A stretch of DNA of 64,000 nt, taken from NCBI GenBank assembly GCA_022827185.1, contig JAJDTM010000002.1, positions 1,560 through 65,559 on the forward strand, given 5' to 3'. Within the stretch, counting starts at the first letter, position 1, and each line of letters begins with the position of its first letter. Shown piece by piece: positions 1-64,000 of the stretch. The notes below the pieces were generated by a model that saw only the letters and a program-made list of their open reading frames with translations, made no database searches and was not told the DNA's origin. Origin of the DNA: Candidatus Poribacteria bacterium (GTDB taxonomy: Bacteria; Poribacteria; WGA-4E; WGA-3G). The position numbers were made by a program, and so were the translations under genes.

Positions 1-3000
1 TTGTTTGGATCGACACCTCACACCATGAGTCGAGTTGAGGTGCCTGGACAAGCATCAGAAACATCTAAAGAGCCAACCGTAGTCAACCCAACGAGCCGGG
101 AGAAAGCACTCGAAGGGATGAGCATTTTATATGGCACCAACAAAAACGCGAATACACGTATCCCACCGCCCATGCTGAACCTGTTCCAGCGAGGCGAGGC
201 TCTCACAACGGTGCCATCACAGTTTATCGTAACGTACGACGGTTTCACAGACGAAGCAATCGAAGCGTTTCAATATGCCGTCGATATTTGGAACGCACTC
301 ATCCGGTCACCCGTACCGATCCGGATTGACGCATCTTTTATAGACTTCGGTGGATTTGAGGATGGCACTGTTATTTTAGGCGGTGCGCGCCCCGCAAGCT
401 GGAAATCTTCCAGATCCTTGGATTTGTGGTTCCCAGAAGCACTCGCAGATAACGGAGCCGGTAGAGACATCACAGCTGGTGAACCCGATATTATCACACG
501 ATTCAACAGTCACGAAGACGCAAATTGGTACTTTGGGACGGATGGGAACACGCCATCCGGAAAAACGGATTTCGTGAGTACTGTGCTGCACGAGATCGCT
601 CACGGTCTGGGGTTTAGCAGTTTTGCGACTGTAGATAAGAGTTCAATGTGGAGATTTTCCGCGTCCTCTGAGGGCGGCAAACTCAGAGCACGCCGACCCA
701 AATTAGCGCAGATTTACGATTTCTTTATAGAAAATGGGGCAGGGAAAACTATTATGTCTTTTCCGGACCCATCCTACGCGCTTGAAAATCAATTCACAAG
801 TAACGACCTCTTCTGGAATGGCAAAAAAGGGGCGCAAGCAAACGGCGGTATTCTCCCGCACCTCTATGCGCCGAGTGCGTGGGCTGAAGGTTCAAGTTAT
901 ACCCACTTAGATGAGATAACTTTTCCAGCTGGCACCGCGAATTCTCTAATGACCGCATATCTTGACAACCAAGAAGCGATTCACACCCCCGGGCCCATTG
1001 CGCTCGGTATGCTTGAAGATATGGGATGGACAATCAACAAACCACCCGTGTTCACCGACGGCTCCACTACCACCCGCACAGTCGTGAACGGAAGTGTCGG
1101 GAAACCAGTGGCAGCGACAGATGCCGACAATGACCCACTCACCTATCATCTCAGCGGCACAGATGCAGCAGCTTTTGACATTGATGGCACAACTGGACAA
1201 TTGAAGACCAAGGCAGCACATAATTACAATACCCAGACAGCCTATACGGTAACTGTCACCGTTTCCGATGGGAGCCTGCTCAATGAAATCGCTGTCACTA
1301 TCAATGTGATCGGCACAGAAACTGAGACACCCACAAATAGCACACCGAGGTTCGTGGATGGCAATCACACCCAGCGCACTGTGGCGGAAAATACCGCGAA
1401 AGGCGTAAACATCGGGAACCCGATTGCAGCGACAGATGCCGATAACGATGCCCTCACTTATACCCTCGGCGGGCCCGACGCAAAATCTTTTGAAATTGAT
1501 AACACCACTGGGCAACTGAAGACCCGTGCCAACCTCGACTATGAAACAAAGGATACCTACACCGTAACGGTTACTGTCTCCGATGGTGGCTTGACGGTTA
1601 CCATCACTGTTATTATTATTATTATTGATCTGGACGATCAAGAAAGTCCAGTGCTTACGTTAGTTTCACAACCGCTAACAGAAACAACGCTGAACGGAAG
1701 CGTTGTGACACTGCGTTTGAACAACCGAGTCTATGAAAACTGGCTCAGCGATCCTGTAACAGTCTCTGGTATTCCGGGTGTAACTGTTAAACCGTTTGAT
1801 ATAACCCGTTTGAACGATACAGAATTGTCAGTTCAACTGACATTCTACGGGACAGACCTCAACACGGATGCCACGCTCACCTTCACAGTGAAAGCGGATG
1901 CTATCGCAAACTATGATGGTCCCGCACTCACCGCGACAGCAGAGGTCACCGCGAATGCGGAATCGGTGACCGCATCAACGATAACACCCTTAACGGAAGC
2001 GACACTCAATGGAAGTGCAGTTACATTGACGTTAGACGGCGGTGTTTACGAATCTCAGTATACTGTCGGAAACAGTGTGACAGTATCGGGTATTCCCGGT
2101 GTCACCGTTGACGGATTTAACGTGGAACGCCTCAGCGGGACGCAGGTGAACGTTGGACTGATATTTGATGGTACAGACTTTGACAGAGATGCCACGCTCA
2201 CCTTCACAGTTGGAGCAGATGCCATCGTAGGCTACAACGGCACGGCACTCACCGCACAATTACCCGTCAGCGCGGTCGTAGAAAAGACCCCAATAATAAC
2301 CGCTTATTATCCATCACGAGCCTTGACTGAGGCAACCCTTGATGAAAGTATCGTTACACTCACACTGTCAAGCGGGATGTATACGCAATCCAGTGCCGAC
2401 ATCAGTCGTGCTGTGACAGTCTCCGGTATCGCAGGTGTTACGTTTCTCCAGTCCGATGTCGTGCGCGTCAGTGATACAAAAGTGACTGTTAAACTGACAT
2501 TTGACGGTACAGACTTTGACACGGATGCCACGCTCACCTTCACACTCAGCGCAGATGCCATCACGAACTATGACGGCCCCGCACTTATCACTACAGTACT
2601 TGTCTCCGCCGTGGTCGAAGAAAGGCCTACAATCACGGCTTCGGCGACGCAACCTTTGACGGAGGCAACCCTCAATGGCAGTATTATCCGTCTAACGCTC
2701 AACAACAGCACTTACGTCCGATCTAACTTCGATATTGATAATGCTGTGACTGTATCGGGTATTGCAGGCGTTACTGTTGGATTTTTTGGAGTGGAACGTG
2801 TGAGCGACACGGTCATCATCTTTGAACTTGAATTCAATGGTAACCTTGACACCAACACCACGCTCATTTTCACAGTGGGTGCGGATGCTATTGTTGAATA
2901 CGACGGTCCCGCACTCATCGCACAAATAATTGTTAACGGGGGGCAGGAATCGGTTGTCGCATCAACTGAGACCCCGTTGACAGAAACTACGCTGAACGGA

Positions 3001-5145
3001 AGTGTCGTTACACTGACACTCAACGGGGCAATTTATGAACGATCTACCTTTGATCTCAGGGATGCTGTTGAGGTCTCTGGTATTGACGGTGCCACTTTTC
3101 ACTGGTTTGATTTGGACCGCGTCAGTGATACGGAATTGACGGTTGAATTAACATTCAGAGGCAACATTGACACGGATGCTATCCTCACCTTTACAGTGGG
3201 TGCGGATGCTATTGCCGAATACGACGGTCCCGCACTCATCGCACAAATAACTGTCGCTGGCGGCAAGGAATCCGTGGTGGCATCAACGGAAGCACCTTTG
3301 ACAGAGGTTACGCTCGATGGCAGTGTCGTCACGCTTACGCTCAGCGGGCGTACTTACGAACGATCCAGTTTCAGAATCAGAGACGCTGTGTCGGTCTCCG
3401 GGATTGATGGCGTGACAATCCCGTGGCACGAACCCGACAGAAAAAACGACACACAGATCACCATCGAACTGGAATTCAACGGCGACTTTGACGCGGATGC
3501 GATGCTCACTTTTACGGTCAAGGCAGAGGCACTGTTGAGATATAACGGTCCTGCACTCACCGTACAAGTACCTGTTACCGGCGGGCAGGAATCCATCGCC
3601 GCATCAATAGAATCTCCGTTGACTGAGGCGACCCTGGATGGCAGCGTCGTCACGCTTACACTCAGTGGTAGAGAATATGTTCGGTCTTCTTTTACCATTG
3701 AGCGTGCTGTGACGCTATCCGGCATTGACGGCGTAACCGTAGATGATATAGATCGCAACAGTGCTACGGAGATCGCTGTCGAACTGGCATTTAACGGGGA
3801 CTTCGATGCCGATGCGATACTCACACTCAATGTTGGGGCAGATGCTATAGACGGCTATAAGGGCCCCGCATTTACCGTACAACTCCGTGTCACTGGCGGG
3901 CAAGAATCGGTGGTTGCATCAACAAAAGCACCCTTAACCGAGGCAACATTGGATGGCAGCGTCGTCACGCTTACACTCAGTGGTAGAGAATATGTTCGGT
4001 CTTCTTTTACCATTGAGCGTGCTGTGACGCTATCCGGCATTGACGGCGTGACCATAGACGATGTAGATCGCAACAGTGCTACGGAGATCGCTGTCGAACT
4101 GGCATTTAACGGGGACTTCGATGCCGATGCGATACTCACACTCAATGTTGGGGCAGATGCTATAGACGGCTATAAGGGCCCCGCATTCACCGCAGAAGTT
4201 TCTGTGAGCGGCGGGCAAGAATCGGTGATCGCATCAACGAAAGCACCCTTGACTGAAGCAACATTGGATGGCAGCATCGTCACGCTTACACTCAGCGGTC
4301 GTAAGTATGTGCGGTCTTCTTTTACCATTGAGCGTGCTGTGACGCTATCCGGGATTGACGGCGTAACCGTAGAGGATGTAGACCGCAACAGTGCTACGGA
4401 GATCGCTGTCGAACTGGCATTTAACGGGGACTTCGATGCCGATGCGACACTCACACTCAATGTTGGGGCAGATGCTATAGACGGCTATAAGGGCCCCGCA
4501 TTTACCGTACAACTCCGTGTCACTGGCGGGCAAGAATCGGTGGTTGCATCAACAAAAGTGCCCTTGACTGAAGCGACATTGGATGAGAGCGTTGTCACCC
4601 TCACACTCAACGGCAGGAAGTATGAACGCTGGAATTCTACAATCAGAAGGGCTGTGTCAATCTCTGGTATTACAGGTGTTACCGTCCGGAGTTTTGATAT
4701 AGACCGTGAGAGCGATACGGAAGTCACCGTCGAGTTGACCTTCAACGGCAATATGAACACTGATAGCACACTCACATTCACCGTAGGTGCCGGTGCAATT
4801 GCAGGATACAACGGTCCGGCACTCACGGCGCAAATAACTGTTACTGCTGATAGAGAGAACGCGCTTTTAGCAAACTTCCCGAATCCGTTTAATCCTGAAA
4901 CATGGATTCCATATCAACTCGCGAAATCCACAGAGGTCACCATCACTATCTATGCAGTGAACGGACAGGTGGTTCGGACATTGGCACTCGGGCATCAATC
5001 TGCGGGGATGTATCAGAGTCGTTCCCGTGCGGCATATTGGGATGGCAGAAATGCGTTCGGTGAACCTGTGGCAAGTGGGGTCTATTTCTATACGCTCACC
5101 GCAGGCGATTTCACCGCTACACGAAAAATGTTAATACGGAAATAG
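1..5145 (+). CDS. 5'-partial giant secreted protein: zincin-like metalloprotease domain, two cadherin-like domains, about ten tandem roughly 105-aa repeats and a T9SS-type C-terminal sorting domain
   Basis: ORF runs off the window start. The HEIAHGLGF zinc-binding motif is at about nt 590. Cadherin-like signature (ATDADNDxLTY...TVTVxVSDG) occurs twice between 1080 and 1600. A roughly 315-nt repeat period runs from about 1650 to 4850. The C-terminus NFPNPFNPETWIPYQL...VYFYTLTAGDFTATRKMLIRK matches the Por_Secre_tail/T9SS CTD pattern. Confidence 0.8.
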   Translation: MFGSTPHTMSRVEVPGQASETSKEPTVVNPTSREKALEGMSILYGTNKNANTRIPPPMLNLFQRGEALTTVPSQFIVTYDGFTDEAIEAFQYAVDIWNALIRSPVPIRIDASFIDFGGFEDGTVILGGARPASWKSSRSLDLWFPEALADNGAGRDITAGEPDIITRFNSHEDANWYFGTDGNTPSGKTDFVSTVLHEIAHGLGFSSFATVDKSSMWRFSASSEGGKLRARRPKLAQIYDFFIENGAGKTIMSFPDPSYALENQFTSNDLFWNGKKGAQANGGILPHLYAPSAWAEGSSYTHLDEITFPAGTANSLMTAYLDNQEAIHTPGPIALGMLEDMGWTINKPPVFTDGSTTTRTVVNGSVGKPVAATDADNDPLTYHLSGTDAAAFDIDGTTGQLKTKAAHNYNTQTAYTVTVTVSDGSLLNEIAVTINVIGTETETPTNSTPRFVDGNHTQRTVAENTAKGVNIGNPIAATDADNDALTYTLGGPDAKSFEIDNTTGQLKTRANLDYETKDTYTVTVTVSDGGLTVTITVIIIIIDLDDQESPVLTLVSQPLTETTLNGSVVTLRLNNRVYENWLSDPVTVSGIPGVTVKPFDITRLNDTELSVQLTFYGTDLNTDATLTFTVKADAIANYDGPALTATAEVTANAESVTASTITPLTEATLNGSAVTLTLDGGVYESQYTVGNSVTVSGIPGVTVDGFNVERLSGTQVNVGLIFDGTDFDRDATLTFTVGADAIVGYNGTALTAQLPVSAVVEKTPIITAYYPSRALTEATLDESIVTLTLSSGMYTQSSADISRAVTVSGIAGVTFLQSDVVRVSDTKVTVKLTFDGTDFDTDATLTFTLSADAITNYDGPALITTVLVSAVVEERPTITASATQPLTEATLNGSIIRLTLNNSTYVRSNFDIDNAVTVSGIAGVTVGFFGVERVSDTVIIFELEFNGNLDTNTTLIFTVGADAIVEYDGPALIAQIIVNGGQESVVASTETPLTETTLNGSVVTLTLNGAIYERSTFDLRDAVEVSGIDGATFHWFDLDRVSDTELTVELTFRGNIDTDAILTFTVGADAIAEYDGPALIAQITVAGGKESVVASTEAPLTEVTLDGSVVTLTLSGRTYERSSFRIRDAVSVSGIDGVTIPWHEPDRKNDTQITIELEFNGDFDADAMLTFTVKAEALLRYNGPALTVQVPVTGGQESIAASIESPLTEATLDGSVVTLTLSGREYVRSSFTIERAVTLSGIDGVTVDDIDRNSATEIAVELAFNGDFDADAILTLNVGADAIDGYKGPAFTVQLRVTGGQESVVASTKAPLTEATLDGSVVTLTLSGREYVRSSFTIERAVTLSGIDGVTIDDVDRNSATEIAVELAFNGDFDADAILTLNVGADAIDGYKGPAFTAEVSVSGGQESVIASTKAPLTEATLDGSIVTLTLSGRKYVRSSFTIERAVTLSGIDGVTVEDVDRNSATEIAVELAFNGDFDADATLTLNVGADAIDGYKGPAFTVQLRVTGGQESVVASTKVPLTEATLDESVVTLTLNGRKYERWNSTIRRAVSISGITGVTVRSFDIDRESDTEVTVELTFNGNMNTDSTLTFTVGAGAIAGYNGPALTAQITVTADRENALLANFPNPFNPETWIPYQLAKSTEVTITIYAVNGQVVRTLALGHQSAGMYQSRSRAAYWDGRNAFGEPVASGVYFYTLTAGDFTATRKMLIRK
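1650..4850 (+). repeat. Coding tandem repeats of 315 bp (about 105 aa) unit; the three units at 3636-3950, 3951-4265 and 4266-4580 are nearly identical at DNA level
   Basis: The string ggatggcagcgtcgtcacgcttacactcag recurs at 3636, 3951 and 4266, exactly 315 nt apart. Minus-strand shadow ORFs also recur with 315-nt spacing. Earlier units are more diverged. Confidence 0.75.
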
Positions 5146-5328
5146 TTACCAGTTATCAGTTATCAGTTTTCAGTTAACTTCTTGTGGTGTTTTTGCTTGG
5201 GTATTTCTGCGTATTACTTTTTTGGTTACTACCACAGTATACCTCTTTAACTCTCACTGCGAGGCACACTGAAAGGATTTTTGAAAAAAATCCGTACTGA
5301 CAACTGACAACTACTATAAAAGGAGTTT

Positions 5329-5964
5329 ATGATGAAAACGTTGGTTGTCAATAGAAACAAAATTGTGTCACTCTTAGCGATGTTTACTTTTCTTGTCTTA
5401 ACCACAGTGCCTGCTTCAGCAGCTGAATTTGAGATAGGCACACACTTCGGGATTTCCCACCTCATTCCGGATAGTGATGATGACTTCTCCACAAGTCTCA
5501 CCTATACTCGGTTACCATCAGGCACATTTTTTGATGTAGGCTCTGCTCCGACTTCACTATACGCTACGTGGTTTCCGAGTCAACAGTTTGCTATCGGACC
5601 GGAATTTAGTCTTGGCAGAACATCAGTTTCTGCGGCGTATGGGGGCGAGAGCGAGACGGAGAGTGTAACGATATTCCATCTTGGCGGGCGGGCATCATAC
5701 TTCCTGCTCAGCCACGCAGTGTCTTCACCTTACATCTTAGGACGGGTTTCTCAGACCATATTTAGCGGTAGCGAATCGTCCTTTTTTGACGACGGGCAAA
5801 CCCTGACGAGTTTCGGGGTCGGTTTCGGGTATCAGTGGCGTATAGATGCTGCTTTTGTGCTGCGCGTAGAAGGGCAGTATCAGCGACTCTTCATTTCGGA
5901 TGAAGAGGATGACGCGAATGAGTTCTCACTGATAATCGGGATTGGCACTCGGTTCGGGAAGTAA
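5329..5964 (+). CDS. Small outer-membrane beta-barrel-like protein with signal peptide (OmpA-like or OmpW-like fold)
   Basis: N-terminal signal peptide ending ...TVPASAAEF. Alternating hydrophobic pattern. C-terminal ...GIGTRFGK typical of small OM barrels. A Shine-Dalgarno-like aaggag lies upstream. Confidence 0.45.
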   Translation: MMKTLVVNRNKIVSLLAMFTFLVLTTVPASAAEFEIGTHFGISHLIPDSDDDFSTSLTYTRLPSGTFFDVGSAPTSLYATWFPSQQFAIGPEFSLGRTSVSAAYGGESETESVTIFHLGGRASYFLLSHAVSSPYILGRVSQTIFSGSESSFFDDGQTLTSFGVGFGYQWRIDAAFVLRVEGQYQRLFISDEEDDANEFSLIIGIGTRFGK

Positions 5965-6060
5965 TTATAGTTATGGACTGTCCAGGGGTTGAATGCAGTG
6001 AACCCAAAAAATAGTGGTAGGACGAGGTTCCTGTGCCTCGCCCTTCTACAATATACACGT

Positions 6061-8769
6061 TTACATCGAAATCCCTAATAATCCGCGCGTCAACTGAAAA
6101 TCCGTATTCCCTTTGTCGTGGAGCTTCGGCGTATACTGCCGCGATGCCACCTCTACAATTAACGCTAACAACTTCTCAACATTAGCAGTCTCTAAATCCA
6201 GATCCGCGCCGTAGGTGGATTGCGTTGCGGCATCTGTGGAGACCTGAATGAGTGGCACCATTACATGCGATTGTAAGGGGGCACCGACGATGTGAGCGAG
6301 TGCCAGATCCACACCTGCTGCGCCGAGTCCTGTCAACGTTTCTGTCGGTTGGTCTGTGGGAGTTTCCATGATGTGGAAACCGGCTTTTTCGACGCGCTGC
6401 CCATACGCTAAGGATGGTGGACGGCACGACGGAGCGTGCCTACTACCTTGCACGAATGTCGCGTTTTCAGGCACGATAATTGTTCCACCCGCAGTGGTGA
6501 CTCTGTAGATTAATTGTGTTAGGGATTGAGAGACTTCCTCTGTTATCTCACCTGTTGATGTCACGGCTACACGGAGGTGTTCTAATCCAGCATTGACAAC
6601 CGGAACAGATGGTTTATCCGAAAGCGTTTCCGAAAACCAGTCTTGCACCTTCTCAATAACAGCATCAATCCCGCCATCCAACTGCACGCTCGCCCAACCG
6701 TAACTTTCCGGCGATATTCCCAACTTCTGAATCTCATGTCGGACGTGGTCGTTATGGGTTTTCTCACAACCGTGTTCAAGAAGCAGCCCAAGTGCGACCG
6801 TCGGATGCGTGAGGTGTCCAAGCATCGTGCGGGTATAAATCTCCTCAGAACGTCCACTGGAGACACCGCAGCCCTCTGTATGTGGCAGTGCTACAAAACG
6901 GGATATACCTTGCTTCTCGCCGATCTTCTGTTCATTGCAGCGGTGCGCAATCATCTCCGCAATCTGCCCAGAACAGAGGCTTGTCGGTAAGATGAGTCCG
7001 ACCTGATCCGTGCGGTAACCCGCTTCCGTTTGGAGCGCACGGAAAACCTCCAGACCTGGTAGGTGCGGTTTCCTAACCGCACCTACTCCCAAGGTCTCAA
7101 TCGGAATGGGTTCGCCGGATTTCAACTCGGATGCTGTTAACAACGGGTCTAAATCCACGGGACCCGTCTGCTTCCAATCGCGCCACAGCGAGACTTGCGA
7201 ATGCCCCGCTTTCTCACCGACTGAACGTTCACCGGACGCGACATCCACCGTCAGATCCAACATTGACTCACCGAGTTCTTCCATCGGTGTGCCGTCAAGA
7301 TACGCACCGGCGTTCACGTCCATATCCTTGGTGAGCATCTCATAACGTCCTGTCGTCGTGACAATCTTGATCGTCGGCACGAACGGGAAATTCGTGATAG
7401 AGCCGTTGCCTGTCACAAAGAAGATCATGTTGGAACCGGATGCCACCTGCCCTGCGATACTCTCTAAATCGTTGCCTGGACTGTCCATGAAATAGTAACC
7501 AGGGTTCTCCATGCGTTCACTGTAATTGATGACATAATCCAGACAAACATCCGGATGCCGTTTCATTGCCGCACCGATTGATTTAATGGCGATATTATAG
7601 AGACCGCGGAAGTTGTTACCGCCAGAAGGGTTTCCTTCTGCGGAGTGTCCATGCCACGAGACGCGTTCCTTAAACCGTTCAATCGTATTGAGGAACGTGC
7701 GCGCTGTCGGCAGGTCCCGGACGTTCTGAAGCACGTAAGCCTCTGAACCGATCAGTTCATCGGTTTCCGCGAGGTTGGCGCAACCACCGTAACGGATGAC
7801 CTCTTTTGCTACATAGGCAGCGAGCGGATTGCCTGATACTCCAGAGAACGCGTCGGAGCCGCCACACTGCAAGGCGATTTTTAGATACGTCAGAGATTCT
7901 TCAGTGCGTGGCACACTATTCACACTTTCCAACCATCCGTTAATAATTTCTACGCCGTTGGCTAAATCGGTGTCAAACCCCTCTTGTAGCCGATAGAAAC
8001 GGTGGACGACATCATCTAAAGCGTAGCCTTCGCGTAACATATATGCCTTGAGCATATCGTTCGTAACCGCTTCGGTGCCGTAGTCAACGAGCAGTATCGC
8101 ACCGATATTTGGATGGACAGTAAAACCGGCGAGCGTTCGGAGCAACATATCAATGTTATTGGGTGTCTGGCTTTCACCGCCCTCTGTATGCGTTACGGCG
8201 ACAACTCCGTCTATATTCGGAAATGTATCGGGGTTACAAACCTCTCCTACAGAACACATCTCTGCAAGTCTCCTTGCGAAACCGGAGGTACGTGAAGTCG
8301 TTCCCATGACGACGATATAGTTCCGCGTACCAACGCCACGGTTACCCGGACGTTGGTAGCCAAGGAAGGAACGCGGGGTCGTGTGCCGTGGCGCCTGCTC
8401 TCCAGGGTGGAATTCTGTTTCGTTCAGTACATAGGGCACCATCTTGTCGCTGAAGTTAGGTGTTTCTGGCAATTCAAAGGGCAGATGCCTAATGGACAAC
8501 GAATCAATCATCTTCTGATTGCACACATAGTCGCCGGGGGCAATGGAACGTATTGCATAACCGAAGGGTAATCCCCAGGACAACAAGGGTGCTGCTTCTG
8601 AAATCGACGCAATGGCGAAGCGATGTCCTTCTAAAATGGTATGCGATAGTTGAAACTGCGCTCCATTATAGCGTATGTGAGTGCCGCCTTCTAATGTCTG
8701 CGTGGCAATAGCGACGTTATCATTCGGTGAAGGAAGCCGCGCGACAGAGGTAAGATCAAAATCCATCAA
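6061..8769 (-). CDS. UxaA/GarD-family altronate/galactarate dehydratase with an extra partial duplicated UxaA-like region (902 aa)
   Basis: N-terminal SAF domain (NDNVAIATQTLEGG). The first roughly 520 aa align along E. coli UxaA from memory (GVGTRNYIVV, HTEGG, CGGSD..GNP, PTIKI). Residues about 560-800 repeat the central UxaA motifs (ILPTSLCS, ALPHTEGCG). A REP-like palindrome is embedded in-frame near the 3' end. Confidence 0.6.
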   Translation of the reverse strand: MMDFDLTSVARLPSPNDNVAIATQTLEGGTHIRYNGAQFQLSHTILEGHRFAIASISEAAPLLSWGLPFGYAIRSIAPGDYVCNQKMIDSLSIRHLPFELPETPNFSDKMVPYVLNETEFHPGEQAPRHTTPRSFLGYQRPGNRGVGTRNYIVVMGTTSRTSGFARRLAEMCSVGEVCNPDTFPNIDGVVAVTHTEGGESQTPNNIDMLLRTLAGFTVHPNIGAILLVDYGTEAVTNDMLKAYMLREGYALDDVVHRFYRLQEGFDTDLANGVEIINGWLESVNSVPRTEESLTYLKIALQCGGSDAFSGVSGNPLAAYVAKEVIRYGGCANLAETDELIGSEAYVLQNVRDLPTARTFLNTIERFKERVSWHGHSAEGNPSGGNNFRGLYNIAIKSIGAAMKRHPDVCLDYVINYSERMENPGYYFMDSPGNDLESIAGQVASGSNMIFFVTGNGSITNFPFVPTIKIVTTTGRYEMLTKDMDVNAGAYLDGTPMEELGESMLDLTVDVASGERSVGEKAGHSQVSLWRDWKQTGPVDLDPLLTASELKSGEPIPIETLGVGAVRKPHLPGLEVFRALQTEAGYRTDQVGLILPTSLCSGQIAEMIAHRCNEQKIGEKQGISRFVALPHTEGCGVSSGRSEEIYTRTMLGHLTHPTVALGLLLEHGCEKTHNDHVRHEIQKLGISPESYGWASVQLDGGIDAVIEKVQDWFSETLSDKPSVPVVNAGLEHLRVAVTSTGEITEEVSQSLTQLIYRVTTAGGTIIVPENATFVQGSRHAPSCRPPSLAYGQRVEKAGFHIMETPTDQPTETLTGLGAAGVDLALAHIVGAPLQSHVMVPLIQVSTDAATQSTYGADLDLETANVEKLLALIVEVASRQYTPKLHDKGNTDFQLTRGLLGISM
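6423..6447 (-). repeat. REP-like palindromic element copy (acggcacgacggagcgtgcctactac) lying in-frame inside the UxaA-like ORF
   Basis: Same hairpin family (GGCACG-n6-CGTGCC followed by CTACTAC) as the copies at 14844-14908, 15580-15604 and 38004-38062. It translates as GSRHAPSCRPPS within the ORF. Confidence 0.6.
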
Positions 8770-8804
8770 GTTTTCTCCTTTTGCACTGTGGGGGTACCAA
8801 AGAA

Positions 8805-9386
8805 TTAATGGCGGTAAATGCTGACTTCAATCGCGTCCTGTTTCACCCACGGCAGATCGATATCAAACCAGTGCGTTTCAGATTCATAACGTTCGCGGAC
8901 GTGTCCGAGATAATCCGCCATCGCATCAGCTCCGATACCGACGTTATCTGCCACAACGGTTGCAGGATCCGTCAGTCGCGATTCAATTGCCTGAAAGCAC
9001 GGAAAATAGTTGCTGAAGTTGTTATCAAGGAGTAGAAAATCGACAGGGTCTTGGATGCTTTTGAGTACCTCTTGTGCATCACCGAGGCGTGAATCGACGA
9101 GGTCCGCCATGCCAGCACTTTCAAAGTTTGCGCGTGCCTGCGTCGCTCGGTCAGCGTCTATTTCGATTGTTATCAAGCGTCCAACTCCAGCATCTCTTAG
9201 CACGCGTAACATCCAAAGCCCAGAGTAACCGATAGCCGTGCCACATTCAACAATCAAAGACGGTTTCGCTTTCTCAACGCAGGCGGCGAGAAATTTTGCC
9301 TTTTCTTCGCCTAACATCGGGATACTCTCTGCCTTACACTGTGCTTCGACCTCTTGTAAAACCTGATCAAACATACGAGCCTCCAT
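8805..9386 (-). CDS. Class I SAM-dependent O-methyltransferase (caffeoyl-CoA OMT family 3-like)
   Basis: LIVECGTAIGYSGLWM SAM-binding motif, ITIEIDADRA and DFLLLD motifs typical of family-3 OMTs. Confidence 0.65.
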   Translation of the reverse strand: MEARMFDQVLQEVEAQCKAESIPMLGEEKAKFLAACVEKAKPSLIVECGTAIGYSGLWMLRVLRDAGVGRLITIEIDADRATQARANFESAGMADLVDSRLGDAQEVLKSIQDPVDFLLLDNNFSNYFPCFQAIESRLTDPATVVADNVGIGADAMADYLGHVRERYESETHWFDIDLPWVKQDAIEVSIYRH

Positions 9387-9826
9387 CGGAACGCGGGTGT
9401 CCCGTGCTGAATTTAATGTCTGCTAACAGTTATGGTAAATGTTTATTATTGCGTATAATGTTCTGTTAGATAATCATACACGCGAACCTGTTTTGAGGTC
9501 AAGGGTGTTTCCGATATATCAGGGGTATTCAGTTTTACATATTCACTATAATGGATATGTCCTCCTCTGTAGGAGCGAGCTGTGCTCGCGATCTTGCGAA
9601 AAAACGTTAACTTATGTCAACCAAAACCGGAACCGGAAACTAAATAGCCCTGCGATATATGGTATGCTTAGTAATATCCGCGAAAATTTGAGGGAAGATT
9701 GTGTATAACTCTGATTTTTCTGGAAATTATGCCCTCTTTTCGTCTATAATATTGTATCGTTAAGAATTAGAATTTCCATTTGATGGGTAAATTTTAGGAA
9801 TTATTGTTCTTGGAGGTAATAGACAC

Positions 9827-10663
9827 ATGAACAAAAAACGGATCCTTTTCATAAGTATGCTCGGCATTGTGCTGCTGTGTGTAGGACTCTTTTATTCGCA
9901 TACGCAACGCCAAGCGAACTACGCAAAGACTCGTGAACTTTTTGCACCTATTTATGAATACTCAGGGCGGCTCACACCAGAGGATCAAAAGCGTTTTACT
10001 GAATTTACCAGTGCGATTGCGGGCGTTGAACCTTCCATCGCGAAAAAATACGTCTTACCCAAGCGAGAGATGCTTCAGTTGGAAGCACACAGTATGACGT
10101 TATACCGGAACAATCCTGAACTGATGTTCGTAAATAGTGCACCTTTCCACGCCGATACCGATGTCGAGCCGTATAGACGACACTTCAGTATCTTGGCACT
10201 GATCGCTAAAACCAAACTGGCGGATTTGCCTACTGATAGCAGGAAGTCGATACTCTCGCACCTTGAAACGTTCCAAAAACGCCTAACGAAAAATAGCGTT
10301 GAGGTCTACATTCAAGAGGTCAGAGATACGCCTTTTCGTCCAAGACAAAAACTTCCGACAATGCGTTTCGGCGTTGCGTCTGCACCCGGAGAAATCGCAG
10401 ACGGGATATTGGAAGCGGATGGACTGGTATTTCCTGAAGGTGCTAAACGCGGTGTTATTCAAATCACCGATATTTATGAAAACGTGTACGAAGTTGATCT
10501 GGATGCGCCTACGGGTACAGAAACGACTGAGGATACAACCGAATTGTATGCAGAAATTGACCGGATTTTTGAGCATCTGACTGATGCCGAGTTTCAAAGA
10601 CTCTCAGTTCTCAGCAAAGCAGACCGTTCGGCGGAAATCGAGAAATTGTTCCCACCAGAATAG
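9827..10663 (+). CDS. Hypothetical membrane-anchored protein
   Basis: N-terminal transmembrane segment ILFISMLGIVLLCVGLFY. No recognisable domain. Followed by a hairpin terminator. Confidence 0.45.
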   Translation: MNKKRILFISMLGIVLLCVGLFYSHTQRQANYAKTRELFAPIYEYSGRLTPEDQKRFTEFTSAIAGVEPSIAKKYVLPKREMLQLEAHSMTLYRNNPELMFVNSAPFHADTDVEPYRRHFSILALIAKTKLADLPTDSRKSILSHLETFQKRLTKNSVEVYIQEVRDTPFRPRQKLPTMRFGVASAPGEIADGILEADGLVFPEGAKRGVIQITDIYENVYEVDLDAPTGTETTEDTTELYAEIDRIFEHLTDAEFQRLSVLSKADRSAEIEKLFPPE

Positions 10664-10716
10664 ACGTGTCCGGTCATAGTGATTTGTCACATCTAAACTG
10701 AGAGGCGGTTCGTAGT

Positions 10717-10748
10717 GGCGCAATTCATTGCGCCTTAATTTTTATCCC
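10717..10748 (+). terminator. Hairpin GGCGCAATTCATTGCGCC followed by a T-rich run; member of a small palindrome family
   Basis: Perfect 7-bp stem with 4-nt loop, then ttaatttttat. An inverted copy of the same palindrome lies at 36175-36191. Confidence 0.45.
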
Positions 10749-10749
10749 C

Positions 10750-10920
10750 AGGCCCGGTAGGTTCGGTTTTGCGGCGTACACGCCCAAATTTTGCCCACAC
10801 GCGCCCAAATTTTGCTTCGCAGTGAGAAAACTTTACATTTGCGACGTGCATTCCTAACCGAACTGGATCCTTCAAAAAAAGACGTGAAACCCAATAATTT
10901 CTTAAAATTGAATGGCTCTG
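10750..10920. repeat. Composite intergenic repeat, apparently a hairpin element split by an about 80-bp insertion plus a roughly 55-bp motif shared with 39110-39164
   Basis: aggcccggtaggttcggttt ... ttcctaaccgaac matches the intact hairpin at 41644-41681. ggatcc..aaaaaaagacgtgaaacccaataatttcttaaaattgaatggctctg matches 39110-39164. acgcccaaattttgc occurs twice directly. Confidence 0.55.
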
Positions 10921-10964
10921 CCGTCTCTTGCGTTGCAGGTTGGCTTGTGCTAAACTGATGTATT

Positions 10965-13040
10965 ATGCGACAGCGAAACTCGACAAAAAATAGGATTGAT
11001 GGTACTGCCCTCATCGACACAGATTCTTTGCTGAAACCATACACTGCCCAACTGCGCGAACGGTTTGCGCACTATCAACGTTTCAAGACAGCGATTGAGA
11101 AAACGGGTGGTGTGTTAGGTGAGATTAGCCAAGGTCACCGATATTTCGGTTTCAACCGTGGTGAACATGAAGGTGAGACCGGGGTCTGGTACCGCGAATG
11201 GGCACCGGGTGCGGAGAGGCTGGCGCTCATCGGTGATTTTAACGGCTGGTCGCGCGATGCGAATCCTATGTCTGTTGATGACTGGGGTGTATGGCACATC
11301 TTTTTGCCTGACAGTGAGTATGCTGATAGGTTCACACACGGCAGTCTCGTCAAGGTGCATGTTGTCAGTAGGGACGAGGTGACCTCGCCCCTACGTGGGC
11401 TTGATCGGATTCCGGCGTATATCCAACGCGTCGTTCAGGAAGGCGATGCGGATTTCACAGGTCAGTATTGGGCACCACAACATCCGTATCAGTGGCAGCA
11501 TGAGGCACCCGATTTTGACATCAGCACCGAGGGATTGCGGATTTACGAGGCGCACGTCGGCATGGCACAAGAAGCAGAGAGAGTCGGGACGTTCGCTGAG
11601 TTTACGCAGAACATCTTACCCCGGATTGCAGATTTAGGCTATAACGCTGTGCAACTGATGGCGGTGATGGAGCATCCGTATTATGCAAGTTTCGGGTATC
11701 ATGTCAGCAATTTCTTCGCAGTCTCAAGTCGTTTCGGGACACCGGAGGCACTCAAAGAACTCATTGATACGGCGCACAGTATGGGGTTGCTGGTTATCAT
11801 GGATCTGGTACATAGCCATGCTGTCAAGAATCTCAATGAGGGGTTGAGCCGTTTTGATGGCACGGGGCATCAGTATTTTCACGCTGGCGCGAAAGGTGAA
11901 CACGTCGCATGGGATTCGCTATGCTTCGATTATAGCAAGGACGAGGTGCAACGCTTTCTGCTAAGCAATATCCGTTATTGGTTGGAGACGTATCGGTTTG
12001 ATGGGTTCAGGTTTGATGGTGTCACGAGTATGCTCTATAGCGACCACGGGTTAGAACGGGAATTTACCGGCTATGCGGATTATTTCGATGCTGGCGTTGA
12101 GTTGGACGCTATCGCTTACCTGATGTTGGCAAATGAGGTCGTCCACGCTGTTAATCCGGACGCAATTTCGATTGCTGAGGATATGAGCGGTATGCCGGGT
12201 CTCGCGCGTCCTATTGAGGAAGGTGGACTCGGTTTCGATTATCGGCTTGCGATGGGTATCCCGGATTACTGGATTCGGTTGTTAAAAGAGAAAGCGGACG
12301 AAGCGTGGCACATCGGCGAGATTTATGGCATGCTATGCAACCGACGTACAGGCGAAAAACACATCGCTTACGTCGAGAGCCACGACCAGTCGATTGTCGG
12401 TGATAAGACGCTTGCGATGCAGCTCATGGACGCTGAGCTTTACACGAACATGCGTATCTCCACGACGAGTCATCTCATCTCTCGCGGCGTTGCACTCCAC
12501 AAACTCATCCGACTTCTGACATTTAGTTTGGGGGGTGAGGGTTACCTCAACTTTATGGGGAATGAGTTTGGACACCCTGAATGGATTGATTTCCCACGTG
12601 CAGGGAACGATAACTCCTACTGGTACGCGCGCAGGCAGTGGCACCTTGTTGACGACAATACGCTCCGTTATAAGCATCTCAACGCTTTTGATCGGGCGAT
12701 GCAGCACCTTGATGCAACCTACCATCTGCTTGCTGATGCGGACATCCAATTATTATTTATACACGAGGCCGCGAAACAGATTGTCTATGCGCGGGGTGGA
12801 CTCGTCTTTGCCTTCAACTTTCATCCGAGTGCATCTGTTACAGATTGGCGGATCCCAGTGCCTGAGAGAGCGGATTACCGTCTTATCCTCAACACCGATG
12901 ATACCGTTTATGGTGGTCACGGTGCCGTAGAGGGTGTCCATTATCCGTGGCAAGATGTTGCTATGGAAGGGCAAGCACAGTCGATTCAACTTTACGTCCC
13001 TGCCCGAAGCGCACAAGTGTTAGTATCTGGTCATAAATAG
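10965..13040 (+). CDS. glgB: 1,4-alpha-glucan branching enzyme (GH13)
   Basis: GVWYREWAPGAERLALIGDFNGWS, GH13 catalytic regions (DGFRFDGVTSMLY, EDMSGMP, YVESHDQ). Length matches short-form GlgB. The true start may be a few codons downstream. Confidence 0.85.
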   Translation: MRQRNSTKNRIDGTALIDTDSLLKPYTAQLRERFAHYQRFKTAIEKTGGVLGEISQGHRYFGFNRGEHEGETGVWYREWAPGAERLALIGDFNGWSRDANPMSVDDWGVWHIFLPDSEYADRFTHGSLVKVHVVSRDEVTSPLRGLDRIPAYIQRVVQEGDADFTGQYWAPQHPYQWQHEAPDFDISTEGLRIYEAHVGMAQEAERVGTFAEFTQNILPRIADLGYNAVQLMAVMEHPYYASFGYHVSNFFAVSSRFGTPEALKELIDTAHSMGLLVIMDLVHSHAVKNLNEGLSRFDGTGHQYFHAGAKGEHVAWDSLCFDYSKDEVQRFLLSNIRYWLETYRFDGFRFDGVTSMLYSDHGLEREFTGYADYFDAGVELDAIAYLMLANEVVHAVNPDAISIAEDMSGMPGLARPIEEGGLGFDYRLAMGIPDYWIRLLKEKADEAWHIGEIYGMLCNRRTGEKHIAYVESHDQSIVGDKTLAMQLMDAELYTNMRISTTSHLISRGVALHKLIRLLTFSLGGEGYLNFMGNEFGHPEWIDFPRAGNDNSYWYARRQWHLVDDNTLRYKHLNAFDRAMQHLDATYHLLADADIQLLFIHEAAKQIVYARGGLVFAFNFHPSASVTDWRIPVPERADYRLILNTDDTVYGGHGAVEGVHYPWQDVAMEGQAQSIQLYVPARSAQVLVSGHK

Positions 13041-13095
13041 TATTAGTTTTGACAATTAGATCTTTATGTGATATAATAACTGTAAGTTATAGACA

Positions 13096-13572
13096 ATGCA
13101 AAAACGCATCTACATTGAAACAACAATTCCAAGTTCTTACTATACGTTGCGAACCGATGAAGAATCGCTTATTAGACAGAAATTGACTCGGCAATGGTGG
13201 GACGAATACGCGGATATATTTACCCTAACTTCAAGTAGTGCGGTTGAAACTGAGCTTAGACAAGGAATGGGTAAAACAACACAGGATAGACTGGCATTGC
13301 TTGAAGGTGTTGAGATATTCATTTCTTCCATTGAAATCTTGCAAATTGCACAAATATATATTGATAGTTTGATAATGCCGAAAGAACCACAAGGAGACGC
13401 GCTTCATCTGGCATTTGCCTCATTTCACAAAGTTGACGCGATGCTCACATGGAATTGTACACATCTTGCTAATCCGAACAAATTTGATTTCATCACACGT
13501 ATTAACCGAGAATTGGGATTAACAACTCCAGAATTAAAAACACCATATGACTACTTTGGAGGTGCCGCATAA
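13096..13572 (+). CDS. PIN-domain-like protein (possible degenerate toxin-like nuclease)
   Basis: N-terminal IYIETT, central DALHLAFA and C-terminal LTWNCTHL resemble PIN motifs but with acidic residues substituted (E, N). Overlaps the next small ORF by 26 nt. Confidence 0.3.
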   Translation: MQKRIYIETTIPSSYYTLRTDEESLIRQKLTRQWWDEYADIFTLTSSSAVETELRQGMGKTTQDRLALLEGVEIFISSIEILQIAQIYIDSLIMPKEPQGDALHLAFASFHKVDAMLTWNCTHLANPNKFDFITRINRELGLTTPELKTPYDYFGGAA

Positions 13573-13810
13573 AATGGAAAGGAAAATTGATCTTCGCAGT
13601 ACAGAAATGAATGAAGTCGTTAAGGAAGTTCGCGAAATGCGGATGAAAATTTCAGAAGAATGCGGACATGATCTCAACAGATTGCTTGCTTACTATCAAG
13701 AAGTAGAAAAAGAAATGCGGAAGTCCGGTAAGTATAAGTTTGTCGATCCGGAACCACCTGCTGAGAAACCCGCGACCACAGAATCAACTCGTGGTGAAGC
13801 AGCAGATTAA
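13547..13810 (+). CDS. Small charged hypothetical protein overlapping the PIN-like gene
   Basis: 87-aa ORF, Lys/Glu-rich, overlaps upstream ORF. No domain recognised. Confidence 0.3.
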   Translation: MTTLEVPHKMERKIDLRSTEMNEVVKEVREMRMKISEECGHDLNRLLAYYQEVEKEMRKSGKYKFVDPEPPAEKPATTESTRGEAAD

Positions 13811-13928
13811 GATGTTGTATTACCTTTGCCCGAATACGGGTTTCCGTATGGACGGTGTTTTCCGCTTGGAAAAATAGGGACAGCCAACCGTGACCTCTGC
13901 CACTATGGTATGTTTATGTTGGATTGCT

Positions 13929-13962
13929 GGAGCCAGACACTCCAGCATTTTTGTTTTTACAG
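13929..13962. terminator. Bidirectional hairpin terminator between convergent genes
   Basis: gctggagccagacactccagc has a 7-bp stem, followed by atttttgtttttac. It lies between the 13547..13810 (+) gene and the phyH (-) gene ending at 13995. Confidence 0.5.
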
Positions 13963-13994
13963 TTGGATCATAAAAATCCTACATACGCTTATGA

Positions 13995-14834
13995 CTATGT
14001 AGTATTATTCTCCAACGAATATTCTCGATTGCCACCAGGACCACCACCGATTGCCCATGTGCCACGGAATAGCGATTGCCGCTTCGGAGGCATCGTTTCT
14101 ATGATTTCATGGCTCAGGTTCAATCGGTGCCACTGTGCCCAGATGGAGTTGTAGCAGTTAAAGACCGCACATCGTGGGTTGTCTGGGTTCGTCCAGTCAT
14201 TTGCGGCGTGGACGAGGCTTTCAGTGAAGATAACGACAGAACCCGGTGGGCAGCTATAGTCGTCCATCACCTCACGCATACTTTCCTCCCACGGCGATTC
14301 GCTGATATTCGGACGATACTTGTCGGGACCGCCGTAGTTGAAGTGTGCCTTATGTGAGCCACTGAGGAAAGAGGTAGCACCTTGTCCTGACTTCACCTCT
14401 TCAAGCTCCCACACAACACGCGTCAACCCCGCAAAAATCTTTTCACCAGCGACCTGGTACCGCATCGCGTTCGCTTGTTGCGGTGGACGTACAACGTGCG
14501 GCAGACCGTTATCACCACGTTCCGACACACCCCAACCCGGGGGTCTCACAGTCGTAAATGACCCTTCGCATCGAAATCCATAGCAATCCTCATGTACAAA
14601 CGGATCTTCGGACAGAATTTCATTTAGGACACCTACAATTGCAGGATGGTCAAGCAAGGTTTGCAGTGCACCCTGATAACTCTGTCTTGCACCGTCATAG
14701 ACTTCCGCTTTCATCTCTTCGATTTCTGGTTCCGACAGGACGGATGGCAACAGGATCCAGCCACGAAGATCAAAGAAAAACTTCTGTTCTGGTGTCATTG
14801 CTATTGGTGTATCCGTTGTGGTTTGGTTTGACAT
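13995..14834 (-). CDS. Phytanoyl-CoA dioxygenase (PhyH) family Fe(II)/2-oxoglutarate oxygenase
   Basis: N-terminal LTPEQKFFFDLRGWILLPSVLSEPEI typical of the PhyH family. Size 279 aa. Confidence 0.7.
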   Translation of the reverse strand: MSNQTTTDTPIAMTPEQKFFFDLRGWILLPSVLSEPEIEEMKAEVYDGARQSYQGALQTLLDHPAIVGVLNEILSEDPFVHEDCYGFRCEGSFTTVRPPGWGVSERGDNGLPHVVRPPQQANAMRYQVAGEKIFAGLTRVVWELEEVKSGQGATSFLSGSHKAHFNYGGPDKYRPNISESPWEESMREVMDDYSCPPGSVVIFTESLVHAANDWTNPDNPRCAVFNCYNSIWAQWHRLNLSHEIIETMPPKRQSLFRGTWAIGGGPGGNREYSLENNTT

Positions 14835-14843
14835 TGATTTTCT

Positions 14844-14908
14844 CCTTAATGGTAGTAGGCACGCTCCGTCGTGCCGTTCACTAAAGGGGTTTACGGCACG
14901 CGGAGCGT
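14844..14908. repeat. REP doublet in inverted orientation (BIME-like) immediately 3' of the RAYT gene
   Basis: gtagtaggcacgctccgtcgtgccgt at 14844-14869 and acggcacgcggagcgtgcctactac at 14884-14908, separated by a 14-nt spacer. Each forms a GGCACG/CGTGCC hairpin. Confidence 0.75.
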
Positions 14909-14918
14909 GCCTACTACT

Positions 14919-15563
14919 TTAGATCTGATACAAAAAATACTCACCCTTCTGAAGGTGGATTGGATTTTTCTGGATGTATTGCTGGATCGCACAGAACTGC
15001 TCAGGTGAGCGTACGAGGTGATCGAAGCTCTCTTCCTGCCAAAACCGTCCGGTTTTGCCAAGCACTTTGTTGATTTTACCGGCACTGAACCTTTTCCATG
15101 AACGGCATTGTTTCAGGAGTTCTGTGGCACCTAACAAACAGACTAACAAATGAACGTGATTAGGCATAACCACGAAGTCGCCTATGTGATAACGATCACC
15201 ATTAAAGTATAATAAACTGTCCGCTACGATCTTTGATAGTTCGGGGTTTCGTAGGACGCATGCCCCGAGACCTTTATCAAGGTTTTCCATATACTGCTGT
15301 GAGAAGGTTTCATGAAATTGTTTACGGAATTTTTCTGGAAGTGTCGCCAGTTTATCTTTCCAACCCGATATTGAGGTCGTAATTCCGTGTCGTGCAAGCC
15401 ATGCTGATCGTTCGGCGTACCATCGTCGAGCTACGTGCGTAGGGAGTGAGTCTTCAGTGCGAAACGTGATAAAGTAGGTTGCTGGCAGTTGAAACCAATG
15501 TGGCAGATTTGAACCGGCTATTATAATTTGGAAATCGCTGTTCGGATCAAAGAGGTTGAACAT
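14919..15563 (-). CDS. REP-associated tyrosine transposase (RAYT; IS200/IS605 Y1 HUH transposase family)
   Basis: HUH motif region VVMPNHVHLLV, conserved FWQEESFDH and overall Y1_Tnp layout. Flanked on both sides by REP hairpins. Confidence 0.8.
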   Translation of the reverse strand: MFNLFDPNSDFQIIIAGSNLPHWFQLPATYFITFRTEDSLPTHVARRWYAERSAWLARHGITTSISGWKDKLATLPEKFRKQFHETFSQQYMENLDKGLGACVLRNPELSKIVADSLLYFNGDRYHIGDFVVMPNHVHLLVCLLGATELLKQCRSWKRFSAGKINKVLGKTGRFWQEESFDHLVRSPEQFCAIQQYIQKNPIHLQKGEYFLYQI

Positions 15564-15579
15564 AGTTGTTATGTGGTTT

Positions 15580-15604
15580 ACGGCATACGGAGTATGCCTA
15601 CTAC
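15580..15604. repeat. Degenerate REP copy upstream of the RAYT start
   Basis: acggcatacggagtatgcctactac uses a GGCATA/TATGCC stem variant with the same CTACTAC tail. Confidence 0.6.
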
Positions 15605-15606
15605 TT

Positions 15607-17499
15607 TTAAAGTGCCTGTTTCAATCCAGGCAAGAAATAATCCTTAACAACAACTTCCCAACTCATCCGGGAAGCGATGTCGTAGCCTTCTCGTAGCATA
15701 TCCTCCACATCACGGGGTTTACGCGGCAAACGTCCTAAAAGTTTCGCTGCGATGTCCCGACTATTTTCCATTTCAATCGCGTTCCGTTCCGCTAAGCCAA
15801 TATGCAGCACATCGTCCAACGATTTCGGTGGGATCTGCAGCTGCGTATAGTCAGCGACAACGATATTCGGGACTTCGCGGTTGTCGGTGGCACGTTGAAT
15901 GAAACCGCAACATCCGCACACGTTACTAACGACGCAGATTGCACCGAAACTCAACGGTTCCACCTGCGCGATTCCGAAAGGTTCATAGATAGACTGCCCA
16001 AATTCTGCATCGCTTCCCTTGCGGATGTCCATAAATTCCATCTCTATCGGCATCCGTTTTCCACAAGCGGCTTGACTCCATCCAAACTGATTCACAAAGA
16101 CGACTTTGATCGCCTTAGATTGGAGATTGAATGCGGAGACACCGTTGTTCAATTCGATTTCTGCACCGACGAGATCGGGATAACCGATTTTGTGGTGCAC
16201 GGGCCAACCGTATGCCTCCTCCATTTCGTGAATAGTTTCGTTGGATCTTCCTGTCGCAATTTCTGTGGAGAGGATAAACAGCACGGCGGTTTTATCGTTA
16301 GAGGCGAGGAGCGAATCGAGATGCATCAGCACCTGTAAATCGCGCCATAACCCTTTGCTTTTAACGAGCCGCGTTACGTGTGTGAAGACGTAATCGGGAC
16401 GGTAATCTAACAACGTTTTCGCATATTTTTGGAGCAGTGCTTTCGATGTGAGTTTCTCTTGTAGGCTCACCTCAAATGCAGGGATGCCGTTATAAACGAG
16501 GTTAATCGGAAAATCCTCAAACGACTTTGCTAAGAATCGGAGTTCATCTACGACGAGGTCTCCAACGGCGAAGATAGTATCACAGAGGTGTGCCTTGTCA
16601 ATCAGGGCGTGTTTGAAATACCAGAACGGGTCATCGAACACATCGCGGATCGATTGCCCTTGCGCTTTCGCCTGTTCTAAGGCGTTGTAAAAACGGACAT
16701 CATGACCGGGGTGTCCCTCAACGATAGGACGTATTGTCGCTACCTCGTGCGCGTAGAAGACAGTACGCATGTTCTGCGCCCCATCTACACCACCGTTGCT
16801 TTTCCGCTCAATGAGTGTTTTGAGGGCGAGCGGCATCCCCATGAATTCGTGCGAGATGATGAACACAGGGGTCGTTGTCTCTTCACCGATAATTGCTTGC
16901 AGTGCTGCATACGCGGGTTCCGCAAGACGGACATACTCCTCGAACTCCCACTCACTCTCGTAACGATTTGATTCTATTTGGAAGTGTTCGTAGAGTTGCC
17001 ATTTGAACTGTCCTGTCAGTGCTTCGTTGGTGTTTGAGACGTTCACCAAGATGACATCTGTGAGGGTTGTAATTTTCTTATTTTTATTTTCAAATTGGCG
17101 TTGTCCGTAAACGAGTTCCACATGATAGGTCTGTTCAATTTCGCTGAGAGCCTTTGCGTGGGGTGTATCCGTTATCCCCTCGCTGGCACGGTAGAGGATA
17201 GTATCCAAACTTCCCAAATCGGCACCTGGAAAGAGTGGACCCACAAGAAAGGTGCGCTCAATCGCTTCATTGTAGTTGCGGGTTGTCAGTAACCCTTCCA
17301 AGACTGCACCGATGCCCCCCATTTTTTGGATGGCTTCGTGTGTGACGTGAACAACAATACTCAAATTTTTTACCTCGCCTTGTATCTTTTGTATAGGCTT
17401 GCAAATAGGGTTATCAATGGATGAGATGAATATAAAGACGGTTTTGTAACAGTATATCTGTTGCGAAGAATTATAACACAATGTCGAAATAGATGTCAA
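15607..17499 (-). CDS. Glycogen (alpha-glucan) synthase-like glycosyltransferase, eukaryote-type (GT3-like) architecture
   Basis: HEAIQKMGGIGAVLEG resembles the GT3 glycogen-synthase N-terminal motif (vGGIytVl). A retaining GT-B layout is possible. Sits among glgB/glgP/glgC. The true start is probably downstream of the annotated ATG. Confidence 0.5.
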   Translation of the reverse strand: MTSISTLCYNSSQQIYCYKTVFIFISSIDNPICKPIQKIQGEVKNLSIVVHVTHEAIQKMGGIGAVLEGLLTTRNYNEAIERTFLVGPLFPGADLGSLDTILYRASEGITDTPHAKALSEIEQTYHVELVYGQRQFENKNKKITTLTDVILVNVSNTNEALTGQFKWQLYEHFQIESNRYESEWEFEEYVRLAEPAYAALQAIIGEETTTPVFIISHEFMGMPLALKTLIERKSNGGVDGAQNMRTVFYAHEVATIRPIVEGHPGHDVRFYNALEQAKAQGQSIRDVFDDPFWYFKHALIDKAHLCDTIFAVGDLVVDELRFLAKSFEDFPINLVYNGIPAFEVSLQEKLTSKALLQKYAKTLLDYRPDYVFTHVTRLVKSKGLWRDLQVLMHLDSLLASNDKTAVLFILSTEIATGRSNETIHEMEEAYGWPVHHKIGYPDLVGAEIELNNGVSAFNLQSKAIKVVFVNQFGWSQAACGKRMPIEMEFMDIRKGSDAEFGQSIYEPFGIAQVEPLSFGAICVVSNVCGCCGFIQRATDNREVPNIVVADYTQLQIPPKSLDDVLHIGLAERNAIEMENSRDIAAKLLGRLPRKPRDVEDMLREGYDIASRMSWEVVVKDYFLPGLKQAL

Positions 17500-17529
17500 A
17501 TCCGCGGACGCATCGTTCTGATAGTCAAC

Positions 17530-17558
17530 TTGACAACCTAATCTAAAGTCACTATAAT
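17530..17558 (+). promoter_or_regulatory. Consensus sigma70-type promoter (TTGACA-17-TATAAT)
   Basis: Exact TTGACA at 17530-17535 and TATAAT at 17553-17558 with a 17-nt spacer, about 230 nt upstream of the 17789 ORF. The leader contains a ctgcaggcggggtttaaaaccctgcag near-palindrome. Confidence 0.5.
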
Positions 17559-17788
17559 ATATACGGAACAGGACTTACGTATTTTCTATGATAACGGGCA
17601 TCCTACGTACTGCAGGCGGGGTTTAAAACCCTGCAGAAATACCCAAGCAAAAACCCTGCAAAGAGGGCTGCGTAAGTTCTATGGAAGGCTTGTGCGATAT
17701 TTTTCGCTTTTTCGGCGTAAATTGCACAAGGCATCGGTTAAAATGTATTCAATAAATCCCTCAATTTTTATATGTTTTTGGAGGTAAA

Positions 17789-18013
17789 ATGTTAGAAAAT
17801 ATTGGCAGTGTCGCGGGTGACGTGTGGCACTATCTTGAGGAGAACAGCGAAGCCACTGTTACAAAGTTGACACGCGAACTCGGCGAGAGCGAACGTACGA
17901 TTCTGATGGCGATCGGTTGGCTCGCTCGCGAAGGGAAATTAGATTTTGAGAAACGGAAACAGGGCACCTACATCACACTAAAAACACAACAATCAGACGC
18001 AGCAGCGGCATAG
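17789..18013 (+). CDS. Small winged-helix-like DNA-binding protein
   Basis: 74 aa. The pattern TVTKLTRELGESERTILMAIGWLAREGKL resembles a wHTH recognition helix-wing. Confidence 0.4.
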   Translation: MLENIGSVAGDVWHYLEENSEATVTKLTRELGESERTILMAIGWLAREGKLDFEKRKQGTYITLKTQQSDAAAA

Positions 18014-18040
18014 ATTTCGGAAGGAGAACAGATTAAAAAA

Positions 18041-20638
18041 ATGAAGCCACTTCGTCAGTTAACAGTGGTGCCTACCTTACCCCCGAACCTTGAACCGCTG
18101 CGTGAACTCGCCTTAAATCTATGGTGGACCTGGGATCGTGAAGCACTGGATCTGTTTCATCATCTTGATGCGGAATTATGGGAAAAGACCTATCATAACC
18201 CAGTCGCTATGCTCGGTCAGATTTCACAAGAACGGTTAGATGCAACCGCAGAAAACAGCGTGTTCCTTGCACGCCTTGAGGTCATCCACAAGAAGTTTAG
18301 AGAATACCATAAGACCCCTTCATGGTTTGAGACGAATCACAATGATGGGACGCTCAACGCACTACAAATTGCCTACTTTTCAATGGAGTACGGGTTGACG
18401 GAGTGCATGCCGCTCTATTCTGGGGGCTTAGGTGTCTTAGCAGGCGACCACCTAAAGTCCACGAGTTACTTAGGACTGCCTTTCGTCGCAGTCGGACTCC
18501 TCTACCAACACGGTTATTTCCGCCAGACCCTTACCGCAGATGGCTGGCAGATGGCGGATTACCCTACCAATGACTTTTACAATATGCCCATTCAGCCAGC
18601 GAAACTTGCTAATGGGTCCCCGCTTTTCGTCGAAGTCGAATATCCAGAGGGGAAAGCGATCGCCAAAGTTTGGTGTGCGCAAGTCGGACGTATCTCCTTG
18701 TATCTGCTTGATACGAATATCCCTGAAAATCAGAACGAAGAGTTGCGGAACATCACGGATTACCTGTACGGCGGTGATGAACGCCTCCGTATCAAACAGG
18801 AAATCCTGCTCGGTATTGGCGGCTACCGCGCCTTAGCAGCACTCGGTATTCAGCCCACCGTCTGCCACATGAACGAAGGGCACGCTGCGTTCCTTGCAAT
18901 TGAACGTATCCGGCAGATGATGTTGAAGACCGGCATCCGTTTTGAAGAAGCCTGCGAGGCAACACGCGCAGGAAATATCTTCACGACGCATACACCTGTT
19001 CCTGCTGGCATCGACTGGTTCCCGCCGGATTTGGTCAACCACTACTTCAACGGTTATTACCGTGAACTCGGTGTCTCCATGGATACCTTCCTCGGTCTCG
19101 GTAGGACAAATCCATCGAATACGCACAGTGAATTCAGTCCTGCGCTTCTTGCACTCCGACTCTCCGCGATGTGTAACGGTGTGAGCCAATTACATGGACA
19201 CGTCGCTCGTGAGATGTGGAAGGATCTCTGGCCCGGTACACCGGTGCATGAGGTGCCTATTGGCGCGATTACAAACGGGATTCACACGCGTTCATGGGTC
19301 TCTGGTGATATGCAGAGCCTTTTTGATAGATACCTTGGACCCCGCTGGATTGTGGAACTCACAAATCAAGCCGTCTGGACGCAAATTTCACAGATTCCTG
19401 ACCCCGAATTGTGGCGGATACACGAACGGCGGCGCGAACGCCTCATCACATTCGCTCGCCAACGACAGGAACAGAAACAGGCACTCGGCGGAAATATTTC
19501 CAAGCGCGCCCCAGAAAGCGAGAGTATGGCAACGAAAACGCTCAATTCAGCAGCATTGACCATCGGCTTTGCACGCCGATTTGCGACCTATAAGCGCGCA
19601 ACTTTGCTGTTCCATGATGTTGATCGGCTTGATAAGATACTCAACCATCCTGAGCGTCCTGTTCAACTTATTTTTGCGGGGAAAGCGCATCCGCATGACT
19701 ATGAGGGGAAATTGCTTATCCAGCGCATCGCTCGGATCGCGGCGGAACCGCGGTTTTATCATAAGATCGTCTTCATTGAGAATTACGATATTTGCGTCGG
19801 ACGTTATCTCGTTGAAGGTGTTGATGTGTGGCTGAACAACCCGTTACGTCCGAATGAGGCGAGTGGCACGAGCGGTATGAAAGCGGCTGCGAACGGGGTC
19901 TTGAATCTCAGTATCGCAGACGGTTGGTGGGCTGAGGCGAACCATTTGGGCGGCGGGTGGACGATTGACACAGGACCCGTTCCAGAGGATTCCAAATCTA
20001 CCAACAAAGCGCACGCAAATGCCATCTATGATCTCCTTGAAAATGAGATTGTGCCACTCTTTTACCAGCGGAACCCCGTTGACGATGTACCCTACGAATG
20101 GGTTGCACGGATGAAGGGTGCGATGCAGAACCTCGCGCCTGTCTTCAATACCAAACGGATGGTGTCAGAATACGCGGAACAGTTATATTTTCCGGCACAT
20201 CGGCGTTGGCAAGAACTCAATGCATCGGAGGCGAAACGCAGCATCGCCTTAGCACGTTGGAAAACTCACATTCGAGATCATTGGAGCGACCTTCGGATTG
20301 AAGAAAAACCGACCGATACCAAAGTCGCTTCCACGCAAAGTTCTGAACTTGGCGTGGGTGAATCTACAACCGTGCAGGCGGTCATCCGAACCGACGTGCT
20401 GTTTCCGCACGAACTTGCTGTTCAGATTTACCACGGTGTGTTAGATGAGGCGGGTGAAATCCATAACGGTGCAATTAGTCCTATGAAATATAAGGACGAC
20501 CTCGGCGGCGGTACCTATCTTTTTCAAGGGACGCTGACCTTGAAACAGACGGGCTTGCACGGTTATACTGTACGTGCCTTGCCGTATCATGAGGATCTAC
20601 AATCTCCACATGAGCTTGGACTCATAACATGGGCGTAA
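18041..20638 (+). CDS. glgP: Alpha-glucan phosphorylase (GlgP; DUF3417-containing alpha-glucan phosphorylase subfamily)
   Basis: N-terminal LWWTWD motif, GGLGVLAGDHLKS and the pyridoxal-phosphate region FARRFATYKRATL...EASGTSGMKAA. Length 865 aa. Confidence 0.85.
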   Translation: MKPLRQLTVVPTLPPNLEPLRELALNLWWTWDREALDLFHHLDAELWEKTYHNPVAMLGQISQERLDATAENSVFLARLEVIHKKFREYHKTPSWFETNHNDGTLNALQIAYFSMEYGLTECMPLYSGGLGVLAGDHLKSTSYLGLPFVAVGLLYQHGYFRQTLTADGWQMADYPTNDFYNMPIQPAKLANGSPLFVEVEYPEGKAIAKVWCAQVGRISLYLLDTNIPENQNEELRNITDYLYGGDERLRIKQEILLGIGGYRALAALGIQPTVCHMNEGHAAFLAIERIRQMMLKTGIRFEEACEATRAGNIFTTHTPVPAGIDWFPPDLVNHYFNGYYRELGVSMDTFLGLGRTNPSNTHSEFSPALLALRLSAMCNGVSQLHGHVAREMWKDLWPGTPVHEVPIGAITNGIHTRSWVSGDMQSLFDRYLGPRWIVELTNQAVWTQISQIPDPELWRIHERRRERLITFARQRQEQKQALGGNISKRAPESESMATKTLNSAALTIGFARRFATYKRATLLFHDVDRLDKILNHPERPVQLIFAGKAHPHDYEGKLLIQRIARIAAEPRFYHKIVFIENYDICVGRYLVEGVDVWLNNPLRPNEASGTSGMKAAANGVLNLSIADGWWAEANHLGGGWTIDTGPVPEDSKSTNKAHANAIYDLLENEIVPLFYQRNPVDDVPYEWVARMKGAMQNLAPVFNTKRMVSEYAEQLYFPAHRRWQELNASEAKRSIALARWKTHIRDHWSDLRIEEKPTDTKVASTQSSELGVGESTTVQAVIRTDVLFPHELAVQIYHGVLDEAGEIHNGAISPMKYKDDLGGGTYLFQGTLTLKQTGLHGYTVRALPYHEDLQSPHELGLITWA

Positions 20639-20642
20639 AAGT

Positions 20643-20680
20643 AGTATCTCCTGTCCTATGGGTGGGAGATACAATTTTGC
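20643..20680 (+). terminator. Hairpin terminator after glgP
   Basis: gtatctcc-n13-ggagatac stem-loop followed by aattttgcg. Confidence 0.4.
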
Positions 20681-20682
20681 GT

Positions 20683-20710
20683 TGCTCAAACTCTTTTTTA
20701 AGGGTATAAT
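20683..20710 (+). promoter_or_regulatory. Putative sigma70-like promoter for hisB-glgC (TTGCTC-16-TATAAT)
   Basis: ttgctc at 20683 and tataat at 20705, roughly 85 nt upstream of the hisB start. Confidence 0.35.
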
Positions 20711-20793
20711 AGAGGTGCGCAGCTTGAAACGAATTTTGATAAAAAACGTAATCCCAAGCAACTACTTGACCGAACCGTAAGGGACGATAAAAA

Positions 20794-21381
20794 ATGGACA
20801 GAAAAGCGGAAATTGCCCGCGAAACAGCAGAGACCCGCATCCGACTCACCCTTGACCTTGACGGAACTGGCGCATCCGACATTAATACCGGTGTCGGATT
20901 CTTGGATCACATGTTGGAACTCTTTGCCAAACATGGTTTCTTTAACCTTGAGATTGCGGCGAAAGGTGATTTACATGTAGATGCGCATCATACGACCGAA
21001 GATGTTGGCATCTGTTTGGGGCAAGCCCTTCAGAAAGCGGTACTCGACAAAGCGGGGATGCAACGGTTCGGTAGTTTCGCTGTCCCAATGTATGAATCGC
21101 TTGCGAAAGTGGACTTGGATGTCTGCGGACGACCTTATCTCCACTTTGAGACACCGCTGCGTTATGGAAAAGTCGGCGATTTTGATATTGAACTTGCCGA
21201 AGAATTTTTTCACGGATTTGTGAACAATAGCGGTACCACCTTACATATCAATGTCCCGTACGGCACGAATCAACACCATATCATTGAAGCCATCTTTAAG
21301 GCGGTTGCGAAAGCGTTGCATATTGCCACTCGTCTTGATGAAAATATTACGGGTGTCCTGTCCACTAAAGGGAGTTTGTAG
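20794..21381 (+). CDS. hisB: Imidazoleglycerol-phosphate dehydratase
   Basis: Conserved IGPD motifs: ETRIRLTLDLDGTG, GFLDHMLELFAKHG, DAHHTTEDVGI, HHIIEAIFKAVAKAL. Confidence 0.9.
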   Translation: MDRKAEIARETAETRIRLTLDLDGTGASDINTGVGFLDHMLELFAKHGFFNLEIAAKGDLHVDAHHTTEDVGICLGQALQKAVLDKAGMQRFGSFAVPMYESLAKVDLDVCGRPYLHFETPLRYGKVGDFDIELAEEFFHGFVNNSGTTLHINVPYGTNQHHIIEAIFKAVAKALHIATRLDENITGVLSTKGSL

Positions 21382-21406
21382 GACGGATGACAACTAAATT
21401 AGGAGC

Positions 21407-22705
21407 GTGCTTATGAGCAATGGGAGCGTTATTGCGGTTATTCTTGGCGGGGGTCGCGGCACACGGCTATTTCCGTTGACACGGGATCGGGCAAAACCGA
21501 GTGTCCCGATTGCGGGTAAATTTCGACTCGTGGACATACCGATTAGTAATTGCCTGCACTCAGGACTGGAAAAAATCTATGTCTTAACCCAGTTCAACTC
21601 TGTCTCCTTGAATCGACATATTGCGCAGACGTACCGCTTTGATACGTATCGCCGCGGGTTTGTCCAAATCCTCGCAGCACAGCAGACGCTGATGGGCGAA
21701 GAGTGGTATCAAGGGACAGCAGATGCCATCAAGCACAATCAACCTTACATTCTGAATCCGAGGTTCCAAGACGACCATGTTCTAATTCTTGCGGGTGACC
21801 ATCTCTATCGGATGGATTACCAAAAAATGCTGGCTGTGCACACTGAATCCAATGCTGATATTACAGTCTCTGTCATTCCCGTGGAGAAAGAGATTACAAG
21901 TGGACTCGGTATTCTCCAAGCAGACGCAAGTGGACGTATCGTCGATTTCGTTGAAAAGCCACAAACGGAGGAGGAACTCCAACGACTCCGCGTTGAACCT
22001 GAAGTGTTTACATCACGGGGCATTGCGCCACACGGTAGGGAATACATCGCCTCAATGGGGATCTATATCTTCAATCGAGAGGTCTTGCGAGAGGTGCTTC
22101 AAGATGATGCAAACGTGGACTTCGGTAAGGATATTATTCCGAAGAGCATTCAGACACGTACGGTTTCAGCCTACTTTTTCGATGGCTATTGGGAGGATAT
22201 TGGTACGATTCACTCATTCTATTTGGCGAATATTGCGCTCACCGATGCCACACCTTCGTTCAATTTCTACGATGAACAGGCACCGATCTATACCAACCGT
22301 CGGCATCTGCCGAGTACCAAAGTCAACAGCAGTAGTGTCCGCTCATCGATTCTTGCCGAAGGTTCTATCATTGATGATTCTGAACTCGATAGAACGATTG
22401 TCGGTATTCGTAGTATCATCTCCGGTGGTAGCCGAATTTACCAGTCTATACTTATGGGAGCAGACTATTATGAGTCAGATGCGTCGCGTGTTGAGAGTGA
22501 AAGGTTGGGTGTTCCCAAGGTCGGTATTGGACGGAATTGTTTGATTCAGAATGCAATTATTGACAAAAATGCGCGTATCGGTGATAATTCAGTACTTGTG
22601 AACCGAGACGGAATTGACAACTACGATGGCGAAAATTACTACATTCGGGATGGGATTGTGATTGTGCCAAAGGACGCGACGATACCGCCCGAAACTGTCG
22701 TCTAA
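21407..22705 (+). CDS. glgC: Glucose-1-phosphate adenylyltransferase
   Basis: VIAVILGGGRGTRLFPLTRDRAKPSVPIAGKFRLVDIPISNCLHSG N-terminal signature. C-terminal left-handed beta-helix region. Confidence 0.9.
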   Translation: MLMSNGSVIAVILGGGRGTRLFPLTRDRAKPSVPIAGKFRLVDIPISNCLHSGLEKIYVLTQFNSVSLNRHIAQTYRFDTYRRGFVQILAAQQTLMGEEWYQGTADAIKHNQPYILNPRFQDDHVLILAGDHLYRMDYQKMLAVHTESNADITVSVIPVEKEITSGLGILQADASGRIVDFVEKPQTEEELQRLRVEPEVFTSRGIAPHGREYIASMGIYIFNREVLREVLQDDANVDFGKDIIPKSIQTRTVSAYFFDGYWEDIGTIHSFYLANIALTDATPSFNFYDEQAPIYTNRRHLPSTKVNSSSVRSSILAEGSIIDDSELDRTIVGIRSIISGGSRIYQSILMGADYYESDASRVESERLGVPKVGIGRNCLIQNAIIDKNARIGDNSVLVNRDGIDNYDGENYYIRDGIVIVPKDATIPPETVV

Positions 22706-22761
22706 ACGATAACCTTGAATTTCAGCATTAAGGTCTGTTTATTTGAACGGGAGGATTTCTG

Positions 22762-23538
22762 ATGTACAAAGTGCTAACATTCCTAATCCTAAGTCTTTTT
22801 GCGCTGACACTTTTCGTGGCGACGCAGGTTGTAGCATTGGACACGGATGGTCTCGTCGGTGCGTGGCTGCTGGATGATGGCAAAGGAGAAACCGTTACGG
22901 ATTCCTCTGATAACGGATTGGATGGAAAAATCGCGAGAGGTAAACCGAAGTGGGTTGATGGCAAATTTGGTGGTGCGATGGAATTCGGCGGGGCTGATAT
23001 GGTAACGGTTGATGATGATAATGCGCTCGACTTGGCGGAATTCACAATTGCCGCATGGGTGAATATCCCGAAAATCTCCGGCGCGTGGCAAATTATCGCC
23101 TCTAAAGAGCACCGCGGTCCGACCGGTAGAAACTACGGACTCTTCGGTCATATTAACAGGGGCGTTGTCCACTACTCTTTCACAACAAACTCTGGCTGGA
23201 AATCGTTTGATGCCCAAACTGTTGTGACGGATGGTGATTGGCATCACGTTGCGGGTACTTACGACGGTTCAGACTTCAAGCTCTATCTCAATGGAGCGGT
23301 TGATGGGCAAGTCGCACCCGGGACGAAACCCGATAACCACGATAATTTCCTTTTTATCGGTGGCTGCGACATCGGTAACTACTGGATGACAGGCACTATT
23401 GACGAGGTAGTTCTCTATGACAGAGCCCTCAGCGAGAAAGAACTCAATGAATTAATGGAAGATGGAATGTCCGTTGCGTTAGACGTGCAACCCGGTGGAA
23501 AACTGGTGACAACTTGGAGTCGGATTAAGACTCAATAG
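22762..23538 (+). CDS. Secreted concanavalin-A-like lectin/LamG domain protein
   Basis: Signal peptide. DGDWHHVAGTYDGSDFKLYLNG matches the LamG/laminin-G-3 core. Confidence 0.55.
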   Translation: MYKVLTFLILSLFALTLFVATQVVALDTDGLVGAWLLDDGKGETVTDSSDNGLDGKIARGKPKWVDGKFGGAMEFGGADMVTVDDDNALDLAEFTIAAWVNIPKISGAWQIIASKEHRGPTGRNYGLFGHINRGVVHYSFTTNSGWKSFDAQTVVTDGDWHHVAGTYDGSDFKLYLNGAVDGQVAPGTKPDNHDNFLFIGGCDIGNYWMTGTIDEVVLYDRALSEKELNELMEDGMSVALDVQPGGKLVTTWSRIKTQ

Positions 23539-23607
23539 CGTCTAAAACTGGAACAACTCATCGGCGCGTTTACAAAGAGCGTTCCAAGGAAGGCTGACTT
23601 TAAAAAC

Positions 23608-23883
23608 ATGTCTGAATTAAGACAAAAACTTCTGGTACTACATTTACACACACCTGACCTGAATAGTAGCGTTGTCGCTTGGGCGATGTATGATGGTACT
23701 GGCGAAAAACGTCATACCACAGGTGATAGCGAGACACCCCCCTATAACTCGGTTCTGGAAGCGATGCGGGATGGTTGGCGAGTGATTCAGTTTCCACAAC
23801 AATTCCCTGCCTACCCCGGCATGGAATATCATACTTCATATCTCAGGTTTGAATATATCCTGGAGAAATTGGAGGAGATCTAA
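23608..23883 (+). CDS. Small hypothetical protein, translationally coupled to the downstream PhyH gene (TAATG overlap)
   Basis: 91-aa ORF. Its stop overlaps the next start by 1 nt. Confidence 0.35.
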   Translation: MSELRQKLLVLHLHTPDLNSSVVAWAMYDGTGEKRHTTGDSETPPYNSVLEAMRDGWRVIQFPQQFPAYPGMEYHTSYLRFEYILEKLEEI

Positions 23884-24701
23884 TGTTAGATAAAAAGTAT
23901 TTGCTTACTACGGAGCAGATGGCGAACTTCGTTGCGGACGGTTACCTCCGCTTCGATAATTTGATCCCCGATGAATTGAATAAAGCCGCACATGCTGAAA
24001 TGGAAGCCGGTGTGAGTGTCCGCGGCGGTGGCGGCACGGTTTTAAACGATGTCTGGGGCGATGATTCAGCCGTCGGCAAAGTTTTTGGGATGCCGGAAGT
24101 ACAGGGTATCGTTCAGAGTTTAGTCGGTGAGGATCCGCTCTATGATCACCATGCCGTTCACATCGTCCGTCCGCAAAATGAGATCGGACAAATTTGGCAT
24201 GCCGATGCTATTATCGACCTGCGGATGCATTTTGACATCCAATTCTTCTATTTCTCGCACGATACACCGCGTGAAATGGGTGGGACGATGATTCTACCCG
24301 GGAGCCACTATCGTCGCGTCTGCGAAACGGACATCGCGCGTTACCAAAACTTCCTCAGCCAACTACCCATCGCTTGTGACGCAGGCACGCTTTTTGTCGT
24401 GCATCACGGGATGTGGCACTGTGCACAACCGAATTTAACGGATGAGACGCGCTACATGTTCAAACTCCGTCTCAACCCGACGGTGCGTCAGTGTCAACTC
24501 TGGAACACTGATGATATCGACACGGCACCGATCCACGGTATCTTAGGCAGGAATCATAGATGGTATGGGAACGATGTCCGACTTGAGATCGTCAATCGGA
24601 TCAAGCAGTGGCGTTTCCTTATCGGCGACGATTCGTTTGATGTCGGTTACTGGCTCTCCCGGCTTGAGAACATGCCTGAGAACGTTGAAGCAGCGGCATA
24701 G
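23883..24701 (+). CDS. Phytanoyl-CoA dioxygenase (PhyH) family protein
   Basis: N-terminal LTTEQMANFVADGYLRFDNLIPDE and H..D...H iron-binding layout typical of PhyH. Confidence 0.7.
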   Translation: MLDKKYLLTTEQMANFVADGYLRFDNLIPDELNKAAHAEMEAGVSVRGGGGTVLNDVWGDDSAVGKVFGMPEVQGIVQSLVGEDPLYDHHAVHIVRPQNEIGQIWHADAIIDLRMHFDIQFFYFSHDTPREMGGTMILPGSHYRRVCETDIARYQNFLSQLPIACDAGTLFVVHHGMWHCAQPNLTDETRYMFKLRLNPTVRQCQLWNTDDIDTAPIHGILGRNHRWYGNDVRLEIVNRIKQWRFLIGDDSFDVGYWLSRLENMPENVEAAA

Positions 24702-24783
24702 TTATCTAAAAACGAAAAAGGCGCGGTTTTGAACCGCGCCTTGAAATCAATTGATGTGTAAGTTCTAAAGGCATTGCGACGTA

Positions 24784-25647
24784 TCAATCTCTGCCACCAC
24801 GTCCTCTCCTGCCACCACGGTCACCACGTCCTCCCCGAAATCTTTGTATCATTTCTCGCCGTTCCTCAGGTGAAGCGTTCCGCATCCGCTCTATCATCCG
24901 GCGCCTGTTTTGTTCAGCGTTCGCTCGCTCTCGCTGCTCCGCTTGTTCGCGCCTTGCAGCATCTGCTTGATTGCCTCTGTTTCGCTCGTTGTTATTGTTT
25001 GCGCTTTCGGAGCTACCTTCGCCGCGATCTCCACCTCTGTCACCACCGCGTCCCCGCTTAGCCGTGAGGAGTTGCAGTTCACCGATTTTGAGTGTTATTG
25101 TCTCGCCTGCTTTGTCCAAGGTTACCTGTTCGGCTTGGATGTCTGTTACTGTTATATCGCCAAGTTTTGTTCCGATGGTGACAAAGTGATGGCGATTAGA
25201 TCTCTTTTCCAGCAGTGTCGCTTGTGATATTGCCCCGTTTGCGTCAACAGCCTTGGTACCAAGCAGACTATATGCGGGTTCGTTTTTCGGAGGTGTCCAG
25301 CCTAAGGGTCGAAAGAGATTGTGATCGATGATAGTTTTGTAAAACGCTGCATTCTCTCCGAAATCGACGCTTCCTCCACGGTTTTGCCCTCGGTTTTGCC
25401 GTCCCCAAGTTCTATTGCGTTGCGGTTGGGCTTGTTCTCTCGCTTTGGCCATTGCCTGCATTTTAGCGGCATTTGTTTCTTTCATCTCTTTCATTTCAGG
25501 CTTTGTGGCGATGAACTCCGATTTCGTTTTTTCTTGTGCATAGAGCAATATCCCAAAGCCGAGGAGCAGGCATACCACACAACCGATGCCAAGTTTTGTA
25601 ATGATACTTCCTCGATTATTAGCAGTTTTCACTGGCTTTTCCTCCAT
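24784..25647 (-). CDS. Membrane-anchored protein with a PilP/GspC-like beta domain and an Arg/Glu/Gly-rich low-complexity tail (tandem paralog 1)
   Basis: N-terminal TM helix. Domain YHFVTIGTKLGDITVTDIQAEQVTLDKAGETITLK resembles the GspC/PilP HR domain. The C-terminal RGGDRGGDRGEG tail. Paralog of 25791..26633. Confidence 0.5.
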   Translation of the reverse strand: MEEKPVKTANNRGSIITKLGIGCVVCLLLGFGILLYAQEKTKSEFIATKPEMKEMKETNAAKMQAMAKAREQAQPQRNRTWGRQNRGQNRGGSVDFGENAAFYKTIIDHNLFRPLGWTPPKNEPAYSLLGTKAVDANGAISQATLLEKRSNRHHFVTIGTKLGDITVTDIQAEQVTLDKAGETITLKIGELQLLTAKRGRGGDRGGDRGEGSSESANNNNERNRGNQADAARREQAEQRERANAEQNRRRMIERMRNASPEERREMIQRFRGGRGDRGGRRGRGGRD

Positions 25648-25790
25648 TGTCTCCGACCCAGGCGCGTTTCTTAAGTGTTTTATTTTTTGAGCATTCGTAT
25701 TTCGGAAACTGGCATAGACATCCCTTTGCGACTTAAGACAGGTTCTATTGTAAAAAGGTTCTGTTTAATTTGACTGAAGAAGTCGCAACA

Positions 25791-26633
25791 TTATTTATCG
25801 CGATCGCTTTTACCACCGAACTCTTTCTTGTAATACTCCATAATTTCTTTTCGCTCTCCGTCTGATGAAGCGTGCCGCATCTTCTCCATTATCTCCCGTT
25901 TCAACGCCTCTCGTTGCGCGGCGGCTCGATTTTTCTGCTCCATTTGCCTGCGTTTTTCAGCGGCAGCCTGATTGGCTTTTTGGCGATCGTTGTTATTGCC
26001 CGCTTTTTCGGAGCCGCCTTCGCCACGATCTCCACCTCTGTCGCCACCGCGTCTCCCCTTAGCTGTGAGAAGTTGCAATCCCCCGGTTTTGAGCGTTATA
26101 TTCTCTCCCGCTTTATCCAATATAACCCGTTTCGCTTGGATGTCCTTTACTGTTATATCACCGAGTTTTGTCCCGATCGTCACAAAGTGGTAGCGATTTG
26201 ATCTTTTTTCCAAGAGCGTTGCTTGTGAGATTGCACCGTTTGCGCTGACAGCGGTACTGACCAAACTATATGCAGGTTCATTATTCGGCGGTGTCCACCC
26301 CAGGGGTCGGAAGAGATTATGGTCAATAATTGTCTTGTAAAACACTGCATTCTCTCCGAAGTCAACGCTACCGCCACGGTTTTGCCGTCCGCGGGACCTG
26401 TTGCGTTGCGGTTGGGCTTGTTCCTTTGCTTTGGCCATTGCCTGCCTTTTAGCGGTGTATGTTTCTTTCATCTTTTTCATTTCAGCAGTGTCCATCTCCG
26501 GCTTTGTAGCGATGAACGCCGATTTTGTTTTCTCTTGCGCGTAGAGCAGTATCGCGAAACCGAGAAGCAGGCATACCACACAACCGATTCCAAGTTTTGT
26601 AATGACGCTTCCCCGATTATTAGGGGTTTTCAT
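25791..26633 (-). CDS. Tandem paralog 2 of the membrane-anchored PilP/GspC-like protein
   Basis: About 80% identical N-terminal 200 aa to 24784..25647. Same TM helix, same domain, a different low-complexity tail. Confidence 0.5.
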   Translation of the reverse strand: MKTPNNRGSVITKLGIGCVVCLLLGFAILLYAQEKTKSAFIATKPEMDTAEMKKMKETYTAKRQAMAKAKEQAQPQRNRSRGRQNRGGSVDFGENAVFYKTIIDHNLFRPLGWTPPNNEPAYSLVSTAVSANGAISQATLLEKRSNRYHFVTIGTKLGDITVKDIQAKRVILDKAGENITLKTGGLQLLTAKGRRGGDRGGDRGEGGSEKAGNNNDRQKANQAAAEKRRQMEQKNRAAAQREALKREIMEKMRHASSDGERKEIMEYYKKEFGGKSDRDK

Positions 26634-27006
26634 TGCTTTTCCTCCGTGATCTTCGGTTTCCAGACGTGTTTCTTAAGACTTCCACTTCACGGGATTCCAT
26701 TTCGGAACCTCGCGTAGACATCTCTTTGCAACTTAAGGCAGACGCTAATGCGAAAAGATTTTCTTTAATTTTACTTTGTATTTTGCTGAATGTCAAATCA
26801 AATGGCTCCTAAGGTGTCGAACTATTTGAATTTATGAACCGCCCTATACATTTATTTGGACGAAAAGATTGCCTACAAGTTTATTTCAATAAGGAGAATT
26901 GATCGCTACAGGTCTTCAACTGTCATTGCAAAAAGCGTTGACTTTCCGAAAAAAATGGGGTAAACTTTATAGAAATAGATCTTTCTCATAAAAGGAAAAA
27001 CTTGAC

Positions 27007-27561
27007 ATGAAGCGTTATAGTCCGATTCAAAAATTCATCGTCTTTGCGTGTAGTTGTGTCCTTATTTTTATTTTAACAAGTCAGCATGCGGATGCGGCGC
27101 GCCGGTCTCGTGTCCTGTCGGTAGCACTCTTTGCCTCTGGTATGAGTCTCCAAGTTGGTGGCACGCTTCTTAAAGCCTCCGCTCAAGACAGTTACGACGC
27201 ATATCTCAACGCCGCAATCCAAGCGGACATCCAATCGCACAAGGACGCTTTTCTTGTTAGACGGGATGCCAGTACCATTATGTCGCGTGTCGGTCTCGGA
27301 TGTGTCGGACTTGCTGTCCTTTTCTCACTTTATAGTCAACTTGACACACCCTCGGAGTCGTCTGAATCTGCAGAAGGTGTTCTCTCTTCCGGCATCCGCT
27401 CGCAAGTCCTTAGAACAAATCTACGCACAAGCAAGATTAATTTTACGAATTATCGCTTTGGAAACATAGGGTTGTTGTCCCCGCGCGCTTCGTTCCAATT
27501 GCTGCCACACTACGATTTCCAAAGCCAGCGTGCAAGTCTAAGGCTTCTACACATTTTTTGA
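27007..27561 (+). CDS. Secreted hypothetical protein
   Basis: Signal peptide FACSCVLIFILTSQHADA. No domain recognised. First of a three-gene putative operon. Confidence 0.35.
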   Translation: MKRYSPIQKFIVFACSCVLIFILTSQHADAARRSRVLSVALFASGMSLQVGGTLLKASAQDSYDAYLNAAIQADIQSHKDAFLVRRDASTIMSRVGLGCVGLAVLFSLYSQLDTPSESSESAEGVLSSGIRSQVLRTNLRTSKINFTNYRFGNIGLLSPRASFQLLPHYDFQSQRASLRLLHIF

Positions 27562-28685
27562 GGAGTAGAATTATGCGTTTATTCCACACCTTATTCAACC
27601 GTAAGATTGGTATGCTAAGTTTTCTTATTTTCTTTGTTTTTGTTCTCTGCTATGCCTGCACAAATAGTGAGGACTTCGCGAACCCACTTGACCCAGAAAA
27701 TCTGCGCACCTCTGGTGCCCCGGATGGTCTTATGCTCTTCGCTGGGGATAAACAGGTACGGGTCACGTGGAATGATATAGGTCAGGAGGGGATTAAAGCA
27801 TACCGTATCTACAGACGTTCTACAGGGGGAACGGATGCGGCGTTTGCGTTAGTTGGTTCTGTTGACGCACCTGCGAACGAATTTATTGACACCCAAAACC
27901 TCGAAAACGACCGGCGTGATGCGGATGGACGGCTCCTTGGTTATGAATATCGTATTACATACATTGATGTCAACGATGTTGAAACACCGGATCCGACGAA
28001 CCCGCCAACTGAGAATGAAGAGCCGCGGCGTTTCTGGAAAACGGCGATCGCGACACCAAGTGTTCCACCGCCTGCCCCGACTGTAACGCTCGGCGATCCA
28101 ACGGACCTCACTATTAAACTCTTTTGGGACGGTTATGAATTTCCTTACGATTTTTCTGTCTTCCGCGTCTATGCTGCAATTGATCCCGAGGATGACAAAC
28201 CGCTCCGATTCAAACTGATCGCTGAACCGAAGCGAGATCAACTCTTCTATTTTGACCACGATTTCCAAGTCGATGGTACTCGGAAAGTCTATCGCGTCGC
28301 TGGCGTTGACGAGTTTGGTGCCGAGGCGATCACGACAGTCACCGCAGCCGCCCCAAATCTGCCACCCGCACCGCCAAGAAACGTCCGGGTCCTTTACCTC
28401 CCCCGGTCCCTATTTAACACAAAATACGATGCCGTCATTTCATGGACACCGAATATCGAACCGGATCTCGCGGGGTACCAACTCTATACCAAAGACGCGG
28501 ATGGCAATTTACTCCTTCGTCCCGCGCCCGGAAAAAAGGATCGCACTTGGACAGTCCCGGGCGAAGACCCGATTCTCGTCGGACAAGATCTGCGTTTCAA
28601 GCAGTACTTCATAACTGCCTTCGATGATACACCTGGCCCCGATGGACAACGAGACGAAAGCGCGATGGTAGAAGCAAAACCCTAA
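27558..28685 (+). CDS. Secreted protein with fibronectin-III-like repeats
   Basis: Three FN3-like segments, for example DGLMLFAGDKQVRVTWNDIGQEGIKAYRIYRR and PRNVRVLYLPR...DAVISWTPNIEPDLAGYQLY. The likely true start is the ATG near 27573. Confidence 0.45.
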   Translation: MRSRIMRLFHTLFNRKIGMLSFLIFFVFVLCYACTNSEDFANPLDPENLRTSGAPDGLMLFAGDKQVRVTWNDIGQEGIKAYRIYRRSTGGTDAAFALVGSVDAPANEFIDTQNLENDRRDADGRLLGYEYRITYIDVNDVETPDPTNPPTENEEPRRFWKTAIATPSVPPPAPTVTLGDPTDLTIKLFWDGYEFPYDFSVFRVYAAIDPEDDKPLRFKLIAEPKRDQLFYFDHDFQVDGTRKVYRVAGVDEFGAEAITTVTAAAPNLPPAPPRNVRVLYLPRSLFNTKYDAVISWTPNIEPDLAGYQLYTKDADGNLLLRPAPGKKDRTWTVPGEDPILVGQDLRFKQYFITAFDDTPGPDGQRDESAMVEAKP

Positions 28686-28715
28686 AACCGGTCTCTATAC
28701 CTAAAGGATAAGTCT

Positions 28716-29693
28716 ATGCTCGCTAAAAACAGACAATTCGGAACACAATACTCTATTTTCATTATTTGCACCTTACTTCTCATTGGTCCCACACTGTCGC
28801 TCTCGGCGCAATTGCCGGCCATTTCGCACCTCAGTACCATTCAAACTGCGGAACCGATCGGCAAGGGGGGTTCGAGTACCTCGTTTGGGCTCCTTCAATA
28901 CTCAAAAGTTGATCTGTTACCGGATCATCGGCAAAGAGTGGATATTGGTGGGTTTGAGGAATTTCATCGCGTATCGCTCCAAATCGAGACTTTCCTTATA
29001 CCGGTCAGATTCAATTACGGCTTAAGCGACGAACTTGATTTGGTGCTGGGCGGCACGTTTTCAACGGGCGGTGTACGGAAAGTTGTTCACGATTTCTATA
29101 ATGTTGCTGAAGCGGCTGATATTGACCCCGCAGCCACCGCTCACCGGGTCTATGATCAACCGCTGTTTGATGGTGTTATCGGACTCAAGTATAACATCAA
29201 ACCCGATCGGGATGATAATTTTCCAAGCATCTCTATTGGTGGCGATGCCCAGTTCGGGTTCACTGCCGATGATCGACTCAACTCAGATAATGAATTCCTC
29301 GACTATAGTCCTGCTGACGGGTTTCCGTTTATGGGAATCAATACCTATATGGTCGGTACCCAAAGACTTGGTAGCCTTTTCAAAGTGCACGCGGGTGTGG
29401 GTGTCTTCCTAACATCAAAGTTACTTAAAACGACAGACTTTTTTACGCTCAATTGGCAGGTCGGCGGTGAAATTGCGATCGCAGATAACATGTGGTTAGT
29501 GGCTGATTTCTCACGTGAACTGCCGTATGCAGGCATAAATGTAACGAACTTCATCGGACTCGCTTTCCGTTATGAGGTCTCGGATACGCTGGCATTTCAA
29601 CTCGGATTTAACAGTCAACCCGGCTTCCAGTTTAACTTGACCTTCGGTGGCGAGAAAGCACAGACACTCGGTGGCGAGAATTTGCTGTTTTAG
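28716..29693 (+). CDS. Outer-membrane beta-barrel protein (C-terminal Phe)
   Basis: Signal peptide. Alternating beta-strand pattern. C-terminus ...NLLF typical of OMP barrels. Confidence 0.45.
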   Translation: MLAKNRQFGTQYSIFIICTLLLIGPTLSLSAQLPAISHLSTIQTAEPIGKGGSSTSFGLLQYSKVDLLPDHRQRVDIGGFEEFHRVSLQIETFLIPVRFNYGLSDELDLVLGGTFSTGGVRKVVHDFYNVAEAADIDPAATAHRVYDQPLFDGVIGLKYNIKPDRDDNFPSISIGGDAQFGFTADDRLNSDNEFLDYSPADGFPFMGINTYMVGTQRLGSLFKVHAGVGVFLTSKLLKTTDFFTLNWQVGGEIAIADNMWLVADFSRELPYAGINVTNFIGLAFRYEVSDTLAFQLGFNSQPGFQFNLTFGGEKAQTLGGENLLF

Positions 29694-29876
29694 CGATGAA
29701 AATTGAAAGAACTCTTAAGGAAAATTAGTAAGAATGCAAGCAGTATCCCACAATCAGAGCCTATCCCCGTCCGATATCAACTAATCAGTAGTCTGTAACG
29801 TAGTGGAGGACGGCTCGAACACAGAAAACGTCAAGGTCTTAAACCCCGTTATTTACCCGCAAGGAAAATTAAAAAA

Positions 29877-30326
29877 ATGAGAGCAGTCGTTCAGCGCGTT
29901 AAATCTGCCAGTGTCACGGTAGAGGGTGAACTCGTTTCCGAGATTGGAGCAGGTGTACTTGTCTTCCTCGGCGTTGCGCATGACGATACCGCAACGCAAC
30001 TGGAATATATTGCCAACAAAATCGCCAACCTGCGTATCTTTGAAGATGAGGAAGGCAAAATGAATCTTTCGCTCCTCGAAACAGGAGGGGCTGCCCTCGT
30101 TGTCTCGCAATTCACGCTCTACGGTGATTGTCGTAAAGGACGGCGACCGAGTTTCATTAATGCCGCACGTCCCGAAGTCGCGAACGCACTTTATGAGGAA
30201 TTCATCGCCCTCCTAAAACAGCAGAATATCCCGACACAAGGGGGCACGTTTCAGGCGATGATGGATGTGCAACTCATTAACGACGGTCCTGTCACCATTC
30301 TATTGGATAGCGACAAACAGTTCTGA
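29877..30326 (+). CDS. dtd: D-aminoacyl-tRNA deacylase
   Basis: MRAVVQRV...SQFTLYGD with the conserved SQFTL and NDGPVT motifs. 149 aa. Confidence 0.9.
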
Positions 30327-30373
30327 TTTTTATATTACCTTGCGGTTCGATTTTTTATATTACCTTGCGGTTC
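30327..30373 (+). repeat. Perfect tandem direct repeat of about 22-25 bp (ttttatattaccttgcggttcg x2)
   Basis: Copies at 30327-30348 and 30352-30373 lie immediately after the dtd stop and about 180 nt upstream of uxuA. Confidence 0.6.
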
Positions 30374-30551
30374 GGTCAGGTGGGTTTGATAGGTTGACGT
30401 TCCACTCCGTAGATCCGCCCTCCATTACATTACGGGCTACGGTTGCTTGCTGTTTTTCATCAGAAACCCGATTTTGTTCTCACTGCGAAGCAGGGAAAAT
30501 CGGCGAAGAAACCCAATATTTAAAAAAGTACTATGTCTATAGGAGAAAATC

Positions 30552-31517
30552 ATGGCTCGGAAGATGCGTCTCGGTTTAGGTCAATTCAGTGAACTTAGTG
30601 AAGAACGGTTGAAATTCATCAAACAACTCGGTGTTGAGGATGTCTTGCTCAATACGGCACAGCTCCCCGGCACGGAGCGGTGGGAATATGAGGACATCCT
30701 TCAACTTCGGAAAGAGGTTGAAGCGGTTGGATTACGGTTGGCGGCACTTGAAAACGTGCCTGTCCCGTTTTACGATAAAGCGATGCTCGGTCTGCCCGGT
30801 CGCGATGAACAGATTGAGAATATGGCAGCCACGATTCGTAATATCGGCAAGGCTGGCGTTGAGATCTTCGGATACCACTGGATGCCGAGCGGTGTCTGGC
30901 GTACTTCTCGAACCACACCCGGTCGAGGCGGTGCTGAAGTTACGAGTTTTGATATGGACGAGGTTAAAGACGCGCCGCTATCGCATGGTCGGGTTTTCAC
31001 TGAAGCCGAAATGTGGGAGAATTACGAGTATTACATGAATGCCATCCTGCCTGTTGCCGAAGAAGCAGGCGTTAAACTGGCACTTCATCCGGATGACCCG
31101 CCTGTCGAAATTCTTGCAGGGGTGCCGCGTCTGTTCCGCAACTTTGAAGGTTTTAAACGTGGGATGGAGATCGCCGACAGTCCGATACATGGACTCGATT
31201 TCTGTGTCGGTTCTTGGTCTGAGATGGGACCGGGTGTCACGGACGCGATCCGCTACTTCGGCGAACGCGACAAGATTTTCTATGTTCATTTCCGCGACGT
31301 GGAAGGACATGTTCCGAAGTTTGCTGAATCCTTTGTTGACACCGGCAATTGCGATATGTTTGATGTGATGCGCACGCTGAAGGAAGTCGGTTTTACAGGC
31401 TTCATGATTACCGACCATGTCCCACACATCGTTGATGATACAGGTTGGGGACACCGGGGCCGCGCATATGCTATCGGATACATGACAGCCTTTCTTGAAG
31501 TCTTAACAGCGACGTAG
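30552..31517 (+). CDS. uxuA: Mannonate dehydratase
   Basis: ILPVAEEAGVKLALHPDDPPV matches the E. coli UxuA region [20 protein letters not shown]. Xylose-isomerase-like TIM barrel. Confidence 0.75.
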   Translation: MARKMRLGLGQFSELSEERLKFIKQLGVEDVLLNTAQLPGTERWEYEDILQLRKEVEAVGLRLAALENVPVPFYDKAMLGLPGRDEQIENMAATIRNIGKAGVEIFGYHWMPSGVWRTSRTTPGRGGAEVTSFDMDEVKDAPLSHGRVFTEAEMWENYEYYMNAILPVAEEAGVKLALHPDDPPVEILAGVPRLFRNFEGFKRGMEIADSPIHGLDFCVGSWSEMGPGVTDAIRYFGERDKIFYVHFRDVEGHVPKFAESFVDTGNCDMFDVMRTLKEVGFTGFMITDHVPHIVDDTGWGHRGRAYAIGYMTAFLEVLTAT

Positions 31518-31535
31518 AAATGGATAGAAAAGGAA

Positions 31536-32351
31536 ATGAACCAGCCTGAATACATTGACACCATCAAGCAGGGGGACTGTATTGAGTTGATGTCCGAAAT
31601 GCCGGATGAATGTGTTGACCTCATCATAACGGATCCGCCCTTTGCCATCGACTTCAAAGCGACGCGTCACAACTACAATCGAAAAGGGAATCGCGTCCTT
31701 CAAGGTTACAACGAGATTGAAGCGAGCGACTATCTTGCTTTTACACTTGATTGGCTTTCTGCTGCCACAAGAGTGCTAAAGGATTCCGGCAGTATGTACA
31801 TTTTTTCCGGTTGGAATCATCTGAAAGATCTCTTAATAGCCATTGATCAGTGCCAACTTACGACAGTCAATCACCTCATTTGGAAATATCAGTTTGGCGT
31901 TGTTACCAAACGTAAGTACGTAACGTCTCACTATCACTGCCTTTTTGTATGCAAAAACGATAGGAAACGGAAGTTTTATCCCTATCGTCGATTTGATAAA
32001 GATGCAAAGACTGAAGACGGTGGGTCGGCACACTACAAAGATAAAGAGGATGTCTGGGAAATTAAGAGAGAATATTGGCAAGGCGCAATCAAAACGCCAA
32101 CGAAGCTGCCCGCTGAGCTTATTAATAAAATTCTTGATTATTCCAGTCAAAAAGGCGATGTTGTTTTAGATCCGTTTTTAGGCTCTGGACAGGTTGCTGT
32201 CGTCAGCAAAATGAAGGGACGGCACTACATAGGTTTTGAGATTGTGCCAGCGTATTATGAATTTGCCCTTGACCGACTTGAATCGGGAAAATACTTAATT
32301 CAAAAAACTGAAGAGGAGCCTGTATGGGATTTATTCAGTCAGAAAGAGTGA
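31536..32351 (+). CDS. Beta-class amino-DNA methyltransferase (N6-adenine or N4-cytosine)
   Basis: Motif IV DPPF (IITDPPFAIDF) precedes motif I FLGSGQ, the beta-class order. AT-rich coding bias distinct from the flanks. Confidence 0.8.
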   Translation: MNQPEYIDTIKQGDCIELMSEMPDECVDLIITDPPFAIDFKATRHNYNRKGNRVLQGYNEIEASDYLAFTLDWLSAATRVLKDSGSMYIFSGWNHLKDLLIAIDQCQLTTVNHLIWKYQFGVVTKRKYVTSHYHCLFVCKNDRKRKFYPYRRFDKDAKTEDGGSAHYKDKEDVWEIKREYWQGAIKTPTKLPAELINKILDYSSQKGDVVLDPFLGSGQVAVVSKMKGRHYIGFEIVPAYYEFALDRLESGKYLIQKTEEEPVWDLFSQKE

Positions 32352-32358
32352 TTTTATT

Positions 32359-33024
32359 ATGGTAAATCAAAAGATAGTTGACACTGTTGAAAAATTACAA
32401 AATGCCTCTCAAAGTATGCCGAAAGTTTGGGATGGGAGAAGTGCCATTCTTGAAATGAGAGATTCTGGCTCCAGACAGTGGAGGCAAATGGAATGGATGG
32501 GGTTTTACTTTGAATTTTTGTGTCAAAAATATTTTGACGGCATAATTGATATGCCCGGGAAAAAATATGGTAGGACGGAATTCGACGCATTTCGTGAAAT
32601 TTCATGGGACTTTAAAACACATGCAGCCAATACTACAAACCATAATGTCATCACAAATGATGCGGAGGCAGTGGCAAATACGATAGATGATTACGGTCAT
32701 TATGGAATTATCCTCGCGATTGGTGAAGTGGAATACAACGACGAAGAGAGGACCTTTAAAAGATGGCATGACGAGCTGAAAGAGGGTATTAGCCAATATG
32801 AAGTCAACCGAATAAATAGAGGGGCAATGTCAAGAAGACGTAAAACCGAGTTTGTTTTATCGGAAATCCATTTCATCTGCTTAAATGACGAAACCCTAAG
32901 CCAATGTAGCGGTTCATTTCAGAAAGGTTTTAGAAATGCTGATGGCAGTCTAAGACGAACAAAAGTCATGATAAACATCCGTAAAATTCCAGATGCTGCC
33001 CTTATTGCCACTGAAGAGTTCTAA
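32359..33024 (+). CDS. Putative type II restriction endonuclease partner of the methyltransferase
   Basis: Begins 8 nt after the MTase stop in the same AT-rich block. No confident family match. Inferred from context only. Confidence 0.35.
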   Translation: MVNQKIVDTVEKLQNASQSMPKVWDGRSAILEMRDSGSRQWRQMEWMGFYFEFLCQKYFDGIIDMPGKKYGRTEFDAFREISWDFKTHAANTTNHNVITNDAEAVANTIDDYGHYGIILAIGEVEYNDEERTFKRWHDELKEGISQYEVNRINRGAMSRRRKTEFVLSEIHFICLNDETLSQCSGSFQKGFRNADGSLRRTKVMINIRKIPDAALIATEEF

Positions 33025-33469
33025 AAAAGGCTGTATCAACGGTATTGATTTACTTTCGTGCACATTTTTTATAGCAGGTGTTGCTTGCAAACAACGCAAA
33101 CAAAGATTTGACATTTTCTCAAAAATGTGGTTCAATTAAAGTGTCAGTTGGACAGGAATAGCATCACGTGCATCTCTGCACGTGTCCTGTCCACCGAATG
33201 CTATCGGTAGACTGGCCCTGACGTACCTACAAGAGTGGCACTCTTCAGCCAACGGAAATTGTCAATATATGGGGTTGTCCTCAGCCTTTTCATAAGAAAT
33301 GTTCTCCGGATGCCATTGTGTCAAGTTTAGGTAGAATCTTCTTGTGAGAAGTGCCATTGTTTGTGTTAGAAGTTGAATGTATCACGGAGCTTTTCTAAAA
33401 ACTTTATCTTGCGAGGTTCGCTAAAGAATGCGCTTTGTGGATTGAAGAAACGATAGACTGAGGTGAAAT

Positions 33470-34576
33470 ATGAATATAAGTACAGAACTTCAATATGCCG
33501 GACTAGATAACTTTTATCTTGATGCAAAAAACCCGAGACTTGGGCGTTTTCAGTCTAATAGAAATCTTTCCCAGGAAGAGGTTCTGAATTTGATGCGTAA
33601 CTGGGTTCTTGATGAACTCGCTGGATCTTATCTGGAAAACGGTTTTTGGCAACACGAGGCATTGCTGGTTGTGAAAGAAGAATTATATGGAAAGGAACGT
33701 CTTGTTGTCGTTGAAGGGAACCGTAGACTGGCTGCTCTAATCTATCTTTGTCGAGCTGTTAACGGAAATCCAGTTTCCAAAAAATGGGGTTTACTCGTTG
33801 AAAACAGAGAGGTTCCTAGAGAATTTTTCGATAGAGTTCCCTACATACAGGTTGAAACTCGCGAAACGATTGAGACATTTCAAGGATTTCGTCACACCAC
33901 CGGTATTAAAAACTGGTATCCGCTAGAGAAAACGCGATACATTGGTAGATTAATAGATGATCACGGTATGACGTATAAAGAAGTAGCTCTGAAAATTGGA
34001 AGCTATACTTCCACAGTTCGACATCATTATATCTCATATCGGTTTATCCTACAGATAGAAAGCATCTTGGAGGGATTTTCTTTTGAAGATGCTGATAGTC
34101 AATTCAGTACGCTGTACCATCTGCTTCGTAAGCGGACAGTGCAGGAGTATCTTAACATTGATCCCTCTGCAGATCCACACGAGGCCCAAACACCAGTCCC
34201 CAAAAAGAGGTTGGATGCGCTGGCGCACTTTGCACGATGGTTGTTTGGCACTCAGCAACAGCCTCCTGTTTTCATTGAACCATGGCGGATTGATGACTAC
34301 GGCAAAATTTTTGAAAACCCGGAAGCCGTACAATATTTGGAAAACAGCAAAAAACCTAACTTTGACCACGCTTTGCAGCTGGCAGTTGATGATGAGTCAG
34401 AATTGGCTTATCTTCTCAGCGAGGCGGCAGCCAACGTTAAACTCGTTGTGAATCGCATTCATCTCTATAAGAACTCTCCCGAGATCCAACGCGCTGTTGA
34501 AAATTTGGTGATTGATTACAAAGAGTTACTTGACCAGTCGCTGAGTTCCGAAATGAAACCCTTGAGTGATGATTGA
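33470..34576 (+). CDS. ParB/Srx-like nuclease-domain protein with a central HTH
   Basis: VVEGNRRLAAL matches the ParB N-terminal GxRRxxA motif. A probable HTH lies at MTYKEVALKIGSYTSTVRHH. Confidence 0.5.
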   Translation: MNISTELQYAGLDNFYLDAKNPRLGRFQSNRNLSQEEVLNLMRNWVLDELAGSYLENGFWQHEALLVVKEELYGKERLVVVEGNRRLAALIYLCRAVNGNPVSKKWGLLVENREVPREFFDRVPYIQVETRETIETFQGFRHTTGIKNWYPLEKTRYIGRLIDDHGMTYKEVALKIGSYTSTVRHHYISYRFILQIESILEGFSFEDADSQFSTLYHLLRKRTVQEYLNIDPSADPHEAQTPVPKKRLDALAHFARWLFGTQQQPPVFIEPWRIDDYGKIFENPEAVQYLENSKKPNFDHALQLAVDDESELAYLLSEAAANVKLVVNRIHLYKNSPEIQRAVENLVIDYKELLDQSLSSEMKPLSDD

Positions 34577-34783
34577 GGCCTATACGTTGTCTCTCTGAGT
34601 CCTCTTAAGTGTTGTCTCACACTTGGAGTAGAGTCTGAAAATAGGTGATCAGGTTCGCTGAGGGATGGTGCAGCTAGTTTCCACCAACTGCTCTACCCTC
34701 ATATCAGGTGGTATACGCGCGGTACCGTAAGAATTAGTGTGGAAACATAATTATCGGCTTTGCTATAAAAGGCACCTATAAAA

Positions 34784-35290
34784 ATGCTAAGGTATCAGCT
34801 ATTTCCCAGATCCCAGGGCATAACCCAGCAAATTCAATACGTTATTGAATGTTTTGAACGCACGTACGATCAGATAAAGTCTCCTGAAAACGAACTGAAA
34901 AGTGACGAAGTTTTGGACATATTGAGGTCTCATCTTGAACAGATTGGATTCACAGTAGAAACCGGGAAAGCAAAAGGGCAAAAAATTCCTGTGCCTGTTC
35001 TCTTCGGCTTGAATAATACCGTTGACCAGTCTTTCAACGCCGATGGTGTAAGCAATGACGGGAAAATAGTTATTGAAGTTGAAGCAGGCAGAGCAACTGC
35101 TAATTACGCATTTCTTAAAGACATTTTTCAGGCATCAATGATGCATGGTGTTGAATTCCTAATCTTGGCTGTTAGAAATGATTATAGAGGTGGCGACGAT
35201 TTCCAGAAAGTTTATACTTTTTTGGAAACATTATACATCAGCAGCCGATTGGTGCTGCCGCTGAAGGGAATTATCCTGATCGGATATTAA
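34784..35290 (+). CDS. Hypothetical protein (possible PD-(D/E)XK-like fold)
   Basis: 168 aa. D...IVIEVEAG resembles a restriction-endonuclease-like core, but this is weak. Confidence 0.3.
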   Translation: MLRYQLFPRSQGITQQIQYVIECFERTYDQIKSPENELKSDEVLDILRSHLEQIGFTVETGKAKGQKIPVPVLFGLNNTVDQSFNADGVSNDGKIVIEVEAGRATANYAFLKDIFQASMMHGVEFLILAVRNDYRGGDDFQKVYTFLETLYISSRLVLPLKGIILIGY

Positions 35291-35387
35291 CGGTAAGACC
35301 TACCTAAGAGCAGCCAGCAGGAGAAAACGTCTGCAACTGCCATAAACGAGAACCCATAGCCGCCCGTCAATACAAGAGGACTATAAA

Positions 35388-36161
35388 ATGGCGCAAGTTG
35401 TCCCTTTAAGATACGATACTGCATTTAAGAAAGCGTTCGGTCAACCCGAGATTTTTTGTCAATTTGCCGAAGACGTTTTAGGTATCAAATTCCATACCGA
35501 TGAGGTGCATCGCGGCTACAAGTTCCTTGAACCTATCGGGCAGGTCGATATTGAATACGATCTGTTTGCTGAGGATCCAGAATCTCGAATTGTGGTTGAG
35601 ATACAACACGTCAGAGAACGCAACTTTCGTGATCGTTCCCGCTATTATCATCGGCAGGTGAAAAATAGCAAGGCGTATCAGTTCGATCGGACAGTTTACA
35701 CGATTGTTGTTTTAACAAGTCCGTATCATGAGGACGAAATCGACTTTAGTGTGGCTATCACAGATTTCAACCTGGTCAACGAATTTAGTCGCAAAGTCGA
35801 TGTCTATCCGCATCAACTTGTATTTGTGGTCCCGCGTATGGTCAACGATAAGACCCCGTCTGGCATTAAAGCGTGGTTGGAACTTGTGTTGGATTCTCTG
35901 GATGGCGAGATAGATGAAAGCCGCTATAGTTCGCCAATTTTCGAGCGGGTGATTGATGCGGTTAAACTTGGCAATATCTCACCGGCGGAGCGCAGGGTAC
36001 TCAAAGATGAAGAGTCTTGGGAAGATACCCTAATAGATGCAAGGCAGCAGGAAAAGGAAACGATTGCACGCGCAATGATTAGTGAAGGATTAAGCACCGA
36101 GGTCATCGCAAGAACAACGGGAATTCCAGAAGCAGACATCGAAAAACTAAGGCAATCCTAA
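35388..36161 (+). CDS. Rpn/YhgA-like PD-(D/E)XK nuclease family protein (putative transposase)
   Basis: N-terminal RYDTAFKKAFG and C-terminal helix IARAMISEGLSTEVIARTTGIPEADIEKL are characteristic of the Rpn/TIGR01784 family. Confidence 0.55.
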   Translation: MAQVVPLRYDTAFKKAFGQPEIFCQFAEDVLGIKFHTDEVHRGYKFLEPIGQVDIEYDLFAEDPESRIVVEIQHVRERNFRDRSRYYHRQVKNSKAYQFDRTVYTIVVLTSPYHEDEIDFSVAITDFNLVNEFSRKVDVYPHQLVFVVPRMVNDKTPSGIKAWLELVLDSLDGEIDESRYSSPIFERVIDAVKLGNISPAERRVLKDEESWEDTLIDARQQEKETIARAMISEGLSTEVIARTTGIPEADIEKLRQS

Positions 36162-36360
36162 ATACCGAACGCGAGGCGCAATGAATTGCGCTACTACGAG
36201 CCAGGATACTTTACTGTTTGGAGGGACGCGATTCACCGCAGCGATGGGGGTTGTCTGGTTTCTATGCACAGCCTAACAGGCTATGCTACAAACGCTATCT
36301 ACTATAATCCTTCGTAATACCATGGCACGCTAAAAATAATATACACAATGAGGTGACTTC

Positions 36361-38001
36361 ATGTTTAATAGACCCCCAACCATCGGTGAATACCTACTCA
36401 GAAAACTGGAAAGTTACGATATTGGACACATCTTCGGTATCCCTGGCGATTATGTGCTGCGGTTCTATGACCTCATAGAGAAAAGTTCAATTCGGCATAT
36501 CGGGATGACCCGTGAGGACGCGGCAGGTTATGCGGCAGATGCCTACGCACGCACAAACGGGATGGGGGCTGCCTGTGTTACCTATTGCGTCGGTGGGTTA
36601 TCAATGGTGAACGCCGTTGCGGGTGCCTACGCCGAGAAATCACCCGTCGTTGTCATTAGCGGCGCGCCAGGTATCAGAGAACGCGGGAAAGATGCCCTGC
36701 TCCACCATAAAGTCAGGGATTTCCATACACAACAACATATCTATGACGAGATTACCGTCGCGACCGCGCTGCTCGATGAACCCTTTACGGCTTTCAACGA
36801 AATTGATCGGGTGCTTGATGCGGTGGATCGCTATAAACGCCCTGGCTACTTAGAACTCCCACGCGATATGGTAGATGTCCGCGGCACACTCTACCAACGT
36901 CCATCAACGGGTGGACATCTCAGTGACCCAGACACATTAGATGCCGCTGTTACGGATGCTATTGATTTCATTAATCAGAGCAAGAAACCGGTGGTTCTTG
37001 CAGGTGTAGAGGTACACAGATTTGGCTACCGAAACAAATTGACCCGGTTCGTAGAAGAGAAACGCATTCCTGTGGTGGCGACGCTCCTCGGGAAATCTGT
37101 TATCTCAGAATCACATCCGCTCTACTTGGGTATCTATGAAGGTGCCATGGGACGGGAAGAAGTCAGACGATTCGTTGAAGATTCGGATTGTGTTATCATC
37201 CTCGGGGCATTCATGACGGATGTCAATCTCGGCATTTACACGGCAAACCTCGACCGTTCGCGTTCTATCTATGCGACATCGGAAAAGATCATGGTCCGCT
37301 ATCACTCATACGAAGAAGTGATGTTTGATGACTTTATTGACGGCATCAATTCGCCGAAACTCCGAAAGCGGCGGAAACCGAATTTGGAGTGGGCACTCCG
37401 AGATTCAAAACCGTTTGTTGTCGAGCCTAATGCCCCTCTAACAGTGCGTCGGTTGTTTCGACACCTCAACGAATTTATTACCGATGGGCTGGTAGTAATC
37501 GCGGATGTCGGCGATAGCCTCTTCGGTGCTGTGGAATTGCGAATGTCTCAAGACACCGATTTTATCAGTCCTGCGTACTATACCTCAATGGGATTTGCCG
37601 TCCCCGCATCTGTTGGTGCGCAACTCAGTATGCCTAACAAACGTCCGCTCGTTATCGTCGGAGATGGTGCCTTCCAGATGACTGGCACCGAACTCTCAAC
37701 AACCGTGCGTTACGGACTCAATCCGATTATCCTGCTTTTAAACAACCACGGGTACGGCACAGAACGGCATCTTCTTGAGGGAGCTTTCAACGATATAGGG
37801 TGTTGGAACTACAGCAGCATGCCAGCCCTCTTTAGTGCGGGGCGTGGCATCCATGTCCGGACGGAAGGTGAGTTTGAAACTGCTATCAAAACTGCACTCG
37901 CTGAGACGCAGCACTTTACGCTGATTGAAGCGGAGCTCGAAAAGTTGGATACGTCACCTGCCCTTGCCCGGTTAGCAGAACGGATGTCCGGCACAGTTTA
38001 A
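36361..38001 (+). CDS. Thiamine-pyrophosphate-dependent 2-keto acid decarboxylase (indolepyruvate/pyruvate decarboxylase family)
   Basis: IGEYLLRKLESYDIGHIFGIPGDY, GYAADAYAR and the TPP-binding GDGAFQMT motif. 546 aa. Confidence 0.65.
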   Translation: MFNRPPTIGEYLLRKLESYDIGHIFGIPGDYVLRFYDLIEKSSIRHIGMTREDAAGYAADAYARTNGMGAACVTYCVGGLSMVNAVAGAYAEKSPVVVISGAPGIRERGKDALLHHKVRDFHTQQHIYDEITVATALLDEPFTAFNEIDRVLDAVDRYKRPGYLELPRDMVDVRGTLYQRPSTGGHLSDPDTLDAAVTDAIDFINQSKKPVVLAGVEVHRFGYRNKLTRFVEEKRIPVVATLLGKSVISESHPLYLGIYEGAMGREEVRRFVEDSDCVIILGAFMTDVNLGIYTANLDRSRSIYATSEKIMVRYHSYEEVMFDDFIDGINSPKLRKRRKPNLEWALRDSKPFVVEPNAPLTVRRLFRHLNEFITDGLVVIADVGDSLFGAVELRMSQDTDFISPAYYTSMGFAVPASVGAQLSMPNKRPLVIVGDGAFQMTGTELSTTVRYGLNPIILLLNNHGYGTERHLLEGAFNDIGCWNYSSMPALFSAGRGIHVRTEGEFETAIKTALAETQHFTLIEAELEKLDTSPALARLAERMSGTV

Positions 38002-38003
38002 TA

Positions 38004-38062
38004 GTAGTAGGCACGCTCCGCCGTGCCGTAACAGGGTAGTAGGCACGCTCCGCCGTGCCGTA
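38004..38062 (+). repeat. Two direct tandem REP copies (gtagtaggcacgctccgccgtgccgt x2)
   Basis: Copies at 38004-38029 and 38037-38062, in the gap between convergent genes. Confidence 0.75.
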
Positions 38063-38067
38063 TACTT

Positions 38068-38871
38068 CTACAACGCAGTGATCTTCTCACGTAAGAAGTT
38101 CGTACAGAAAGGCACCTGTTCTTCCGAAAGTCCGTGCAGCACGACTGCGCCGTCATAACCGCTCTCCTTTAGCAGACCGAGATATTGGTCGTAGTCGAGC
38201 AACCCTGTCCCCGCGGCGAGGTGTCCTGCCTGTCCGTCCGTGTCCAAATCTTTAGCGTGTGCAAGTGCAATGTCGCCGCCGAGCAGTGCGAACGCCTCAT
38301 TAAGGATTTCACGCATCTTTGGCAGCTCACCTTTGTGAAAAATGTTCGCGCCGTCCATACACACCTTTAGGTAAGGGGATTGCATCTCATCAAGCAGGCG
38401 ACGCGCTTTCTGGGCAGAATCAATTACGTTTGCGACTTCAGGTTCAAGTGCAAGCACTACGTCGTATTCCTCCGCCACTGCTAACGCCTGTTTCATGGAT
38501 TCAACGAGATCGCGCCACGCTTCTGGCGTATTGTTGTCAGGATGTGCACGCCACATGCTCTGCGGGTCGCGAGAGCCGGTGCAGAGCGTAATGACCGATG
38601 TTCCGAGCGGTGCGCAGGTCTCCGCGACAGAACGCAACATCCGCAGCCCGGCGTGGCGTTTCTCAACATCAGGGTCAATCATATTATAGGTGCCTGAAAG
38701 TGCAGAAATCGTAATCTGTCGAGCGTCCATCTCTTTGCGGATCTCGGCAATCGACGGTCCCGATGCAGGCACATGATACTGTAGATGATGGACACCGTGT
38801 TCCACAACGGCATTAAGATTCTCGGTGAGTGTTTTTCGGCGAATTGTTCCTTCCATGAGTCCAACGTGCAT
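38068..38871 (-). CDS. Sugar phosphate isomerase/epimerase (xylose-isomerase-like TIM barrel)
   Basis: 267 aa with the AP-endonuclease-2/XylI-like TIM barrel pattern (LALEPE..., HAKD). Confidence 0.55.
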   Translation of the reverse strand: MHVGLMEGTIRRKTLTENLNAVVEHGVHHLQYHVPASGPSIAEIRKEMDARQITISALSGTYNMIDPDVEKRHAGLRMLRSVAETCAPLGTSVITLCTGSRDPQSMWRAHPDNNTPEAWRDLVESMKQALAVAEEYDVVLALEPEVANVIDSAQKARRLLDEMQSPYLKVCMDGANIFHKGELPKMREILNEAFALLGGDIALAHAKDLDTDGQAGHLAAGTGLLDYDQYLGLLKESGYDGAVVLHGLSEEQVPFCTNFLREKITAL

Positions 38872-39109
38872 AAATTTCTCCTACTGAATGATGGTTTGCG
38901 GTAAGTTTAGCGTAAAAAAATAGGAATATCACAGAAAACACAACGATTATACAACACAAAGGATAAGATGACAAGCAAAATGGGGTGTCGCGTCAGAGTC
39001 ATTCAATTGTAGGTTTTGGTGTTTGGTGTTGTATTTTTCGCAGGTGGTAACACTTAATGTATGTTATGTATTAAAACAAAACGCCGAAATTTTCGCTAGA
39101 TTTCGCAGC

Positions 39110-39164
39110 GGATCCTGAAAAAAAGACGTAAAATCGAATAATTTCTTAAAATTGAATGGCCCTG
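39110..39164 (+). repeat. Roughly 55-bp conserved intergenic motif shared with 10866-10920
   Basis: ggatcctgaaaaaaagacgtaaaatcgaataatttcttaaaattgaatggccctgg is about 90% identical to 10866-10920. Both lie about 100 nt upstream of a plus-strand gene. Confidence 0.55.
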
Positions 39165-39267
39165 GTTATCGCGTAGGTGAGTACCACTGAAGTACTTCGC
39201 TATTTTGGTATCTTGACATTATTTCTACATTCATGATACGATACTTTCATTCAGGAGTGCGGAGGTA

Positions 39268-40698
39268 TTGTCTACGATGAACTCGGAATTGATTATCACT
39301 AAAATATGCAACGCTATTGATCTGATGATCGAAAGTAGTAAGCCATATAAAGGGCTGTTCCCATCTATGCTACATCCGAAAACGGGTGAGATGCTAACAG
39401 AAAAACCGCCCAAAATTCCCGGTCAAAGGGATGGTGATCGCGCGCATCTCGGCACGAACTTGATCCACGATGAACCGTTGCTCGCCACAATGAACGTGCT
39501 TGCTGAAACCGAATCGAAACCGGAATACGCCGAAGCAGTGGATCAATACTTGGAACACTTTGCCCAACGTTGCACGCATACGGCGACCGGTCTGTTCCCT
39601 TGGGGTGAGCATTCGTTTTGGCAGCTGATTGAGGAACGTGTCGGGTGTTCTCGGAATCCAGACGGTGGTGCCGCAATTCACGATCATCTGCGTAAGGTTC
39701 CGCTGTGGCTCTGGCAAAAACTGAATACATATAATCCGGCATGTGTGCAAAGTTTCGCCGATGGCTTGGATTATCATTGGACAGAAGGCGACGGACTTGA
39801 ATACATCCGCCATGCGAATATCGACACAAAAGCGCATCTCGTTCGCGGGGGGCGAGCGTGTGATTTTCCACGGCATTCAGGCTTTTATATTTTCGATTTG
39901 GTGTTCGCATATACGCAAGATCAACGTCCTGAAACCCTTCAACAGATCCAGAATTATACCGATTACTGGTGGGAAAAGCGGGACGCGCGTGGGCTTTTAC
40001 GTATTGAGAGTCGTTCACCCAAAGAGGCAGAACGGTTTTTTGAGATGAATGCGCCGACGCAGACGTTCTCATTAGGGGTAAGTCTGCTTGAATCCGCAGC
40101 ATTGATAGAATCACTTCTCCCTGAATTGGCGGATCAGATGCGGCGATACGGCTTGGTTTACATTGACGGATTTCTCGCCGCCCCGCACAACCTCGAAACA
40201 CGTGAATTTATCAGTTTATGTGAGTGTGAGACGGATCGGATTGTTGAACGTATGTCCTCTTGGGGAAGCGTCTACGGTTCGGGAACTGTGTGCAGCACAG
40301 GGGTGCTATGTCTTGCAGGATGGCGATTGACGCAGAATGAAAGGTTGATGGAATACGCACGCGCCGTTGGCAGTACCTATCTTGATGAGAAATTTCCGGT
40401 TGACCAAGTTCACGCGGAGGCGTTCAAGATTCCAGCATCGGATGCGGGTCTCACACTTGAATTGTTTGCGGATCTCTACGACATCACCGGTGAATCGGTG
40501 TGGTTGGATGGTGGCATTGAACTTGCGGAGACAGTGTTGGAGGTCTATTTTCCCGATACGCTTCCATACGGTGCATCTGCGATTGATTGGTATGAATCAC
40601 AGATGGGGGCAGCGTTCCTGATTCACGGTTTGGCTCGAGTGGCACTGCTATCACTTCATCAAACATGTCCGCTTGCACCTAATTACACGGCGCGATAG
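39268..40698 (+). CDS. Hypothetical protein (476 aa), possibly alpha-helical toroid glycosidase/lyase-like
   Basis: Long ORF with good coding periodicity. No motif recognised. Confidence 0.4.
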   Translation: MSTMNSELIITKICNAIDLMIESSKPYKGLFPSMLHPKTGEMLTEKPPKIPGQRDGDRAHLGTNLIHDEPLLATMNVLAETESKPEYAEAVDQYLEHFAQRCTHTATGLFPWGEHSFWQLIEERVGCSRNPDGGAAIHDHLRKVPLWLWQKLNTYNPACVQSFADGLDYHWTEGDGLEYIRHANIDTKAHLVRGGRACDFPRHSGFYIFDLVFAYTQDQRPETLQQIQNYTDYWWEKRDARGLLRIESRSPKEAERFFEMNAPTQTFSLGVSLLESAALIESLLPELADQMRRYGLVYIDGFLAAPHNLETREFISLCECETDRIVERMSSWGSVYGSGTVCSTGVLCLAGWRLTQNERLMEYARAVGSTYLDEKFPVDQVHAEAFKIPASDAGLTLELFADLYDITGESVWLDGGIELAETVLEVYFPDTLPYGASAIDWYESQMGAAFLIHGLARVALLSLHQTCPLAPNYTAR

Positions 40699-40805
40699 GC
40701 GCACTGAAATTACGAGGCAAGGATTAGCCTGCCTTTTTTTGTTTGTTAACAAATTTTATCAGCGGAGATTATTGGATCTCTGCCTAAAAATGTGAAAGGA
40801 AAATT

Positions 40806-41582
40806 ATGGCAAGAGTACCGATTGGTTTAGAACTGTTTTCTGTCCGAAATGAGTTAGCAGAGGATGCCCGCGGCACGATCAAAGCGGTCGCAGAGATGGG
40901 GTACGAAGGCGTTGAATTCGCGGGTCCGCCCCGACATCCCGCACAAGAGTTAAAAGGCTATCTTGACGAGTTCGGCTTAGTCTGCTGTGGTTGGCACACG
41001 CCGTTCAACCTCGTCCAAGAAGACACACTCGCTGAAACGATTGAATTCAACAAGGTTTTGGAGAACCGTTATGTCATCGTTCCGGGGATACCGGGTGAAC
41101 TGCGTCAGTCGCGAGCAGATTGGTTGAAGTTGGCAGAGGTCTTCAATGGGATCGCCGACAAACTCGCCGCACACGATATGGTGACAGGGTATCATAACCA
41201 TCACGTCGAATTTACACCGCTGGATGGCGAACAACCGTGGGACACCTTCTTCGGGAATACGAATGACGGCGTTGTGATGCAGTTGGATATGGGGAACGCA
41301 TTATCTGGTGGTGCCGATCTCGTCGGTATTTTGGAGCGATACCCGGGACGTGCTGGCACAGTCCATCTAAAACCTTACACCGAATCGATAGGTGAGACGG
41401 ACAGACACGCCGGTTTCCGTCCTATTATCGGTGAGGACAGTGTGCAGTGGGACGAGATCTTCCGTATCTGTGAGACGACCGGTGGCACGGAGTGGTATAT
41501 TGTTGAATATGAAAGCGATGCCTACCCACCGCTTGAGGCTGTTGAACGCTGCCTAACCGCATTGAAGGAAATGGGTAAATAG
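40806..41582 (+). CDS. Sugar phosphate isomerase/epimerase (xylose-isomerase-like TIM barrel)
   Basis: PIGLELFSVRN...GYEGVEFAG N-terminus typical of XylI-like TIM barrel proteins. Confidence 0.6.
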   Translation: MARVPIGLELFSVRNELAEDARGTIKAVAEMGYEGVEFAGPPRHPAQELKGYLDEFGLVCCGWHTPFNLVQEDTLAETIEFNKVLENRYVIVPGIPGELRQSRADWLKLAEVFNGIADKLAAHDMVTGYHNHHVEFTPLDGEQPWDTFFGNTNDGVVMQLDMGNALSGGADLVGILERYPGRAGTVHLKPYTESIGETDRHAGFRPIIGEDSVQWDEIFRICETTGGTEWYIVEYESDAYPPLEAVERCLTALKEMGK

Positions 41583-41643
41583 CGGTCAGCAAGAGAAGCT
41601 CGCGGCAGTTATGAGATATAAGCGTCAATTTAGCAGTGCCTTC

Positions 41644-41681
41644 AGGCCCGGTAGGTTCGGTTTCCTAACCGAACCGGGCCT
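41644..41681. repeat. Imperfect hairpin aggcccggtaggttcggtttcctaaccgaaccgggcct, the intact version of the split element at 10750-10866
   Basis: Two arms ggcccggt..gttcggtt / aaccgaaccgggcc. Located just after the 40806..41582 stop. Confidence 0.55.
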
Positions 41682-41810
41682 GAGACACAAACTGTGTATA
41701 TTCCAAAATTTTCTTGAGTCCCGTAGGGACGCTATGTTTATAGCAGCTTTCAAGCAAAGCTCAAGCCCTGTAAGGGCGGCATGTTTATATCTATGTGAAA
41801 AATCACTAAA

Positions 41811-42590
41811 TTGACCTATGGGGTAAAAATTATGAGAACCTATTGTGCAAGCACCCTCCCCTTTTCCTCTTTTCCTTTGACGGAGTTTGTTGGCGAGTTA
41901 TCTGAAGGTGGTGTGTCTGCTATTGAACTTGCCCAACCCCATTTTTCAGATGTGGCAGCCGAAACTATCGCCGAACTTCGAGAAGAGACAGGGGCCCGTT
42001 TCAAATCTCTGCTAAGCACGGTGCGAGTTGACGCACCAGACGGGATTGAAGCACTCATCTCGATTCTTGACACTGCCGAAAGACTTTCCATTCCAATCGT
42101 CAGCATCGCGAGTGGTGGCAATGAAACCGCCACGGCTCGTGAGATTGAAACGATTATTGAGCATCTCAAAACGGTCACCGAGGAAGCGGCGGCTCGCAAT
42201 CTGACCCTCGTCCTCTATGCGCACGAAGGGAGTCTCGCCTACAACCTTGAACGCACACAGCAGATCCTCAACGCGATCCCTTCCGAAAACTTTGGCTTTT
42301 ACTACAGCCCCTATCATTTCCATCGCGCTGGAGATGATCCCGTTGTTGCCTTGCAAACGTTGTCAGAACGGCTGGTGAGCGTCTATTTCAACTGCGGTGT
42401 CGATTCGCAAACAGGTAGCGAACCGTTCTGGGCACCGGAAATGGATTTCCCTGCTATCTGTCAGGAGATAGACCGCGTCGGTTACACCGAAGAAATCATG
42501 CTGATCTATTTAGGATTGAACGCGGAAACCCCACAACCGATTGTTGATGGGGTCTTAAACGCGCGTGCGAAGTTAGAAACCTACTTTTAA
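41811..42590 (+). CDS. Xylose-isomerase-like TIM-barrel protein
   Basis: 259 aa. GVSAIELAQP and YAHEGSLAYNLE resemble sugar-phosphate isomerase/epimerase family members. Confidence 0.45.
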   Translation: MTYGVKIMRTYCASTLPFSSFPLTEFVGELSEGGVSAIELAQPHFSDVAAETIAELREETGARFKSLLSTVRVDAPDGIEALISILDTAERLSIPIVSIASGGNETATAREIETIIEHLKTVTEEAAARNLTLVLYAHEGSLAYNLERTQQILNAIPSENFGFYYSPYHFHRAGDDPVVALQTLSERLVSVYFNCGVDSQTGSEPFWAPEMDFPAICQEIDRVGYTEEIMLIYLGLNAETPQPIVDGVLNARAKLETYF

Positions 42591-43064
42591 TTGCAGGTAC
42601 TTTATTGTCCCATTCCACACGTTACACGAAAACGACAGATAAAAACGGGCAAAATGTTGGGAACTTTGCTTCTCACGTTGTGCATCATGTATGATCATAC
42701 TTGTGGTTTCTCAAAACCCAATGCCAACGTGCTGTTTGTTTTCTCCAAATTTCTTTAGTATATTCCTATAATTACTCCCGTCTCTCAAAAAAATCCTTTC
42801 AAAAGTGTCCAAACGTCTTTCAGGGACATCCATTGTGTGTTTCCCTCCGTAATCGGGGTTTATCCTGCGTTCAGAACCCGATACTCGCAGAACAACTTCT
42901 AAAAATCCTGATTTTTTTGTTATTTTTTTCAAATGATGTGAGTTTTCCGTCCAAAACTTCGTCTTTAATAATAGAAGGTATGAACCGTATCGCCCTACGT
43001 AGTTTTACAAGACCCGGCATCTGATTAAGCCTTTCGGCGGATACGGACACGCCCCAACTGTTTA

Positions 43065-45602
43065 TTGGAAGGACACCTCGTGGAAAAAGAAAATGATGTT
43101 CAACTGATTCAAAGAATATTATCAGGCGATGAAGCAGCGTTTGATGTCTTGGTCCAAAGGCACCAGAAGAGTGTGCACGCCTTGGCGTGGCGGAAGATCG
43201 GCGATTTCCATGATGCTGAGGAGATTACACAGGACACATTCTTTCAGGTATACAAAAAACTCCCGACACTCACGGACCCTTATAAATTCGCTGGATGGCT
43301 GTATGTCATCACAAATCGGCTTTGTATTGATCGGATGCGGCAGAAAAATCTTACGATACAATCGTTGGAGGACACACCTGTGGAAGAAGTTGAAAAATCT
43401 TCTTATACCCATCACGTATCGGAACAACGGCATACAGAAATCACCGAGCGTCGCCGTGCTATCGTCAAAAAACTTCTTGAAAAACTCCCAGAGAGTGAAC
43501 GGACAGTTATGATCCTCCATTATCTCGGCGAAATGACGGTGAAAGAGATTAGCAAGTTCCTGGGTGTCTCTGCAAACGCAATTCATAACCGGTTGTATCG
43601 GGCACGAAAGCGGTTACAAGAGGAAGAAGCATTCCTTATTCAAGAAGTTCTCAGCAGCGTGCAAATACCAACGAGTGTAGGTCAAAACATTATGCAGCGG
43701 GTCGCTGACATAAAACTCACGCCGCAAACAACGCCAAAACCCGTTATTCCGTGGATCGCTTTCGGTACCGCTTTCCTTCTGCTCGCCTTACTCTTTGGCA
43801 CGAGCAATCAATACCTCACCCGTTTTCAGAGACCCTATAGTTTCGAGGCGGCATCTGAACCGACCATTGCTATCATTGACGCACCCGTCGTTCTTGAGAC
43901 AGACGCGAAACCCGCACTGCGAAGTCAAGTTGGACAGGATACCGCCTTAAATCAAAGAACTGGTGCAGGCTTACATGGATCTGAAACTGTCTCAACAACC
44001 GAGTTACCGATGCAGTCAGAAAATATTGAGGCATGGATGCCAGATGAAAATCTACGTCGGGCTATCAAATCTGAACTCAAACTTGGCGATATTCCGCTCG
44101 AGATAGCACATCTCCAGCAGCTCGAACGGTTACTCAGTATTGATGGCGGCATAGAAAGTATTGTGGGTTTAGAACACGCTGTTAATCTTAAATTTCTACA
44201 TCTTGCGCCCAACAAAATCTCGGATCTCACACCACTCGCAAACCTACACAACCTTCGGACACTGAAACTCTATCTCAACAGACTCGTAGACGTTTCACCC
44301 CTTGCGGGATTAGTAGGTTTAGAGACTTTGCATCTACAAAATAACAGGATCGTTGACATCTCACCCCTTGCCGGACTCGTCAACCTAAGGGATTTACAAC
44401 TCAATGGCAATCACATCGAATATTTTTCACCGCTCGCCGGATTAACAAAACTTCAGGTACTTAGGATTAACGACAACAGAGGCATCGATATTTCATCTGT
44501 CCCGACATCCAGTCTGACGGAATTTCTGTATGATCCGACCTTTAATATCCCAGAGATTCCGAACCGTGACCGGATCATGGCTCGCCAGTATCCATCCGTT
44601 TTCGCAGCTTGGCATAACATCATCAATCTACCGACGCTCTCATGGGACGAAAGATTAGTCTATCACGACTTGTGTTTCTCTAATCCTATGTTCGGGCTTC
44701 ATTGGCGGTGGACTCCTACAAGCATGAAAATCTCTGGGAATTTTCGGACAGCAAAGCAACAGCGAGATACGATGCTCAAAGAGAATCCAAATATGATTTT
44801 TCTCGTCGGGATTTATCACTATGGTACACAAGATACATTCGTTCAGCAGGCTGTTGAAGTTGCCAAATGTGGCATCTATGATGGTATCTTTTTAAATTGG
44901 TGGCAAGGCGATAGAGTTGATGCGAAAGTTGCTATACTGCAGAAAATTCGTGAAGTGGTTAGAGATGATTTTCTCATTATCGTCAACGGACTTCGCTCTA
45001 AAACTCCACACTTAGCTCCGTATGTCAACGGCATATTCATGAAAACGAGACGGTACCATCCACAGGGTTACATCCATACCGAACTTCAAGAGATTGAAAG
45101 TGCTTTGCTATGGTCAGAGAAGAATCTTCGATCTCCACAGATTAATTCCTTAGAGGGTTGGGGGCTCGCTGAAGAACCTCTGGATGCCCCACTTAACCAG
45201 CAATGGATGCGGGTCTTTACAACCTTGAGTTTAACGCATTCTGACGGCTATGTTTCGTATGTAACGGGGATTTCATCGTTAACCCACACACATCATTATC
45301 CCATTTGGGAAGGACATTCCGACGAACACGCACAAGGAAAACTACACGATCATACGCATCAGCACTACTGGTATGATTTCTGGGACGCCGATCTCGGTGA
45401 GCCAGTAGGTGGAAAAGGACAGTTCTACCGCGGTTGCGCTGGATTATTCATCCGCGAGTTTACCAACGGATGGGTCGTCTATAACCGCAGTGGAGAAGCA
45501 CAGCAGATCCAGTTGCCGAGGCAAGCCACCAGTGTCGCGAGCGGTATCACCAGCACATCACACACTGTCCCTGATTTAGACGGTGAGATCTTTGTAAAAT
45601 AG
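43065..45602 (+). CDS. Single-chain fusion: ECF sigma factor, one TM helix, LRR region and a roughly 300-aa conserved extracytoplasmic domain (domain X)
   Basis: Sigma-70 region 2 (DAEEITQDTFFQVYKKL) and region 4 (ERTVMILHYLGEMTVKEISKFLGVSANAIHNRLYRARKRL). TM helix VIPWIAFGTAFLLLALLFGT. LRRs of the 22-aa LxxLxLxxNxIxDIxPLAGL type. The C-terminal domain is homologous to those in 46676..47878 and 48186..50744. Likely start is GTG 43080. Confidence 0.75.
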   Translation: MEGHLVEKENDVQLIQRILSGDEAAFDVLVQRHQKSVHALAWRKIGDFHDAEEITQDTFFQVYKKLPTLTDPYKFAGWLYVITNRLCIDRMRQKNLTIQSLEDTPVEEVEKSSYTHHVSEQRHTEITERRRAIVKKLLEKLPESERTVMILHYLGEMTVKEISKFLGVSANAIHNRLYRARKRLQEEEAFLIQEVLSSVQIPTSVGQNIMQRVADIKLTPQTTPKPVIPWIAFGTAFLLLALLFGTSNQYLTRFQRPYSFEAASEPTIAIIDAPVVLETDAKPALRSQVGQDTALNQRTGAGLHGSETVSTTELPMQSENIEAWMPDENLRRAIKSELKLGDIPLEIAHLQQLERLLSIDGGIESIVGLEHAVNLKFLHLAPNKISDLTPLANLHNLRTLKLYLNRLVDVSPLAGLVGLETLHLQNNRIVDISPLAGLVNLRDLQLNGNHIEYFSPLAGLTKLQVLRINDNRGIDISSVPTSSLTEFLYDPTFNIPEIPNRDRIMARQYPSVFAAWHNIINLPTLSWDERLVYHDLCFSNPMFGLHWRWTPTSMKISGNFRTAKQQRDTMLKENPNMIFLVGIYHYGTQDTFVQQAVEVAKCGIYDGIFLNWWQGDRVDAKVAILQKIREVVRDDFLIIVNGLRSKTPHLAPYVNGIFMKTRRYHPQGYIHTELQEIESALLWSEKNLRSPQINSLEGWGLAEEPLDAPLNQQWMRVFTTLSLTHSDGYVSYVTGISSLTHTHHYPIWEGHSDEHAQGKLHDHTHQHYWYDFWDADLGEPVGGKGQFYRGCAGLFIREFTNGWVVYNRSGEAQQIQLPRQATSVASGITSTSHTVPDLDGEIFVK

Positions 45603-45611
45603 GCACATCGC

Positions 45612-45665
45612 CTGCGGATGTCAACGGCGATGGTGTTGATCCGTGACCTCGTCGCCATCGAAAAT
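45612..45665 (+). pseudogene. Frame-shifted dockerin remnant just 3' of the ECF-fusion stop
   Basis: gatgtcaacggcgatggtgtt encodes DVNGDGV, then a frame break, then DLVAIENN. This resembles the [20 protein letters not shown] dockerin repeats of neighbouring genes. Confidence 0.5.
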
Positions 45666-45721
45666 AATTTGGCGGAGAGACAAGCCAATTCTTACTACTT
45701 ATATGGAGAAGAATATGCCTT

Positions 45722-46567
45722 ATGAAAATTAATGGATTCATATCTACAATTATATTGACCGCATTGCTACTGATTGCCACACTCGGAGGCATCACACACG
45801 CCCAAGACGAAGAAGACTGGCTGCCGGATCCGAACCTCCGGCAGGCTATCCGTGAAGCACTCGATATCCCTGATGAGATACCGATACATCCTGGAGACAT
45901 GGAAGGATTACATGGCCTTCGCTTAATAGAAATAGAACACGATATTAGGAGTTTAAGAGGACTTGAGTATGCCGTGAATCTTAAATTCTTGGTTATCGAC
46001 AGAAGTCAACTCTCAAATTTAACGCCACTGGCGGGGCTTAAGAACTTAGAATTTTTGGTTATTGTTAGAAGTGAAATCTCAGATTTAACGCCCCTTACGG
46101 GACTCAAGAATTTACGGGACTTAAAGTTGCGTGAGAATCGCATCACGGATATTACACCCCTTGCAGGATTGGTAAACTTAGAGTTGCTGGTATTGACCCG
46201 GAATCAAATTGTGGATATAACACCGCTCGCAGGATTGATAAACCTACGACGCTTACAATTGAATCATAACCAGGTAGAAGATATTTCACCACTTCGTAGG
46301 TTGGTGAACCTACAACACTTGCAATTGCAACATAACCAGATCGTAGACATTTCACCGCTTCGCGGGTTGTTATCCCTCAAAGTGTTGAACCTCGGAGACA
46401 ATCCTATTACAGACCTTACACCCATTTACGGACTTGTCGGGATAGAAGCATTAGAGATCCAAGAGATACCTATTGACTTTGAAGAACTTCAGATACTGAA
46501 TCCAGTAGACCGTGTTGTTTGCAATATAGAAAGATCCCCCATACTGCCTCGGATTGAAAACATTTAG
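45722..46567 (+). CDS. Secreted LRR protein, the N-terminal part of a gene interrupted by an in-frame TAG
   Basis: Signal peptide. LRRs homologous to the LRR block of the 43065 fusion. The ORF ends at TAG 46565-46567, and the same frame continues into the next ORF. Confidence 0.6.
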   Translation: MKINGFISTIILTALLLIATLGGITHAQDEEDWLPDPNLRQAIREALDIPDEIPIHPGDMEGLHGLRLIEIEHDIRSLRGLEYAVNLKFLVIDRSQLSNLTPLAGLKNLEFLVIVRSEISDLTPLTGLKNLRDLKLRENRITDITPLAGLVNLELLVLTRNQIVDITPLAGLINLRRLQLNHNQVEDISPLRRLVNLQHLQLQHNQIVDISPLRGLLSLKVLNLGDNPITDLTPIYGLVGIEALEIQEIPIDFEELQILNPVDRVVCNIERSPILPRIENI

Positions 46568-46675
46568 TATCCGTCTATTTTTCAAGCGTGTGGGCTTATT
46601 GTCAACCGTCCGGAACTCTCGTGGGTAGAGCAATTAGCATCCCACGATCTGTTTTTCTGCCGTGGGGAGTTCGGA

Positions 46676-47878
46676 GTGGATTGGATTCAAGCACCAGATC
46701 GCCTGGTTCTCACACTCAGTGAGGCCAAAGTGCGCGCAAAAGAAGGACGCGATCGGAATCCAAATATACTTCTCCTTGCCAGCATAGAATTTTATGGGGC
46801 ATCCCCAGAATCGCCTTATGCACTCAGAGATGAATCGGGAAATGTAATAATAGATCACAAATGGGATGGTGCTTTCGCGGACTTCAGGCATCCTGATATT
46901 CAAAAGAGGTTTATAGAGAAGGCACACGCGATTGCGCGATGCGGGCTTTTTGATGGAATCGCCATAGATCATTGGGGGAAACCTGGACTTGGAGATATGA
47001 CCTTAGAAGAAACTGTTGCCGCAAAAGATCGCATGATACAGGCCATTCGTGATGGTGTCGATGATGATTTCTTGATACTGGTAACGACGACGAACGAGAT
47101 TATTCCGACACAGCATCATGCGGAATATATCAATGGCTTTTTCATGGAAACTATTGAAGGTTATGAGGGCGGTTATACCTACGCAGGACTCGCTCACATC
47201 GAAAACACGCTGCTGTGGGCAGAAAAAAACCTCCGAGAGCCTCAAATAAACTGTTTGGCAGGTAGGGGCGTTAGGAGCGAACTGCTGGATAGTCCGAGAA
47301 ATCTACAATGGATGCGTCTATGGACGACAATGAGTCTGACACATTCTGATGGCTATGTCATGTTTACCATGGGTGGCAACCTTGACCATCCCGCCCACCC
47401 TTTTGAATTTTTGCCAGGTCATGCGGATTGGCATGCACAAGGCAAGCGTCACACTCACCAAAACAGCCACTACTGGTATGATTTCTGGGATGCTCCGCTG
47501 GGTCGTCCGATCGGTGGTGATGAAACCAAAGCACAGTTTTATGAGGATCGCGAGGGGTTGTTTATCCGAGAATTTACTAACGGCTGGGCGGTGTATAATC
47601 GCTCCGGCTCCGAACAACAGATTGAGTTTTCGGAAGAAGTCTCCGGCTGGGACAGTGGGGTGGCGCATCAACGCCAGCATACGTTGGCGGATTTGGATGG
47701 CGAGATTTATTTGAAAGCGGAAACCCCTCCCATTGCGGATGTCAATGGTGACGGGACGGTGAATGTCTTGGATCTGGTTATCGTCGCGAATGCGTTTGGG
47801 GAAGCAGCACCGGATTTGAATGGTGACGGGACGGTGAATGTGTTAGACCTTGTGCTGGTGGCGAATGCGTTTGAGTAG
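46676..47878 (+). CDS. Domain X plus a double-repeat type I dockerin (3' part of the split gene)
   Basis: Homologous to the C-terminal domain of the 43065 and 48186 proteins. Ends [46 protein letters not shown]. Confidence 0.6.
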
Positions 47879-48185
47879 GAAACACGCCAAGTTTTTCGCA
47901 GAAATGACCGATTTTCACTGAAAAATGGTGTTCGTGCGTCTAAAATCACATAGGTAGCAAGTTAGGTTATTCTAAAATGTCGAAACACTTGACGAAACTC
48001 AAGAGACTTGAAAAATATCAGCATTAGAATATTCCTTAAATGCTTCTGCTTAACGATTGCAGAAACCTCGCCCTTTAGGGCGGGGTCTATCACGACTTCA
48101 TTATACCAAAAGGGTTCTGTTTATACAAAAAGTTACGCGATTATTTATCAGAGTCACGTTATACAAACGAATGAGGTAAATCCCT

Positions 48186-50744
48186 ATGAAAATCAAGCCC
48201 TCTTTTTACTACAGTTTCCACCTTCTTTTTCTGATTCTCTATCTCAGTCTTACCCCTGTGCACGCCCAAGACTGGCTCCCTGACCCGGTGTTACGGAAAA
48301 CGATTCGGGAATCTCTGGGTCTATCGGCAAACACACCGCTCACAAAAGACTATATGCAACAACTGATACGTCTTGATGGAAATAACAAAGGCATCACGGA
48401 TCTCAGGGGTTTAGAGTTTGCGACGAACCTAAGAATCCTGCACTTGGGAGGTAATGAAAATAATATCACAGATATCAGTCCGCTTGCCAACTTAACAAAT
48501 CTTGTAGGGCTTCATATCTGGCGTGTTCGGCGTCACGACACGCATCGGGCACCCCTCGACATCCGTCCGCTCGCCAACCTCGTTAACTTAGAGGTGCTCT
48601 CTCTGGAGCGACAGGGACTTTCGGATATAAGCGTGCTTGCGAACCTGACAAAGCTTCATAAGTTAGCACTGACGCACAACAACATCTTGGACTTTAGCCC
48701 GTTAGCAGGATTGACGCATCTGCGGATATTGTGGATAAAAAACAACTGGGGGACGGATTTGAGTCCGCTCAAAGGGTTGAATATTACAGATTTTCGCTAT
48801 GACGAAGTGTGTGATTTCACATCACAAGGGGAGTCCGTCACTGCGCGTGTTGAGAACAGGACGTTTCCGTCGATAGTCGGGCTATTCCCGAAAGGGTCAA
48901 TAGAGGAGATGACCCGGTATGATTTCCATTATGGCACCCATTTCGGATTGTGGTGGAAGCGAACGGAAACCGAGCCGACACACGGCTTAGCGATTCGACG
49001 TTCAGGGGATATGGCGCAGGCGAGAGCGTACCGCCAACAGATGCTCCAACAGAATCCAAACATGTTGTTTTTTGTGGGGGTACCTTTGCTTAATTACAAA
49101 CCTTCCAATGCGGCAACGGCTTTTCCCGCAGATTCTGATTTTTGGCTGCGAGATCGCCAAGGGAATATCATCCAAAATGAGAATGATGCGTGGCTGCTGA
49201 ACATTTTGAACCCAGCGTTACAGGATGTTCAGATTGAAAGAATTGTAGGTTTTGCAAAGTGTGGGATTTTCGATGGTGCGCTGTTAGAAGGATTTACAAA
49301 TCATGGAATTGGTGCTGTGGGCAGCCAGTTTTACCCAGTCGTAACAGATGTGCCGTTAACGGAGGAAGCGATTATTGAGGCGTATCTCCGAATTCTAAGC
49401 GAGGTCCGCGCCCGCGTTCCTGAGGACTTTTTGATCGTCGTCAATGCTACGAGAACCAGACCGACCCGTTATGCGGCATACATCAATGGTAATGTGATGG
49501 AACCGGGTTGGGATTATTCCTACAAAGGACTTGCCGAGATTGAAAGCACTTTACTTTGGTCTGAGGAACATTTCCGGGAACCGCAACTGAATTGGGCACA
49601 AGGGTTTCTTATCACCTCGGAGCCCCCGGAGAGTCCTGGGAACCGTCAACGAATGCGTCTCTTTACAACGATGGGACTCACGCACTCTGATGGCTACATA
49701 AACGTCCATTATCATTCAGCGAAGTGGCAGCGATGGGGAGACATCGCTGAAAATTACTGGTATGACTTCTATGATGCCGACCTCGGCAAGCCGATTGGCA
49801 AAACAGCGCAACGCTGCGACGACTGCGACGGGCTCTTCGTGCGTGAGTTCACCAACGGTTGGGCGGTCTACAACCGGAGCGGCAAAGCACAGACGATCCA
49901 CTTACCCGTCAAAGCCACGGGTGTCGCAAGTGGTATCACAAACACCGAACACATCGTTCCAGATTTAGATGGCGAGATGTATCTGAAACAGGCACCGAGT
50001 GTGAATAGCATCGGCATTGTCACTGTGGTTGAGGTTGCGACCGGTGCGCCAGAGGAACCGGAATCCGAATGGATGCCGGATGCCGCCTTACGCGCAGTAG
50101 TTCGGAAGGAAATGGGACTCCCAACACATATCGCTTTGGAAAAATCCCGCATGCCACAGCTGATACATGTTGATGGAAATAACAAAGGCATCACAGACCT
50201 GACGGGTTTGGAGTTTGCGACGAACCTAAGAATCCTGCACGTCGGGGGGAATAAGAATCAGATAACCGACCTTCGCCCGCTTGCGAACTTGACGATCCTT
50301 GAGCATCTCTATATCTGGCGCACACCTCCAAAAGACCCCGCTTCGGTGAGAGTTCTTGACATCCGTCCGCTCGCCAAGCTCACCAACTTACATGCACTCT
50401 CACTGGCGGGAAACGGGATTACCGATATAGCCCTACTGGCGGGCATGAAGAAGCTCGTCAAACTCATCCTTACAGATAATCGGATTGAAGACTTTAGTCC
50501 GCTGGCTGGGCTGATGAGTTTACGAACGTTGAGGATTCGGAACAACCCCGCCACAGATTTCAGCCCACTTGCCGCTTTACCCCTTATTGAATTTCAACTT
50601 GATGCCGATGTCAACGCCGATGGCTTTGTGAATGTGCTTGACCTCGTTACCGTCGCGAATGCGTTTGGGGAAGCGGCACCCGATCTCAACGGTGATGGCA
50701 TCGTCAATATTCAAGATTTAATTATTGTCGCGAATGCGTTTTGA
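48186..50744 (+). CDS. Secreted protein: LRR, domain X, LRR and a C-terminal dockerin
   Basis: Signal peptide LFLILYLSLTPVHAQD. Two LRR blocks. Domain X motifs ([47 protein letters not shown]). Dockerin [45 protein letters not shown]. Confidence 0.75.
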   Translation: MKIKPSFYYSFHLLFLILYLSLTPVHAQDWLPDPVLRKTIRESLGLSANTPLTKDYMQQLIRLDGNNKGITDLRGLEFATNLRILHLGGNENNITDISPLANLTNLVGLHIWRVRRHDTHRAPLDIRPLANLVNLEVLSLERQGLSDISVLANLTKLHKLALTHNNILDFSPLAGLTHLRILWIKNNWGTDLSPLKGLNITDFRYDEVCDFTSQGESVTARVENRTFPSIVGLFPKGSIEEMTRYDFHYGTHFGLWWKRTETEPTHGLAIRRSGDMAQARAYRQQMLQQNPNMLFFVGVPLLNYKPSNAATAFPADSDFWLRDRQGNIIQNENDAWLLNILNPALQDVQIERIVGFAKCGIFDGALLEGFTNHGIGAVGSQFYPVVTDVPLTEEAIIEAYLRILSEVRARVPEDFLIVVNATRTRPTRYAAYINGNVMEPGWDYSYKGLAEIESTLLWSEEHFREPQLNWAQGFLITSEPPESPGNRQRMRLFTTMGLTHSDGYINVHYHSAKWQRWGDIAENYWYDFYDADLGKPIGKTAQRCDDCDGLFVREFTNGWAVYNRSGKAQTIHLPVKATGVASGITNTEHIVPDLDGEMYLKQAPSVNSIGIVTVVEVATGAPEEPESEWMPDAALRAVVRKEMGLPTHIALEKSRMPQLIHVDGNNKGITDLTGLEFATNLRILHVGGNKNQITDLRPLANLTILEHLYIWRTPPKDPASVRVLDIRPLAKLTNLHALSLAGNGITDIALLAGMKKLVKLILTDNRIEDFSPLAGLMSLRTLRIRNNPATDFSPLAALPLIEFQLDADVNADGFVNVLDLVTVANAFGEAAPDLNGDGIVNIQDLIIVANAF

Positions 50745-50965
50745 AATGGAGATTATATCTTATACTATGACAATCAAAGAAATATATCGTAAATCATTGT
50801 GGTTTCAGTTGCTCCTCGCGTCGGTTGTGGGCATGCTTGTCTATAATGCGTTTACCTATAACTTGAGAATTAAGAATTTACACGACTGCTGCCAAAATGC
50901 CAGCGTGGTTGCAAACCATCTCCTTTGTGAATGGCAGACCAGCAGTAGAAACGGAGATAAACTAA

Positions 50966-53080
50966 ATGCAACTAACTAAGAAACAAAACATTTTTATTTA
51001 CTTACTCATCTTTTGTGCGACACTATTCTTCGTATTTCCACTGATAACAAGTGCACAAACTGTTAACATTCCTGACGCGAATCTTCGCGAAGCAATCAAT
51101 GAGGCACTCGGTAAAGCATCAAATGCCCAGGTTACATTGAAGGAAATAGTGACGTTAACCCGCCTTACTGCGAATAACAGAGGTATCAGCGATTTAACAG
51201 GACTTGAAGTTGCGACAGGATTGGAGAGCGTAGAACTCCAGCATAATCAAATATCCGACTTATCCCCGCTCGCGGGGTTGATGAAACTGCGTGTTATACG
51301 GATGGGCAATAACCTTATATTTGATTTATCCCCGGTCGCAGGTTTAATCAACTTGGCAAGATTAGATATCTGGGAGAATTTGATTTCCGATTTGTCCCCG
51401 GTCGCAGGTTTAACCAACTTACTATCAATAAGTTTCGGGAGTAATTCGGTATTTGACTTATCACCCTTGGCGGGGTTAAGGAAGCTTGAGAGGATAAATA
51501 TGAGCCAAAACCCGCCAGCAGACCTCTCGCCCCTTTCAAAAATAATTGGTTTGACAGGTTTTCATTCTTGGGGCACCCCTATATTAGACCTCGCGCCTTT
51601 GGCGGAATTACCAAAACTCAGCGTCATAGATATCTGCGGGGGCGAGATATCGGACCTCTCCGCTTTAGCGAACGCGACAGGTTTGAAGGAACTGTATTTT
51701 GCTGGCAATCAGATCACGGACGTATCGCCGTTGGTGGGCTTAACAAATTTGACGAGACTGAATTTTGCAGAAAATGAAATATCGGACGTGTCACCACTTG
51801 CTGGATTAACCAACTTGACATGGATACGGATTAACCACAATCCAATATCCGATCTATCGCCTTTAGAAGGGTTAGGTATACCTATTGTTCACCATAATAC
51901 CCCGGCATTTCCACCGGGCGGTCCGAAAATCGAAGGACCATGGTTATGGGTACTTGTACCGGGGGAGCGTATTGGTGGTGGAGATTTGCTGGCAGAAGCG
52001 ACGGGTGGCACAGCGACAGAGGAGAAGGTTGCTACTGTTGGTGCTGCAGAGGGAAAGTCTGTTGGAGACAATGTTTGGGTAGCCGATAACATTACCGCGG
52101 TGGGACGCAATAACATCGGTGAAATGCTGAAACGCCAAGGCGTGGGAAACGACGGAGTCGTCTACGGTTCCACCACCTTGGAGTCACCACGAGAACAGGA
52201 AACAAAAATGTTCGTCGGCGCGCATGATGGTGTTGAAGTCTGGCTCAACGGGGCACTCATTCACCAGAAATCTGGTGGACATTGGGCGGAGGGTTACCAC
52301 ACCTTTTTTCCCGTTACGCTCAACGAAGGAACAAATGTGTTGTTAGTTGCTCTTGACAACCACCACGTTGATCAGTGGCGGGCATTTTTTGGATTTGACG
52401 TTGACACAGAATATACGGTAAATTCTCCGATTTCCCGAGCTCCATCTGAAATACCTGCTTATGATGTCAATGAGGATGGGCAAATCAGTATTCTGGATCT
52501 GATTCTGGTAGGTCAAGACTTGGGAAAAGCAAAGCCCACCAACGCGCGAACAGATGTGAATGGCGATGGAACTGTTAGTATCTCGGACCTCGTCCTTGTG
52601 GCACAACATCTCGGCGAAATAACAGGAATTCCTGCCTCGCCTTCCCCCTACACCTTACGCAGCATGGGGTTAGACGCGGCAACAGTCCACACGTGGATAG
52701 CACTTGCCGAGATAGAAAATGATGGCTCGCTCGTCTTCAAGCAAGCGATAGCGAATCTTCAACGGCTTTTAGCGTTGTTGATGCCCGAAAGGACAGCATT
52801 GCTTGTGAACTATCCGAATCCGTTTAACCCAGAGACATGGATACCCTACCAACTTGCTGAACCTGCCAAGGTCACTATACACATTTATGCGATGAGCGGT
52901 GCTTTGGTCCGGAAGTTAGATTTAGGACATCAGGCTGCTGGTATCTATAGTGAAAAGAACCGTGCAGCGTATTGGGATGGTCGCAACCAACTTGGAGAAC
53001 CTGTAGCGAGTGGTGTGTATTTCTACACGTTCACTACTGGCGACTTTACGGCGACGCGAAAAATGGTGATAAGGAAGTAG
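50966..53080 (+). CDS. Secreted protein: LRR, a roughly 180-aa unknown domain (domain Y), a dockerin and a T9SS-type C-terminal sorting domain
   Basis: Signal peptide. About 12 LRRs. Domain Y (GPWLWVLVPG...KSVGDNVW...SPREQETKMF). Dockerin DVNEDGQISILDL...[41 protein letters not shown]...VYFYTFTTGDFTATRKMVIRK. Confidence 0.75.
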   Translation: MQLTKKQNIFIYLLIFCATLFFVFPLITSAQTVNIPDANLREAINEALGKASNAQVTLKEIVTLTRLTANNRGISDLTGLEVATGLESVELQHNQISDLSPLAGLMKLRVIRMGNNLIFDLSPVAGLINLARLDIWENLISDLSPVAGLTNLLSISFGSNSVFDLSPLAGLRKLERINMSQNPPADLSPLSKIIGLTGFHSWGTPILDLAPLAELPKLSVIDICGGEISDLSALANATGLKELYFAGNQITDVSPLVGLTNLTRLNFAENEISDVSPLAGLTNLTWIRINHNPISDLSPLEGLGIPIVHHNTPAFPPGGPKIEGPWLWVLVPGERIGGGDLLAEATGGTATEEKVATVGAAEGKSVGDNVWVADNITAVGRNNIGEMLKRQGVGNDGVVYGSTTLESPREQETKMFVGAHDGVEVWLNGALIHQKSGGHWAEGYHTFFPVTLNEGTNVLLVALDNHHVDQWRAFFGFDVDTEYTVNSPISRAPSEIPAYDVNEDGQISILDLILVGQDLGKAKPTNARTDVNGDGTVSISDLVLVAQHLGEITGIPASPSPYTLRSMGLDAATVHTWIALAEIENDGSLVFKQAIANLQRLLALLMPERTALLVNYPNPFNPETWIPYQLAEPAKVTIHIYAMSGALVRKLDLGHQAAGIYSEKNRAAYWDGRNQLGEPVASGVYFYTFTTGDFTATRKMVIRK

Positions 53081-53117
53081 GTTGTCGCACTTTCAACCGA
53101 TAGTTAGGAGATTAACC

Positions 53118-56100
53118 ATGAGAATTAGTAAATACCTTTATCTGACAGTATTAATATTTATCGTATTAGGATTTGGAACCGCATCTGCGCAGCAGGATCT
53201 CGCGCAAGAGGCATACACTATCCTTCAAAAGAATTGTTCGCTATGTCATGGAGAACACGGCTCCTTTACCGAGGATTTGGTGCTTGAATACACATCACTC
53301 ATCGGGAATGGGGTTATTGTCCCTGGAAATCCTAATGCTTCGGAGTTCTATAAACGATTAATTGAGAATACACCCGAAAAACCGCGAATGCCGTGGGGAC
53401 AGCCTGCGTTGTCAGCGGATGCGCTTGAGACGATTCGTCAGTGGATTGCAGCGGGTGCACCGAATTGGGAGGTGCAATATGATGTCAACTTCATTACGAT
53501 GGATGCGATGCTTTCGGTGATTGAAGATCACGTCGCGTCGCTTTCGGCATTTGATCGTCCGTCCGCTCGCTACTTCACGCTGACGCATCTCTATAACGCT
53601 GGTGGAAGTCCTGAGGCACTTGATGCCTATCGGCGTGCACTCTCGAAGTTGGTGAATAGTCTCTCCTGGGGGTTTGAAGTGATCAAGCCAGAACCGATTG
53701 ACGAACAAGAGATGATCTTTTATATTGATTTGCGCCACTATGAGTGGGATAGAAACGAAGCGTGGACGCAGATTGAACGGGAATATCCCTACAGCATTGA
53801 ATTTGATTCGGAGACACAAGCGGGTCTGCACGAAAAACTGACGAATTTACGTACAGAAATGGACTGCGAAGTGCCGTTTGTCTATGTGGATTGGTTCCTT
53901 GCTAATGCGTCGTTACCACCGCTGTACCACGATATTCTGGACCTGCCAGAAACGGATCAGGAATTAGAGGAGCAACTGGGAGTCAATGTGACGCGAAATA
54001 TCAACAATGCTCCCGGGGTTCACGTCTGGCGTGCGGGTTTCCTCAAGTCGGGTGTGTCAGGGTACAACCGTGTTGTGGAACGGCACACCTCCGACTATGG
54101 TGCGTATTGGAAAAGCTACGACTTTGCGGGGGATTCGGACGTTCAGAATATTTTTATACATCCGCTGACTTTTAGACACGACGGTGGGGAGGTCGTGTTC
54201 CATCTGCCGAACGGTTTGCAAGGGTATTATATCTCTGATGCGTCTGGGAATCGGATAAATGAGGCACCAACGACGATCGTATCCAACCCAGCGGCAAGCA
54301 ATCCTGCCGTGCGCAATGGTCTCTCTTGTATCGGTTGCCACACAGAAGGCATGAAAACGTTTGAAGATGAGGTGCGTGCGGAGATTATGCTGCGGTTCCC
54401 TGAGGGACCGGTGAAGGATCAGGGATTGCGTCTGTATGTGGAACAATCAAAGATGGATGCGCTTGTGGCGAGGGACACAGCTCGTTACAGGGGAGCACTT
54501 GAAAAGACGGGTGGTGTGTTTGGTGGTACGGTTGAACCGGTACATCGGTTCTATGAGGAGTTTCAACGTCCTGTTGAGGCTGCACACGCTGCGGCTGCTG
54601 TCGGTTTAGAGACAGAGATGTTCCGTCAAGAGATTCGAGATAAACAGCGTTTACGGGACTTAGGTTTGGCGGGGCTATTGGAGGATAGGGGTGTGAGTCG
54701 GGATACATGGACCTCCAACTTTCCCGAAGTGATTTCGGCGCTGCATTCTCCCGACGATACAACAACACAGCCGGTCGATCCAGAAACTGACCTACGTCCT
54801 GGTGATTTAGTCTCTATTCCTGATCCGAACCTTCGTGCTGTGATAGAAAGGTTGCTCGACAAAGCCCCAGGTGCTTTGATTACGGCGGCGGATATGGCAA
54901 GGTTGACGCGGATTGTTGCCGATGATGCTGGGATTAGTAATTTGACGGGACTTGAGGCGGCAACGCAGTTGGAACGCATAGAATTTCGTCGGAATTCGAT
55001 ATCCGATTTATCTCCACTGAGAGGCTTAATCCGACTCAATAACATCAAGCTCCGGGGGAATCGGATAACCGATGTATCACCGCTTGCTGACTTAGTTCGT
55101 GTGGATTGGTTAGGACTTGAGGATAACGAGATAACAGATTTATCTCCGCTGAAGGGATTAACCAGATTAAACGGGATAGGGATTTCAGGCAACCCAATAT
55201 CCGATGTATCACCGCTTGCAAACTTGACCAGTTTAGAAGGCATCAACGCTTGGCGCACACCTATCTCGGATTTCTCATCCTTGGCAAAATTAACGAGATT
55301 CAGGTGGATAGGATTTGGTGATGATAAGTCGATATCAGCACTTCCATCACTGAAGGGATTGAAAAGTTTGAGACGGTTGGAAATTAACAACTGTAGCATC
55401 TCGGATCTCTCCGGATTGGCGGAATTGACACAGTTGGAATGGTTAGGATTGAATAATAACCAGATATCGGATATATCTCCATTGCGAAATTTAAGGGGTT
55501 TAGAACATCTGAATCTTAATGCTAACATTATCGAAGATGTATCGCCGCTTGCGAAGTTAACAAAGTTAAAACTTCTACATCTTGTGAACAACATTATCTC
55601 GGATGTATCGCCGCTTGCAGGATTAACTAACTTGGAACGGTTAGACCTCCGCAACAATGCGATATCTGACTTTTCACCTTTGGAAGGATTATTGGAGGAG
55701 ACATTTGTCAGAATAGAAGGTAACACGGGTGTTCTCCGGCGAGGAGCTCCAAAGATACAAGGGCCATGGTTGTGGGTGCTCGTGCCTGTGCCCGGGTCTG
55801 ATGCCTTCCGTAACATAGATTTGCTTGCACGAGCAAGTAATGGAGATATAACCGAGCGGGAGATCGCTACAAACGGTGCGACAGAAGGGAAGTCTGTCGG
55901 TGATAACGTCTGGTTTTCCGAGAAAATATCTACGGATAGGAACAACATCAGAACCATGCTGGGTGCCCTCGGTATGTTAGAAGAGGGCAGTCGCTCGAAT
56001 CTCGTCTACGGTTCGCTCACCCTTGATTCACCACGAGAACAACAGACAAAGATGTTTGCTGGGAGCGATGATCTGCATAAAGTCTGGTTCAATGGACAGT

Positions 56101-57755
56101 TGGTTAGCGAAGCTGTCCACGGAGGGACAAGTGGTGATTACCAGGAATCTTTCCGTGTTACGTTGAAGCAAGGAAAAAATGTGTTATTAGTTGCAATATA
56201 TGATTATGGGGGTGGATGGGGAGGACATTTTGGGTTTGCGCCTGATGCTGAATATACGGTCTTATCCCCTGACACCAGATTCTCCTTTTCCACAGCGGCG
56301 ACGCGAATTAAAGTTGGCGATAGGTTCACTGTTCAGTTCAAAACAAAAAACATTTCCGACTTAGCGGGATGGCGATCTGATATTACATTTGATCCCGCAG
56401 TGCTAAAAGTCAATAACGTCCGCGAGGGTAGTTTCCTGAAACAAGGTGGTGGACGCACCCACTTCTTGAAAGGCACGATTGATAATACGATGGGTAGAAT
56501 CGCCGATGTCGGTTCTGCACGGATCTCTGAAGGTGGAGTTAGCGGTGAAGGTGCCCTGTTGTCAATTACATTCACGGCAAAGGTGAATGGTGAGAGCCGA
56601 TTGTCACTACGAAAATTTCAAGCTGGTTCCAGTACGGGTGATGCAATTTCTGATCGACCCCCTGATATGATTATTACTGTCGAGGATCCGTCGTCCTTAG
56701 ATGTAAGTGATGGCCCATTTTCCCTTTCTACGGATGTAACACCTGTTCGCCTTGGTAATACCTTTAACCTTCTTCTCAAAGCGGAAGATGTTACGGATTT
56801 AGCGGGATGGCAGACTGATATTGCGTTTGACCCCGATGTGCTTGAAACCGTTGAGGTGAACGAAGGCGATTTTCTGAAGGCGGAAGGCGGGGATACCTTC
56901 TTTTTTCAAGGCGCGATTGATAACACGGCAGGTAAAATTACAGGTCTCAGCGCAGCGAAGTTGAAGGGCGGTGGTAACGGCGCAGGTATGCTACTATTGG
57001 TTACATTCAAGGCGAAGGCTGTCGGGGAAACACGGGTGACACTTAGCAATTTCTTTGCTGGCTCCAGCAGCGGCGAAACTATCTCTTCAGAAGTTCCCGA
57101 AATTAGGATCACTATTGAGGATCGCGCGTTTTCTGCTTCGGATGTCAATCAGGACGGTCGAGTGAACGTTCAGGATCTAATCGTGGTTGCACAACATTTA
57201 GGTGCTGATGCGTCTGTCAACCGCCGAGCGGATGTCAATGGCGATGGAACTATTAACGTTTTGGACATCATCGTTATCGCACAAAATTTAGGTGAATCAA
57301 CAGCGGCTGCGCCTTCCAATGTTGCTGCTATAGACAGTTTAGAATTATATCCAGCAATGGTTCAGGCATGGATAGCGGAGGCAGAGGCTAAGAATGACGA
57401 TTCGATTGCCTTCCGACAGGGTATCGAAAACCTTCAACGACTTTTAGCGTCGCTGCTTCCTGAAAAGACAGTGTTGCTGCCGAACTATCCGAACCCGTTC
57501 AATCCCGAAACATGGATACCCTATCATCTTGCTGAAGCTGCGGATGTGACAGTGCATATCTATGCTACCGATGGGGTCTCGGTTCGGACGTTGGCGTTAG
57601 GGCATCAGGCTGCTGGCACCTATGAGCGTCGTAGCCGTGCGGTGTATTGGGACGGCAAAAACGAGGTCGGTGAGCCTGTCGCGAGTGGTGTCTATTTTTA
57701 TACCCTAACGGCAGGTGATTTCACTGCTACGCGGAAACTGTTGATACGGAAATAG
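53118..57755 (+). CDS. Giant secreted scaffold-like protein: PSCyt1-like CxxCH domain, a second CxxCH, LRR, domain Y, two cohesin-like modules, a dockerin and a T9SS-type CTD
   Basis: ATG 53118 with aggag RBS and signal peptide. CSLCH at about 53235 followed by ...PRMPWGQPALSADALETIRQWIAAGAP, the PSCyt1 pattern. CIGCH at about 54325. LRRs 54820-55700. Domain Y 55740-56280. Cohesin-like beta-sandwich modules at about 56290-56690 and 56700-57120 (DLAGW..DI.FDP.VL). Dockerin at 57130-57300. CTD at 57480-57755. The track ORF starts at TTG 53082, one base after the previous stop. Confidence 0.75.
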   Translation: MRISKYLYLTVLIFIVLGFGTASAQQDLAQEAYTILQKNCSLCHGEHGSFTEDLVLEYTSLIGNGVIVPGNPNASEFYKRLIENTPEKPRMPWGQPALSADALETIRQWIAAGAPNWEVQYDVNFITMDAMLSVIEDHVASLSAFDRPSARYFTLTHLYNAGGSPEALDAYRRALSKLVNSLSWGFEVIKPEPIDEQEMIFYIDLRHYEWDRNEAWTQIEREYPYSIEFDSETQAGLHEKLTNLRTEMDCEVPFVYVDWFLANASLPPLYHDILDLPETDQELEEQLGVNVTRNINNAPGVHVWRAGFLKSGVSGYNRVVERHTSDYGAYWKSYDFAGDSDVQNIFIHPLTFRHDGGEVVFHLPNGLQGYYISDASGNRINEAPTTIVSNPAASNPAVRNGLSCIGCHTEGMKTFEDEVRAEIMLRFPEGPVKDQGLRLYVEQSKMDALVARDTARYRGALEKTGGVFGGTVEPVHRFYEEFQRPVEAAHAAAAVGLETEMFRQEIRDKQRLRDLGLAGLLEDRGVSRDTWTSNFPEVISALHSPDDTTTQPVDPETDLRPGDLVSIPDPNLRAVIERLLDKAPGALITAADMARLTRIVADDAGISNLTGLEAATQLERIEFRRNSISDLSPLRGLIRLNNIKLRGNRITDVSPLADLVRVDWLGLEDNEITDLSPLKGLTRLNGIGISGNPISDVSPLANLTSLEGINAWRTPISDFSSLAKLTRFRWIGFGDDKSISALPSLKGLKSLRRLEINNCSISDLSGLAELTQLEWLGLNNNQISDISPLRNLRGLEHLNLNANIIEDVSPLAKLTKLKLLHLVNNIISDVSPLAGLTNLERLDLRNNAISDFSPLEGLLEETFVRIEGNTGVLRRGAPKIQGPWLWVLVPVPGSDAFRNIDLLARASNGDITEREIATNGATEGKSVGDNVWFSEKISTDRNNIRTMLGALGMLEEGSRSNLVYGSLTLDSPREQQTKMFAGSDDLHKVWFNGQLVSEAVHGGTSGDYQESFRVTLKQGKNVLLVAIYDYGGGWGGHFGFAPDAEYTVLSPDTRFSFSTAATRIKVGDRFTVQFKTKNISDLAGWRSDITFDPAVLKVNNVREGSFLKQGGGRTHFLKGTIDNTMGRIADVGSARISEGGVSGEGALLSITFTAKVNGESRLSLRKFQAGSSTGDAISDRPPDMIITVEDPSSLDVSDGPFSLSTDVTPVRLGNTFNLLLKAEDVTDLAGWQTDIAFDPDVLETVEVNEGDFLKAEGGDTFFFQGAIDNTAGKITGLSAAKLKGGGNGAGMLLLVTFKAKAVGETRVTLSNFFAGSSSGETISSEVPEIRITIEDRAFSASDVNQDGRVNVQDLIVVAQHLGADASVNRRADVNGDGTINVLDIIVIAQNLGESTAAAPSNVAAIDSLELYPAMVQAWIAEAEAKNDDSIAFRQGIENLQRLLASLLPEKTVLLPNYPNPFNPETWIPYHLAEAADVTVHIYATDGVSVRTLALGHQAAGTYERRSRAVYWDGKNEVGEPVASGVYFYTLTAGDFTATRKLLIRK

Positions 57756-57826
57756 GCGTTTGATGAACGGTAGTCGGGATTCGGGAATAGGTGCCTACCA
57801 GTTCATATTCTCCTTGTTAGGGCTTT

Positions 57827-57871
57827 TATGAAACACCCTCATTTAATTGAGGGTGTTTCATTATTCGCGGA
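57827..57871 (+). terminator. Strong hairpin terminator after the scaffold gene
   Basis: atgaaacaccctca-tttaat-tgagggtgtttcat, a perfect 14-bp stem, followed by tattcg. Confidence 0.5.
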
Positions 57872-57894
57872 GGCTTCGTACCGCAAAGACCACA

Positions 57895-57960
57895 ATGACC
57901 TCGTCGCCGTCGCAAACGCCTTCGGCAAGGATACTCTCGGTATCAACGGTGTCTGAAACC
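57895..57960 (+). pseudogene. Orphan dockerin-coding remnant in intergenic DNA
   Basis: Encodes NDLVAVANAFGKDTLGINGV*, which resembles the [15 protein letters not shown] dockerin segment. There is no upstream ORF. Confidence 0.45.
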
Positions 57961-58316
57961 CTTCATTATATACAAATTTCATCTCCGATCTTTCCCGTCG
58001 TCAATATTTTGGATCTTATCCTCATTTCATCTTTACCTCGTCCTCATCTCATTCTCATTACTCAACATTTAAGCGGATAAAAATAAAAACGTCTGTAGCG
58101 TTGTGTGCTAACACTTCCAGACTTTATATAATCTGCGGTTTATCAGGTCCCTGAAACCCGACCTGCCTTCGGGATAACTGTTAAAAAAATAGAAATTTTC
58201 ATTTTTTTTCAGATTATGCACGTTTTCCGTTCCCAAATTACGTCTTTAGAAATCAAGCGGTAAAAAAATCATTTTGTTTAACAATTTTCGTTTAATATCT
58301 GAAGGGAGAAAAAAAG

Positions 58317-58880
58317 ATGTCAAAAACTTTTAGTTCGGAAACTTTCAAAAAAACATTCGATGCCTATATCCTAAGGTGGCATATATCGGAAGCCGTCTTA
58401 TTGATTTTGGCTTTCTTACCTTTCTTGGCGTACGGCATAGCGTACTATTTGGATCTTTCATGGATACCTATCTTGGGTGACATAACTTTTGGGGCAATTT
58501 CATCTGGTATTGTTTCTTTTGGAGCCATCTCTTTTGGATTTGTTTCGATTGGGGCCATATCTTTCGGTGTCATAGCTATTGGCAGTTCGTCTTGCGGGAT
58601 CATAGCAATCGGCGCAATATCCGCGGGGGTTTTTGCTTTTGGAAATGCCTCCGCTGTTGGACTTATCGCTATTTCTACAGGTTCAACTGGGATAACTCCC
58701 CGGGTCGGTGGCACTGCTGTTGGCGTTATAGCGATCGGTCAGCATGCAAGCGGCGTATACGCGCTCTCCTATGAAAGAAAAGACAATAGCGTTTATCAGT
58801 TTTCACCGGAACGCCAAGATATAGAGGCTGTCACACTCTTTACCCGCTGTCTCCGAAAGTTTAAGAAAGCGTATGCATAA
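58317..58880 (+). CDS. Small membrane protein with tandem glycine-zipper repeats (GAISxG x about 10)
   Basis: GAISSGIVSFGAISFGFVSIGAISFGVIAIGSSSCGIIAIGAISAGVFAFG. The DNA is periodic over 58490-58650. Confidence 0.5.
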   Translation: MSKTFSSETFKKTFDAYILRWHISEAVLLILAFLPFLAYGIAYYLDLSWIPILGDITFGAISSGIVSFGAISFGFVSIGAISFGVIAIGSSSCGIIAIGAISAGVFAFGNASAVGLIAISTGSTGITPRVGGTAVGVIAIGQHASGVYALSYERKDNSVYQFSPERQDIEAVTLFTRCLRKFKKAYA

Positions 58881-59090
58881 CCGTCTTAAACTGACGTGCG
58901 GAACGATTGAAGGATGGAATTTCGGAAGTTTTAGCAGTTTATCAAGAAACAAATCCTTTATAGTGGATTTCCTAATTCCTATACATCTTCCGAACTCCGA
59001 AACCCTTATGGCACAGGAAACCAACGGTTTCCTATACTACATGTGTAAACTTATTTTCGGATTTTGCTATAATGTCTGAAGACCTAATAT

Positions 59091-61160
59091 TTGGAGGTAA
59101 AAAAGATGATCAGCAGAATTAAACGCGCCGTGGTTGTATTACTTATCCTTAGCAATTTCTCTCTGGCGTTCGCTGCACCGCCTAAAGTGACACGTTTTAC
59201 ACTCAGTAATGGTATCCGTGTTGTCAGTCTCTACGTTGAGGCATCCACGGATGTCATTATCCTCAGTTATTTGCCCCTCGGACTTGTCACTGATGGGAAA
59301 ACAAAGGCACAATGGAGCCATCTGATTGAACACTTGACACTCCGAACGACGGGACCGATTAATTACCCTTCAAGTAGTGCAGAAACGATGGCTGATAACA
59401 TGCGCTTGGAATCTATCGGGAACACCGATAACTGGACGCAGGGTTTGGAACGCCACGCAAAGTGGCTTTCGGGGTTACCGTTTTCAGAGGAGAGTTTAGC
59501 CGAGGAGTTACCGAACGCTTTGTCCGAGATTGACTTTACTGAAACGAGATTGGCGACCCACAAATGGGCATCCGCTGCATGGAACCAAGTTTTTCGACAC
59601 GGTGAAACGGATATATCCATGCGGGGTGATGTTCAATCCGCACAGTTAGGTGAATTACAAGAATACCGAGATCGGCATTTAGTCCAAGCAGATCGGGTGC
59701 TTTTGTGTGTCATCGGTGGAGTTGACTCGGAAACACTGCAGCCCGTAATGGAAACGCAACTCGGAACTATCAACCTAACAGCAAAGACGCTGCCACCAGC
59801 AACAGTAACATCGGGGGTGGTGAAAGACCGAACTGCCGCTTGGGATATCAATGTAACCCACTACATAGAAACTTACGCGATACCCCACTCGGAAGATGAA
59901 GATTATCCGGCGTTGTATATAACGAACGCGCTCCTGAACTTAGGACTCATGCAGGATACCCAACTGAAGGAATTAACGGGTTTTGTGCTCTGCAGTGTTG
60001 ATCTCGTTACACCTGAACAGACCTATCTACAGATCAGTGCTTCACTCAAGCCAGATACAGATATAGAAGTGGTTAAGCAGCGCATTAAACAGTTGATAAA
60101 CCGGCTCAAGCAGCCAGAGAACAACGCGCAGGTCGCTATGGCTGCCCCGTCACTTTCCAGGCAATTCAGTTCACCACTGGATATAGAGATGATGAAGCAA
60201 CAAAAACCGGCAGGTGTGTCAGAAACCATGATGCTTGGTAACATCGGTCTATGGTGGGGGATGCTGGAATATCAATATGGTGAGATTTTACCGCAGCTCG
60301 CGGGGGCATTTGCCAAGGTCTCTGCGGCTGATGTTGCCGATGTTGTCAATCGGTATTTAACCGAAGATGCGCGGATGACGTTAGTTCTCACACCACATGA
60401 TGCGTTTCTTGATGAATTCGGCGCGGTTAACGAAATTGAGATAAAGCAACCCGAACCGCCGCCTGCGGAGCCGATGCCGGAAGCGAGTGAAGCAGACATG
60501 ACGAGAGCCAAAGAAATCCTCGCTGCAGCAGTTGACGCACACGGTGGACTTGAGAAACTGCAAGCAGTCAAGAACATCGTCATGGAGGGGCACGCAACAG
60601 CCAATTCACCCACAGGACCGCAAATAGAAGGCACATCATACTACGTCCACCCTGACAAATTTAGACAAGATTTGAAGATGCCGCAAGGTGAAACGGCTTA
60701 CGTCTTTGATGGCACTTCTGGATTCGTGTTGACACCCATGGGGGTTCAACCAATACCACCACAGATGGCTGCCACTTTTAAAGATGCGGTTTTCCGAGAG
60801 CCGTTGTGGCTACTGACGAACCTCTCACAAAACGACATCCCGATCCAGTATGCTGGCACAGAAGACCTACAAGGTAAACCTACGTCTATTCTGCTGCTTC
60901 CGCAGCCATCTGGCGAGATGATGAAACTCTTTGTGAGCGAGGATACGCATTATATTGTGAAAATTGCCTATCCTGATTCCTCTCAAGGTATTACTGTTAA
61001 TCGGGAAACGCTCTTGAGTGATTACCGCGATGTTGATGGCGTTAAAGTCGCGTATCATGTTGTGCAGAACATAGAGGGGCAGCTCTTTAGCGAAAGCCGG
61101 ATAACACGTATTGCGTTGAACGCTGAACTTGAGGAATCGCTATTTCAGGAACCGAAGTGA
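59091..61160 (+). CDS. Secreted M16 (pitrilysin/insulinase) family peptidase-like protein with an intact HxxEH motif
   Basis: Signal peptide. TRFTLSNGIRVV M16 N-terminal signature. HLIEH inverted zinc-binding motif at about nt 59323. Two-domain length (689 aa). Confidence 0.65.
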   Translation: MEVKKMISRIKRAVVVLLILSNFSLAFAAPPKVTRFTLSNGIRVVSLYVEASTDVIILSYLPLGLVTDGKTKAQWSHLIEHLTLRTTGPINYPSSSAETMADNMRLESIGNTDNWTQGLERHAKWLSGLPFSEESLAEELPNALSEIDFTETRLATHKWASAAWNQVFRHGETDISMRGDVQSAQLGELQEYRDRHLVQADRVLLCVIGGVDSETLQPVMETQLGTINLTAKTLPPATVTSGVVKDRTAAWDINVTHYIETYAIPHSEDEDYPALYITNALLNLGLMQDTQLKELTGFVLCSVDLVTPEQTYLQISASLKPDTDIEVVKQRIKQLINRLKQPENNAQVAMAAPSLSRQFSSPLDIEMMKQQKPAGVSETMMLGNIGLWWGMLEYQYGEILPQLAGAFAKVSAADVADVVNRYLTEDARMTLVLTPHDAFLDEFGAVNEIEIKQPEPPPAEPMPEASEADMTRAKEILAAAVDAHGGLEKLQAVKNIVMEGHATANSPTGPQIEGTSYYVHPDKFRQDLKMPQGETAYVFDGTSGFVLTPMGVQPIPPQMAATFKDAVFREPLWLLTNLSQNDIPIQYAGTEDLQGKPTSILLLPQPSGEMMKLFVSEDTHYIVKIAYPDSSQGITVNRETLLSDYRDVDGVKVAYHVVQNIEGQLFSESRITRIALNAELEESLFQEPK

Positions 61161-61226
61161 ATCGGAATGATATGAAGTATTAGCAGGAATTCAGTCGTTT
61201 GTGTTGATGCATTATGGAGAGTTCTG

Positions 61227-63419
61227 ATGGATAAAGACGACGTTCAGTTGATTCATAGCACCTTGTCTGGCGACGATGAGGCGTTCGGTACCTTGGTTCA
61301 AAGATACCAAAAGAGTGTTCACGCCTTGGCGTGGCGGAAGATCGGTGATTTTCATTATGCTGAGGAGATTACGCAAGACACTTTCCTTCAAGCTTATGAG
61401 AAACTCTCGACACTCAAGAATCGCAATCAATTTGCCGGGTGGTTGTATGTTATCACCAATAATCTATGTACCGATTGGCTCCGACGGAAAAAACCTGCGA
61501 TGCAACCGCTGGGGGATGCGTCTGTGACAGCAATAGATAAGTTAACCTATGAGCGTTATGTATTGGAACAACGTGAGAGAGAAGTAACTGAGCATCGTCG
61601 TGAAGTCGTCAAACGACTCCTGGACAAATTGCCAGAGAGCGAACGTACTGTCGTAACGCTCTACTATCTCGGCGAGATGACCACCAAGGAAATTGGCAAA
61701 TTCTTGGGGGTATCGGCGAACACAATTACGAGTCGGCTTCGGCGGGCGCGGGAGCGTTTACAAACGTCAGATGAACGCTTGATTAACGAAACGCTCGGCG
61801 GTTGGCAATTGTCTAACAATCTATACGAGAACATCATGCGGGAGGTTGCTGATATAAACCCGGTATCGCCACCGACTGGAAAACCGTTGTTACCGTGGAT
61901 GGCTCTTAGTACGGCTACGGTTCTGGTTGTATTGCTGCTCGGTGTGAGTCATCAATATCTTGCGAGATTTCAGAGACCGTATAGTTTCGAGGCACAGTCC
62001 GAACCGACTATTGAAATTATTGAGGCGGCTGTTATTCTTGAGACTGACGCAAAACCGGCTATCCGCAATCAAATCGGACGGGCTGCCACCCCCAATAAAA
62101 ACAACAGTGTCGGTTCACAGATTTCTGAGGATCTTGAGGCACCTAATGCTTCTGAGGATTTCGCTACGCTTTTTGCTGCTGATGCCACCCCTGAAGTGAC
62201 CCGTTTCACTTTAAGCAACGGCATCCGTGTTGTCAATCTCCACGTTGAGAATTCCACAGATGTCATTATCCTCAGTTATTTGCCCCTCGGCCTCGCCACT
62301 GACGGGAAAGCAAAAGCATATTGGAGCCACCTCATTAATCATCTAACATTCCAAACCATGGAACCGATTGACTATAAGACAGGTAGCGCGGAGACGTTGG
62401 CTGACAATATACGCTTGGAGTTTATCGGTAATACCGACAACTGGACACGGGGTTTAGAACGCCATGCTCGATGGCTTTCTGAACTACCTTTTTCAGCAGA
62501 AGGTCTCGCTGAGGCACGCCCGAATGCCTTACGCCAGTTTGACTATATTGAAGAGAACTTGGCAACACATAAGTTGGCTTACGCTGCGTGGAACCAAGTC
62601 TTTCGGCATGGTGAAACCGATATCCGCATGCGTAGTGGCGTTCAATCGGCGCAACTCAGTGAACTCCAAGCGTATCGCGATCGACATTTGGTCCAAGCAG
62701 ATCGCGTCCTTTTGTGCGTCACTGGTGGCATTGATCCCGAAATATTGAAAGAGACTATGGAAAAACAACTCGGCGTTATCAATTTAACCGAAAAAACGCT
62801 TCCGCATCCAACAGTCCCTCCAGAGATAGCGAAAGATCAAAACGCTACTTGGGATATCAACGTAACCCACTATATGGAAACCTACGCGGTACCACACTCT
62901 AAGGACGCAGACTATCCGGCATTGTATATAGCGGGTGCACTGCTGAGTTTAGCATTCATGCAGGATACGCAATTGAAAGCATTGACAGGTGGTGCTTTCT
63001 GTAACCTTGACCTAATCACTCCAGAAGGGACTTATTTACAGATCAATGTTTCGCTGAAGCCGGATGCAGATATAGGAAAGGTCAAGCAGCGGATTGGTCA
63101 GTTGATAAACCGGTTAAAGCAACCCAAAAACAACGCGCAAGTCGCTATGGCTGCTCCCTTTTTCGCCATGCAATTCAGGGCACCCTTGGATGTAAAGAGG
63201 GTAATGCAACAGCAGCCTGTGGGCGTGTCAGAAACTATGGTCCTTGGTAACATCGGTTTACAGTGGGGAATGCGGGAATACCAGCACGGCGATGCCTTAT
63301 CCCAACTTGCAAGTGCATTTGTCAACGTCTCCGCGGCGGATGTTGCCAACGTCGTCAACCGCTACCTAACCGAAGATCGCCGGATGACGTTAGTTCTCAC
63401 GCCACGCGCCGTGGAATGA
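61227..63419 (+). CDS. Single-chain fusion: ECF sigma factor, one TM helix and an M16-like domain with HxxNH (catalytic Glu replaced)
   Basis: The sigma and TM module is about 70% identical to the 43065 gene (HALAWRKIGDFH.AEEITQDTF, QYL.RFQRPYSFEA.SEPTI.II.A.V.LETDAKPA). The extracytoplasmic part is about 80% identical to the N-terminal half of the 59091 protein, but HLIEH becomes HLINH (gaa to aat at about 62327). Confidence 0.75.
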   Translation: MDKDDVQLIHSTLSGDDEAFGTLVQRYQKSVHALAWRKIGDFHYAEEITQDTFLQAYEKLSTLKNRNQFAGWLYVITNNLCTDWLRRKKPAMQPLGDASVTAIDKLTYERYVLEQREREVTEHRREVVKRLLDKLPESERTVVTLYYLGEMTTKEIGKFLGVSANTITSRLRRARERLQTSDERLINETLGGWQLSNNLYENIMREVADINPVSPPTGKPLLPWMALSTATVLVVLLLGVSHQYLARFQRPYSFEAQSEPTIEIIEAAVILETDAKPAIRNQIGRAATPNKNNSVGSQISEDLEAPNASEDFATLFAADATPEVTRFTLSNGIRVVNLHVENSTDVIILSYLPLGLATDGKAKAYWSHLINHLTFQTMEPIDYKTGSAETLADNIRLEFIGNTDNWTRGLERHARWLSELPFSAEGLAEARPNALRQFDYIEENLATHKLAYAAWNQVFRHGETDIRMRSGVQSAQLSELQAYRDRHLVQADRVLLCVTGGIDPEILKETMEKQLGVINLTEKTLPHPTVPPEIAKDQNATWDINVTHYMETYAVPHSKDADYPALYIAGALLSLAFMQDTQLKALTGGAFCNLDLITPEGTYLQINVSLKPDADIGKVKQRIGQLINRLKQPKNNAQVAMAAPFFAMQFRAPLDVKRVMQQQPVGVSETMVLGNIGLQWGMREYQHGDALSQLASAFVNVSAADVANVVNRYLTEDRRMTLVLTPRAVE

Positions 63420-63490
63420 TATGGAGTGCTGATGGAAATCCAGTCCCAAAAATCAAAGCGTGCTTCATATAGGATCGTAAACTGTGCCGT

Positions 63491-63928
63491 TTATGCGTTG
63501 AGCACTTTTCCGAATAGATCTGTTATCTCCGCTCGGATCTGTTCTTCAACTGACGGCACCAGTGCTAACCGATAGGGACCACTGAGCGCGTGGTTCCGCG
63601 GTCCTGCCTCGTACCCCGCCCGAAGTCCCAATTCATAAGCTGCTCTTGTTGCAATATAGACTTCACTGCCATTTGTGTATCCAAAAACAAAAGTGTGTGA
63701 AAACGGCGATGTTTCGTCTGCAAAGAGTTGGTACTCCGAAAAGAGTTCATGGGATACAGACAGGAAGCAGAGCGCGTCGCCGACAGCGAATGCACTGATA
63801 GGGAAGGGTAAGGTGCGTTTTTCACCACTTTTAGCGACTTCTAATAAGGCGACGTAGCGTTCATCGTCAGGGAATTTTTTTATTAACTGCTCGCATTCCG
63901 CAACCGATGGCGGATCTCGGAACGGCAA
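63491..63928 (-). CDS. Hypothetical protein, possibly continuing beyond the window end
   Basis: 145-aa ORF convergent with the sigma-fusion gene. No motif recognised. Confidence 0.3.
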   Translation of the reverse strand: MPFRDPPSVAECEQLIKKFPDDERYVALLEVAKSGEKRTLPFPISAFAVGDALCFLSVSHELFSEYQLFADETSPFSHTFVFGYTNGSEVYIATRAAYELGLRAGYEAGPRNHALSGPYRLALVPSVEEQIRAEITDLFGKVLNA

Positions 63929-64000
63929 ATTGACGAGTTCTGAATGCGCTTTAAGCGGGGCTGCAGGAATTTCTTCCGCAGTCTTTAAGGCTTGGTGTGT

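Follow-up and report, generated by a model that had tools for sequence, protein, structure and literature searches.

Probable purifying selection behind the shared C-terminal tags of a poribacterial gene pair

Two neighbouring genes of Candidatus Poribacteria, here called B and C, are probably ancient tandem paralogues, and the likeness of their C-terminal tags, to each other and to that of a third gene (A), would come from purifying selection, without recent copying among the three. Poribacteria are largely sponge-associated bacteria. The genes lie in the window, that is, the whole 64-kb stretch of DNA analysed, and the verdict on recent exchange covers these 64 kb of a 262-kb contig. The original prediction had read the tags as products of module shuffling and of recent recombinational spreading; no exchange event among the three copies of the C-terminal domain (CTD) in the window was detectable.

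Modular architecture of the gene pair

Gene B (50966..53080, forward strand) encodes 704 aa and consists of a putative signal peptide, an LRR block, a domain called Y, a dockerin, a helical linker and the CTD. It was defined by its open reading frame and translation, and the gene call in the public contig is identical; its Pfam matches are LRR_4, Dockerin_1 and FlgD_ig. Gene C (53118..57755, forward strand, 1545 aa, read from the ATG at 53118) is made up of a putative signal peptide, a dihaem-cytochrome-like N-terminal region, LRR, domain Y, two cohesins, dockerin, linker and CTD, with Pfam matches to PSCyt1, LRR_4, Cohesin (twice), Dockerin_1 and FlgD_ig. The genes had been described as one nucleotide apart, which is true only of the TTG at 53082 that opens the reading frame of C. 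The likely start is the ATG at 53118, which leaves a spacer of 37 nt: it has an AGGAG 7 nt upstream, is followed by a signal-peptide-like N-terminus and is the start picked by the public gene call (1545 aa). The N-termini of both proteins are basic, then hydrophobic, and by eye of the AxA type, as in a predicted signal peptide.

As predicted, each protein has an LRR block followed by domain Y (aa 311-490 in B, aa 880-1056 in C). The LRR block of B (51062..51880, forward strand, aa ~33-305; PF12799, E = 1.7e-32) is internalin-like and colinear with that of C (54795..55727, forward strand, aa ~560-870; PF12799, E = 1.1e-36), at 47.5% amino acid identity. The order LRR, domain Y, dockerin, helical linker and CTD is common to both proteins: in alignment, B is colinear with the last two thirds of C, in which the cohesins are a single insertion, and what C has in addition is this pair of cohesins and the cytochrome-like N-terminal part. 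A genome scan for the B/C family, with the trimmed alignment A2 as the query, recovered the B-then-C tandem at 22 or more loci of Candidatus Poribacteria; therefore, the duplication is ancient. Colinear paralogues of this age are not the mosaics that module shuffling would have produced. The conservation and expansion of the pair and of the C-type architecture in Poribacteria make it a defined family for the presentation of LRR and lectin-like modules.

The N-terminal region of C (53193..54752, forward strand, aa 26-545; PSCyt1) is absent from B. Its two CxxCH motifs (C15/C18/H19 and C379/C382/H383) are invariant in alignment A3, which comprises 21 poribacterial copies, and its profile matches the FoxE cytochrome 5mab (E = 6e-5). 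In a PDB sequence search, the match was confined to the cytochrome-like first ~100 residues, with none for the ~400 residues around the second CxxCH. The cohesins (56286..57122, forward strand, approximate aa 1057-1195 and 1196-1335) correspond to a gap in the B/C alignment and match PF00963 in two stretches (E = 3.9e-19, 69.7 bits). Two genes upstream, a GHL15-dockerin gene (46676-47878, forward strand) and gene D (48186-50744, forward strand; LRR-GHL15-LRR-dockerin), end in a dockerin without a CTD according to Pfam and the gene calls. The dockerins of these two genes, B and C score 26-39 bits against PF00404, and cohesin and dockerin modules above the Pfam cut-offs occur together within this one locus. 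The gene at 46676 and gene D are candidate partners for the cohesins of C.

Domain Y occurs exactly twice in a six-frame motif scan of the window, which also recovered three CTDs (PNPFNPETW). The copy in B (51896..52435, forward strand) and that in C (55755..56285, forward strand; delimited by alignment to the former and by the motif scan) share 52% of their amino acids and 59% of their nucleotides (pS 0.68). Domain Y has no Pfam or NCBIfam match at E<=0.01, and no model of the curated galactose-binding-like, GH2_N or CBM35 families reached its threshold. The best sub-threshold hit is Glyco_hydro_2_N (PF02837, E = 0.011), followed by BetaGal_ABD2 (PF13364, E = 0.013, 16.7 bits for a cut-off of 23), and a PDB profile search gave a beta-galactosidase at E = 0.13. 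The AF2 model of the copy in B (pLDDT 89.7) is matched by Foldseek to the GH2 N-terminal domain, CBM35 and PA14, with TM-scores of just 0.3-0.45. The domain is accordingly predicted to be a galactose-binding-like beta sandwich. At E<=1e-3, 862 cluster representatives are related to it, and species-representative genomes contain 403 relatives, of which the best 80 are nearly all labelled Candidatus Poribacteria. Domain Y would be worth keeping as a sizeable family that has no Pfam or NCBIfam model.

The tag and its relation to type IX secretion

Ahead of its linker and CTD, B has a type I dockerin (52454..52675, forward strand, aa 497-570; PF00404, E = 1.1e-9 at aa 499-549) whose AF2 model has two helices with Ca-loop motifs. 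The linker that follows (52691..52816, forward strand, aa 576-617, WIAxAE...NLQRLLAxL) is a predicted helical hairpin, with two AF2 helices (cassette positions 77-90 and 95-111, pLDDT 86-93), and has no match among the Pfam and NCBIfam families. The last 93 codons and the stop form the CTD (52799..53080, forward strand), a T9SS type A/FlgD Ig-like beta sandwich. In C, the dockerin (aa 1338-1412, PF00404 at aa 1341-1391) and linker (aa 1417-1458) span 57129..57491 and the CTD, again the last 93 codons and the stop, spans 57474..57755, both on the forward strand. The claim that B and C end in a common cassette of linker and CTD holds, and extends to the dockerin, but the cassettes are not almost identical (linker 62%, CTD 74% amino acid identity). 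Gene A (1-5145, its 5' end lying beyond the window) was said to end in the same cassette; what it has in common with B and C is only the ~93-aa CTD (4864..5145, forward strand, last 93 codons and stop; 74-76% amino acid identity), which comes directly after a repeat array, and its translation and a motif scan revealed neither a dockerin nor the WIAxAE...NLQRLLA linker. A search with the cassette gave 7606 relatives at E<=1e-3; those carrying a name belong to Candidatus Poribacteria.

The three CTDs exceed the TIGR04183 cut-off of 23 bits (A 39.5, B 35.7, C 27.1), with each match reaching the last residues, and all three are above the PF13860 (FlgD_ig) cut-off (C 35.2 for 27). PF18962 (Por_Secre_tail) stays below its cut-off of 27 bits in B (23.0) and A (22.7) and is not listed for C. 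In the AF2 model of the cassette (pLDDT 86.9), the CTD is matched by Foldseek to PorU 6za2, PorZ 5m11, the RemA and NucA CTDs 8gl6_D and 8glk_D (TMt 0.67-0.69) and FlgD. The label "T9SS cargo" derives from this tag only. Kamke et al. 2014 (PMC3909097) reported TIGR04183 domains in Poribacteria and found no Por/T9SS structural genes in their single-cell genomes; beyond that study, nothing specific was found in the literature on Poribacteria with cohesins, dockerins, cellulosomes or T9SS. The T9SS components SprA/Sov, PorV, PorU and PorK-N were likewise found neither in the 64-kb window nor in its 10-kb 3' extension.

One possibility is that in Poribacteria the tag does not serve as a signal for T9SS and plays another role, such as a different export route, envelope anchoring or oligomerisation. 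In that case, "T9SS cargo" would be a misnomer and the purifying selection would reflect that other partner. The absence of Por structural genes from the genomes of Kamke et al. 2014 (PMC3909097) and of T9SS components from the window and its extension, the higher scores of PF13860 than of PF18962 and the conserved helical linker, which has no counterpart in the family models, all speak for it. Nevertheless, the curated TIGR04183 cut-off is passed in all three genes, the predicted fold superposes on the translocon-bound CTDs 8gl6_D and 8glk_D as well as on those of PorU and PorZ, and the genomes of 2014 are incomplete single-cell assemblies. A role outside type IX secretion seems less probable than a T9SS-like one, though it is the alternative to be taken most seriously.

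Divergence and exchange of the tag

The dockerin, linker and CTD of B and C are together 61% identical over 208 aa. At the nucleotide level, the CTDs are 67% (A-B), 73% (A-C) and 71% (B-C) identical, or about 67-75% over all measures; their protein identity of 74-76% lies above these values because of purifying selection. The high nucleotide identity originally ascribed to the cassette was not recovered: blastn over the segments that had been singled out gave 70.5%, 75.0% and 72.9%, and megablast gave no match. Third-position identity in the CTD pairs is 40-50%, pS is 0.64-0.82, the longest identical runs are 11-14 nt and no 30-codon window rises above 79%. Between B and C, pS is saturated in every module (0.57-0.76), with 0.68-0.74 in linker and CTD and 0.68-0.76 in LRR and Y, so that synonymous divergence in the cassette is not far below that of the paralogous flanks. 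It is dN that falls, from 0.49 in the LRR to 0.19 in the CTD; the nucleotide identity of the cassette (67-70%) is accordingly somewhat above that of LRR and Y (55-59%), while third-position identity is 0.43 in the CTD and 0.36-0.54 in the other modules. In the second dockerin repeat, third-position identity goes up slightly, to 0.67-0.70 across 30 codons; a conversion tract was considered here and discarded, the rise being too short and too weak.

At identical amino acids, the three CTD pairs have 27, 30 and 35 identical codons for about 24-25 at full randomisation, compared with 74/82 in a positive control for conversion, the L055 locus of another genome. For A-B and B-C, these counts are not significantly different from those of full randomisation. 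A weak residual synonymous signal is left in A-C alone (codon test P about 0.004; dS about 1.4), which makes these two CTDs younger than full saturation. Between unrelated Poribacteria genomes, the CTD nucleotide background is 0.70 ± 0.05 (6538 pairs), and the window pairs, at 0.68-0.74, are no more alike than that. Depending on the copy, between 32 and 99 of the 115 CTDs of other contigs resemble a window CTD more than its in-window paralogues do. The CTD of B is about 91% identical in nucleotides to that of its orthologue in L006, as against 71% to that of C, and in the comparison of B with this orthologue, dN/dS is lowest in Y (0.14), little higher in CTD (0.17) and linker (0.18) and highest in the LRR (0.40).

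Elsewhere in the family the tag does move. A B-versus-C type signal of 0.08-0.16 persists in LRR, Y and dockerin, whose identity is the same within and between genomes; this gene-type signal is gone in the linker and CTD only. In L055, B and C have CTDs with about 97% nucleotide identity and a sharp breakpoint, and CTD-limited conversion tracts are present in other genomes; the tracts of this family reach 94-98% nucleotide identity, with a third-position identity of about 0.97 in L055. Other pairs of orthologues show discordance confined to the CTD. These cases support the export tag as a unit that may be exchanged separately, and they could help to establish how far the sorting signal extends functionally. 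They are relevant, too, to a question standing since 2014, the export of TIGR04183-tagged proteins in a phylum in which no T9SS had been found.

One such discordance affects gene C. Relative to its closest orthologue, in L006, C is 93-97% identical in nucleotides over the ~700 nt before ~57525, with the value dropping to 52-78% within the CTD. The 140 nt after the CTD show no ungapped similarity, and synteny is back at 57896 (84%), so that the ungapped identity profile and blastn synteny delimit a non-orthologous patch (57525..57895, forward strand) made up of the CTD body and the 3' flank. The dS between both genes is 2.5 in the CTD, compared with 0.07-0.57 in all other modules, while dockerin and linker are 83-94% identical in nucleotides. 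The flank downstream of C is common to L006 only. A chimeric assembly as the source of this discordance was rejected because both flanks are syntenic and the paralogous window CTDs examined share no run >14 nt. The CTD of C has been replaced in one of the two lineages, that of the window or that of L006.

The replacement could have happened on the side of the window, whose gene C would have received its CTD and 3' flank, since the split from the SB0101 lineage (L006), from an unsampled CTD gene other than A or B. The sharp fall of identity at ~57525, the dS of 2.5, the resumption of synteny at 57896 and the CTD-only discordance of other orthologue pairs agree with such an event. Yet the CTD of the window's C is 81-87% identical in nucleotides to C-type CTDs from 8 or more other genomes and that of L006 is at most 73% identical to anything sampled, which points to a replacement in L006. 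Moreover, if the locus itself, as present in another assembly, is set aside, the protein database holds no donor of this CTD above 86% amino acid identity. A replacement in the window lineage is rather unlikely. The 99% match P0361 was dismissed as a donor: it is no paralogue but the D-B-C locus again, from a second long-read assembly that is frameshifted.

A broader and still more doubtful proposal combines a portable, recombination-prone display tag of dockerin, hairpin and CTD with a cohesin-dockerin surface network of B and C for host or glycan recognition. The near-invariant stretch coding for NYPNPFNPETWIPY may in that case be the crossover point for tag swaps between paralogues, and LRR, domain Y, cohesins and dihaem-like head may form the network; if true, this would amount to a new export or anchoring route and a new kind of cell-surface assembly. 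As for a recent spread of linker and CTD among the three genes through recombination or gene conversion, with high nucleotide identity on a diverged background, the somewhat higher identity of the B and C cassettes and the existence of CTD exchange in relatives leave it hardly any credit, since the excess is at non-synonymous sites only, pS is saturated, no identical run exceeds 14 nt, the pairs sit at the between-genome background, gene A lacks the linker altogether and true tracts look entirely different, and the synonymous-site and background tests refute it, the cassette being as saturated as the rest of the paralogues. The general idea of a tag that spreads by recombination survives through the conversions and replacements in other genomes and the case of C and L006. 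For the window, the result is mostly corrective: what had been taken for recent recombination would be ordinary purifying selection on a conserved sorting domain carried by paralogues.

Proposed functions and comparison with known systems

Under the preferred reading of ancient paralogy and purifying selection, B and C would be a tandem pair of secreted or surface proteins with one fixed module order. The Sec signal peptide would take them to the periplasm, and the CTD (~90 aa), presumably a sorting or anchoring signal on which purifying selection acts strongly in thousands of poribacterial proteins, would direct outer-membrane export and surface attachment, as in T9SS type A substrates. C could act as a scaffold whose cohesins hold its dockerin-bearing neighbours (the GHL15-dockerin protein, D and B), with the LRR and the sugar-binding-like domain Y as putative sites of ligand binding. 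In the long run of evolution, the CTD, in some cases together with linker and dockerin, would have been swapped between paralogues of the B/C family.

Several known systems resemble parts of this arrangement. The LRR blocks recall internalins by their ~22-residue units and partial matches to the InlA and InlH models, but they score far under the internalin cut-offs (163-235 bits for 1050-1600), and the window proteins lack both an anchor of the LPXTG or GW type and an inter-repeat Ig domain, the LRR being followed by domain Y. The latter resembles galactose-binding-like beta sandwiches (PF02837, PF13364, CBM35, PA14) in its predicted fold and sub-threshold sequence matches; it differs by an added N-terminal alpha/beta part with an invariant GPKIxGPWLW motif and, in the window, by the lack of an attached catalytic domain. 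With its two cohesins, C is reminiscent of cellulosomal scaffoldins, as are the type I dockerins of B, C, D and the gene at 46676 and, for dockerin enzymes, the GHL15 glycoside-hydrolase-like domain of two window dockerin proteins. In contrast to cellulosomes, the organism is of the Gram-negative type, the anchor would be a T9SS-like CTD and not SLH or sortase, and the cargo, known here from sequence, is dominated by LRR and domain Y and not by cellulases.

The closest counterpart of the tag is the T9SS type A CTD (RgpB, PorZ, PorU, RemA), likewise a C-terminal beta sandwich of ~90 aa on multidomain proteins with a signal peptide (here predicted); the window CTDs pass TIGR04183 and their predicted fold fits the solved structures. 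The poribacterial copies are, however, unusually uniform (about 70-88% amino acid identity between those compared, and an invariant NYPNPFNPETWIPY at the start) and in most cases come after a dockerin and a conserved helical hairpin. Those of A and B in the window fall below the PF18962 cut-off, and the phylum is one without demonstrated T9SS machinery. Modules are also rearranged between paralogous T9SS-CTD surface proteins in the gingipain/HagA family of Porphyromonas gingivalis, which Dashper et al. 2017 (PMC5266723) ascribed to allelic exchange, more generally to gene conversion by homologous recombination. In that family it is the adhesin domains that are exchanged and the CTD is simply conserved, whereas in the poribacterial relatives the CTD itself, with or without linker and dockerin, appears to be the exchanged part.

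Module architecture of the tandem genes B and C

According to a scan of all six frames for motifs, the 64 kb contain exactly three T9SS-type C-terminal sorting domains (CTDs; PNPFNPETW...), which terminate genes A (1-5145), B and C, and exactly two copies of domain Y. Gene B (50966-53080, 704 aa; also encoded on the 262-kb ENA ERZ23491282 scaffold_66) and gene C are on the same strand. The ORF of C begins with TTG 53082; translation probably starts at ATG 53118, which follows an AGGAG 7 nt away, gives a signal-peptide-like N-terminus and is also the start in the public gene call (1545 aa). Because of this likely start, the spacer between both genes is 37 nt rather than the single nucleotide originally reported. 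According to Pfam and NCBIfam, B is made up of LRR, an unassigned stretch (Y), a dockerin and FlgD_ig/TIGR04183, and C of PSCyt1, an unassigned stretch, LRR, Y, two cohesins, a dockerin and FlgD_ig/TIGR04183, in these orders. Residues ~560-1545 of C are colinear with B, the cohesins being a single insertion in the alignment. The motif scan, the architectures and the alignment bear out the position of Y after the LRR block in both proteins. B and C are an ancient tandem pair. The part that gene A has in common with them is limited to the last ~93 residues: its CTD directly follows a repeat array, and both the dockerin and the preceding WIAxAE...NLQRLLA linker are absent, so the claim that A ends in the same cassette holds for the CTD only. 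A 443-aa antisense ORF inside the LRR block of C (54626-55957, minus strand) is read as a by-product of the repetitive coding sequence, not as a gene.

Domain Y has no Pfam or NCBIfam match at E<=0.01; Glyco_hydro_2_N and BetaGal_ABD2 match below threshold. A confident AF2 model (pLDDT 89.7, pTM 0.87) predicts a small alpha/beta part and a beta sandwich resembling GH2 N-terminal sugar-binding domains, CBM35 and PA14, with modest scores (E 4e-4, TMq 0.3-0.45). Among 1.84 billion cluster representatives, Y has 862 relatives at E<=1e-3 (133 at E<=1e-30), at many positions within proteins; a single protein can have as many as 7 matched stretches. At the N-terminus of C, a region of ~520 aa (53193-54752) contains two invariant CxxCH haem-binding motifs and is 59-90% conserved across Poribacteria; its first ~100 residues are class I cytochrome-like, resembling FoxE and a cbb3 subunit, and no family matched beyond them.

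The model of the cassette (linker and CTD, with the dockerin; pLDDT 86.9) comprises the dockerin, a disordered spacer, a helical hairpin corresponding to the linker and a beta-sandwich CTD similar to FlgD Ig-like domains, to PorU and PorZ CTDs and to the T9SS translocon-bound RemA and NucA CTDs. TIGR04183 domains were described in repeat proteins of Poribacteria as early as 2014 by Kamke et al. (PMC3909097), who did not find Por secretion structural genes there; none is present within the 64-kb window either. The T9SS label is provisional.

Divergence of the cassette and age of the family

The original prediction held that a cassette of high nucleotide identity had recently spread by recombination among A, B and C. 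Over the stretches for which this was claimed, blastn gives 70.5% (A-B), 75.0% (A-C) and 72.9% (B-C) identity, and megablast, which needs a 28-nt identical word, returns no match. Aligned by codon, the CTDs (93 codons) show 67-73% nucleotide identity (0.40-0.50 at third positions, pS 0.64-0.82), their longest identical runs being 11-14 nt. Between B and C, synonymous sites are saturated in every module (pS 0.57-0.76), dN drops steadily from LRR (0.49) through Y (0.43), dockerin (0.38) and linker (0.25) to CTD (0.19), and no 30-codon window exceeds 79% identity. An independent repeat finder places the B/C cassette at 70%, below several other paralogous pairs of the window (73-87%). Together with the synonymous saturation, this means that the cassette owes its higher protein identity to constraint, not to recency.

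A codon test counted identical codons among identical amino acids, with expectations from the window's own codon usage. It gave 27 observed vs 24.8 expected for A-B (P 0.32), 30 vs 24.5 for B-C (P 0.09) and 35 vs 24.0 for A-C (P 0.004), the latter a weak residue at dS ~1.4. By comparison, the genuine conversion tract of L055, a Poribacteria locus of this family, has 74/82 identical codons. Among 116 CTDs from Poribacteria loci, between-genome nucleotide identity is 0.70 ± 0.05 (6538 pairs), and the window pairs lie at 0.68, 0.71 and 0.74. For each window CTD, 32 to 99 of the 115 CTDs from other contigs are closer than its in-window paralogs. Nucleotide identity reaches 91% between the CTD of B and the orthologous one in L006 (MAG SB0101), the closest related locus. 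With synonymous sites at or near saturation and identity at between-genome background, no recent exchange is detectable among the window CTDs, and the original prediction was, for this window, largely an over-reading of a conserved domain. The dN/dS ratios between B and its L006 ortholog (CTD 0.17, linker 0.18, Y 0.14, LRR 0.40) indicate purifying selection on CTD, linker and Y.

Other repeats of the window are closer at the nucleotide level. Gene A has ~11 diverged repeats of ~105 aa (1672-4700), including 3.4 tandem copies of a 315-nt unit with 89% identity (3541-4609), whose homogenisation is far more recent than that of any window CTD pair. The tandem minus-strand paralogs at 24784-25647 and 25791-26633, without Pfam match, are 78-87% identical, exceeding all CTD cassettes.

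The linker and CTD have 7606 relatives at E<=1e-3, the named ones from Candidatus Poribacteria; Y has 403 in GTDB species representatives, and the best 80 of them are almost all Candidatus Poribacteria, a few being labelled only 'uncultured bacterium'. L006 is 88.4% identical over 6.9 kb covering B and C; its ortholog of C is split into two overlapping ORFs (~10299-10351) by a frameshift or assembly error. When the window modules were blasted against the ORFs of 78 loci, a B-type gene directly followed by a C-type gene was found in at least 22. The C-type architecture is repeated many times within a genome, frequently in tandem; some variants have one or two cohesins, others two to three LRR-Y units. 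C-type proteins of 2189-2425 aa with two or three consecutive LRR-Y units (L031, L041, L052) indicate that this pair was duplicated internally as a unit.

In 23 genomes, B-B and C-C identities of LRR, Y and dockerin are 8-16 points above B-C, and same-genome B-C identity equals that between genomes. The B/C duplication is therefore older than the divergence of the lineages compared, and inheritance was vertical. This type signal is nearly gone in linker (0.026) and CTD (0.016), consistent with either long-term exchange or extreme constraint.

CTD exchange in related genomes

Tag recombination, the mechanism originally proposed, does exist in related genomes. One case is L055 (OX639992.1), whose B and C orthologs have a common 3' tract of ~270-300 nt with 92-98% identity (third-position identity 0.87-1.0), linker and dockerin being only 40-66% identical. 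CTD pairs at least 85% identical make up 17/132 same-genome pairs vs 0.6% of between-genome pairs, and in several of the former, identity is highest in the CTD, declines across linker and dockerin and is much lower upstream.

Replacement is also seen between orthologs. Over ~700 nt up to ~57525, just past the NPFNPETWIPY codons, gene C matches its L006 ortholog at 93-97% identity; this falls to 52-78% through the CTD, with no ungapped similarity over the following ~140 nt; synteny resumes at 57896 (84%). The dS is 2.5 in the CTD vs 0.07-0.57 in every other module, and similar CTD-only discordance occurs in other ortholog pairs. Since the CTD of C in the window is 81-87% identical in nucleotides to C-type CTDs of at least eight other genomes and that of L006 at most 73% to anything sampled, the replacement more likely took place on the SB0101 side. 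A database search for a donor of this CTD of C returned a single 99% match, the same locus in a second assembly, the next best being 86% at the amino acid level.

Neighbouring genes, putative function and known parallels

Upstream of B, the same strand encodes an ECF-sigma-LRR fusion, an LRR-only protein, a GHL15-dockerin protein and an LRR-GHL15-LRR-dockerin protein (48186-50744). Each of two ECF sigma-70 factors (43065-45602 and 61227-63419) has a large extension fused to its C-terminus: one has LRRs and, at its C-terminal end, a 50-nt HYWYDFWD-coding repeat common to both GHL15 genes; the other has an inactive M16 peptidase domain and adjoins an M16 paralog (59091-61160, 73-77% nt). Directly downstream of C, a 187-aa glycine-rich, repetitive, hydrophobic protein without Pfam match (58317-58880) is probably a membrane protein. 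Further away lies a gene cluster for glycogen and alpha-glucan metabolism (10965-22705; CBM48/alpha-amylase family, a faint glycogen-synthase-like match, glucan phosphorylase and a GlgC-like nucleotidyltransferase). A 47-nt intergenic repeat (10874-10920 and 39118-39164, 91% identity) precedes an alpha-amylase-family gene (10965-13040) and a pectate-lyase-like one (39268-40698), both related to carbohydrates, and may be a shared regulatory element.

The proteins would be exported by Sec, followed by CTD-dependent outer-membrane export and anchoring. C could be a scaffold on the cell surface, with its cohesins binding the neighbouring proteins that have a dockerin; LRR and Y are putative ligand-binding modules.

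The novelty is modest: a domain family, Y, for which neither Pfam nor NCBIfam has a model, a B/C gene family that is conserved and expanded, and clean cases, in related genomes, of conversion and replacement limited to the CTD. The TIGR04183 CTDs of poribacterial surface proteins have been known since 2014 (PMC3909097), and modular rearrangement among CTD-bearing proteins has a documented parallel in the gingipains and HagA of P. gingivalis (PMC5266723).

Follow-up and report, generated by a model that had tools for sequence, protein, structure and literature searches.

A predicted two-haem head on an LRR-cohesin-dockerin protein of Candidatus Poribacteria

Introduction

PF07635 is the 'Planctomycete cytochrome C' domain of PSCyt1/PSCyt2/PSD1 (DUF1549/DUF1553) proteins. 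Among the dihaem proteins compared below, MauG acts on a protein substrate. For the way in which sponge symbionts deal with their host, the candidates usually named are 'eukaryote-like' repeat proteins such as those with LRRs. The T9SS is, to our knowledge, established for the Bacteroidota/FCB group and not for Poribacteria. In PVC bacteria, PSCyt1 has been described in fusion with WD40 and other interaction domains (PMC3542564).

Here, a gene is described that was found in a 64-kb stretch of DNA, the whole of which was analysed and is termed the window. The best overall explanation, which we consider about evenly balanced between right and wrong, is that it encodes a secreted surface protein of a sponge-associated Candidatus Poribacteria bacterium, with a two-haem unit as its N-terminal 'head'.

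Results

The open reading frame at 53118..57755 (+) in the ORF list encodes a 1545-aa secreted multidomain protein and contains exactly the sequences quoted in a preliminary description of this DNA. A TTG at 53082 and an ATG at 53118 share the common end at 57755 (+). Position 53118 is the likely start codon, given that an AGGAG lies 8 nt 5' of it, that homologues start at the equivalent Met, and that a Sec signal peptide then follows. This peptide, read from the sequence, comprises residues 1–24 (53118..53189, +; MRISKYLYLTVLIFIVLGFGTASA, ending in GTASA and followed by QQ) and has no lipobox Cys; the hydrophobic N-terminus is kept across the homologue alignment.

Numbered from this ATG, the motifs CSLCH (residues 40–44; 53235..53249, +) and CIGCH (residues 404–408; 54327..54341, +) are 364 residues apart, in agreement with the spacing of about 360 aa given earlier, and both are invariant in 224/224 distant homologues. 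They are the only CxxCH motifs in ORFs of ≥100 aa in all six frames of the window and contain four of the six Cys residues of the protein; 0.0004 such motifs would be expected by chance from its composition.

Haem domain 1 (residues 25–120; 53190..53477, +) was assigned as a class-I, PSCyt1-type cytochrome c domain on the basis of PF07635, a family profile and the AF2 model, in which its fold is helical. PF07635 scored 22.7 bits with the full protein and 25.6 bits with the N-terminal 578 aa, a narrow margin above the gathering cut-off of 22 for the window protein itself; the same domain was found in 38 of 52 distant homologues (best E-value 9.4e-10). Against solved class-I cytochromes the family profile matched FoxE (5mab, 1.9e-8) and c552 (Ks_3357, 7o38, 5.6e-6), and more weakly CcoP (1e-4) and cytochrome c6 (7e-4). 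The alignment with c552 pairs query residues 42–123 with residues 2–83 of the chain, i.e. the whole domain of ~85 residues, and all similarity to solved cytochromes is confined to residues 40–125. The PSCyt1-like N-terminal haem domain proposed in the preliminary description is thus upheld. C40, C43, H44, M91 and P92 are kept without exception in the 224 distant homologues. His44 is the presumed proximal ligand of haem 1, and Met91, which together with Pro92 lies inside 'PRMPWG' (53388..53393, +) in a segment that the family profile aligns with the 'RMP' of both FoxE haem domains, is its presumed sixth ligand. Fatty acid cis/trans isomerase CTI (PF06934) was rejected as an assignment (13.4 bits, cut-off 25); the match covers only positions 77–115 of a profile of ~690 positions, which correspond to its cytochrome part.

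It is very improbable that the product is not a haem protein at all, be it because the CxxCH motifs serve to bind some other metal or to form redox-active disulfides, or because the organism is unable to attach haem c. Haem binding is predicted from sequence, and Pfam and NCBIfam scans of all large ORFs detected no cytochrome c maturation genes in the window; but 64 kb is far too small to judge their absence, each motif has an invariant His after its second Cys, and the similarity to solved c-type cytochromes spans the whole of the domain around motif 1, Met ligand included. The WWD motif, sought by regular expression, was found neither in the window nor in 1.4 Mb of poribacterial loci, together far too small a sample for this to carry weight.

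Haem domain 2 (residues 125–545; 53490..54752, +) is an unnamed alpha/beta domain delimited by conservation and the AF2 model. Pfam and NCBIfam scans yielded no model for it, a single-sequence phmmer search against PDB sequences returned only noise, Foldseek against the PDB gave no match (best E-value 2.3), and no characterised homologue was found. The AF2 model, computed without cofactors from a 78-sequence alignment spanning phyla, is one compact, confident fold (pLDDT 92.6, pTM 0.88), with a five-stranded sheet (residues 303–373) flanked by helices and an all-helical subdomain (residues 419–542). It superseded an unusable model (pLDDT 50.6) based on 26 close poribacterial homologues only. 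A PSCyt2 (PF07583) or PSD1 (PF07587) identity of domain 2 was rejected, as neither matched even at E≤10 and hhalign of the family profile against one PSCyt2/PSD1 protein gave a probability of 0.8%. Of the HMM searches suggested in the preliminary description, the one with PSCyt1 hence succeeded, but those with PSCyt2 and PSD did not, and the proposed kinship with DUF1549/DUF1553 proteins was abandoned.

In the model of domain 2, a short helix (residues 402–407) contains part of CxxCH motif 2. The neighbouring Met412 was considered as a ligand; it is kept in just 140 of the 224 homologues and is therefore none. About 45 positions of the domain are ≥97% conserved, and many of these are polar or charged (R151, N180, D204, R206, D258, Y270, R305, R318, E321, R322, H323, Y330, D335, E358, Y370, R379, D453 and R528), a set which exceeds the needs of a simple electron carrier. 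Its densest conserved polar block is the motif 'NRVVERH' (residues 317–323; 54066..54086, +), in which N317, R318, E321, R322 and H323 are each ≥97% conserved. His323, present in 220/224 homologues, might, as a guess from this pattern, be a distal or catalytic residue of haem 2.

Both parts of residues 25–545 behave as one conserved unit of ~520 residues. Domains 1 and 2 are conserved together in 131/131 full-length representatives, with constant spacing of the motifs. The preliminary description had spoken of separate haem-binding modules; two CxxCH motifs are indeed present, but they belong to a single unit of ~520 aa, and its larger domain is unnamed. Proteins with this unit form at least 1,500 clusters at 50% identity; they come from Poribacteria, Planctomycetota, Acidobacteriota and further phyla. 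The unit is always preceded by a signal peptide or TM helix and is therefore extracytoplasmic, where haem c gets attached. Outside Poribacteria it is combined with TPR, FGE-sulfatase or WD40 domains and also, across a membrane helix, with Ser/Thr kinase or FHA domains. Most homologues pair it with binding modules that lack a signalling output (TPR, FGE-sulfatase, WD40, LRR, NPCBM, HEAT), which fits a layout of catalytic head plus targeting domain. Among stand-alone homologues (Blastocatellia, a deltaproteobacterial MAG and others) no conserved gene neighbour pointing to a substrate was found. One stand-alone homologue adjoins a PSCyt2/PSD1 and DUF1501 pair, an arrangement that was not repeated in other neighbourhoods; beside the scaffold gene of the window there is no DUF1501 partner gene.

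In the window protein the two-haem unit is followed, on the same polypeptide, by LRRs, two cohesins, a dockerin and a T9SS-type C-terminal domain. The internalin-like LRRs (residues 567–875; 54816..55742, +) matched LRR_4 (1.3e-36) and LRR_8 (5e-13) and, in part, NCBIfam internalin models. An unnamed beta-rich domain (residues 876–1054; 55743..56279, +; 'GAPKIQGPWLWVLVP...') is common to this protein, the upstream gene 50966-53080 and 86 poribacterial homologues and resembles only weakly Glyco_hydro_2_N-like models. Two tandem cohesins (residues 1055–1190 and 1201–1335; 56280..57122, +) were detected with PF00963 in two stretches (69.6 bits, cut-off 24.1; internal repeat alignment score 332). 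They are followed by a type-I dockerin (residues 1341–1391; 57138..57290, +; PF00404, 36.5 bits, cut-off 22.9) with two Ca-binding 'DVNxDGxxN' repeats. The C-terminal sorting domain (residues 1457–1543; 57486..57746, +) is of T9SS type A/FlgD-Ig-like type, as TIGR04183 (27.1 bits, cut-off 23) and FlgD_ig (35.2, cut-off 27) matched above their cut-offs; Pfam Por_Secre_tail stayed below its own (14.3 vs 27). T9SS machinery (PorK/L/M/N, Sov/SprA, PorU, PorV) was not seen within the 64-kb window.

The preliminary description had also raised extracellular electron handling, which is unlikely because a protein of 1545 aa has only two haems and lacks a multihaem chain. In a conduit, the cohesin-dockerin assembly would string cytochromes together as a path for respiratory electrons beyond the cell. 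Predicted export, two c-type haems and an Fe(II) oxidase, FoxE, as the best solved match of haem domain 1 would suit such a role, which we nevertheless hold to be highly improbable: ~1000 residues of non-redox domains separate the two haems from the next copy, multihaem packing is lacking, and no porin-cytochrome genes are present within the window. The MtrC/MtrF-like model PF22113 was insignificant (13.4 bits, cut-off 30; E=0.057), so that membership of the MtrC/OmcA-type multihaem cytochromes was rejected. Moreover, other phyla pair the unit with TPR, FGE and WD40 rather than with respiratory modules.

The complete chain of two-haem unit, LRR, beta domain, cohesin, dockerin and T9SS-type C-terminal domain was present in 70 of the 93 poribacterial genes examined that bear the unit, and an assembly artefact as the source of the fusion is ruled out because these 70 independent genes share the full architecture. 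The domain combination which had been called unusual is accordingly real with respect to LRR, cohesin, dockerin and sorting domain, but it is the standard form of an expanded multi-copy family, often arranged in tandem, and not a one-off. Complete poribacterial chromosomes on which the family occurs include OZ241378.1, OZ246979.1 and OY764073.1. Locus L001 carries a split form (545+272+459+251 aa) that looks like the result of frameshifts in that assembly. In the literature covered, nothing relevant was found that links Poribacteria to cytochrome c or its biogenesis, to dockerin/cohesin or to T9SS. Median identities among the poribacterial paralogues are 64% for the two-haem unit, 46% for the LRRs, 50% for the beta domain, 54% for the cohesin and 56% for the dockerin; the C-terminal domain is the most conserved part among the homologues (median 76%).

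These values bear on whether the haems might be structural cofactors of an adhesin-like tip that binds a host or matrix ligand without redox chemistry. The remainder of the protein does consist of interaction modules (LRR, cohesin, dockerin), and expansion by tandem copies is often seen in surface adhesins. However, a ligand-binding tip under diversification would be expected to show the reverse of what is seen here, a conserved two-haem unit next to variable LRRs. Class-I cytochrome domains with His/Met ligation typically serve electron transfer, and the same head is found in free-living soil and water phyla. A purely structural role is therefore distinctly unlikely in our opinion.

Upstream on the same strand lies a gene cluster (43065..53080, +) whose products, as annotated by Pfam, NCBIfam and TM scans, are likely to be partner proteins of the scaffold: (i) an ECF sigma factor joined via one TM helix to LRRs (43065-45602, +), 8 kb upstream of the scaffold gene; (ii) an LRR protein (45722-46567, +); (iii) a GHL15-dockerin protein (46676-47878, +); (iv) an LRR-GHL15-LRR-dockerin protein (48186-50744, +); (v) an LRR-beta domain-dockerin-CTD protein (50966-53080, +), whose gene is separated from the scaffold gene by 37 nt only. 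The last three encode dockerins, and a T9SS-type tail is present on the neighbouring gene and also on the first ORF of the window.

Redox sensing by the two-haem unit is possible, as suggested by its fusion to kinase or FHA domains in other phyla. As a sensor head, haem 2 would bind a gas or report the redox state, and a conformational change would be passed to partner proteins, which in Poribacteria could be contacted through LRRs and cohesin-dockerin pairs, the route possibly ending at the ECF sigma-TM-LRR protein. The encoding of this protein in the same gene cluster and the Pkinase-TM-module(-FGE) and FHA-TM-module proteins of other phyla, with the unit outside the membrane, favour sensing. 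Yet most family members, all poribacterial ones included, have no signalling output domain, and Pfam, Foldseek and the family profile revealed no homology to known haem sensor domains. The kinase fusions are weak evidence because planctomycete kinases carry many kinds of extracytoplasmic domain, and kinase and FHA fusions across a membrane helix fit a sensor as well as an enzyme. On balance we regard a sensor head as unlikely.

Discussion

The reading which we prefer, and to which we give an even chance, is that the head is the redox-active two-haem working end of a surface-assembled protein, with haem 1 as relay and haem 2 as working site. The protein would be exported by Sec, after which haem would be attached in the periplasm: haem 1 at Cys40/Cys43 of the small class-I PSCyt1-type domain, with His44 and Met91 as axial ligands, and haem 2 at Cys404/Cys407/His408 inside the 420-residue alpha/beta domain. 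Folded and haem-loaded, it would then cross the outer membrane by means of the T9SS-type C-terminal domain, and a surface complex would be built from its cohesins and dockerin and from the dockerins on the products of neighbouring genes; in this complex the LRR region could bind a partner. Haem 1 (His/Met) would pass electrons, and haem 2 would be a catalytic or ligand-binding site in the large domain, a division of labour analogous to that in MauG-type dihaem peroxidases and cytochrome cd1. Catalysis on a bound substrate is only slightly preferred over pure sensing.

A more far-reaching version, which we consider improbable, is that residues 125–545 form a new haem-c enzyme fold that is displayed in many copies on a self-assembling cohesin-dockerin/LRR lattice at the symbiont-sponge interface. 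If so, the enzyme might, for example, remove host-derived peroxide or nitric oxide or oxidatively modify an LRR-held host protein, and the lattice would be a redox counterpart of the cellulosome.

Across a whole multi-copy family of poribacterial LRR proteins, a strongly conserved two-haem unit forms the cap, and the proteins have cohesin-dockerin assembly parts of their own; the cap provides this family with testable chemistry beyond 'binding'. The second domain, of 420 residues, is the defining part of a large haem-c family that has no name and is found in several phyla; a confident predicted fold and the lack of a solved relative make it a target for defining a family and for work on its structure and biochemistry. 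The Ser/Thr kinase and FHA fusions suggest that the unit may in addition be an unrecognised extracytoplasmic signalling input.

With PSCyt1 (PF07635) proteins the head shares the N-terminal place after a signal peptide, the CxxCH at the start of the domain and the pattern '...PG.P..S.....RMP....W...GA', and the HMM scores above its cut-off. It differs from PSCyt1/PSCyt2/PSD1 proteins in that the unnamed 420-aa domain with a haem site of its own follows PSCyt1. The best solved sequence match is FoxE, the dihaem Fe(II) oxidase of Rhodobacter ferrooxidans SW2; the distal half of haem domain 1, with its segment 'PGDP..S...RMP...WI..GA', can be aligned to each of the two FoxE haem domains, and FoxE, like the head, has two c-type haems outside the cytoplasm. 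It consists, however, of two tandem small class-I domains in 291 aa, whereas in the head such a domain holds haem 1 alone, haem 2 being housed in a large domain unrelated to it, with no similarity beyond residues 40–125.

Dihaem cytochrome c peroxidases and MauG resemble the head in having two c-type haems, of which one is a His/Met electron-transfer haem and the second is held in a separate domain. The protein-binding partner domains would here allow a MauG-like action on a protein substrate, which we use as a working analogy and not as a claim of membership. Membership of the CCP/MauG family (PF03150) was rejected, since there was no Pfam match at E≤10 and no sequence or Foldseek similarity to solved structures; moreover, the haem spacing in that family is about 140 as opposed to 364 residues, and its fold is other than that of domain 2.

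With T9SS type-A CTD cargo of Bacteroidota the protein has in common a C-terminal beta-sandwich of ~90 residues that scores above the TIGR04183 cut-off; in the literature and databases searched, no example of a c-type cytochrome as T9SS cargo was found. The protein resembles cellulosome scaffoldins of Clostridia and Ruminococcus in that a single polypeptide holds cohesins, here two, as well as a type-I dockerin, and in that putative glycoside-hydrolase-like (GHL15) proteins that bear dockerins are encoded next door. The HMM scores above cut-off and the dockerin-bearing partners nearby point to cohesin-dockerin assembly, the binding itself being predicted. In contrast to the cellulosome, the host is a Gram-negative-type sponge symbiont, CBM and canonical cellulase genes are absent, anchoring would be by a T9SS-type C-terminal domain and not by SLH or sortase, and the scaffold carries LRRs and a dihaem head.

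Domain layout of the dihaem protein

The ORF of the dihaem protein extends on the plus strand from 53082 (TTG) or 53118 (ATG) to 57755. Translation of the 1545-aa product probably begins at the ATG at 53118, judging from an AGGAG located 8 nt 5' of it, the equivalent Met at which homologues start, and the typical Sec signal peptide that follows directly (MRISKYLYLTVLIFIVLGFGTASA, then QQ). Numbered from this Met, CSLCH and CIGCH occupy residues 40-44 and 404-408, where the preliminary description had placed them. Four of the six cysteines in the protein lie within these two motifs, its composition predicts 0.0004 CxxCH motifs by chance, and among ORFs of at least 100 aa in all six frames of the 64-kb window, no other has such a motif.

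Pfam and NCBIfam scans and alignment of internal repeats were used to establish the domain order: signal peptide (residues 1-24), PSCyt1-type cytochrome c (25-120; Pfam), a region without family match that carries the second CxxCH (125-545), internalin-like LRRs (567-875), an unnamed beta-rich domain common to the upstream gene (876-1054), two cohesins (1055-1190 and 1201-1335), a type-I dockerin (1341-1391) and a C-terminal domain (CTD; 1457-1543). Cohesins, dockerin and T9SS-type CTD pass curated cut-offs, the CTD with 27.1 bits against the NCBIfam T9SS type-A sorting model (cut-off 23). Given this order and the CTD score, the combination of haem motifs, LRR, cohesin, dockerin and T9SS-type CTD in one protein, first proposed from the sequence alone, is real.

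The beta-rich domain (about 180 aa; 'GPKIEGPWLWVLVP...') is found at 55743-56279 (+) and in gene 50966-53080 (+; ORF residues ~310-490). It is placed between the LRRs and a cohesin or dockerin in the two proteins, as it is in 86 homologues from Poribacteria. Pfam gave nothing for it beyond insignificant Glyco_hydro_2_N-like matches.

The two-haem unit

Haem domain 1 (residues 25-120) passes the cut-off of PF07635 (PSCyt1; 22 bits) narrowly, with 22.7 bits for the full protein and 25.6 bits for the N-terminal fragment. Firmer support for the assignment comes from relatives, as 38 of 52 distant homologues match PSCyt1 with E-values down to 9e-10; the PSCyt1-like N-terminus suggested earlier is thus upheld. 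A family profile built from 78 members matched solved class-I cytochromes within residues 40-125 only: both haem domains of FoxE (5mab; 1.9e-8), cytochrome c552 Ks_3357 over its full domain length (5.6e-6), CcoP and several c6 proteins. By these matches haem domain 1 is of the class-I type. Since Met91-Pro92 ('PRMPWG') is invariant and aligned to 'RMP' of FoxE, haem 1 would by homology be a class-I haem with His44/Met91 ligation.

Haem domain 2 (residues 125-545) matched no family of Pfam or NCBIfam even at E<=10, and single-sequence and profile searches of PDB sequences likewise gave no match. Comparison of the family profile with a PSCyt2/PSD1 protein by hhalign (0.8% probability) ruled out that the domain is PSCyt2/PSD1, and the supposed kinship with DUF1549/DUF1553 proteins was not borne out.

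An exhaustive HMMER search covering 1.84 billion representatives returned 5458 clusters (50% identity) at E<1e-3, of which 1533 pass E<1e-30. The best 150 matches form one continuous stretch from about residue 25 to 540 at ~40% identity, and all 131 full-length representatives retain the two CxxCH motifs at a distance of about 360 residues. Conservation was counted in an alignment of 364 sequences, 224 of them distant members. C40, C43, H44, M91, P92, C404, C407 and H408 are identical in all 224, Tyr270 is likewise kept in 224/224, and His323 in 220/224. Met412, which adjoins the second CxxCH, was rejected as haem ligand, being kept in only 140/224. About 45 positions of haem domain 2 are at least 97% conserved; Arg, Glu, Asp, His, Tyr, Asn and Ser account for many of these. 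Strict conservation of both CxxCH motifs across hundreds of poribacterial copies points indirectly to haem attachment.

The PSCyt1 domain and its fusion to interaction domains in PVC bacteria were already known (PMC3542564). The literature and databases searched contained no account of the second haem domain, with its 420 residues, as a family, of its constant pairing with PSCyt1, or of the poribacterial architecture with the head on LRR, cohesin, dockerin and CTD; the literature searched had no relevant mention of Poribacteria together with dockerin. As a c-type cytochrome protein, the dihaem protein has an unnamed main domain and an undescribed architecture. The two-haem unit matters mainly as a well-defined target, not as a solved mechanism.

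The poribacterial family

Searching one genome per GTDB species yielded at least 559 relatives. The best 74 loci, taken for ORF analysis, all belong to Candidatus Poribacteria and contain 93 ORFs with the two-haem unit. Among the matches listed, the closest relative is 89% identical (isolate SB0101, JAGFCB010000098.1). On this basis the source of the window is a poribacterium. The complete order module-LRR-beta domain-cohesin-dockerin-CTD is present in 70 of the 93, most exceptions being cut by contig ends, and also in several 50%-identity cluster representatives. Tandem copies are frequent, with three in a row at one locus (L071), and several loci come from one chromosome (at least six copies on OZ246979.1). 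Because the full architecture recurs in many loci, often in tandem, an assembly artefact was ruled out as the cause of the fusion between head and scaffold.

At L001, a locus on ENA contig ctg717526l (3.57 Mb) of a related poribacterial assembly, four successive ORFs (545+272+459+251 aa) take the place of a single orthologous gene (8001-12632), probably because of frameshift errors in a long-read assembly. Proteins from this assembly, P0003 among them, resemble 'stand-alone' modules without being such.

Median identity of poribacterial homologues to the dihaem protein of the window was 76% for the CTD, 64% for the two-haem unit, 56% for the dockerin, 54% for the cohesin, 50% for the beta domain and 46% for the LRRs. 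Head and sorting signal are the constrained parts, the LRRs the variable one.

Gene neighbourhood

The dihaem gene is the last of a same-strand cluster (43065-57755, +) whose products are an ECF sigma-TM-LRR fusion, an LRR protein, two GHL15-dockerin proteins, an LRR-beta domain-dockerin-CTD protein and the dihaem protein. In the GHL15-dockerin genes (46676-47878 and 48186-50744, both +) hypothetical glycoside hydrolase-like family 15 is fused to dockerin, in the second between two LRR blocks; the cohesins of the dihaem protein are likely to take up their products as cargo.

The ECF sigma fusion that opens this cluster (43065-45602, +) and a second one (61227-63419, +) have a single hydrophobic helix at residues ~219-243, followed by a large C-terminal domain, which carries LRRs in the former and an inactive M16-peptidase-like domain in the latter. 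Both are sigma factors tethered to the membrane, each with an extracytoplasmic part in the same chain. The second is preceded by a gene for a secreted M16-inactive-domain protein (59091-61160, +), of which its C-terminal half is a close paralogue with long identical stretches (e.g. 'VTRFTLSNGIRVV...'). The two look like a duplicated sensor/ligand pair.

At 1-5145 (+) a protein of >1714 aa with cadherin and bacterial Ig domains runs past the window start; it has the same FlgD-Ig/CTD-type tail as the dihaem protein, so that other surface proteins of the genome make use of this sorting CTD as well. A glycogen metabolism cluster (10965-13040, 18041-20638 and 21407-22705, +) encodes a branching-enzyme-like alpha-amylase with CBM48, a DUF3417-type glucan phosphorylase and GlgC; the C-terminus of ORF 15607-17499 (-) is weakly GlgA-like. 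Genes of mobile-element or defence type encode a REP-associated tyrosine transposase-like protein scoring below cut-off (14919-15563, -), an N6/N4 DNA methylase and a PD-(D/E)XK transposase-family nuclease (31536-32351 and 35388-36161, +). The lowest GC of the window (0.40) is at 32001-34000. Two adjoining paralogous ORFs of ~280 aa (24784-25647 and 25791-26633, both -) have no Pfam match and weak GspC-like NCBIfam matches; AT skew around them is strongly negative (-0.23 at 24001-26000).

Occurrence in other phyla and proposed function

Homologues with a named source come from Candidatus Poribacteria, Planctomycetota (including Gemmataceae), Acidobacteriota/Blastocatellia, a deltaproteobacterial MAG and Chthonomonadaceae. 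They are annotated as 'hypothetical protein', 'mono/diheme cytochrome c family protein' or 'c-type cytochrome domain-containing protein', or after the partner domain to which they are fused. Outside Poribacteria the unit is mostly N-terminal and followed by TPR, FGE-sulfatase, WD40, NPCBM, HEAT, TonB_C or periplasmic-binding-protein domains, or in some cases by only a short tail without Pfam match. In a minority, a cytoplasmic Ser/Thr kinase, FHA, DnaJ or polytopic membrane domain precedes a hydrophobic helix and then the unit. Being either N-terminal or behind such a helix, the unit is always extracytoplasmic, which is where haem c attachment takes place. The kinase and FHA fusions would suit a sensor role of the head; most partner domains, however, are binding domains without output, so that catalysis rather than sensing at haem 2 is slightly favoured.

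Stand-alone two-haem genes in other phyla had no shared neighbour at the loci examined. In a single case, absent at the other loci examined, a stand-alone homologue of the dihaem module (L002, 4005-7593 of a Blastocatellia metagenome contig) is in divergent orientation to a neighbouring PSCyt2/PSD1 protein and its DUF1501 partner.

In the proposed mechanism, haem would be attached in the periplasm and the folded protein exported via its CTD; the T9SS of Bacteroidota transports folded cargo. Neither cytochrome c maturation genes nor T9SS components were found in the 64-kb window, and no WWD motif turned up when the window plus 1.4 Mb of poribacterial loci were scanned, a sample too small to carry weight. 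Outside the cell, cohesin-dockerin contacts would join the protein to itself and to neighbouring gene products. The extracellular electron handling envisaged in the preliminary description is unlikely in the form of a respiratory conduit, because 1545 residues carry no more than two haems, the multihaem signature is absent (PF22113, 13.4 bits against a cut-off of 30) and the window lacks porin-cytochrome genes.

In the head, haem 1 would serve as electron relay and haem 2 as working site. This division is suggested by how large haem domain 2 is, by the many polar residues that are invariant in it, and by a parallel with known enzymes. As tests of family membership did not place the head among them, that parallel is functional only: dihaem peroxidases/MauG and cytochrome cd1 combine a small His/Met cytochrome and a second, haem-bearing domain.

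Follow-up and report, generated by a model that had tools for sequence, protein, structure and literature searches.

A conserved operon of Candidatus Poribacteria pairs a predicted M16B peptidase with a catalytically inactivated paralogue fused to a transmembrane ECF sigma factor

Several described systems come close to the locus presented here. In the sigma/anti-sigma hybrids IutY of Pseudomonas putida (ECF243) and SCO4117 of Streptomyces coelicolor (ECF52), for which proteolytic release has been reported or proposed (PMC8999054), an N-terminal ECF sigma factor, a transmembrane span and an extracytoplasmic sensing part are joined in one polypeptide. An anti-sigma domain, either FecR-like or of the zinc-finger (ZAS) type, lies between sigma factor and membrane, and the sensors are FecR-type or carbohydrate-binding. 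The anti-sigma-I factors RsgI of Clostridium (Acetivibrio) thermocellum pair with separate sigma factors of the SigI family and combine a conserved juxtamembrane domain, autoproteolytic and SEA-like, with swappable C-terminal sensors (CBM, GH10, peptidase-like; PMC12203970). These sensors resemble modules of the secreted enzymes under their control, and signalling is proteolytic (PMC12203970; PMC10556640); in RsgI9, the S1C peptidase-like sensor module works as a binder (PMC12203970). In CspC/CspB of Clostridioides difficile, a dead protease paralogue is the signal receptor alongside a related active protease; these are subtilisin-like proteins of spore germination with neither a transcription-factor fusion nor a membrane span (PMC4619724). 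Finally, the heterodimeric M16B peptidases (MPP alpha/beta, Sphingomonas Sph2681/Sph2682, PA0371/PA0372, TTHA1264/1265, YmfF/YmfH) have adjacent genes, the HxxEH motif in one of them and a two-lobed fold in both subunits.

In this study, we describe a three-gene operon (mem187, A and B) of the sponge symbionts Candidatus Poribacteria with its own ECF-type promoter. It lies in a window of 64,000 nucleotides, the whole stretch of DNA analysed, with the following elements:

58217..58244, + strand: ECF-type promoter-like motif TGCACGTTTT-N10-ATTACGTC, 73 nt upstream of the operon's first gene
58317..58880, + strand: mem187, an ORF of 187 aa, hydrophobic, with G-x-I-S-F-G-like repeats
59106..61160, + strand: gene A, predicted active secreted M16B-type peptidase with a C-terminal extra domain (the ORF opens at TTG 59091)
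59106..59174, + strand: signal peptide of A (MISRIKRAVVVLLILSNFSLAFA / APP), read from the sequence, hydrophobic segment aa 5-28
59319..59333, + strand: HLIEH of A, two zinc-binding His and the catalytic Glu (GAA, 59328-59330)
59505..59528, + strand: EELPNALSE segment of A
60402..61157, + strand: C-terminal domain of A, about 250 aa
61227..63419, + strand: gene B, 730 aa (ECF sigma factor, transmembrane helix, juxtamembrane segment, pseudo-M16B ectodomain)
61227..61781, + strand: ECF sigma domain of B, regions 2 and 4 (PF04542, PF08281, PF04545, PF07638; TIGR02937 at 1.2e-30)
61881..61955, + strand: single transmembrane helix of B, about aa 219-243 (Kyte-Doolittle scan; AF2 helix 225-247)
61965..62078, + strand: conserved periplasmic juxtamembrane segment of B (RFQRPYSFEAQSEPTIEIIEAAVILETDAKPAIRNQ)
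62178..63407, + strand: pseudo-M16B ectodomain of B (PF05193)
62328..62342, + strand: HLINH of B, catalytic Glu replaced by Asn (AAT, 62337-62339)
62514..62537, + strand: ARPNALRQ segment of B, helper Glu to Ala (62514) and third zinc-ligand Glu to Gln (62535)
43065-45602: sigma-LRR protein, a second example of the sigma-transmembrane cassette in the window

By its domain architecture, B is a transmembrane ECF sigma factor of the one-component type with a periplasmic M16B subunit unable to catalyse; such a dead-peptidase sigma sensor is a conserved design that has apparently gone undescribed so far. Similar to IutY and SCO4117, B joins the N-terminal sigma factor, the membrane span and the sensing part in a single chain, but no recognisable anti-sigma domain was found in the roughly 40 residues between region 4 and the transmembrane helix, and its sensor is a peptidase homologue. 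As in RsgI, a conserved juxtamembrane part is combined with an interchangeable sensor resembling a secreted enzyme; B differs in that its sigma factor is of the ECF type and fused, its sensor belongs to family M16 rather than S1C, and its 40-aa juxtamembrane segment is too short to assign, no homology to the RsgI domain being found. The dead paralogue beside a related active protease recalls CspC/CspB, from which B differs in each of the other respects named. Compared to the heterodimeric M16B peptidases, A and B are likewise adjacent with HxxEH in one of them, and the two-lobed fold is matched by the A model. Unlike those, B is 72% identical to the active copy (across 417 aa, BLASTP) and fused to a sigma factor via a transmembrane helix.

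A is apparently a Sec-secreted M16B zinc peptidase, predicted to be active with all canonical catalytic residues kept. Its start is probably ATG 59106 rather than TTG 59091 since all homologues start with MI(S/N)RIK, with the motif Trp at residue 70. HLIEH had been taken for the canonical M16 HxxEH motif, and alignment with solved structures confirms this: the family profile matched the Helicobacter pylori M16B protease 5EUF (E=1.4e-12), placing HLIEH opposite HMLEH and EELPxALSE opposite ERQVVAEE, and the same register was found for the MPP-beta-like chain 9g9t_D (HFLEH; EKHVILRE in the HMMER alignment). This register places the first Glu of EELPNALSE (59505) at the Glu position of the M16 'E(R/K)' motif, and its last Glu (59526) at that of the third zinc ligand. 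Structure modelling recovered the M16B fold: the M16 part of the AF2 model of A has a pLDDT of 70-95 and matches M16B subunits in Foldseek at E about 1e-21 to 1e-16, including 5euf, 3ami, 3eoq, 4nnz, 3hdi and MPP. PF05193 (Peptidase_M16_C) is matched by both A and B. By inspection, the canonical M16 Arg/Tyr substrate-binding pair was not confidently located in either. The C-terminal domain of A is restricted to about 19 of the 114 free copies, is about 91-92% identical in the genome loci L027, L035, L039 and L050, and has an AF2 pLDDT below 50; searches of PDB and NCBIfam gave no match, and a weak LolA-like signal (PF17131 LolA_like, E=1.1e-3) is under the family cut-off.

The original prediction contrasted HLIEH in A with HLINH in B, and the sequences read exactly so: WSHLIEHLT (59313-59339; TGG AGC CAT CTG ATT GAA CAC TTG ACA) aligns with WSHLINHLT (62322-62348; ..ATT AAT CAT..). 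The replacement of GAA by AAT falls within one codon, as had been stated, although two nucleotides differ. Two further catalytic-site changes contradict its claim that the fused copy keeps its zinc ligands: E139 of A corresponds to A430 of B, and E146 (E141 from the ATG) to Q437. The downstream zinc-ligating Glu, expected in both copies, is thus present in A and replaced by Gln in B, whose helper Glu is Ala.

These differences extend across the family. Among 240 members, 116 free and 124 sigma-fused (124-126 orthologues in the fused set), the catalytic Glu is kept in 113/116 free copies and in none of the 124 fused ones, which carry Asn (106) or Met (18) instead; this difference is not due to chance. 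The catalytic Glu is also the sole column of the 409-aa domain that cleanly splits free from fused copies. The intact HEH..E..E pattern is found in 108-113 of the 116 free copies. In the fused copies the first His is retained in 102/124, the second in 77/124 and the third-ligand Glu in 30/124, all three ligands being retained in only about five of the 124-126 orthologues, and in one fused subclade of 17 clusters N-M-R replaces H-E-H.

Despite this, the B ectodomain is constrained and not decaying. Its dN/dS against A is 0.148 (dS about 1.3), mean column conservation is 0.835 in fused versus 0.822 in free copies, and relaxation in the fused copies is seen only in the two windows holding catalytic-site residues. 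Together with the absence of the catalytic Glu, this agrees with the pseudo-enzyme status proposed originally, and the fused copy is a long-lived pseudo-peptidase under purifying selection. Conservation extends to B as a whole: more than 118 clusters have a length of about 730 aa (64-94% identity), all named ones being Candidatus Poribacteria. Such constraint bears on the quite improbable reading that the ectodomain is no longer peptide-related and provides either a stable fold for a non-peptide cue or an inert periplasmic plug, the unfolding or turnover of which controls the sigma factor. The progressive decay of the metal site in the fused clade, up to the N-M-R subclade, would suit such a scaffold, as would the many non-enzyme domains (WD40, Kelch, BNR, LRR) among the ectodomains of cassette relatives and the RsgI9 sensor, which binds polysaccharide and not peptide (PMC12203970). 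Yet the whole domain, its C-terminal half included, is conserved as highly as in the active paralogues, and the tight linkage to an active M16 gene points to a peptidase-related function, as does an M16 gene (L052) behind the same promoter motif.

In about 25 of the roughly 29 loci that are informative, A immediately precedes B, and in most genomes the two are adjacent with one promoter in common. The operon is opened by mem187 in about half of the genomes, and orthologues of mem187 keep this place in L002, L005 and some 12 genome loci; the protein has hydrophobic stretches at aa 16-47 and 58-119 and matched no known family in Pfam and NCBIfam searches. Linkage of this kind would suit an explanation that we consider rather unlikely, in which A is the catalytic half of a heterodimeric M16B peptidase and the B ectodomain its non-catalytic partner rather than a free-standing receptor. 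In that case the sigma factor would be anchored to the protease and read out how much A is present or occupied, as a feedback on enzyme level; alternatively, A and B together would form the working enzyme at the membrane, as a clamshell. Structural neighbours of A in Foldseek include such active/inactive heterodimers, i.e., 3amj (Sphingomonas), 4nnz (PA0371-PA0372), 7v4y (TTHA1264/1265), 9a7y (YmfF-YmfH) and MPP alpha/beta, and given their 72% identity A and B have likely retained the ancestral dimer interface. The same figure speaks against the pairing, as the known inactive M16B subunits, to our knowledge, diverge far more from their partners. Furthermore, B is intact and conserved where the adjacent A is deleted (L006, with a remnant of the A 3' end, L016, L049 and L009), so that its ectodomain must have a role without need for an adjacent A. 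Co-variation of A and B is also lacking (correlation 0.38): ectodomains of B that are 90-94% identical adjoin A proteins only 68-76% identical.

The sigma-transmembrane part of B belongs to a wider family. At least 251 clusters match aa 181-310 and carry the same cassette with many different ectodomains, and the sigma-LRR protein of the window shares 58% identity with aa 1-313 of B. In B, the Sigma70_r2, r4 and ECF domains span aa 1-180, and a stretch of about 70 aa, of low confidence and partly low complexity, separates the transmembrane helix from the ectodomain; the full-length AF2 model was uninformative (pLDDT 44). This stretch is relevant to a very improbable alternative, in which A is the site-1 protease that cuts B in its periplasmic linker (aa ~285-317) or juxtamembrane segment, the dead ectodomain being the docking site that recruits A, and regulated intramembrane proteolysis frees the sigma factor. 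M16 enzymes do cleave unstructured peptides held in their chamber. Activation of sigma/anti-sigma hybrids by proteolysis (PMC8999054) is a precedent. Against it, many unrelated ectodomains are joined to this cassette, juxtamembrane segment included, and lack an M16 partner in the vicinity, which argues for a common release mechanism independent of A; operons with B only occur; and the wiring would be a positive feedback with no evident input signal.

We return to the reading in which the dead M16B ectodomain is a peptide sensor controlling the membrane-tethered sigma factor, to which, taken as a whole, we give an even chance. The ectodomain would be the input module, presumably acting as a dimer like all known M16B proteins. 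Having retained its fold and peptide-binding clamshell surfaces, it could capture without cutting the signal that is A's substrate, i.e., a peptide or unfolded protein that A degrades. M16 mutants in the catalytic Glu trap substrate, and the MPP beta-E73Q mutant was crystallised with bound substrate peptide (1HR8). Occupancy of the ectodomain would release or activate the sigma domain, most likely through regulated proteolysis at the conserved juxtamembrane/transmembrane cassette; precedents are the proteolytic activation of hybrids such as IutY and ECF52 (PMC8999054) and the RsgI design, with its conserved juxtamembrane domain and variable sensors (PMC12203970). The freed sigma factor would transcribe the operon from the TGCACGTTTT-N10-ATTACGTC promoter and yield more A, mem187 and B, and A would clear the signal in a negative feedback. 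Peptide sensing would fit both the operon logic and substrate trapping by M16 proteins; given that active and inactive M16B subunits from neighbouring genes form heterodimers, pairing of A with the B ectodomain may be an equally natural alternative. A would not be expected to vary independently of B, as it does, if both had to recognise one and the same specific ligand. The unconserved zinc site of the fused clade also speaks against peptide sensing: if substrate binding needs the metal in this subfamily, the ectodomain may bind something else. The missing anti-sigma domain and the Arg/Tyr pair that could not be placed count against this reading as well.

The promoter-like motif occurs once in the window (0 expected from shuffles). 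Shuffled sequence gave promoter-like and terminator-like matches at least as often as the operon region. Of 47 exact matches in the genome collection, 46 are from Poribacteria and some 40 immediately precede mem-A-B, A-B or B; the motif is conserved in L002, L003, L005 and L006. Its -35-like CAC and -10-like CGTC are spaced by 19 nt, more than the 16-17 nt usual for ECF promoters. The sigma-LRR gene has a paralogous motif with a different -35-like and a different -10-like part, which is also conserved in a second genome. The genome IRC4_bin_14, whose operon is without A (L049), also has the motif of the mem-A-B operon in front of the distant canonical and active-looking M16 gene L052 (PF00675, PF05193, GMAHLLEHLY). 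In L054, sigma-B was lost via an A/B hybrid gene and the motif is retained, so another sigma factor may read it; in L043, the same motif stands in front of a paralogous sigma factor.

The M16 domains of the window are encoded by two genes lying head to tail, here called A and B, of which the second joins its M16 copy to an ECF sigma factor:

59091-61160, + strand: gene A, secreted M16B-type peptidase with HLIEH, 689 aa counted from TTG (likely start at ATG 59106)
59313-59339: WSHLIEHLT of A
60402-61157: additional C-terminal domain of A, 252 aa
61227-63419, + strand: gene B, 730 aa, ECF sigma domain, transmembrane helix, juxtamembrane segment and pseudo-M16B ectodomain with HLINH
62322-62348: WSHLINHLT of B

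The two proteins are 72% identical across 417 residues, and the reported difference at the aligned site, HLIEH in A and HLINH in B between the flanks WS and LT, is seen in both ORFs as written. The accompanying claim of a one-codon change stands at the level of the codon (GAA versus AAT), within which two bases differ. ATG 59106 is the likely start of gene A because all homologues begin with MI(S/N)RIK, five codons after the TTG at 59091. The stretch after this ATG encodes a typical Sec signal peptide with AFA/A at its end.

The catalytic set of A is intact. HLIEH was proposed to be the canonical M16 motif HxxEH, and this is borne out by its alignment with HMLEH of 5EUF, an M16B protease of H. 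pylori (E=7e-4 with the single sequence, 1.4e-12 with the family profile). The same alignment places EELPNALSE of A over ERQVVAEE, the motif of 5EUF that supplies the third zinc ligand and the helper Glu. The register is the same (HFLEH and EKHVILRE) in a weak match to 9g9t_D, an MPP-beta-like chain, that is not significant alone (E=0.73). A thus has the E-x6-E motif with the third ligand Glu that M16 peptidases carry ~65-80 residues downstream of HxxEH. Both HLIEH and the two Glu of the EELPNALSE segment are kept in 113 of 116 free, i.e., A-type, copies. Structural modeling, which had been suggested as a check, agrees: the AlphaFold2 model of A (pLDDT 70-95 across the M16 part) has the two-lobed alpha/beta fold of an M16 subunit (~400-430 aa), and a Foldseek comparison with the PDB returns the M16B subunits 5euf, 3ami, 3eoq, 4nnz and 3hdi (E 1e-21 to 1e-17, TMt 0.61-0.71), as well as MPP and the core proteins of complex III (overall E 1e-21 to 1e-16). 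In both A and B the Pfam search finds only PF05193, the model of the C-terminal lobe, above cut-off and does not find PF00675, the model of the N-lobe, indicating that the N-lobe of A is divergent. With its HxxEH and E-x6-E alignments and its fold match, A shows every sequence and fold feature of an active M16B peptidase and is predicted to be one (MEROPS M16, subfamily M16B). Its additional C-terminal domain occurs in just ~19 of 114 free copies. Between genomes it is ~91-92% identical where the M16 parts share no more than 66-84%, pointing to either a recent spread or a very strong constraint. This domain has no match in the PDB or NCBIfam and a sub-threshold LolA_like match only (PF17131, E=1.1e-3); its AlphaFold2 model is unreliable (pLDDT <50).

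In the case of B, the catalytic site has changed at three positions. The catalytic Glu is replaced by Asn, the helper Glu by Ala (A430) and the third zinc ligand Glu by Gln (Q437), while both zinc His (H368, H372) are kept. B thereby has neither the catalytic Glu nor the complete His/His/Glu zinc set of an active M16 peptidase. The original prediction had the zinc ligands retained, with the downstream ligand Glu to be confirmed in both copies; this Glu is present in A only, and the retention of ligands is two-thirds true for B and breaks down across the family, where about five of 124 fused copies keep all three. Given Q437 and the loss of ligands among the fused orthologues, we reject an intact zinc site.

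Active-site residues in the family alignment (240 members, 116 free and 124 sigma-fused copies, from Candidatus Poribacteria families named 'insulinase family protein' and 'sigma-70 family RNA polymerase sigma factor' in the databases). Two of the free-copy exceptions at the catalytic Glu are truncated gene calls of fused proteins.
Position; free copies; fused copies
Catalytic Glu; 113/116; 0/124 (Asn 106, Met 18)
First His; 116/116; 102/124
Second His; 115/116; 77/124
Third-ligand Glu; 113/116; 30/124
All three zinc ligands; full HEH..E..E pattern intact in 108-113/116; ~5/124

Within the 409-residue domain, the catalytic Glu is the only column that separates the clades, i.e., is fixed in one and absent from the other. 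The domain as a whole has not decayed. The dN/dS between A and B is 0.148, with dS saturated at ~1.3, the mean column conservation is 0.835 in the fused clade versus 0.822 in the free clade, and relaxation in the fused clade occurs only in two windows with catalytic-site residues. As judged from these alignments, the B ectodomain is a long-lived pseudo-peptidase in which the loss of catalysis is itself maintained. The proposal that this copy is a pseudo-enzyme is thus upheld by the absence of the catalytic Glu from all fused copies, the low dN/dS and a conservation equal to that of the free copies. The ectodomain corresponds to an M16 non-peptidase homologue, a fold kept under purifying selection without the catalytic residues; this fold is deduced from the homology to A and the PF05193 match, the AlphaFold2 model of B itself being of low confidence.

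A recent duplication followed by neutral decay is rejected by the saturated dS (~1.3) and the dN/dS of 0.15, and an origin of the fusion by chance or misassembly by the more than 118 clusters with the same ~730-aa architecture. Shorter versions of B ('partial', 639-650 aa) result from miscalled starts, caused by a frameshift in L002 and by a deletion in L001. The few fixed differences are only doubtfully explained by pervasive conversion between the two genes; same-genome A/B pairs are slightly more alike (0.670 versus 0.652). The free copy that most strikingly resembles a fused one (P0090, 434 aa, L054:4001-5305) proved to be a hybrid of A and B. It combines an A-like N-terminal third, with signal peptide and HLIEH, and a C-terminal two-thirds ~95% identical to the fused-type ectodomain P0149; it looks like a deletion by unequal recombination between A and B, in a locus that has no gene B.

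The N-terminal part of B (residues 1-180) carries Sigma70_r2, r4 and ECF domains, with PF04542, PF08281, PF04545 and PF07638 above their cut-offs and TIGR02937 at 106 bits (cut-off 42.9). Only regions sigma-2 and sigma-4 are present, as in group 4 sigma factors. A single hydrophobic helix (residues 219-243) follows region 4 after only ~40 residues and is itself followed by a linker of ~70 residues and the peptidase-like domain. Since the sigma domain must be cytoplasmic, the M16 domain is presumably outside. Residues 181-320 of B give no Pfam or NCBIfam match to an anti-sigma domain (ZAS or FecR-like). The conserved juxtamembrane segment comprises only ~40 aa, modeled as coil with low confidence; in RsgI-type sensors this place is taken by an autoproteolytic SEA-like domain. 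The full-length AlphaFold2 model of B (pLDDT 44) is uninformative about an autoinhibitory contact of the helix after the sigma domain.

The dead domain was proposed to sense the peptide that the neighboring active peptidase would process. In such a scheme the B ectodomain would serve as an input module, its input would be related to the substrate of A, and the tethered sigma domain might be released by proteolysis within the shared membrane cassette, by analogy with the proteolytic activation of sigma/anti-sigma hybrids such as IutY/ECF52 (PMC8999054) and with the proteolytic signaling of RsgI anti-sigma factors (PMC12203970, PMC10556640). Among the structures matched by the A model, 1HR8 is an E to Q mutant of MPP-beta crystallized with a substrate peptide, indicating that an M16 site without its general base can hold a peptide uncut. 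The main rival explanation takes the B ectodomain as an inactive partner subunit of A, in line with the many bacterial M16B enzymes that are heterodimers of adjacent active and inactive paralogues, several of them among the structural neighbors of A. An obligate A:B pair is, however, hard to reconcile with loci in which B is intact and A has been deleted. One of these (L006:7362-8000) still holds a 3'-end remnant of gene A (ending in DKRMTLILTQRAK and a stop) between the promoter-like motif and B, so that A was lost secondarily in that lineage; its B ectodomain has the most degenerate site, N-M-R replacing H-E-H. Moreover, the two proteins vary independently. The B ectodomains of three other loci (L010, L047 and L037) are 89-94% identical to that of the window, and their A proteins 68, 76 and 88%; ectodomains 90-94% identical stand beside A proteins only 68-76% identical, and the correlation between A-A and B-B identity is no more than 0.38 (24 genomes). 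It seems that gene A either undergoes exchange or diverges separately from the sigma gene beside it. This uncoupling also weakens the case for a specific ligand shared by A and B. Weighing it together with the B-only loci, we consider a peptide-sensing role of the ectodomain an evenly balanced proposition and a partner subunit of A rather unlikely; what is left is divided between A acting as a site-1 protease and the ectodomain being a repurposed scaffold. As a further variation of the locus, a 1.3-kb AT-rich insertion with a called 169-aa gene lies between A and B in L003 (6658-8000); a ~70-bp repeat (ATACCATTTCTAAATAATAACTTCTCATTAAC...) occurs both in this insertion and upstream of A (4910-5353).

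The order of genes in other Poribacteria loci is A-B, preceded or not by a gene for a hydrophobic 187-aa protein (mem187), or occasionally B alone. The upstream elements of the window are:

57828-57861: strong hairpin, perfect 13-bp inverted repeat (ATGAAACACCCTC-N7-GAGGGTGTTTCAT)
58216-58248: strongly conserved promoter-like motif (ATGCACGTTTTC-N7-AAATTACGTCTTTA), 73 nt before mem187
58317-58880: mem187

The motif was recognized in aligned upstream regions and has one site in the window and none in 100 shuffles with three mismatches allowed. An exact scan for TGCACGTTTT-N10-ATTACGTC in one genome per species (185,579 species) returned 47 sites, 46 of them in Poribacteria and ~40 directly upstream of the M16 operon. 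CGTC in the -10 element is typical of ECF promoters; the motif carries CGTC in its -10-like part, and its spacing exceeds the usual one by 2-3 nt. Matches resembling sigma-70-type promoters or terminators occur in the operon region no more often than in shuffled sequence. The hairpin at 57828-57861 follows a gene for a 1557-aa LRR/cohesin-like protein (53082-57755) and is probably a terminator separating that gene from the operon.

In IRC4_bin_14, where the operon is without A (L049), a second copy of the motif precedes a different set of genes (L052:2-4734, - strand), encoding a 240-aa membrane-anchored protein, a distant canonical M16 peptidase (PF00675 and PF05193, GMAHLLEHLY), two small His/Asp-rich proteins and a TonB-dependent receptor. 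All of them may belong to the regulon as well, and the His-rich proteins hint at metal handling. Together, the sites before the operon and before this M16 gene support, without proving, an autoregulated mem187-A-B unit whose main output is M16 peptidase. The motif persists in L054, where gene B has disappeared through the A/B hybrid gene, and also precedes a paralogous sigma factor in L043, so that recognition of the motif by paralogous sigma factors is possible as well. The mem187 protein, with repeated G-x-I-S-F-G-like hexads, is encoded first in the operon in about half of the genomes and matches no family in profile searches. One genome (L020) has a further site of the motif, followed by a paralogue 40% identical to mem187. 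The mem187 protein might regulate the tethered sigma factor.

The sigma-membrane part of B is shared with a second gene of the window:

42936-42967: paralogous motif (ATGTGAGTTTTC...CTTCGTCTTTA)
43065-45602, + strand: 845-aa protein, ECF sigma domain, same membrane cassette, LRR + GHL15 ectodomain
45722-46567, 46676-47878 and 48186-50744: secreted LRR/GHL15/dockerin proteins

The 845-aa protein is 58% identical to B across residues 1-313 of B, which comprise the sigma domain, the helix after it, the transmembrane helix and a periplasmic segment, RFQRPYSFEAQSEPTIEIIEA.V.LETDAKPA.R.Q. The ectodomain of the 845-aa protein is 37-47% identical to the secreted proteins encoded directly downstream, and the motif before its gene is conserved before the orthologue in another genome (L009). 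An exhaustive HMMER search with residues 181-310 of B (61767-62156; proteins P0239-P0387) yields at least 251 clusters (50% identity), nearly all of them proteins of 400-1280 aa in which the cassette again occupies residues ~181-310. All named members are from Candidatus Poribacteria. The ectodomains sampled include propellers (BNR/sortilin, WD40, Kelch, Reg_prop) as well as GHL15, CarboxypepD_reg with a C-type lectin, Big_5, redoxin and a transglutaminase core. A common cassette with such diverse ectodomains places the M16 fusion within a modular family of one-component transmembrane sigma factors.

In two of the three cases examined (M16 and LRR/GHL15), the ectodomain has a paralogue in a secreted protein encoded nearby. 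The redoxin fusion, with SPTC instead of CxxC, has no neighboring paralogue of its ectodomain in L055, so that the adjacency is not general; nor are all enzyme-like ectodomains dead, as the transglutaminase fusion keeps Cys-His-Asp intact. A broader scenario can be drawn, in which Poribacteria would have evolved a large family of single-polypeptide transmembrane ECF sigma factors, the constant cassette receiving an ectodomain copied from a secreted protein under the control of that sigma factor. Where the secreted protein is an enzyme, selection would abolish catalysis in the sensor while preserving it in the effector. The dead subunit of the M16 pair might form a clamshell with itself or with its active paralogue and trap the substrate peptide uncut, leading to sigma release. 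This scenario is rather unlikely; if true, it would represent a general 'effector-mimic' sensing principle not described for sigma factors.

Several known systems share some of these features. The ECF52, ECF53 and ECF243 hybrids are also ECF sigma factors with a transmembrane C-terminal extension, but they are defined by an anti-sigma domain, which B lacks. The RsgI system comprises modular sensors that mimic the regulated enzymes, including a peptidase-like sensor (PMC12203970), yet its sigma factor is a separate protein of a different sigma family, whereas B unites sigma and sensor in one polypeptide. CspC/CspB likewise pairs a pseudoprotease receptor with an active protease. No paper in the literature searched links ECF factors with insulinase/M16 domains, and the main text of the ECF reclassification paper makes no mention of peptidase extensions, WD40 or Poribacteria. 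The A and B proteins are already in the databases, annotated only as 'insulinase family' and 'sigma-70 family'. The pairing of a dead peptidase with a sigma factor is solid as an observation and its original interpretation partly right, and it leads to a wider cassette family that is apparently undescribed.

If the sensing role of the B ectodomain holds, the bacterium would possess a compact, apparently undescribed design for sensing the outside, in which a secreted enzyme has been duplicated, deprived of catalysis and joined by one membrane helix to a sigma factor by which the active enzyme is switched on. The dead copy would parallel in nature the 'substrate-trap' mutants made from M16 peptidases in the laboratory. 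The pair also offers a clean evolutionary test case, since a single column, that of the catalytic Glu, divides more than 110 active copies from more than 120 dead ones, and B adds to the known ECF sigma factors with a built-in sensor. In uncultivated sponge symbionts, the cassette family may account for the control of an extensive repertoire of secreted eukaryote-like proteins (LRR, WD40, Kelch), and a sigma factor with a candidate cognate promoter could become an orthogonal one-protein transmembrane switch for synthetic biology.

With regard to the wider surroundings, a block at 36361-42590, encoding a TPP enzyme, an AP_endonuc_2-family protein, a pectate-lyase-2-like protein and two more AP_endonuc_2-family proteins, is kept across Poribacteria (L001-L006 compared). 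Other genomes have this block immediately next to the M16 operon; in the window the two are separated by ~15 kb (43065-57755) of inserted genes, namely the sigma-LRR gene and genes for secreted LRR/GHL15/dockerin/T9SS-tail proteins.
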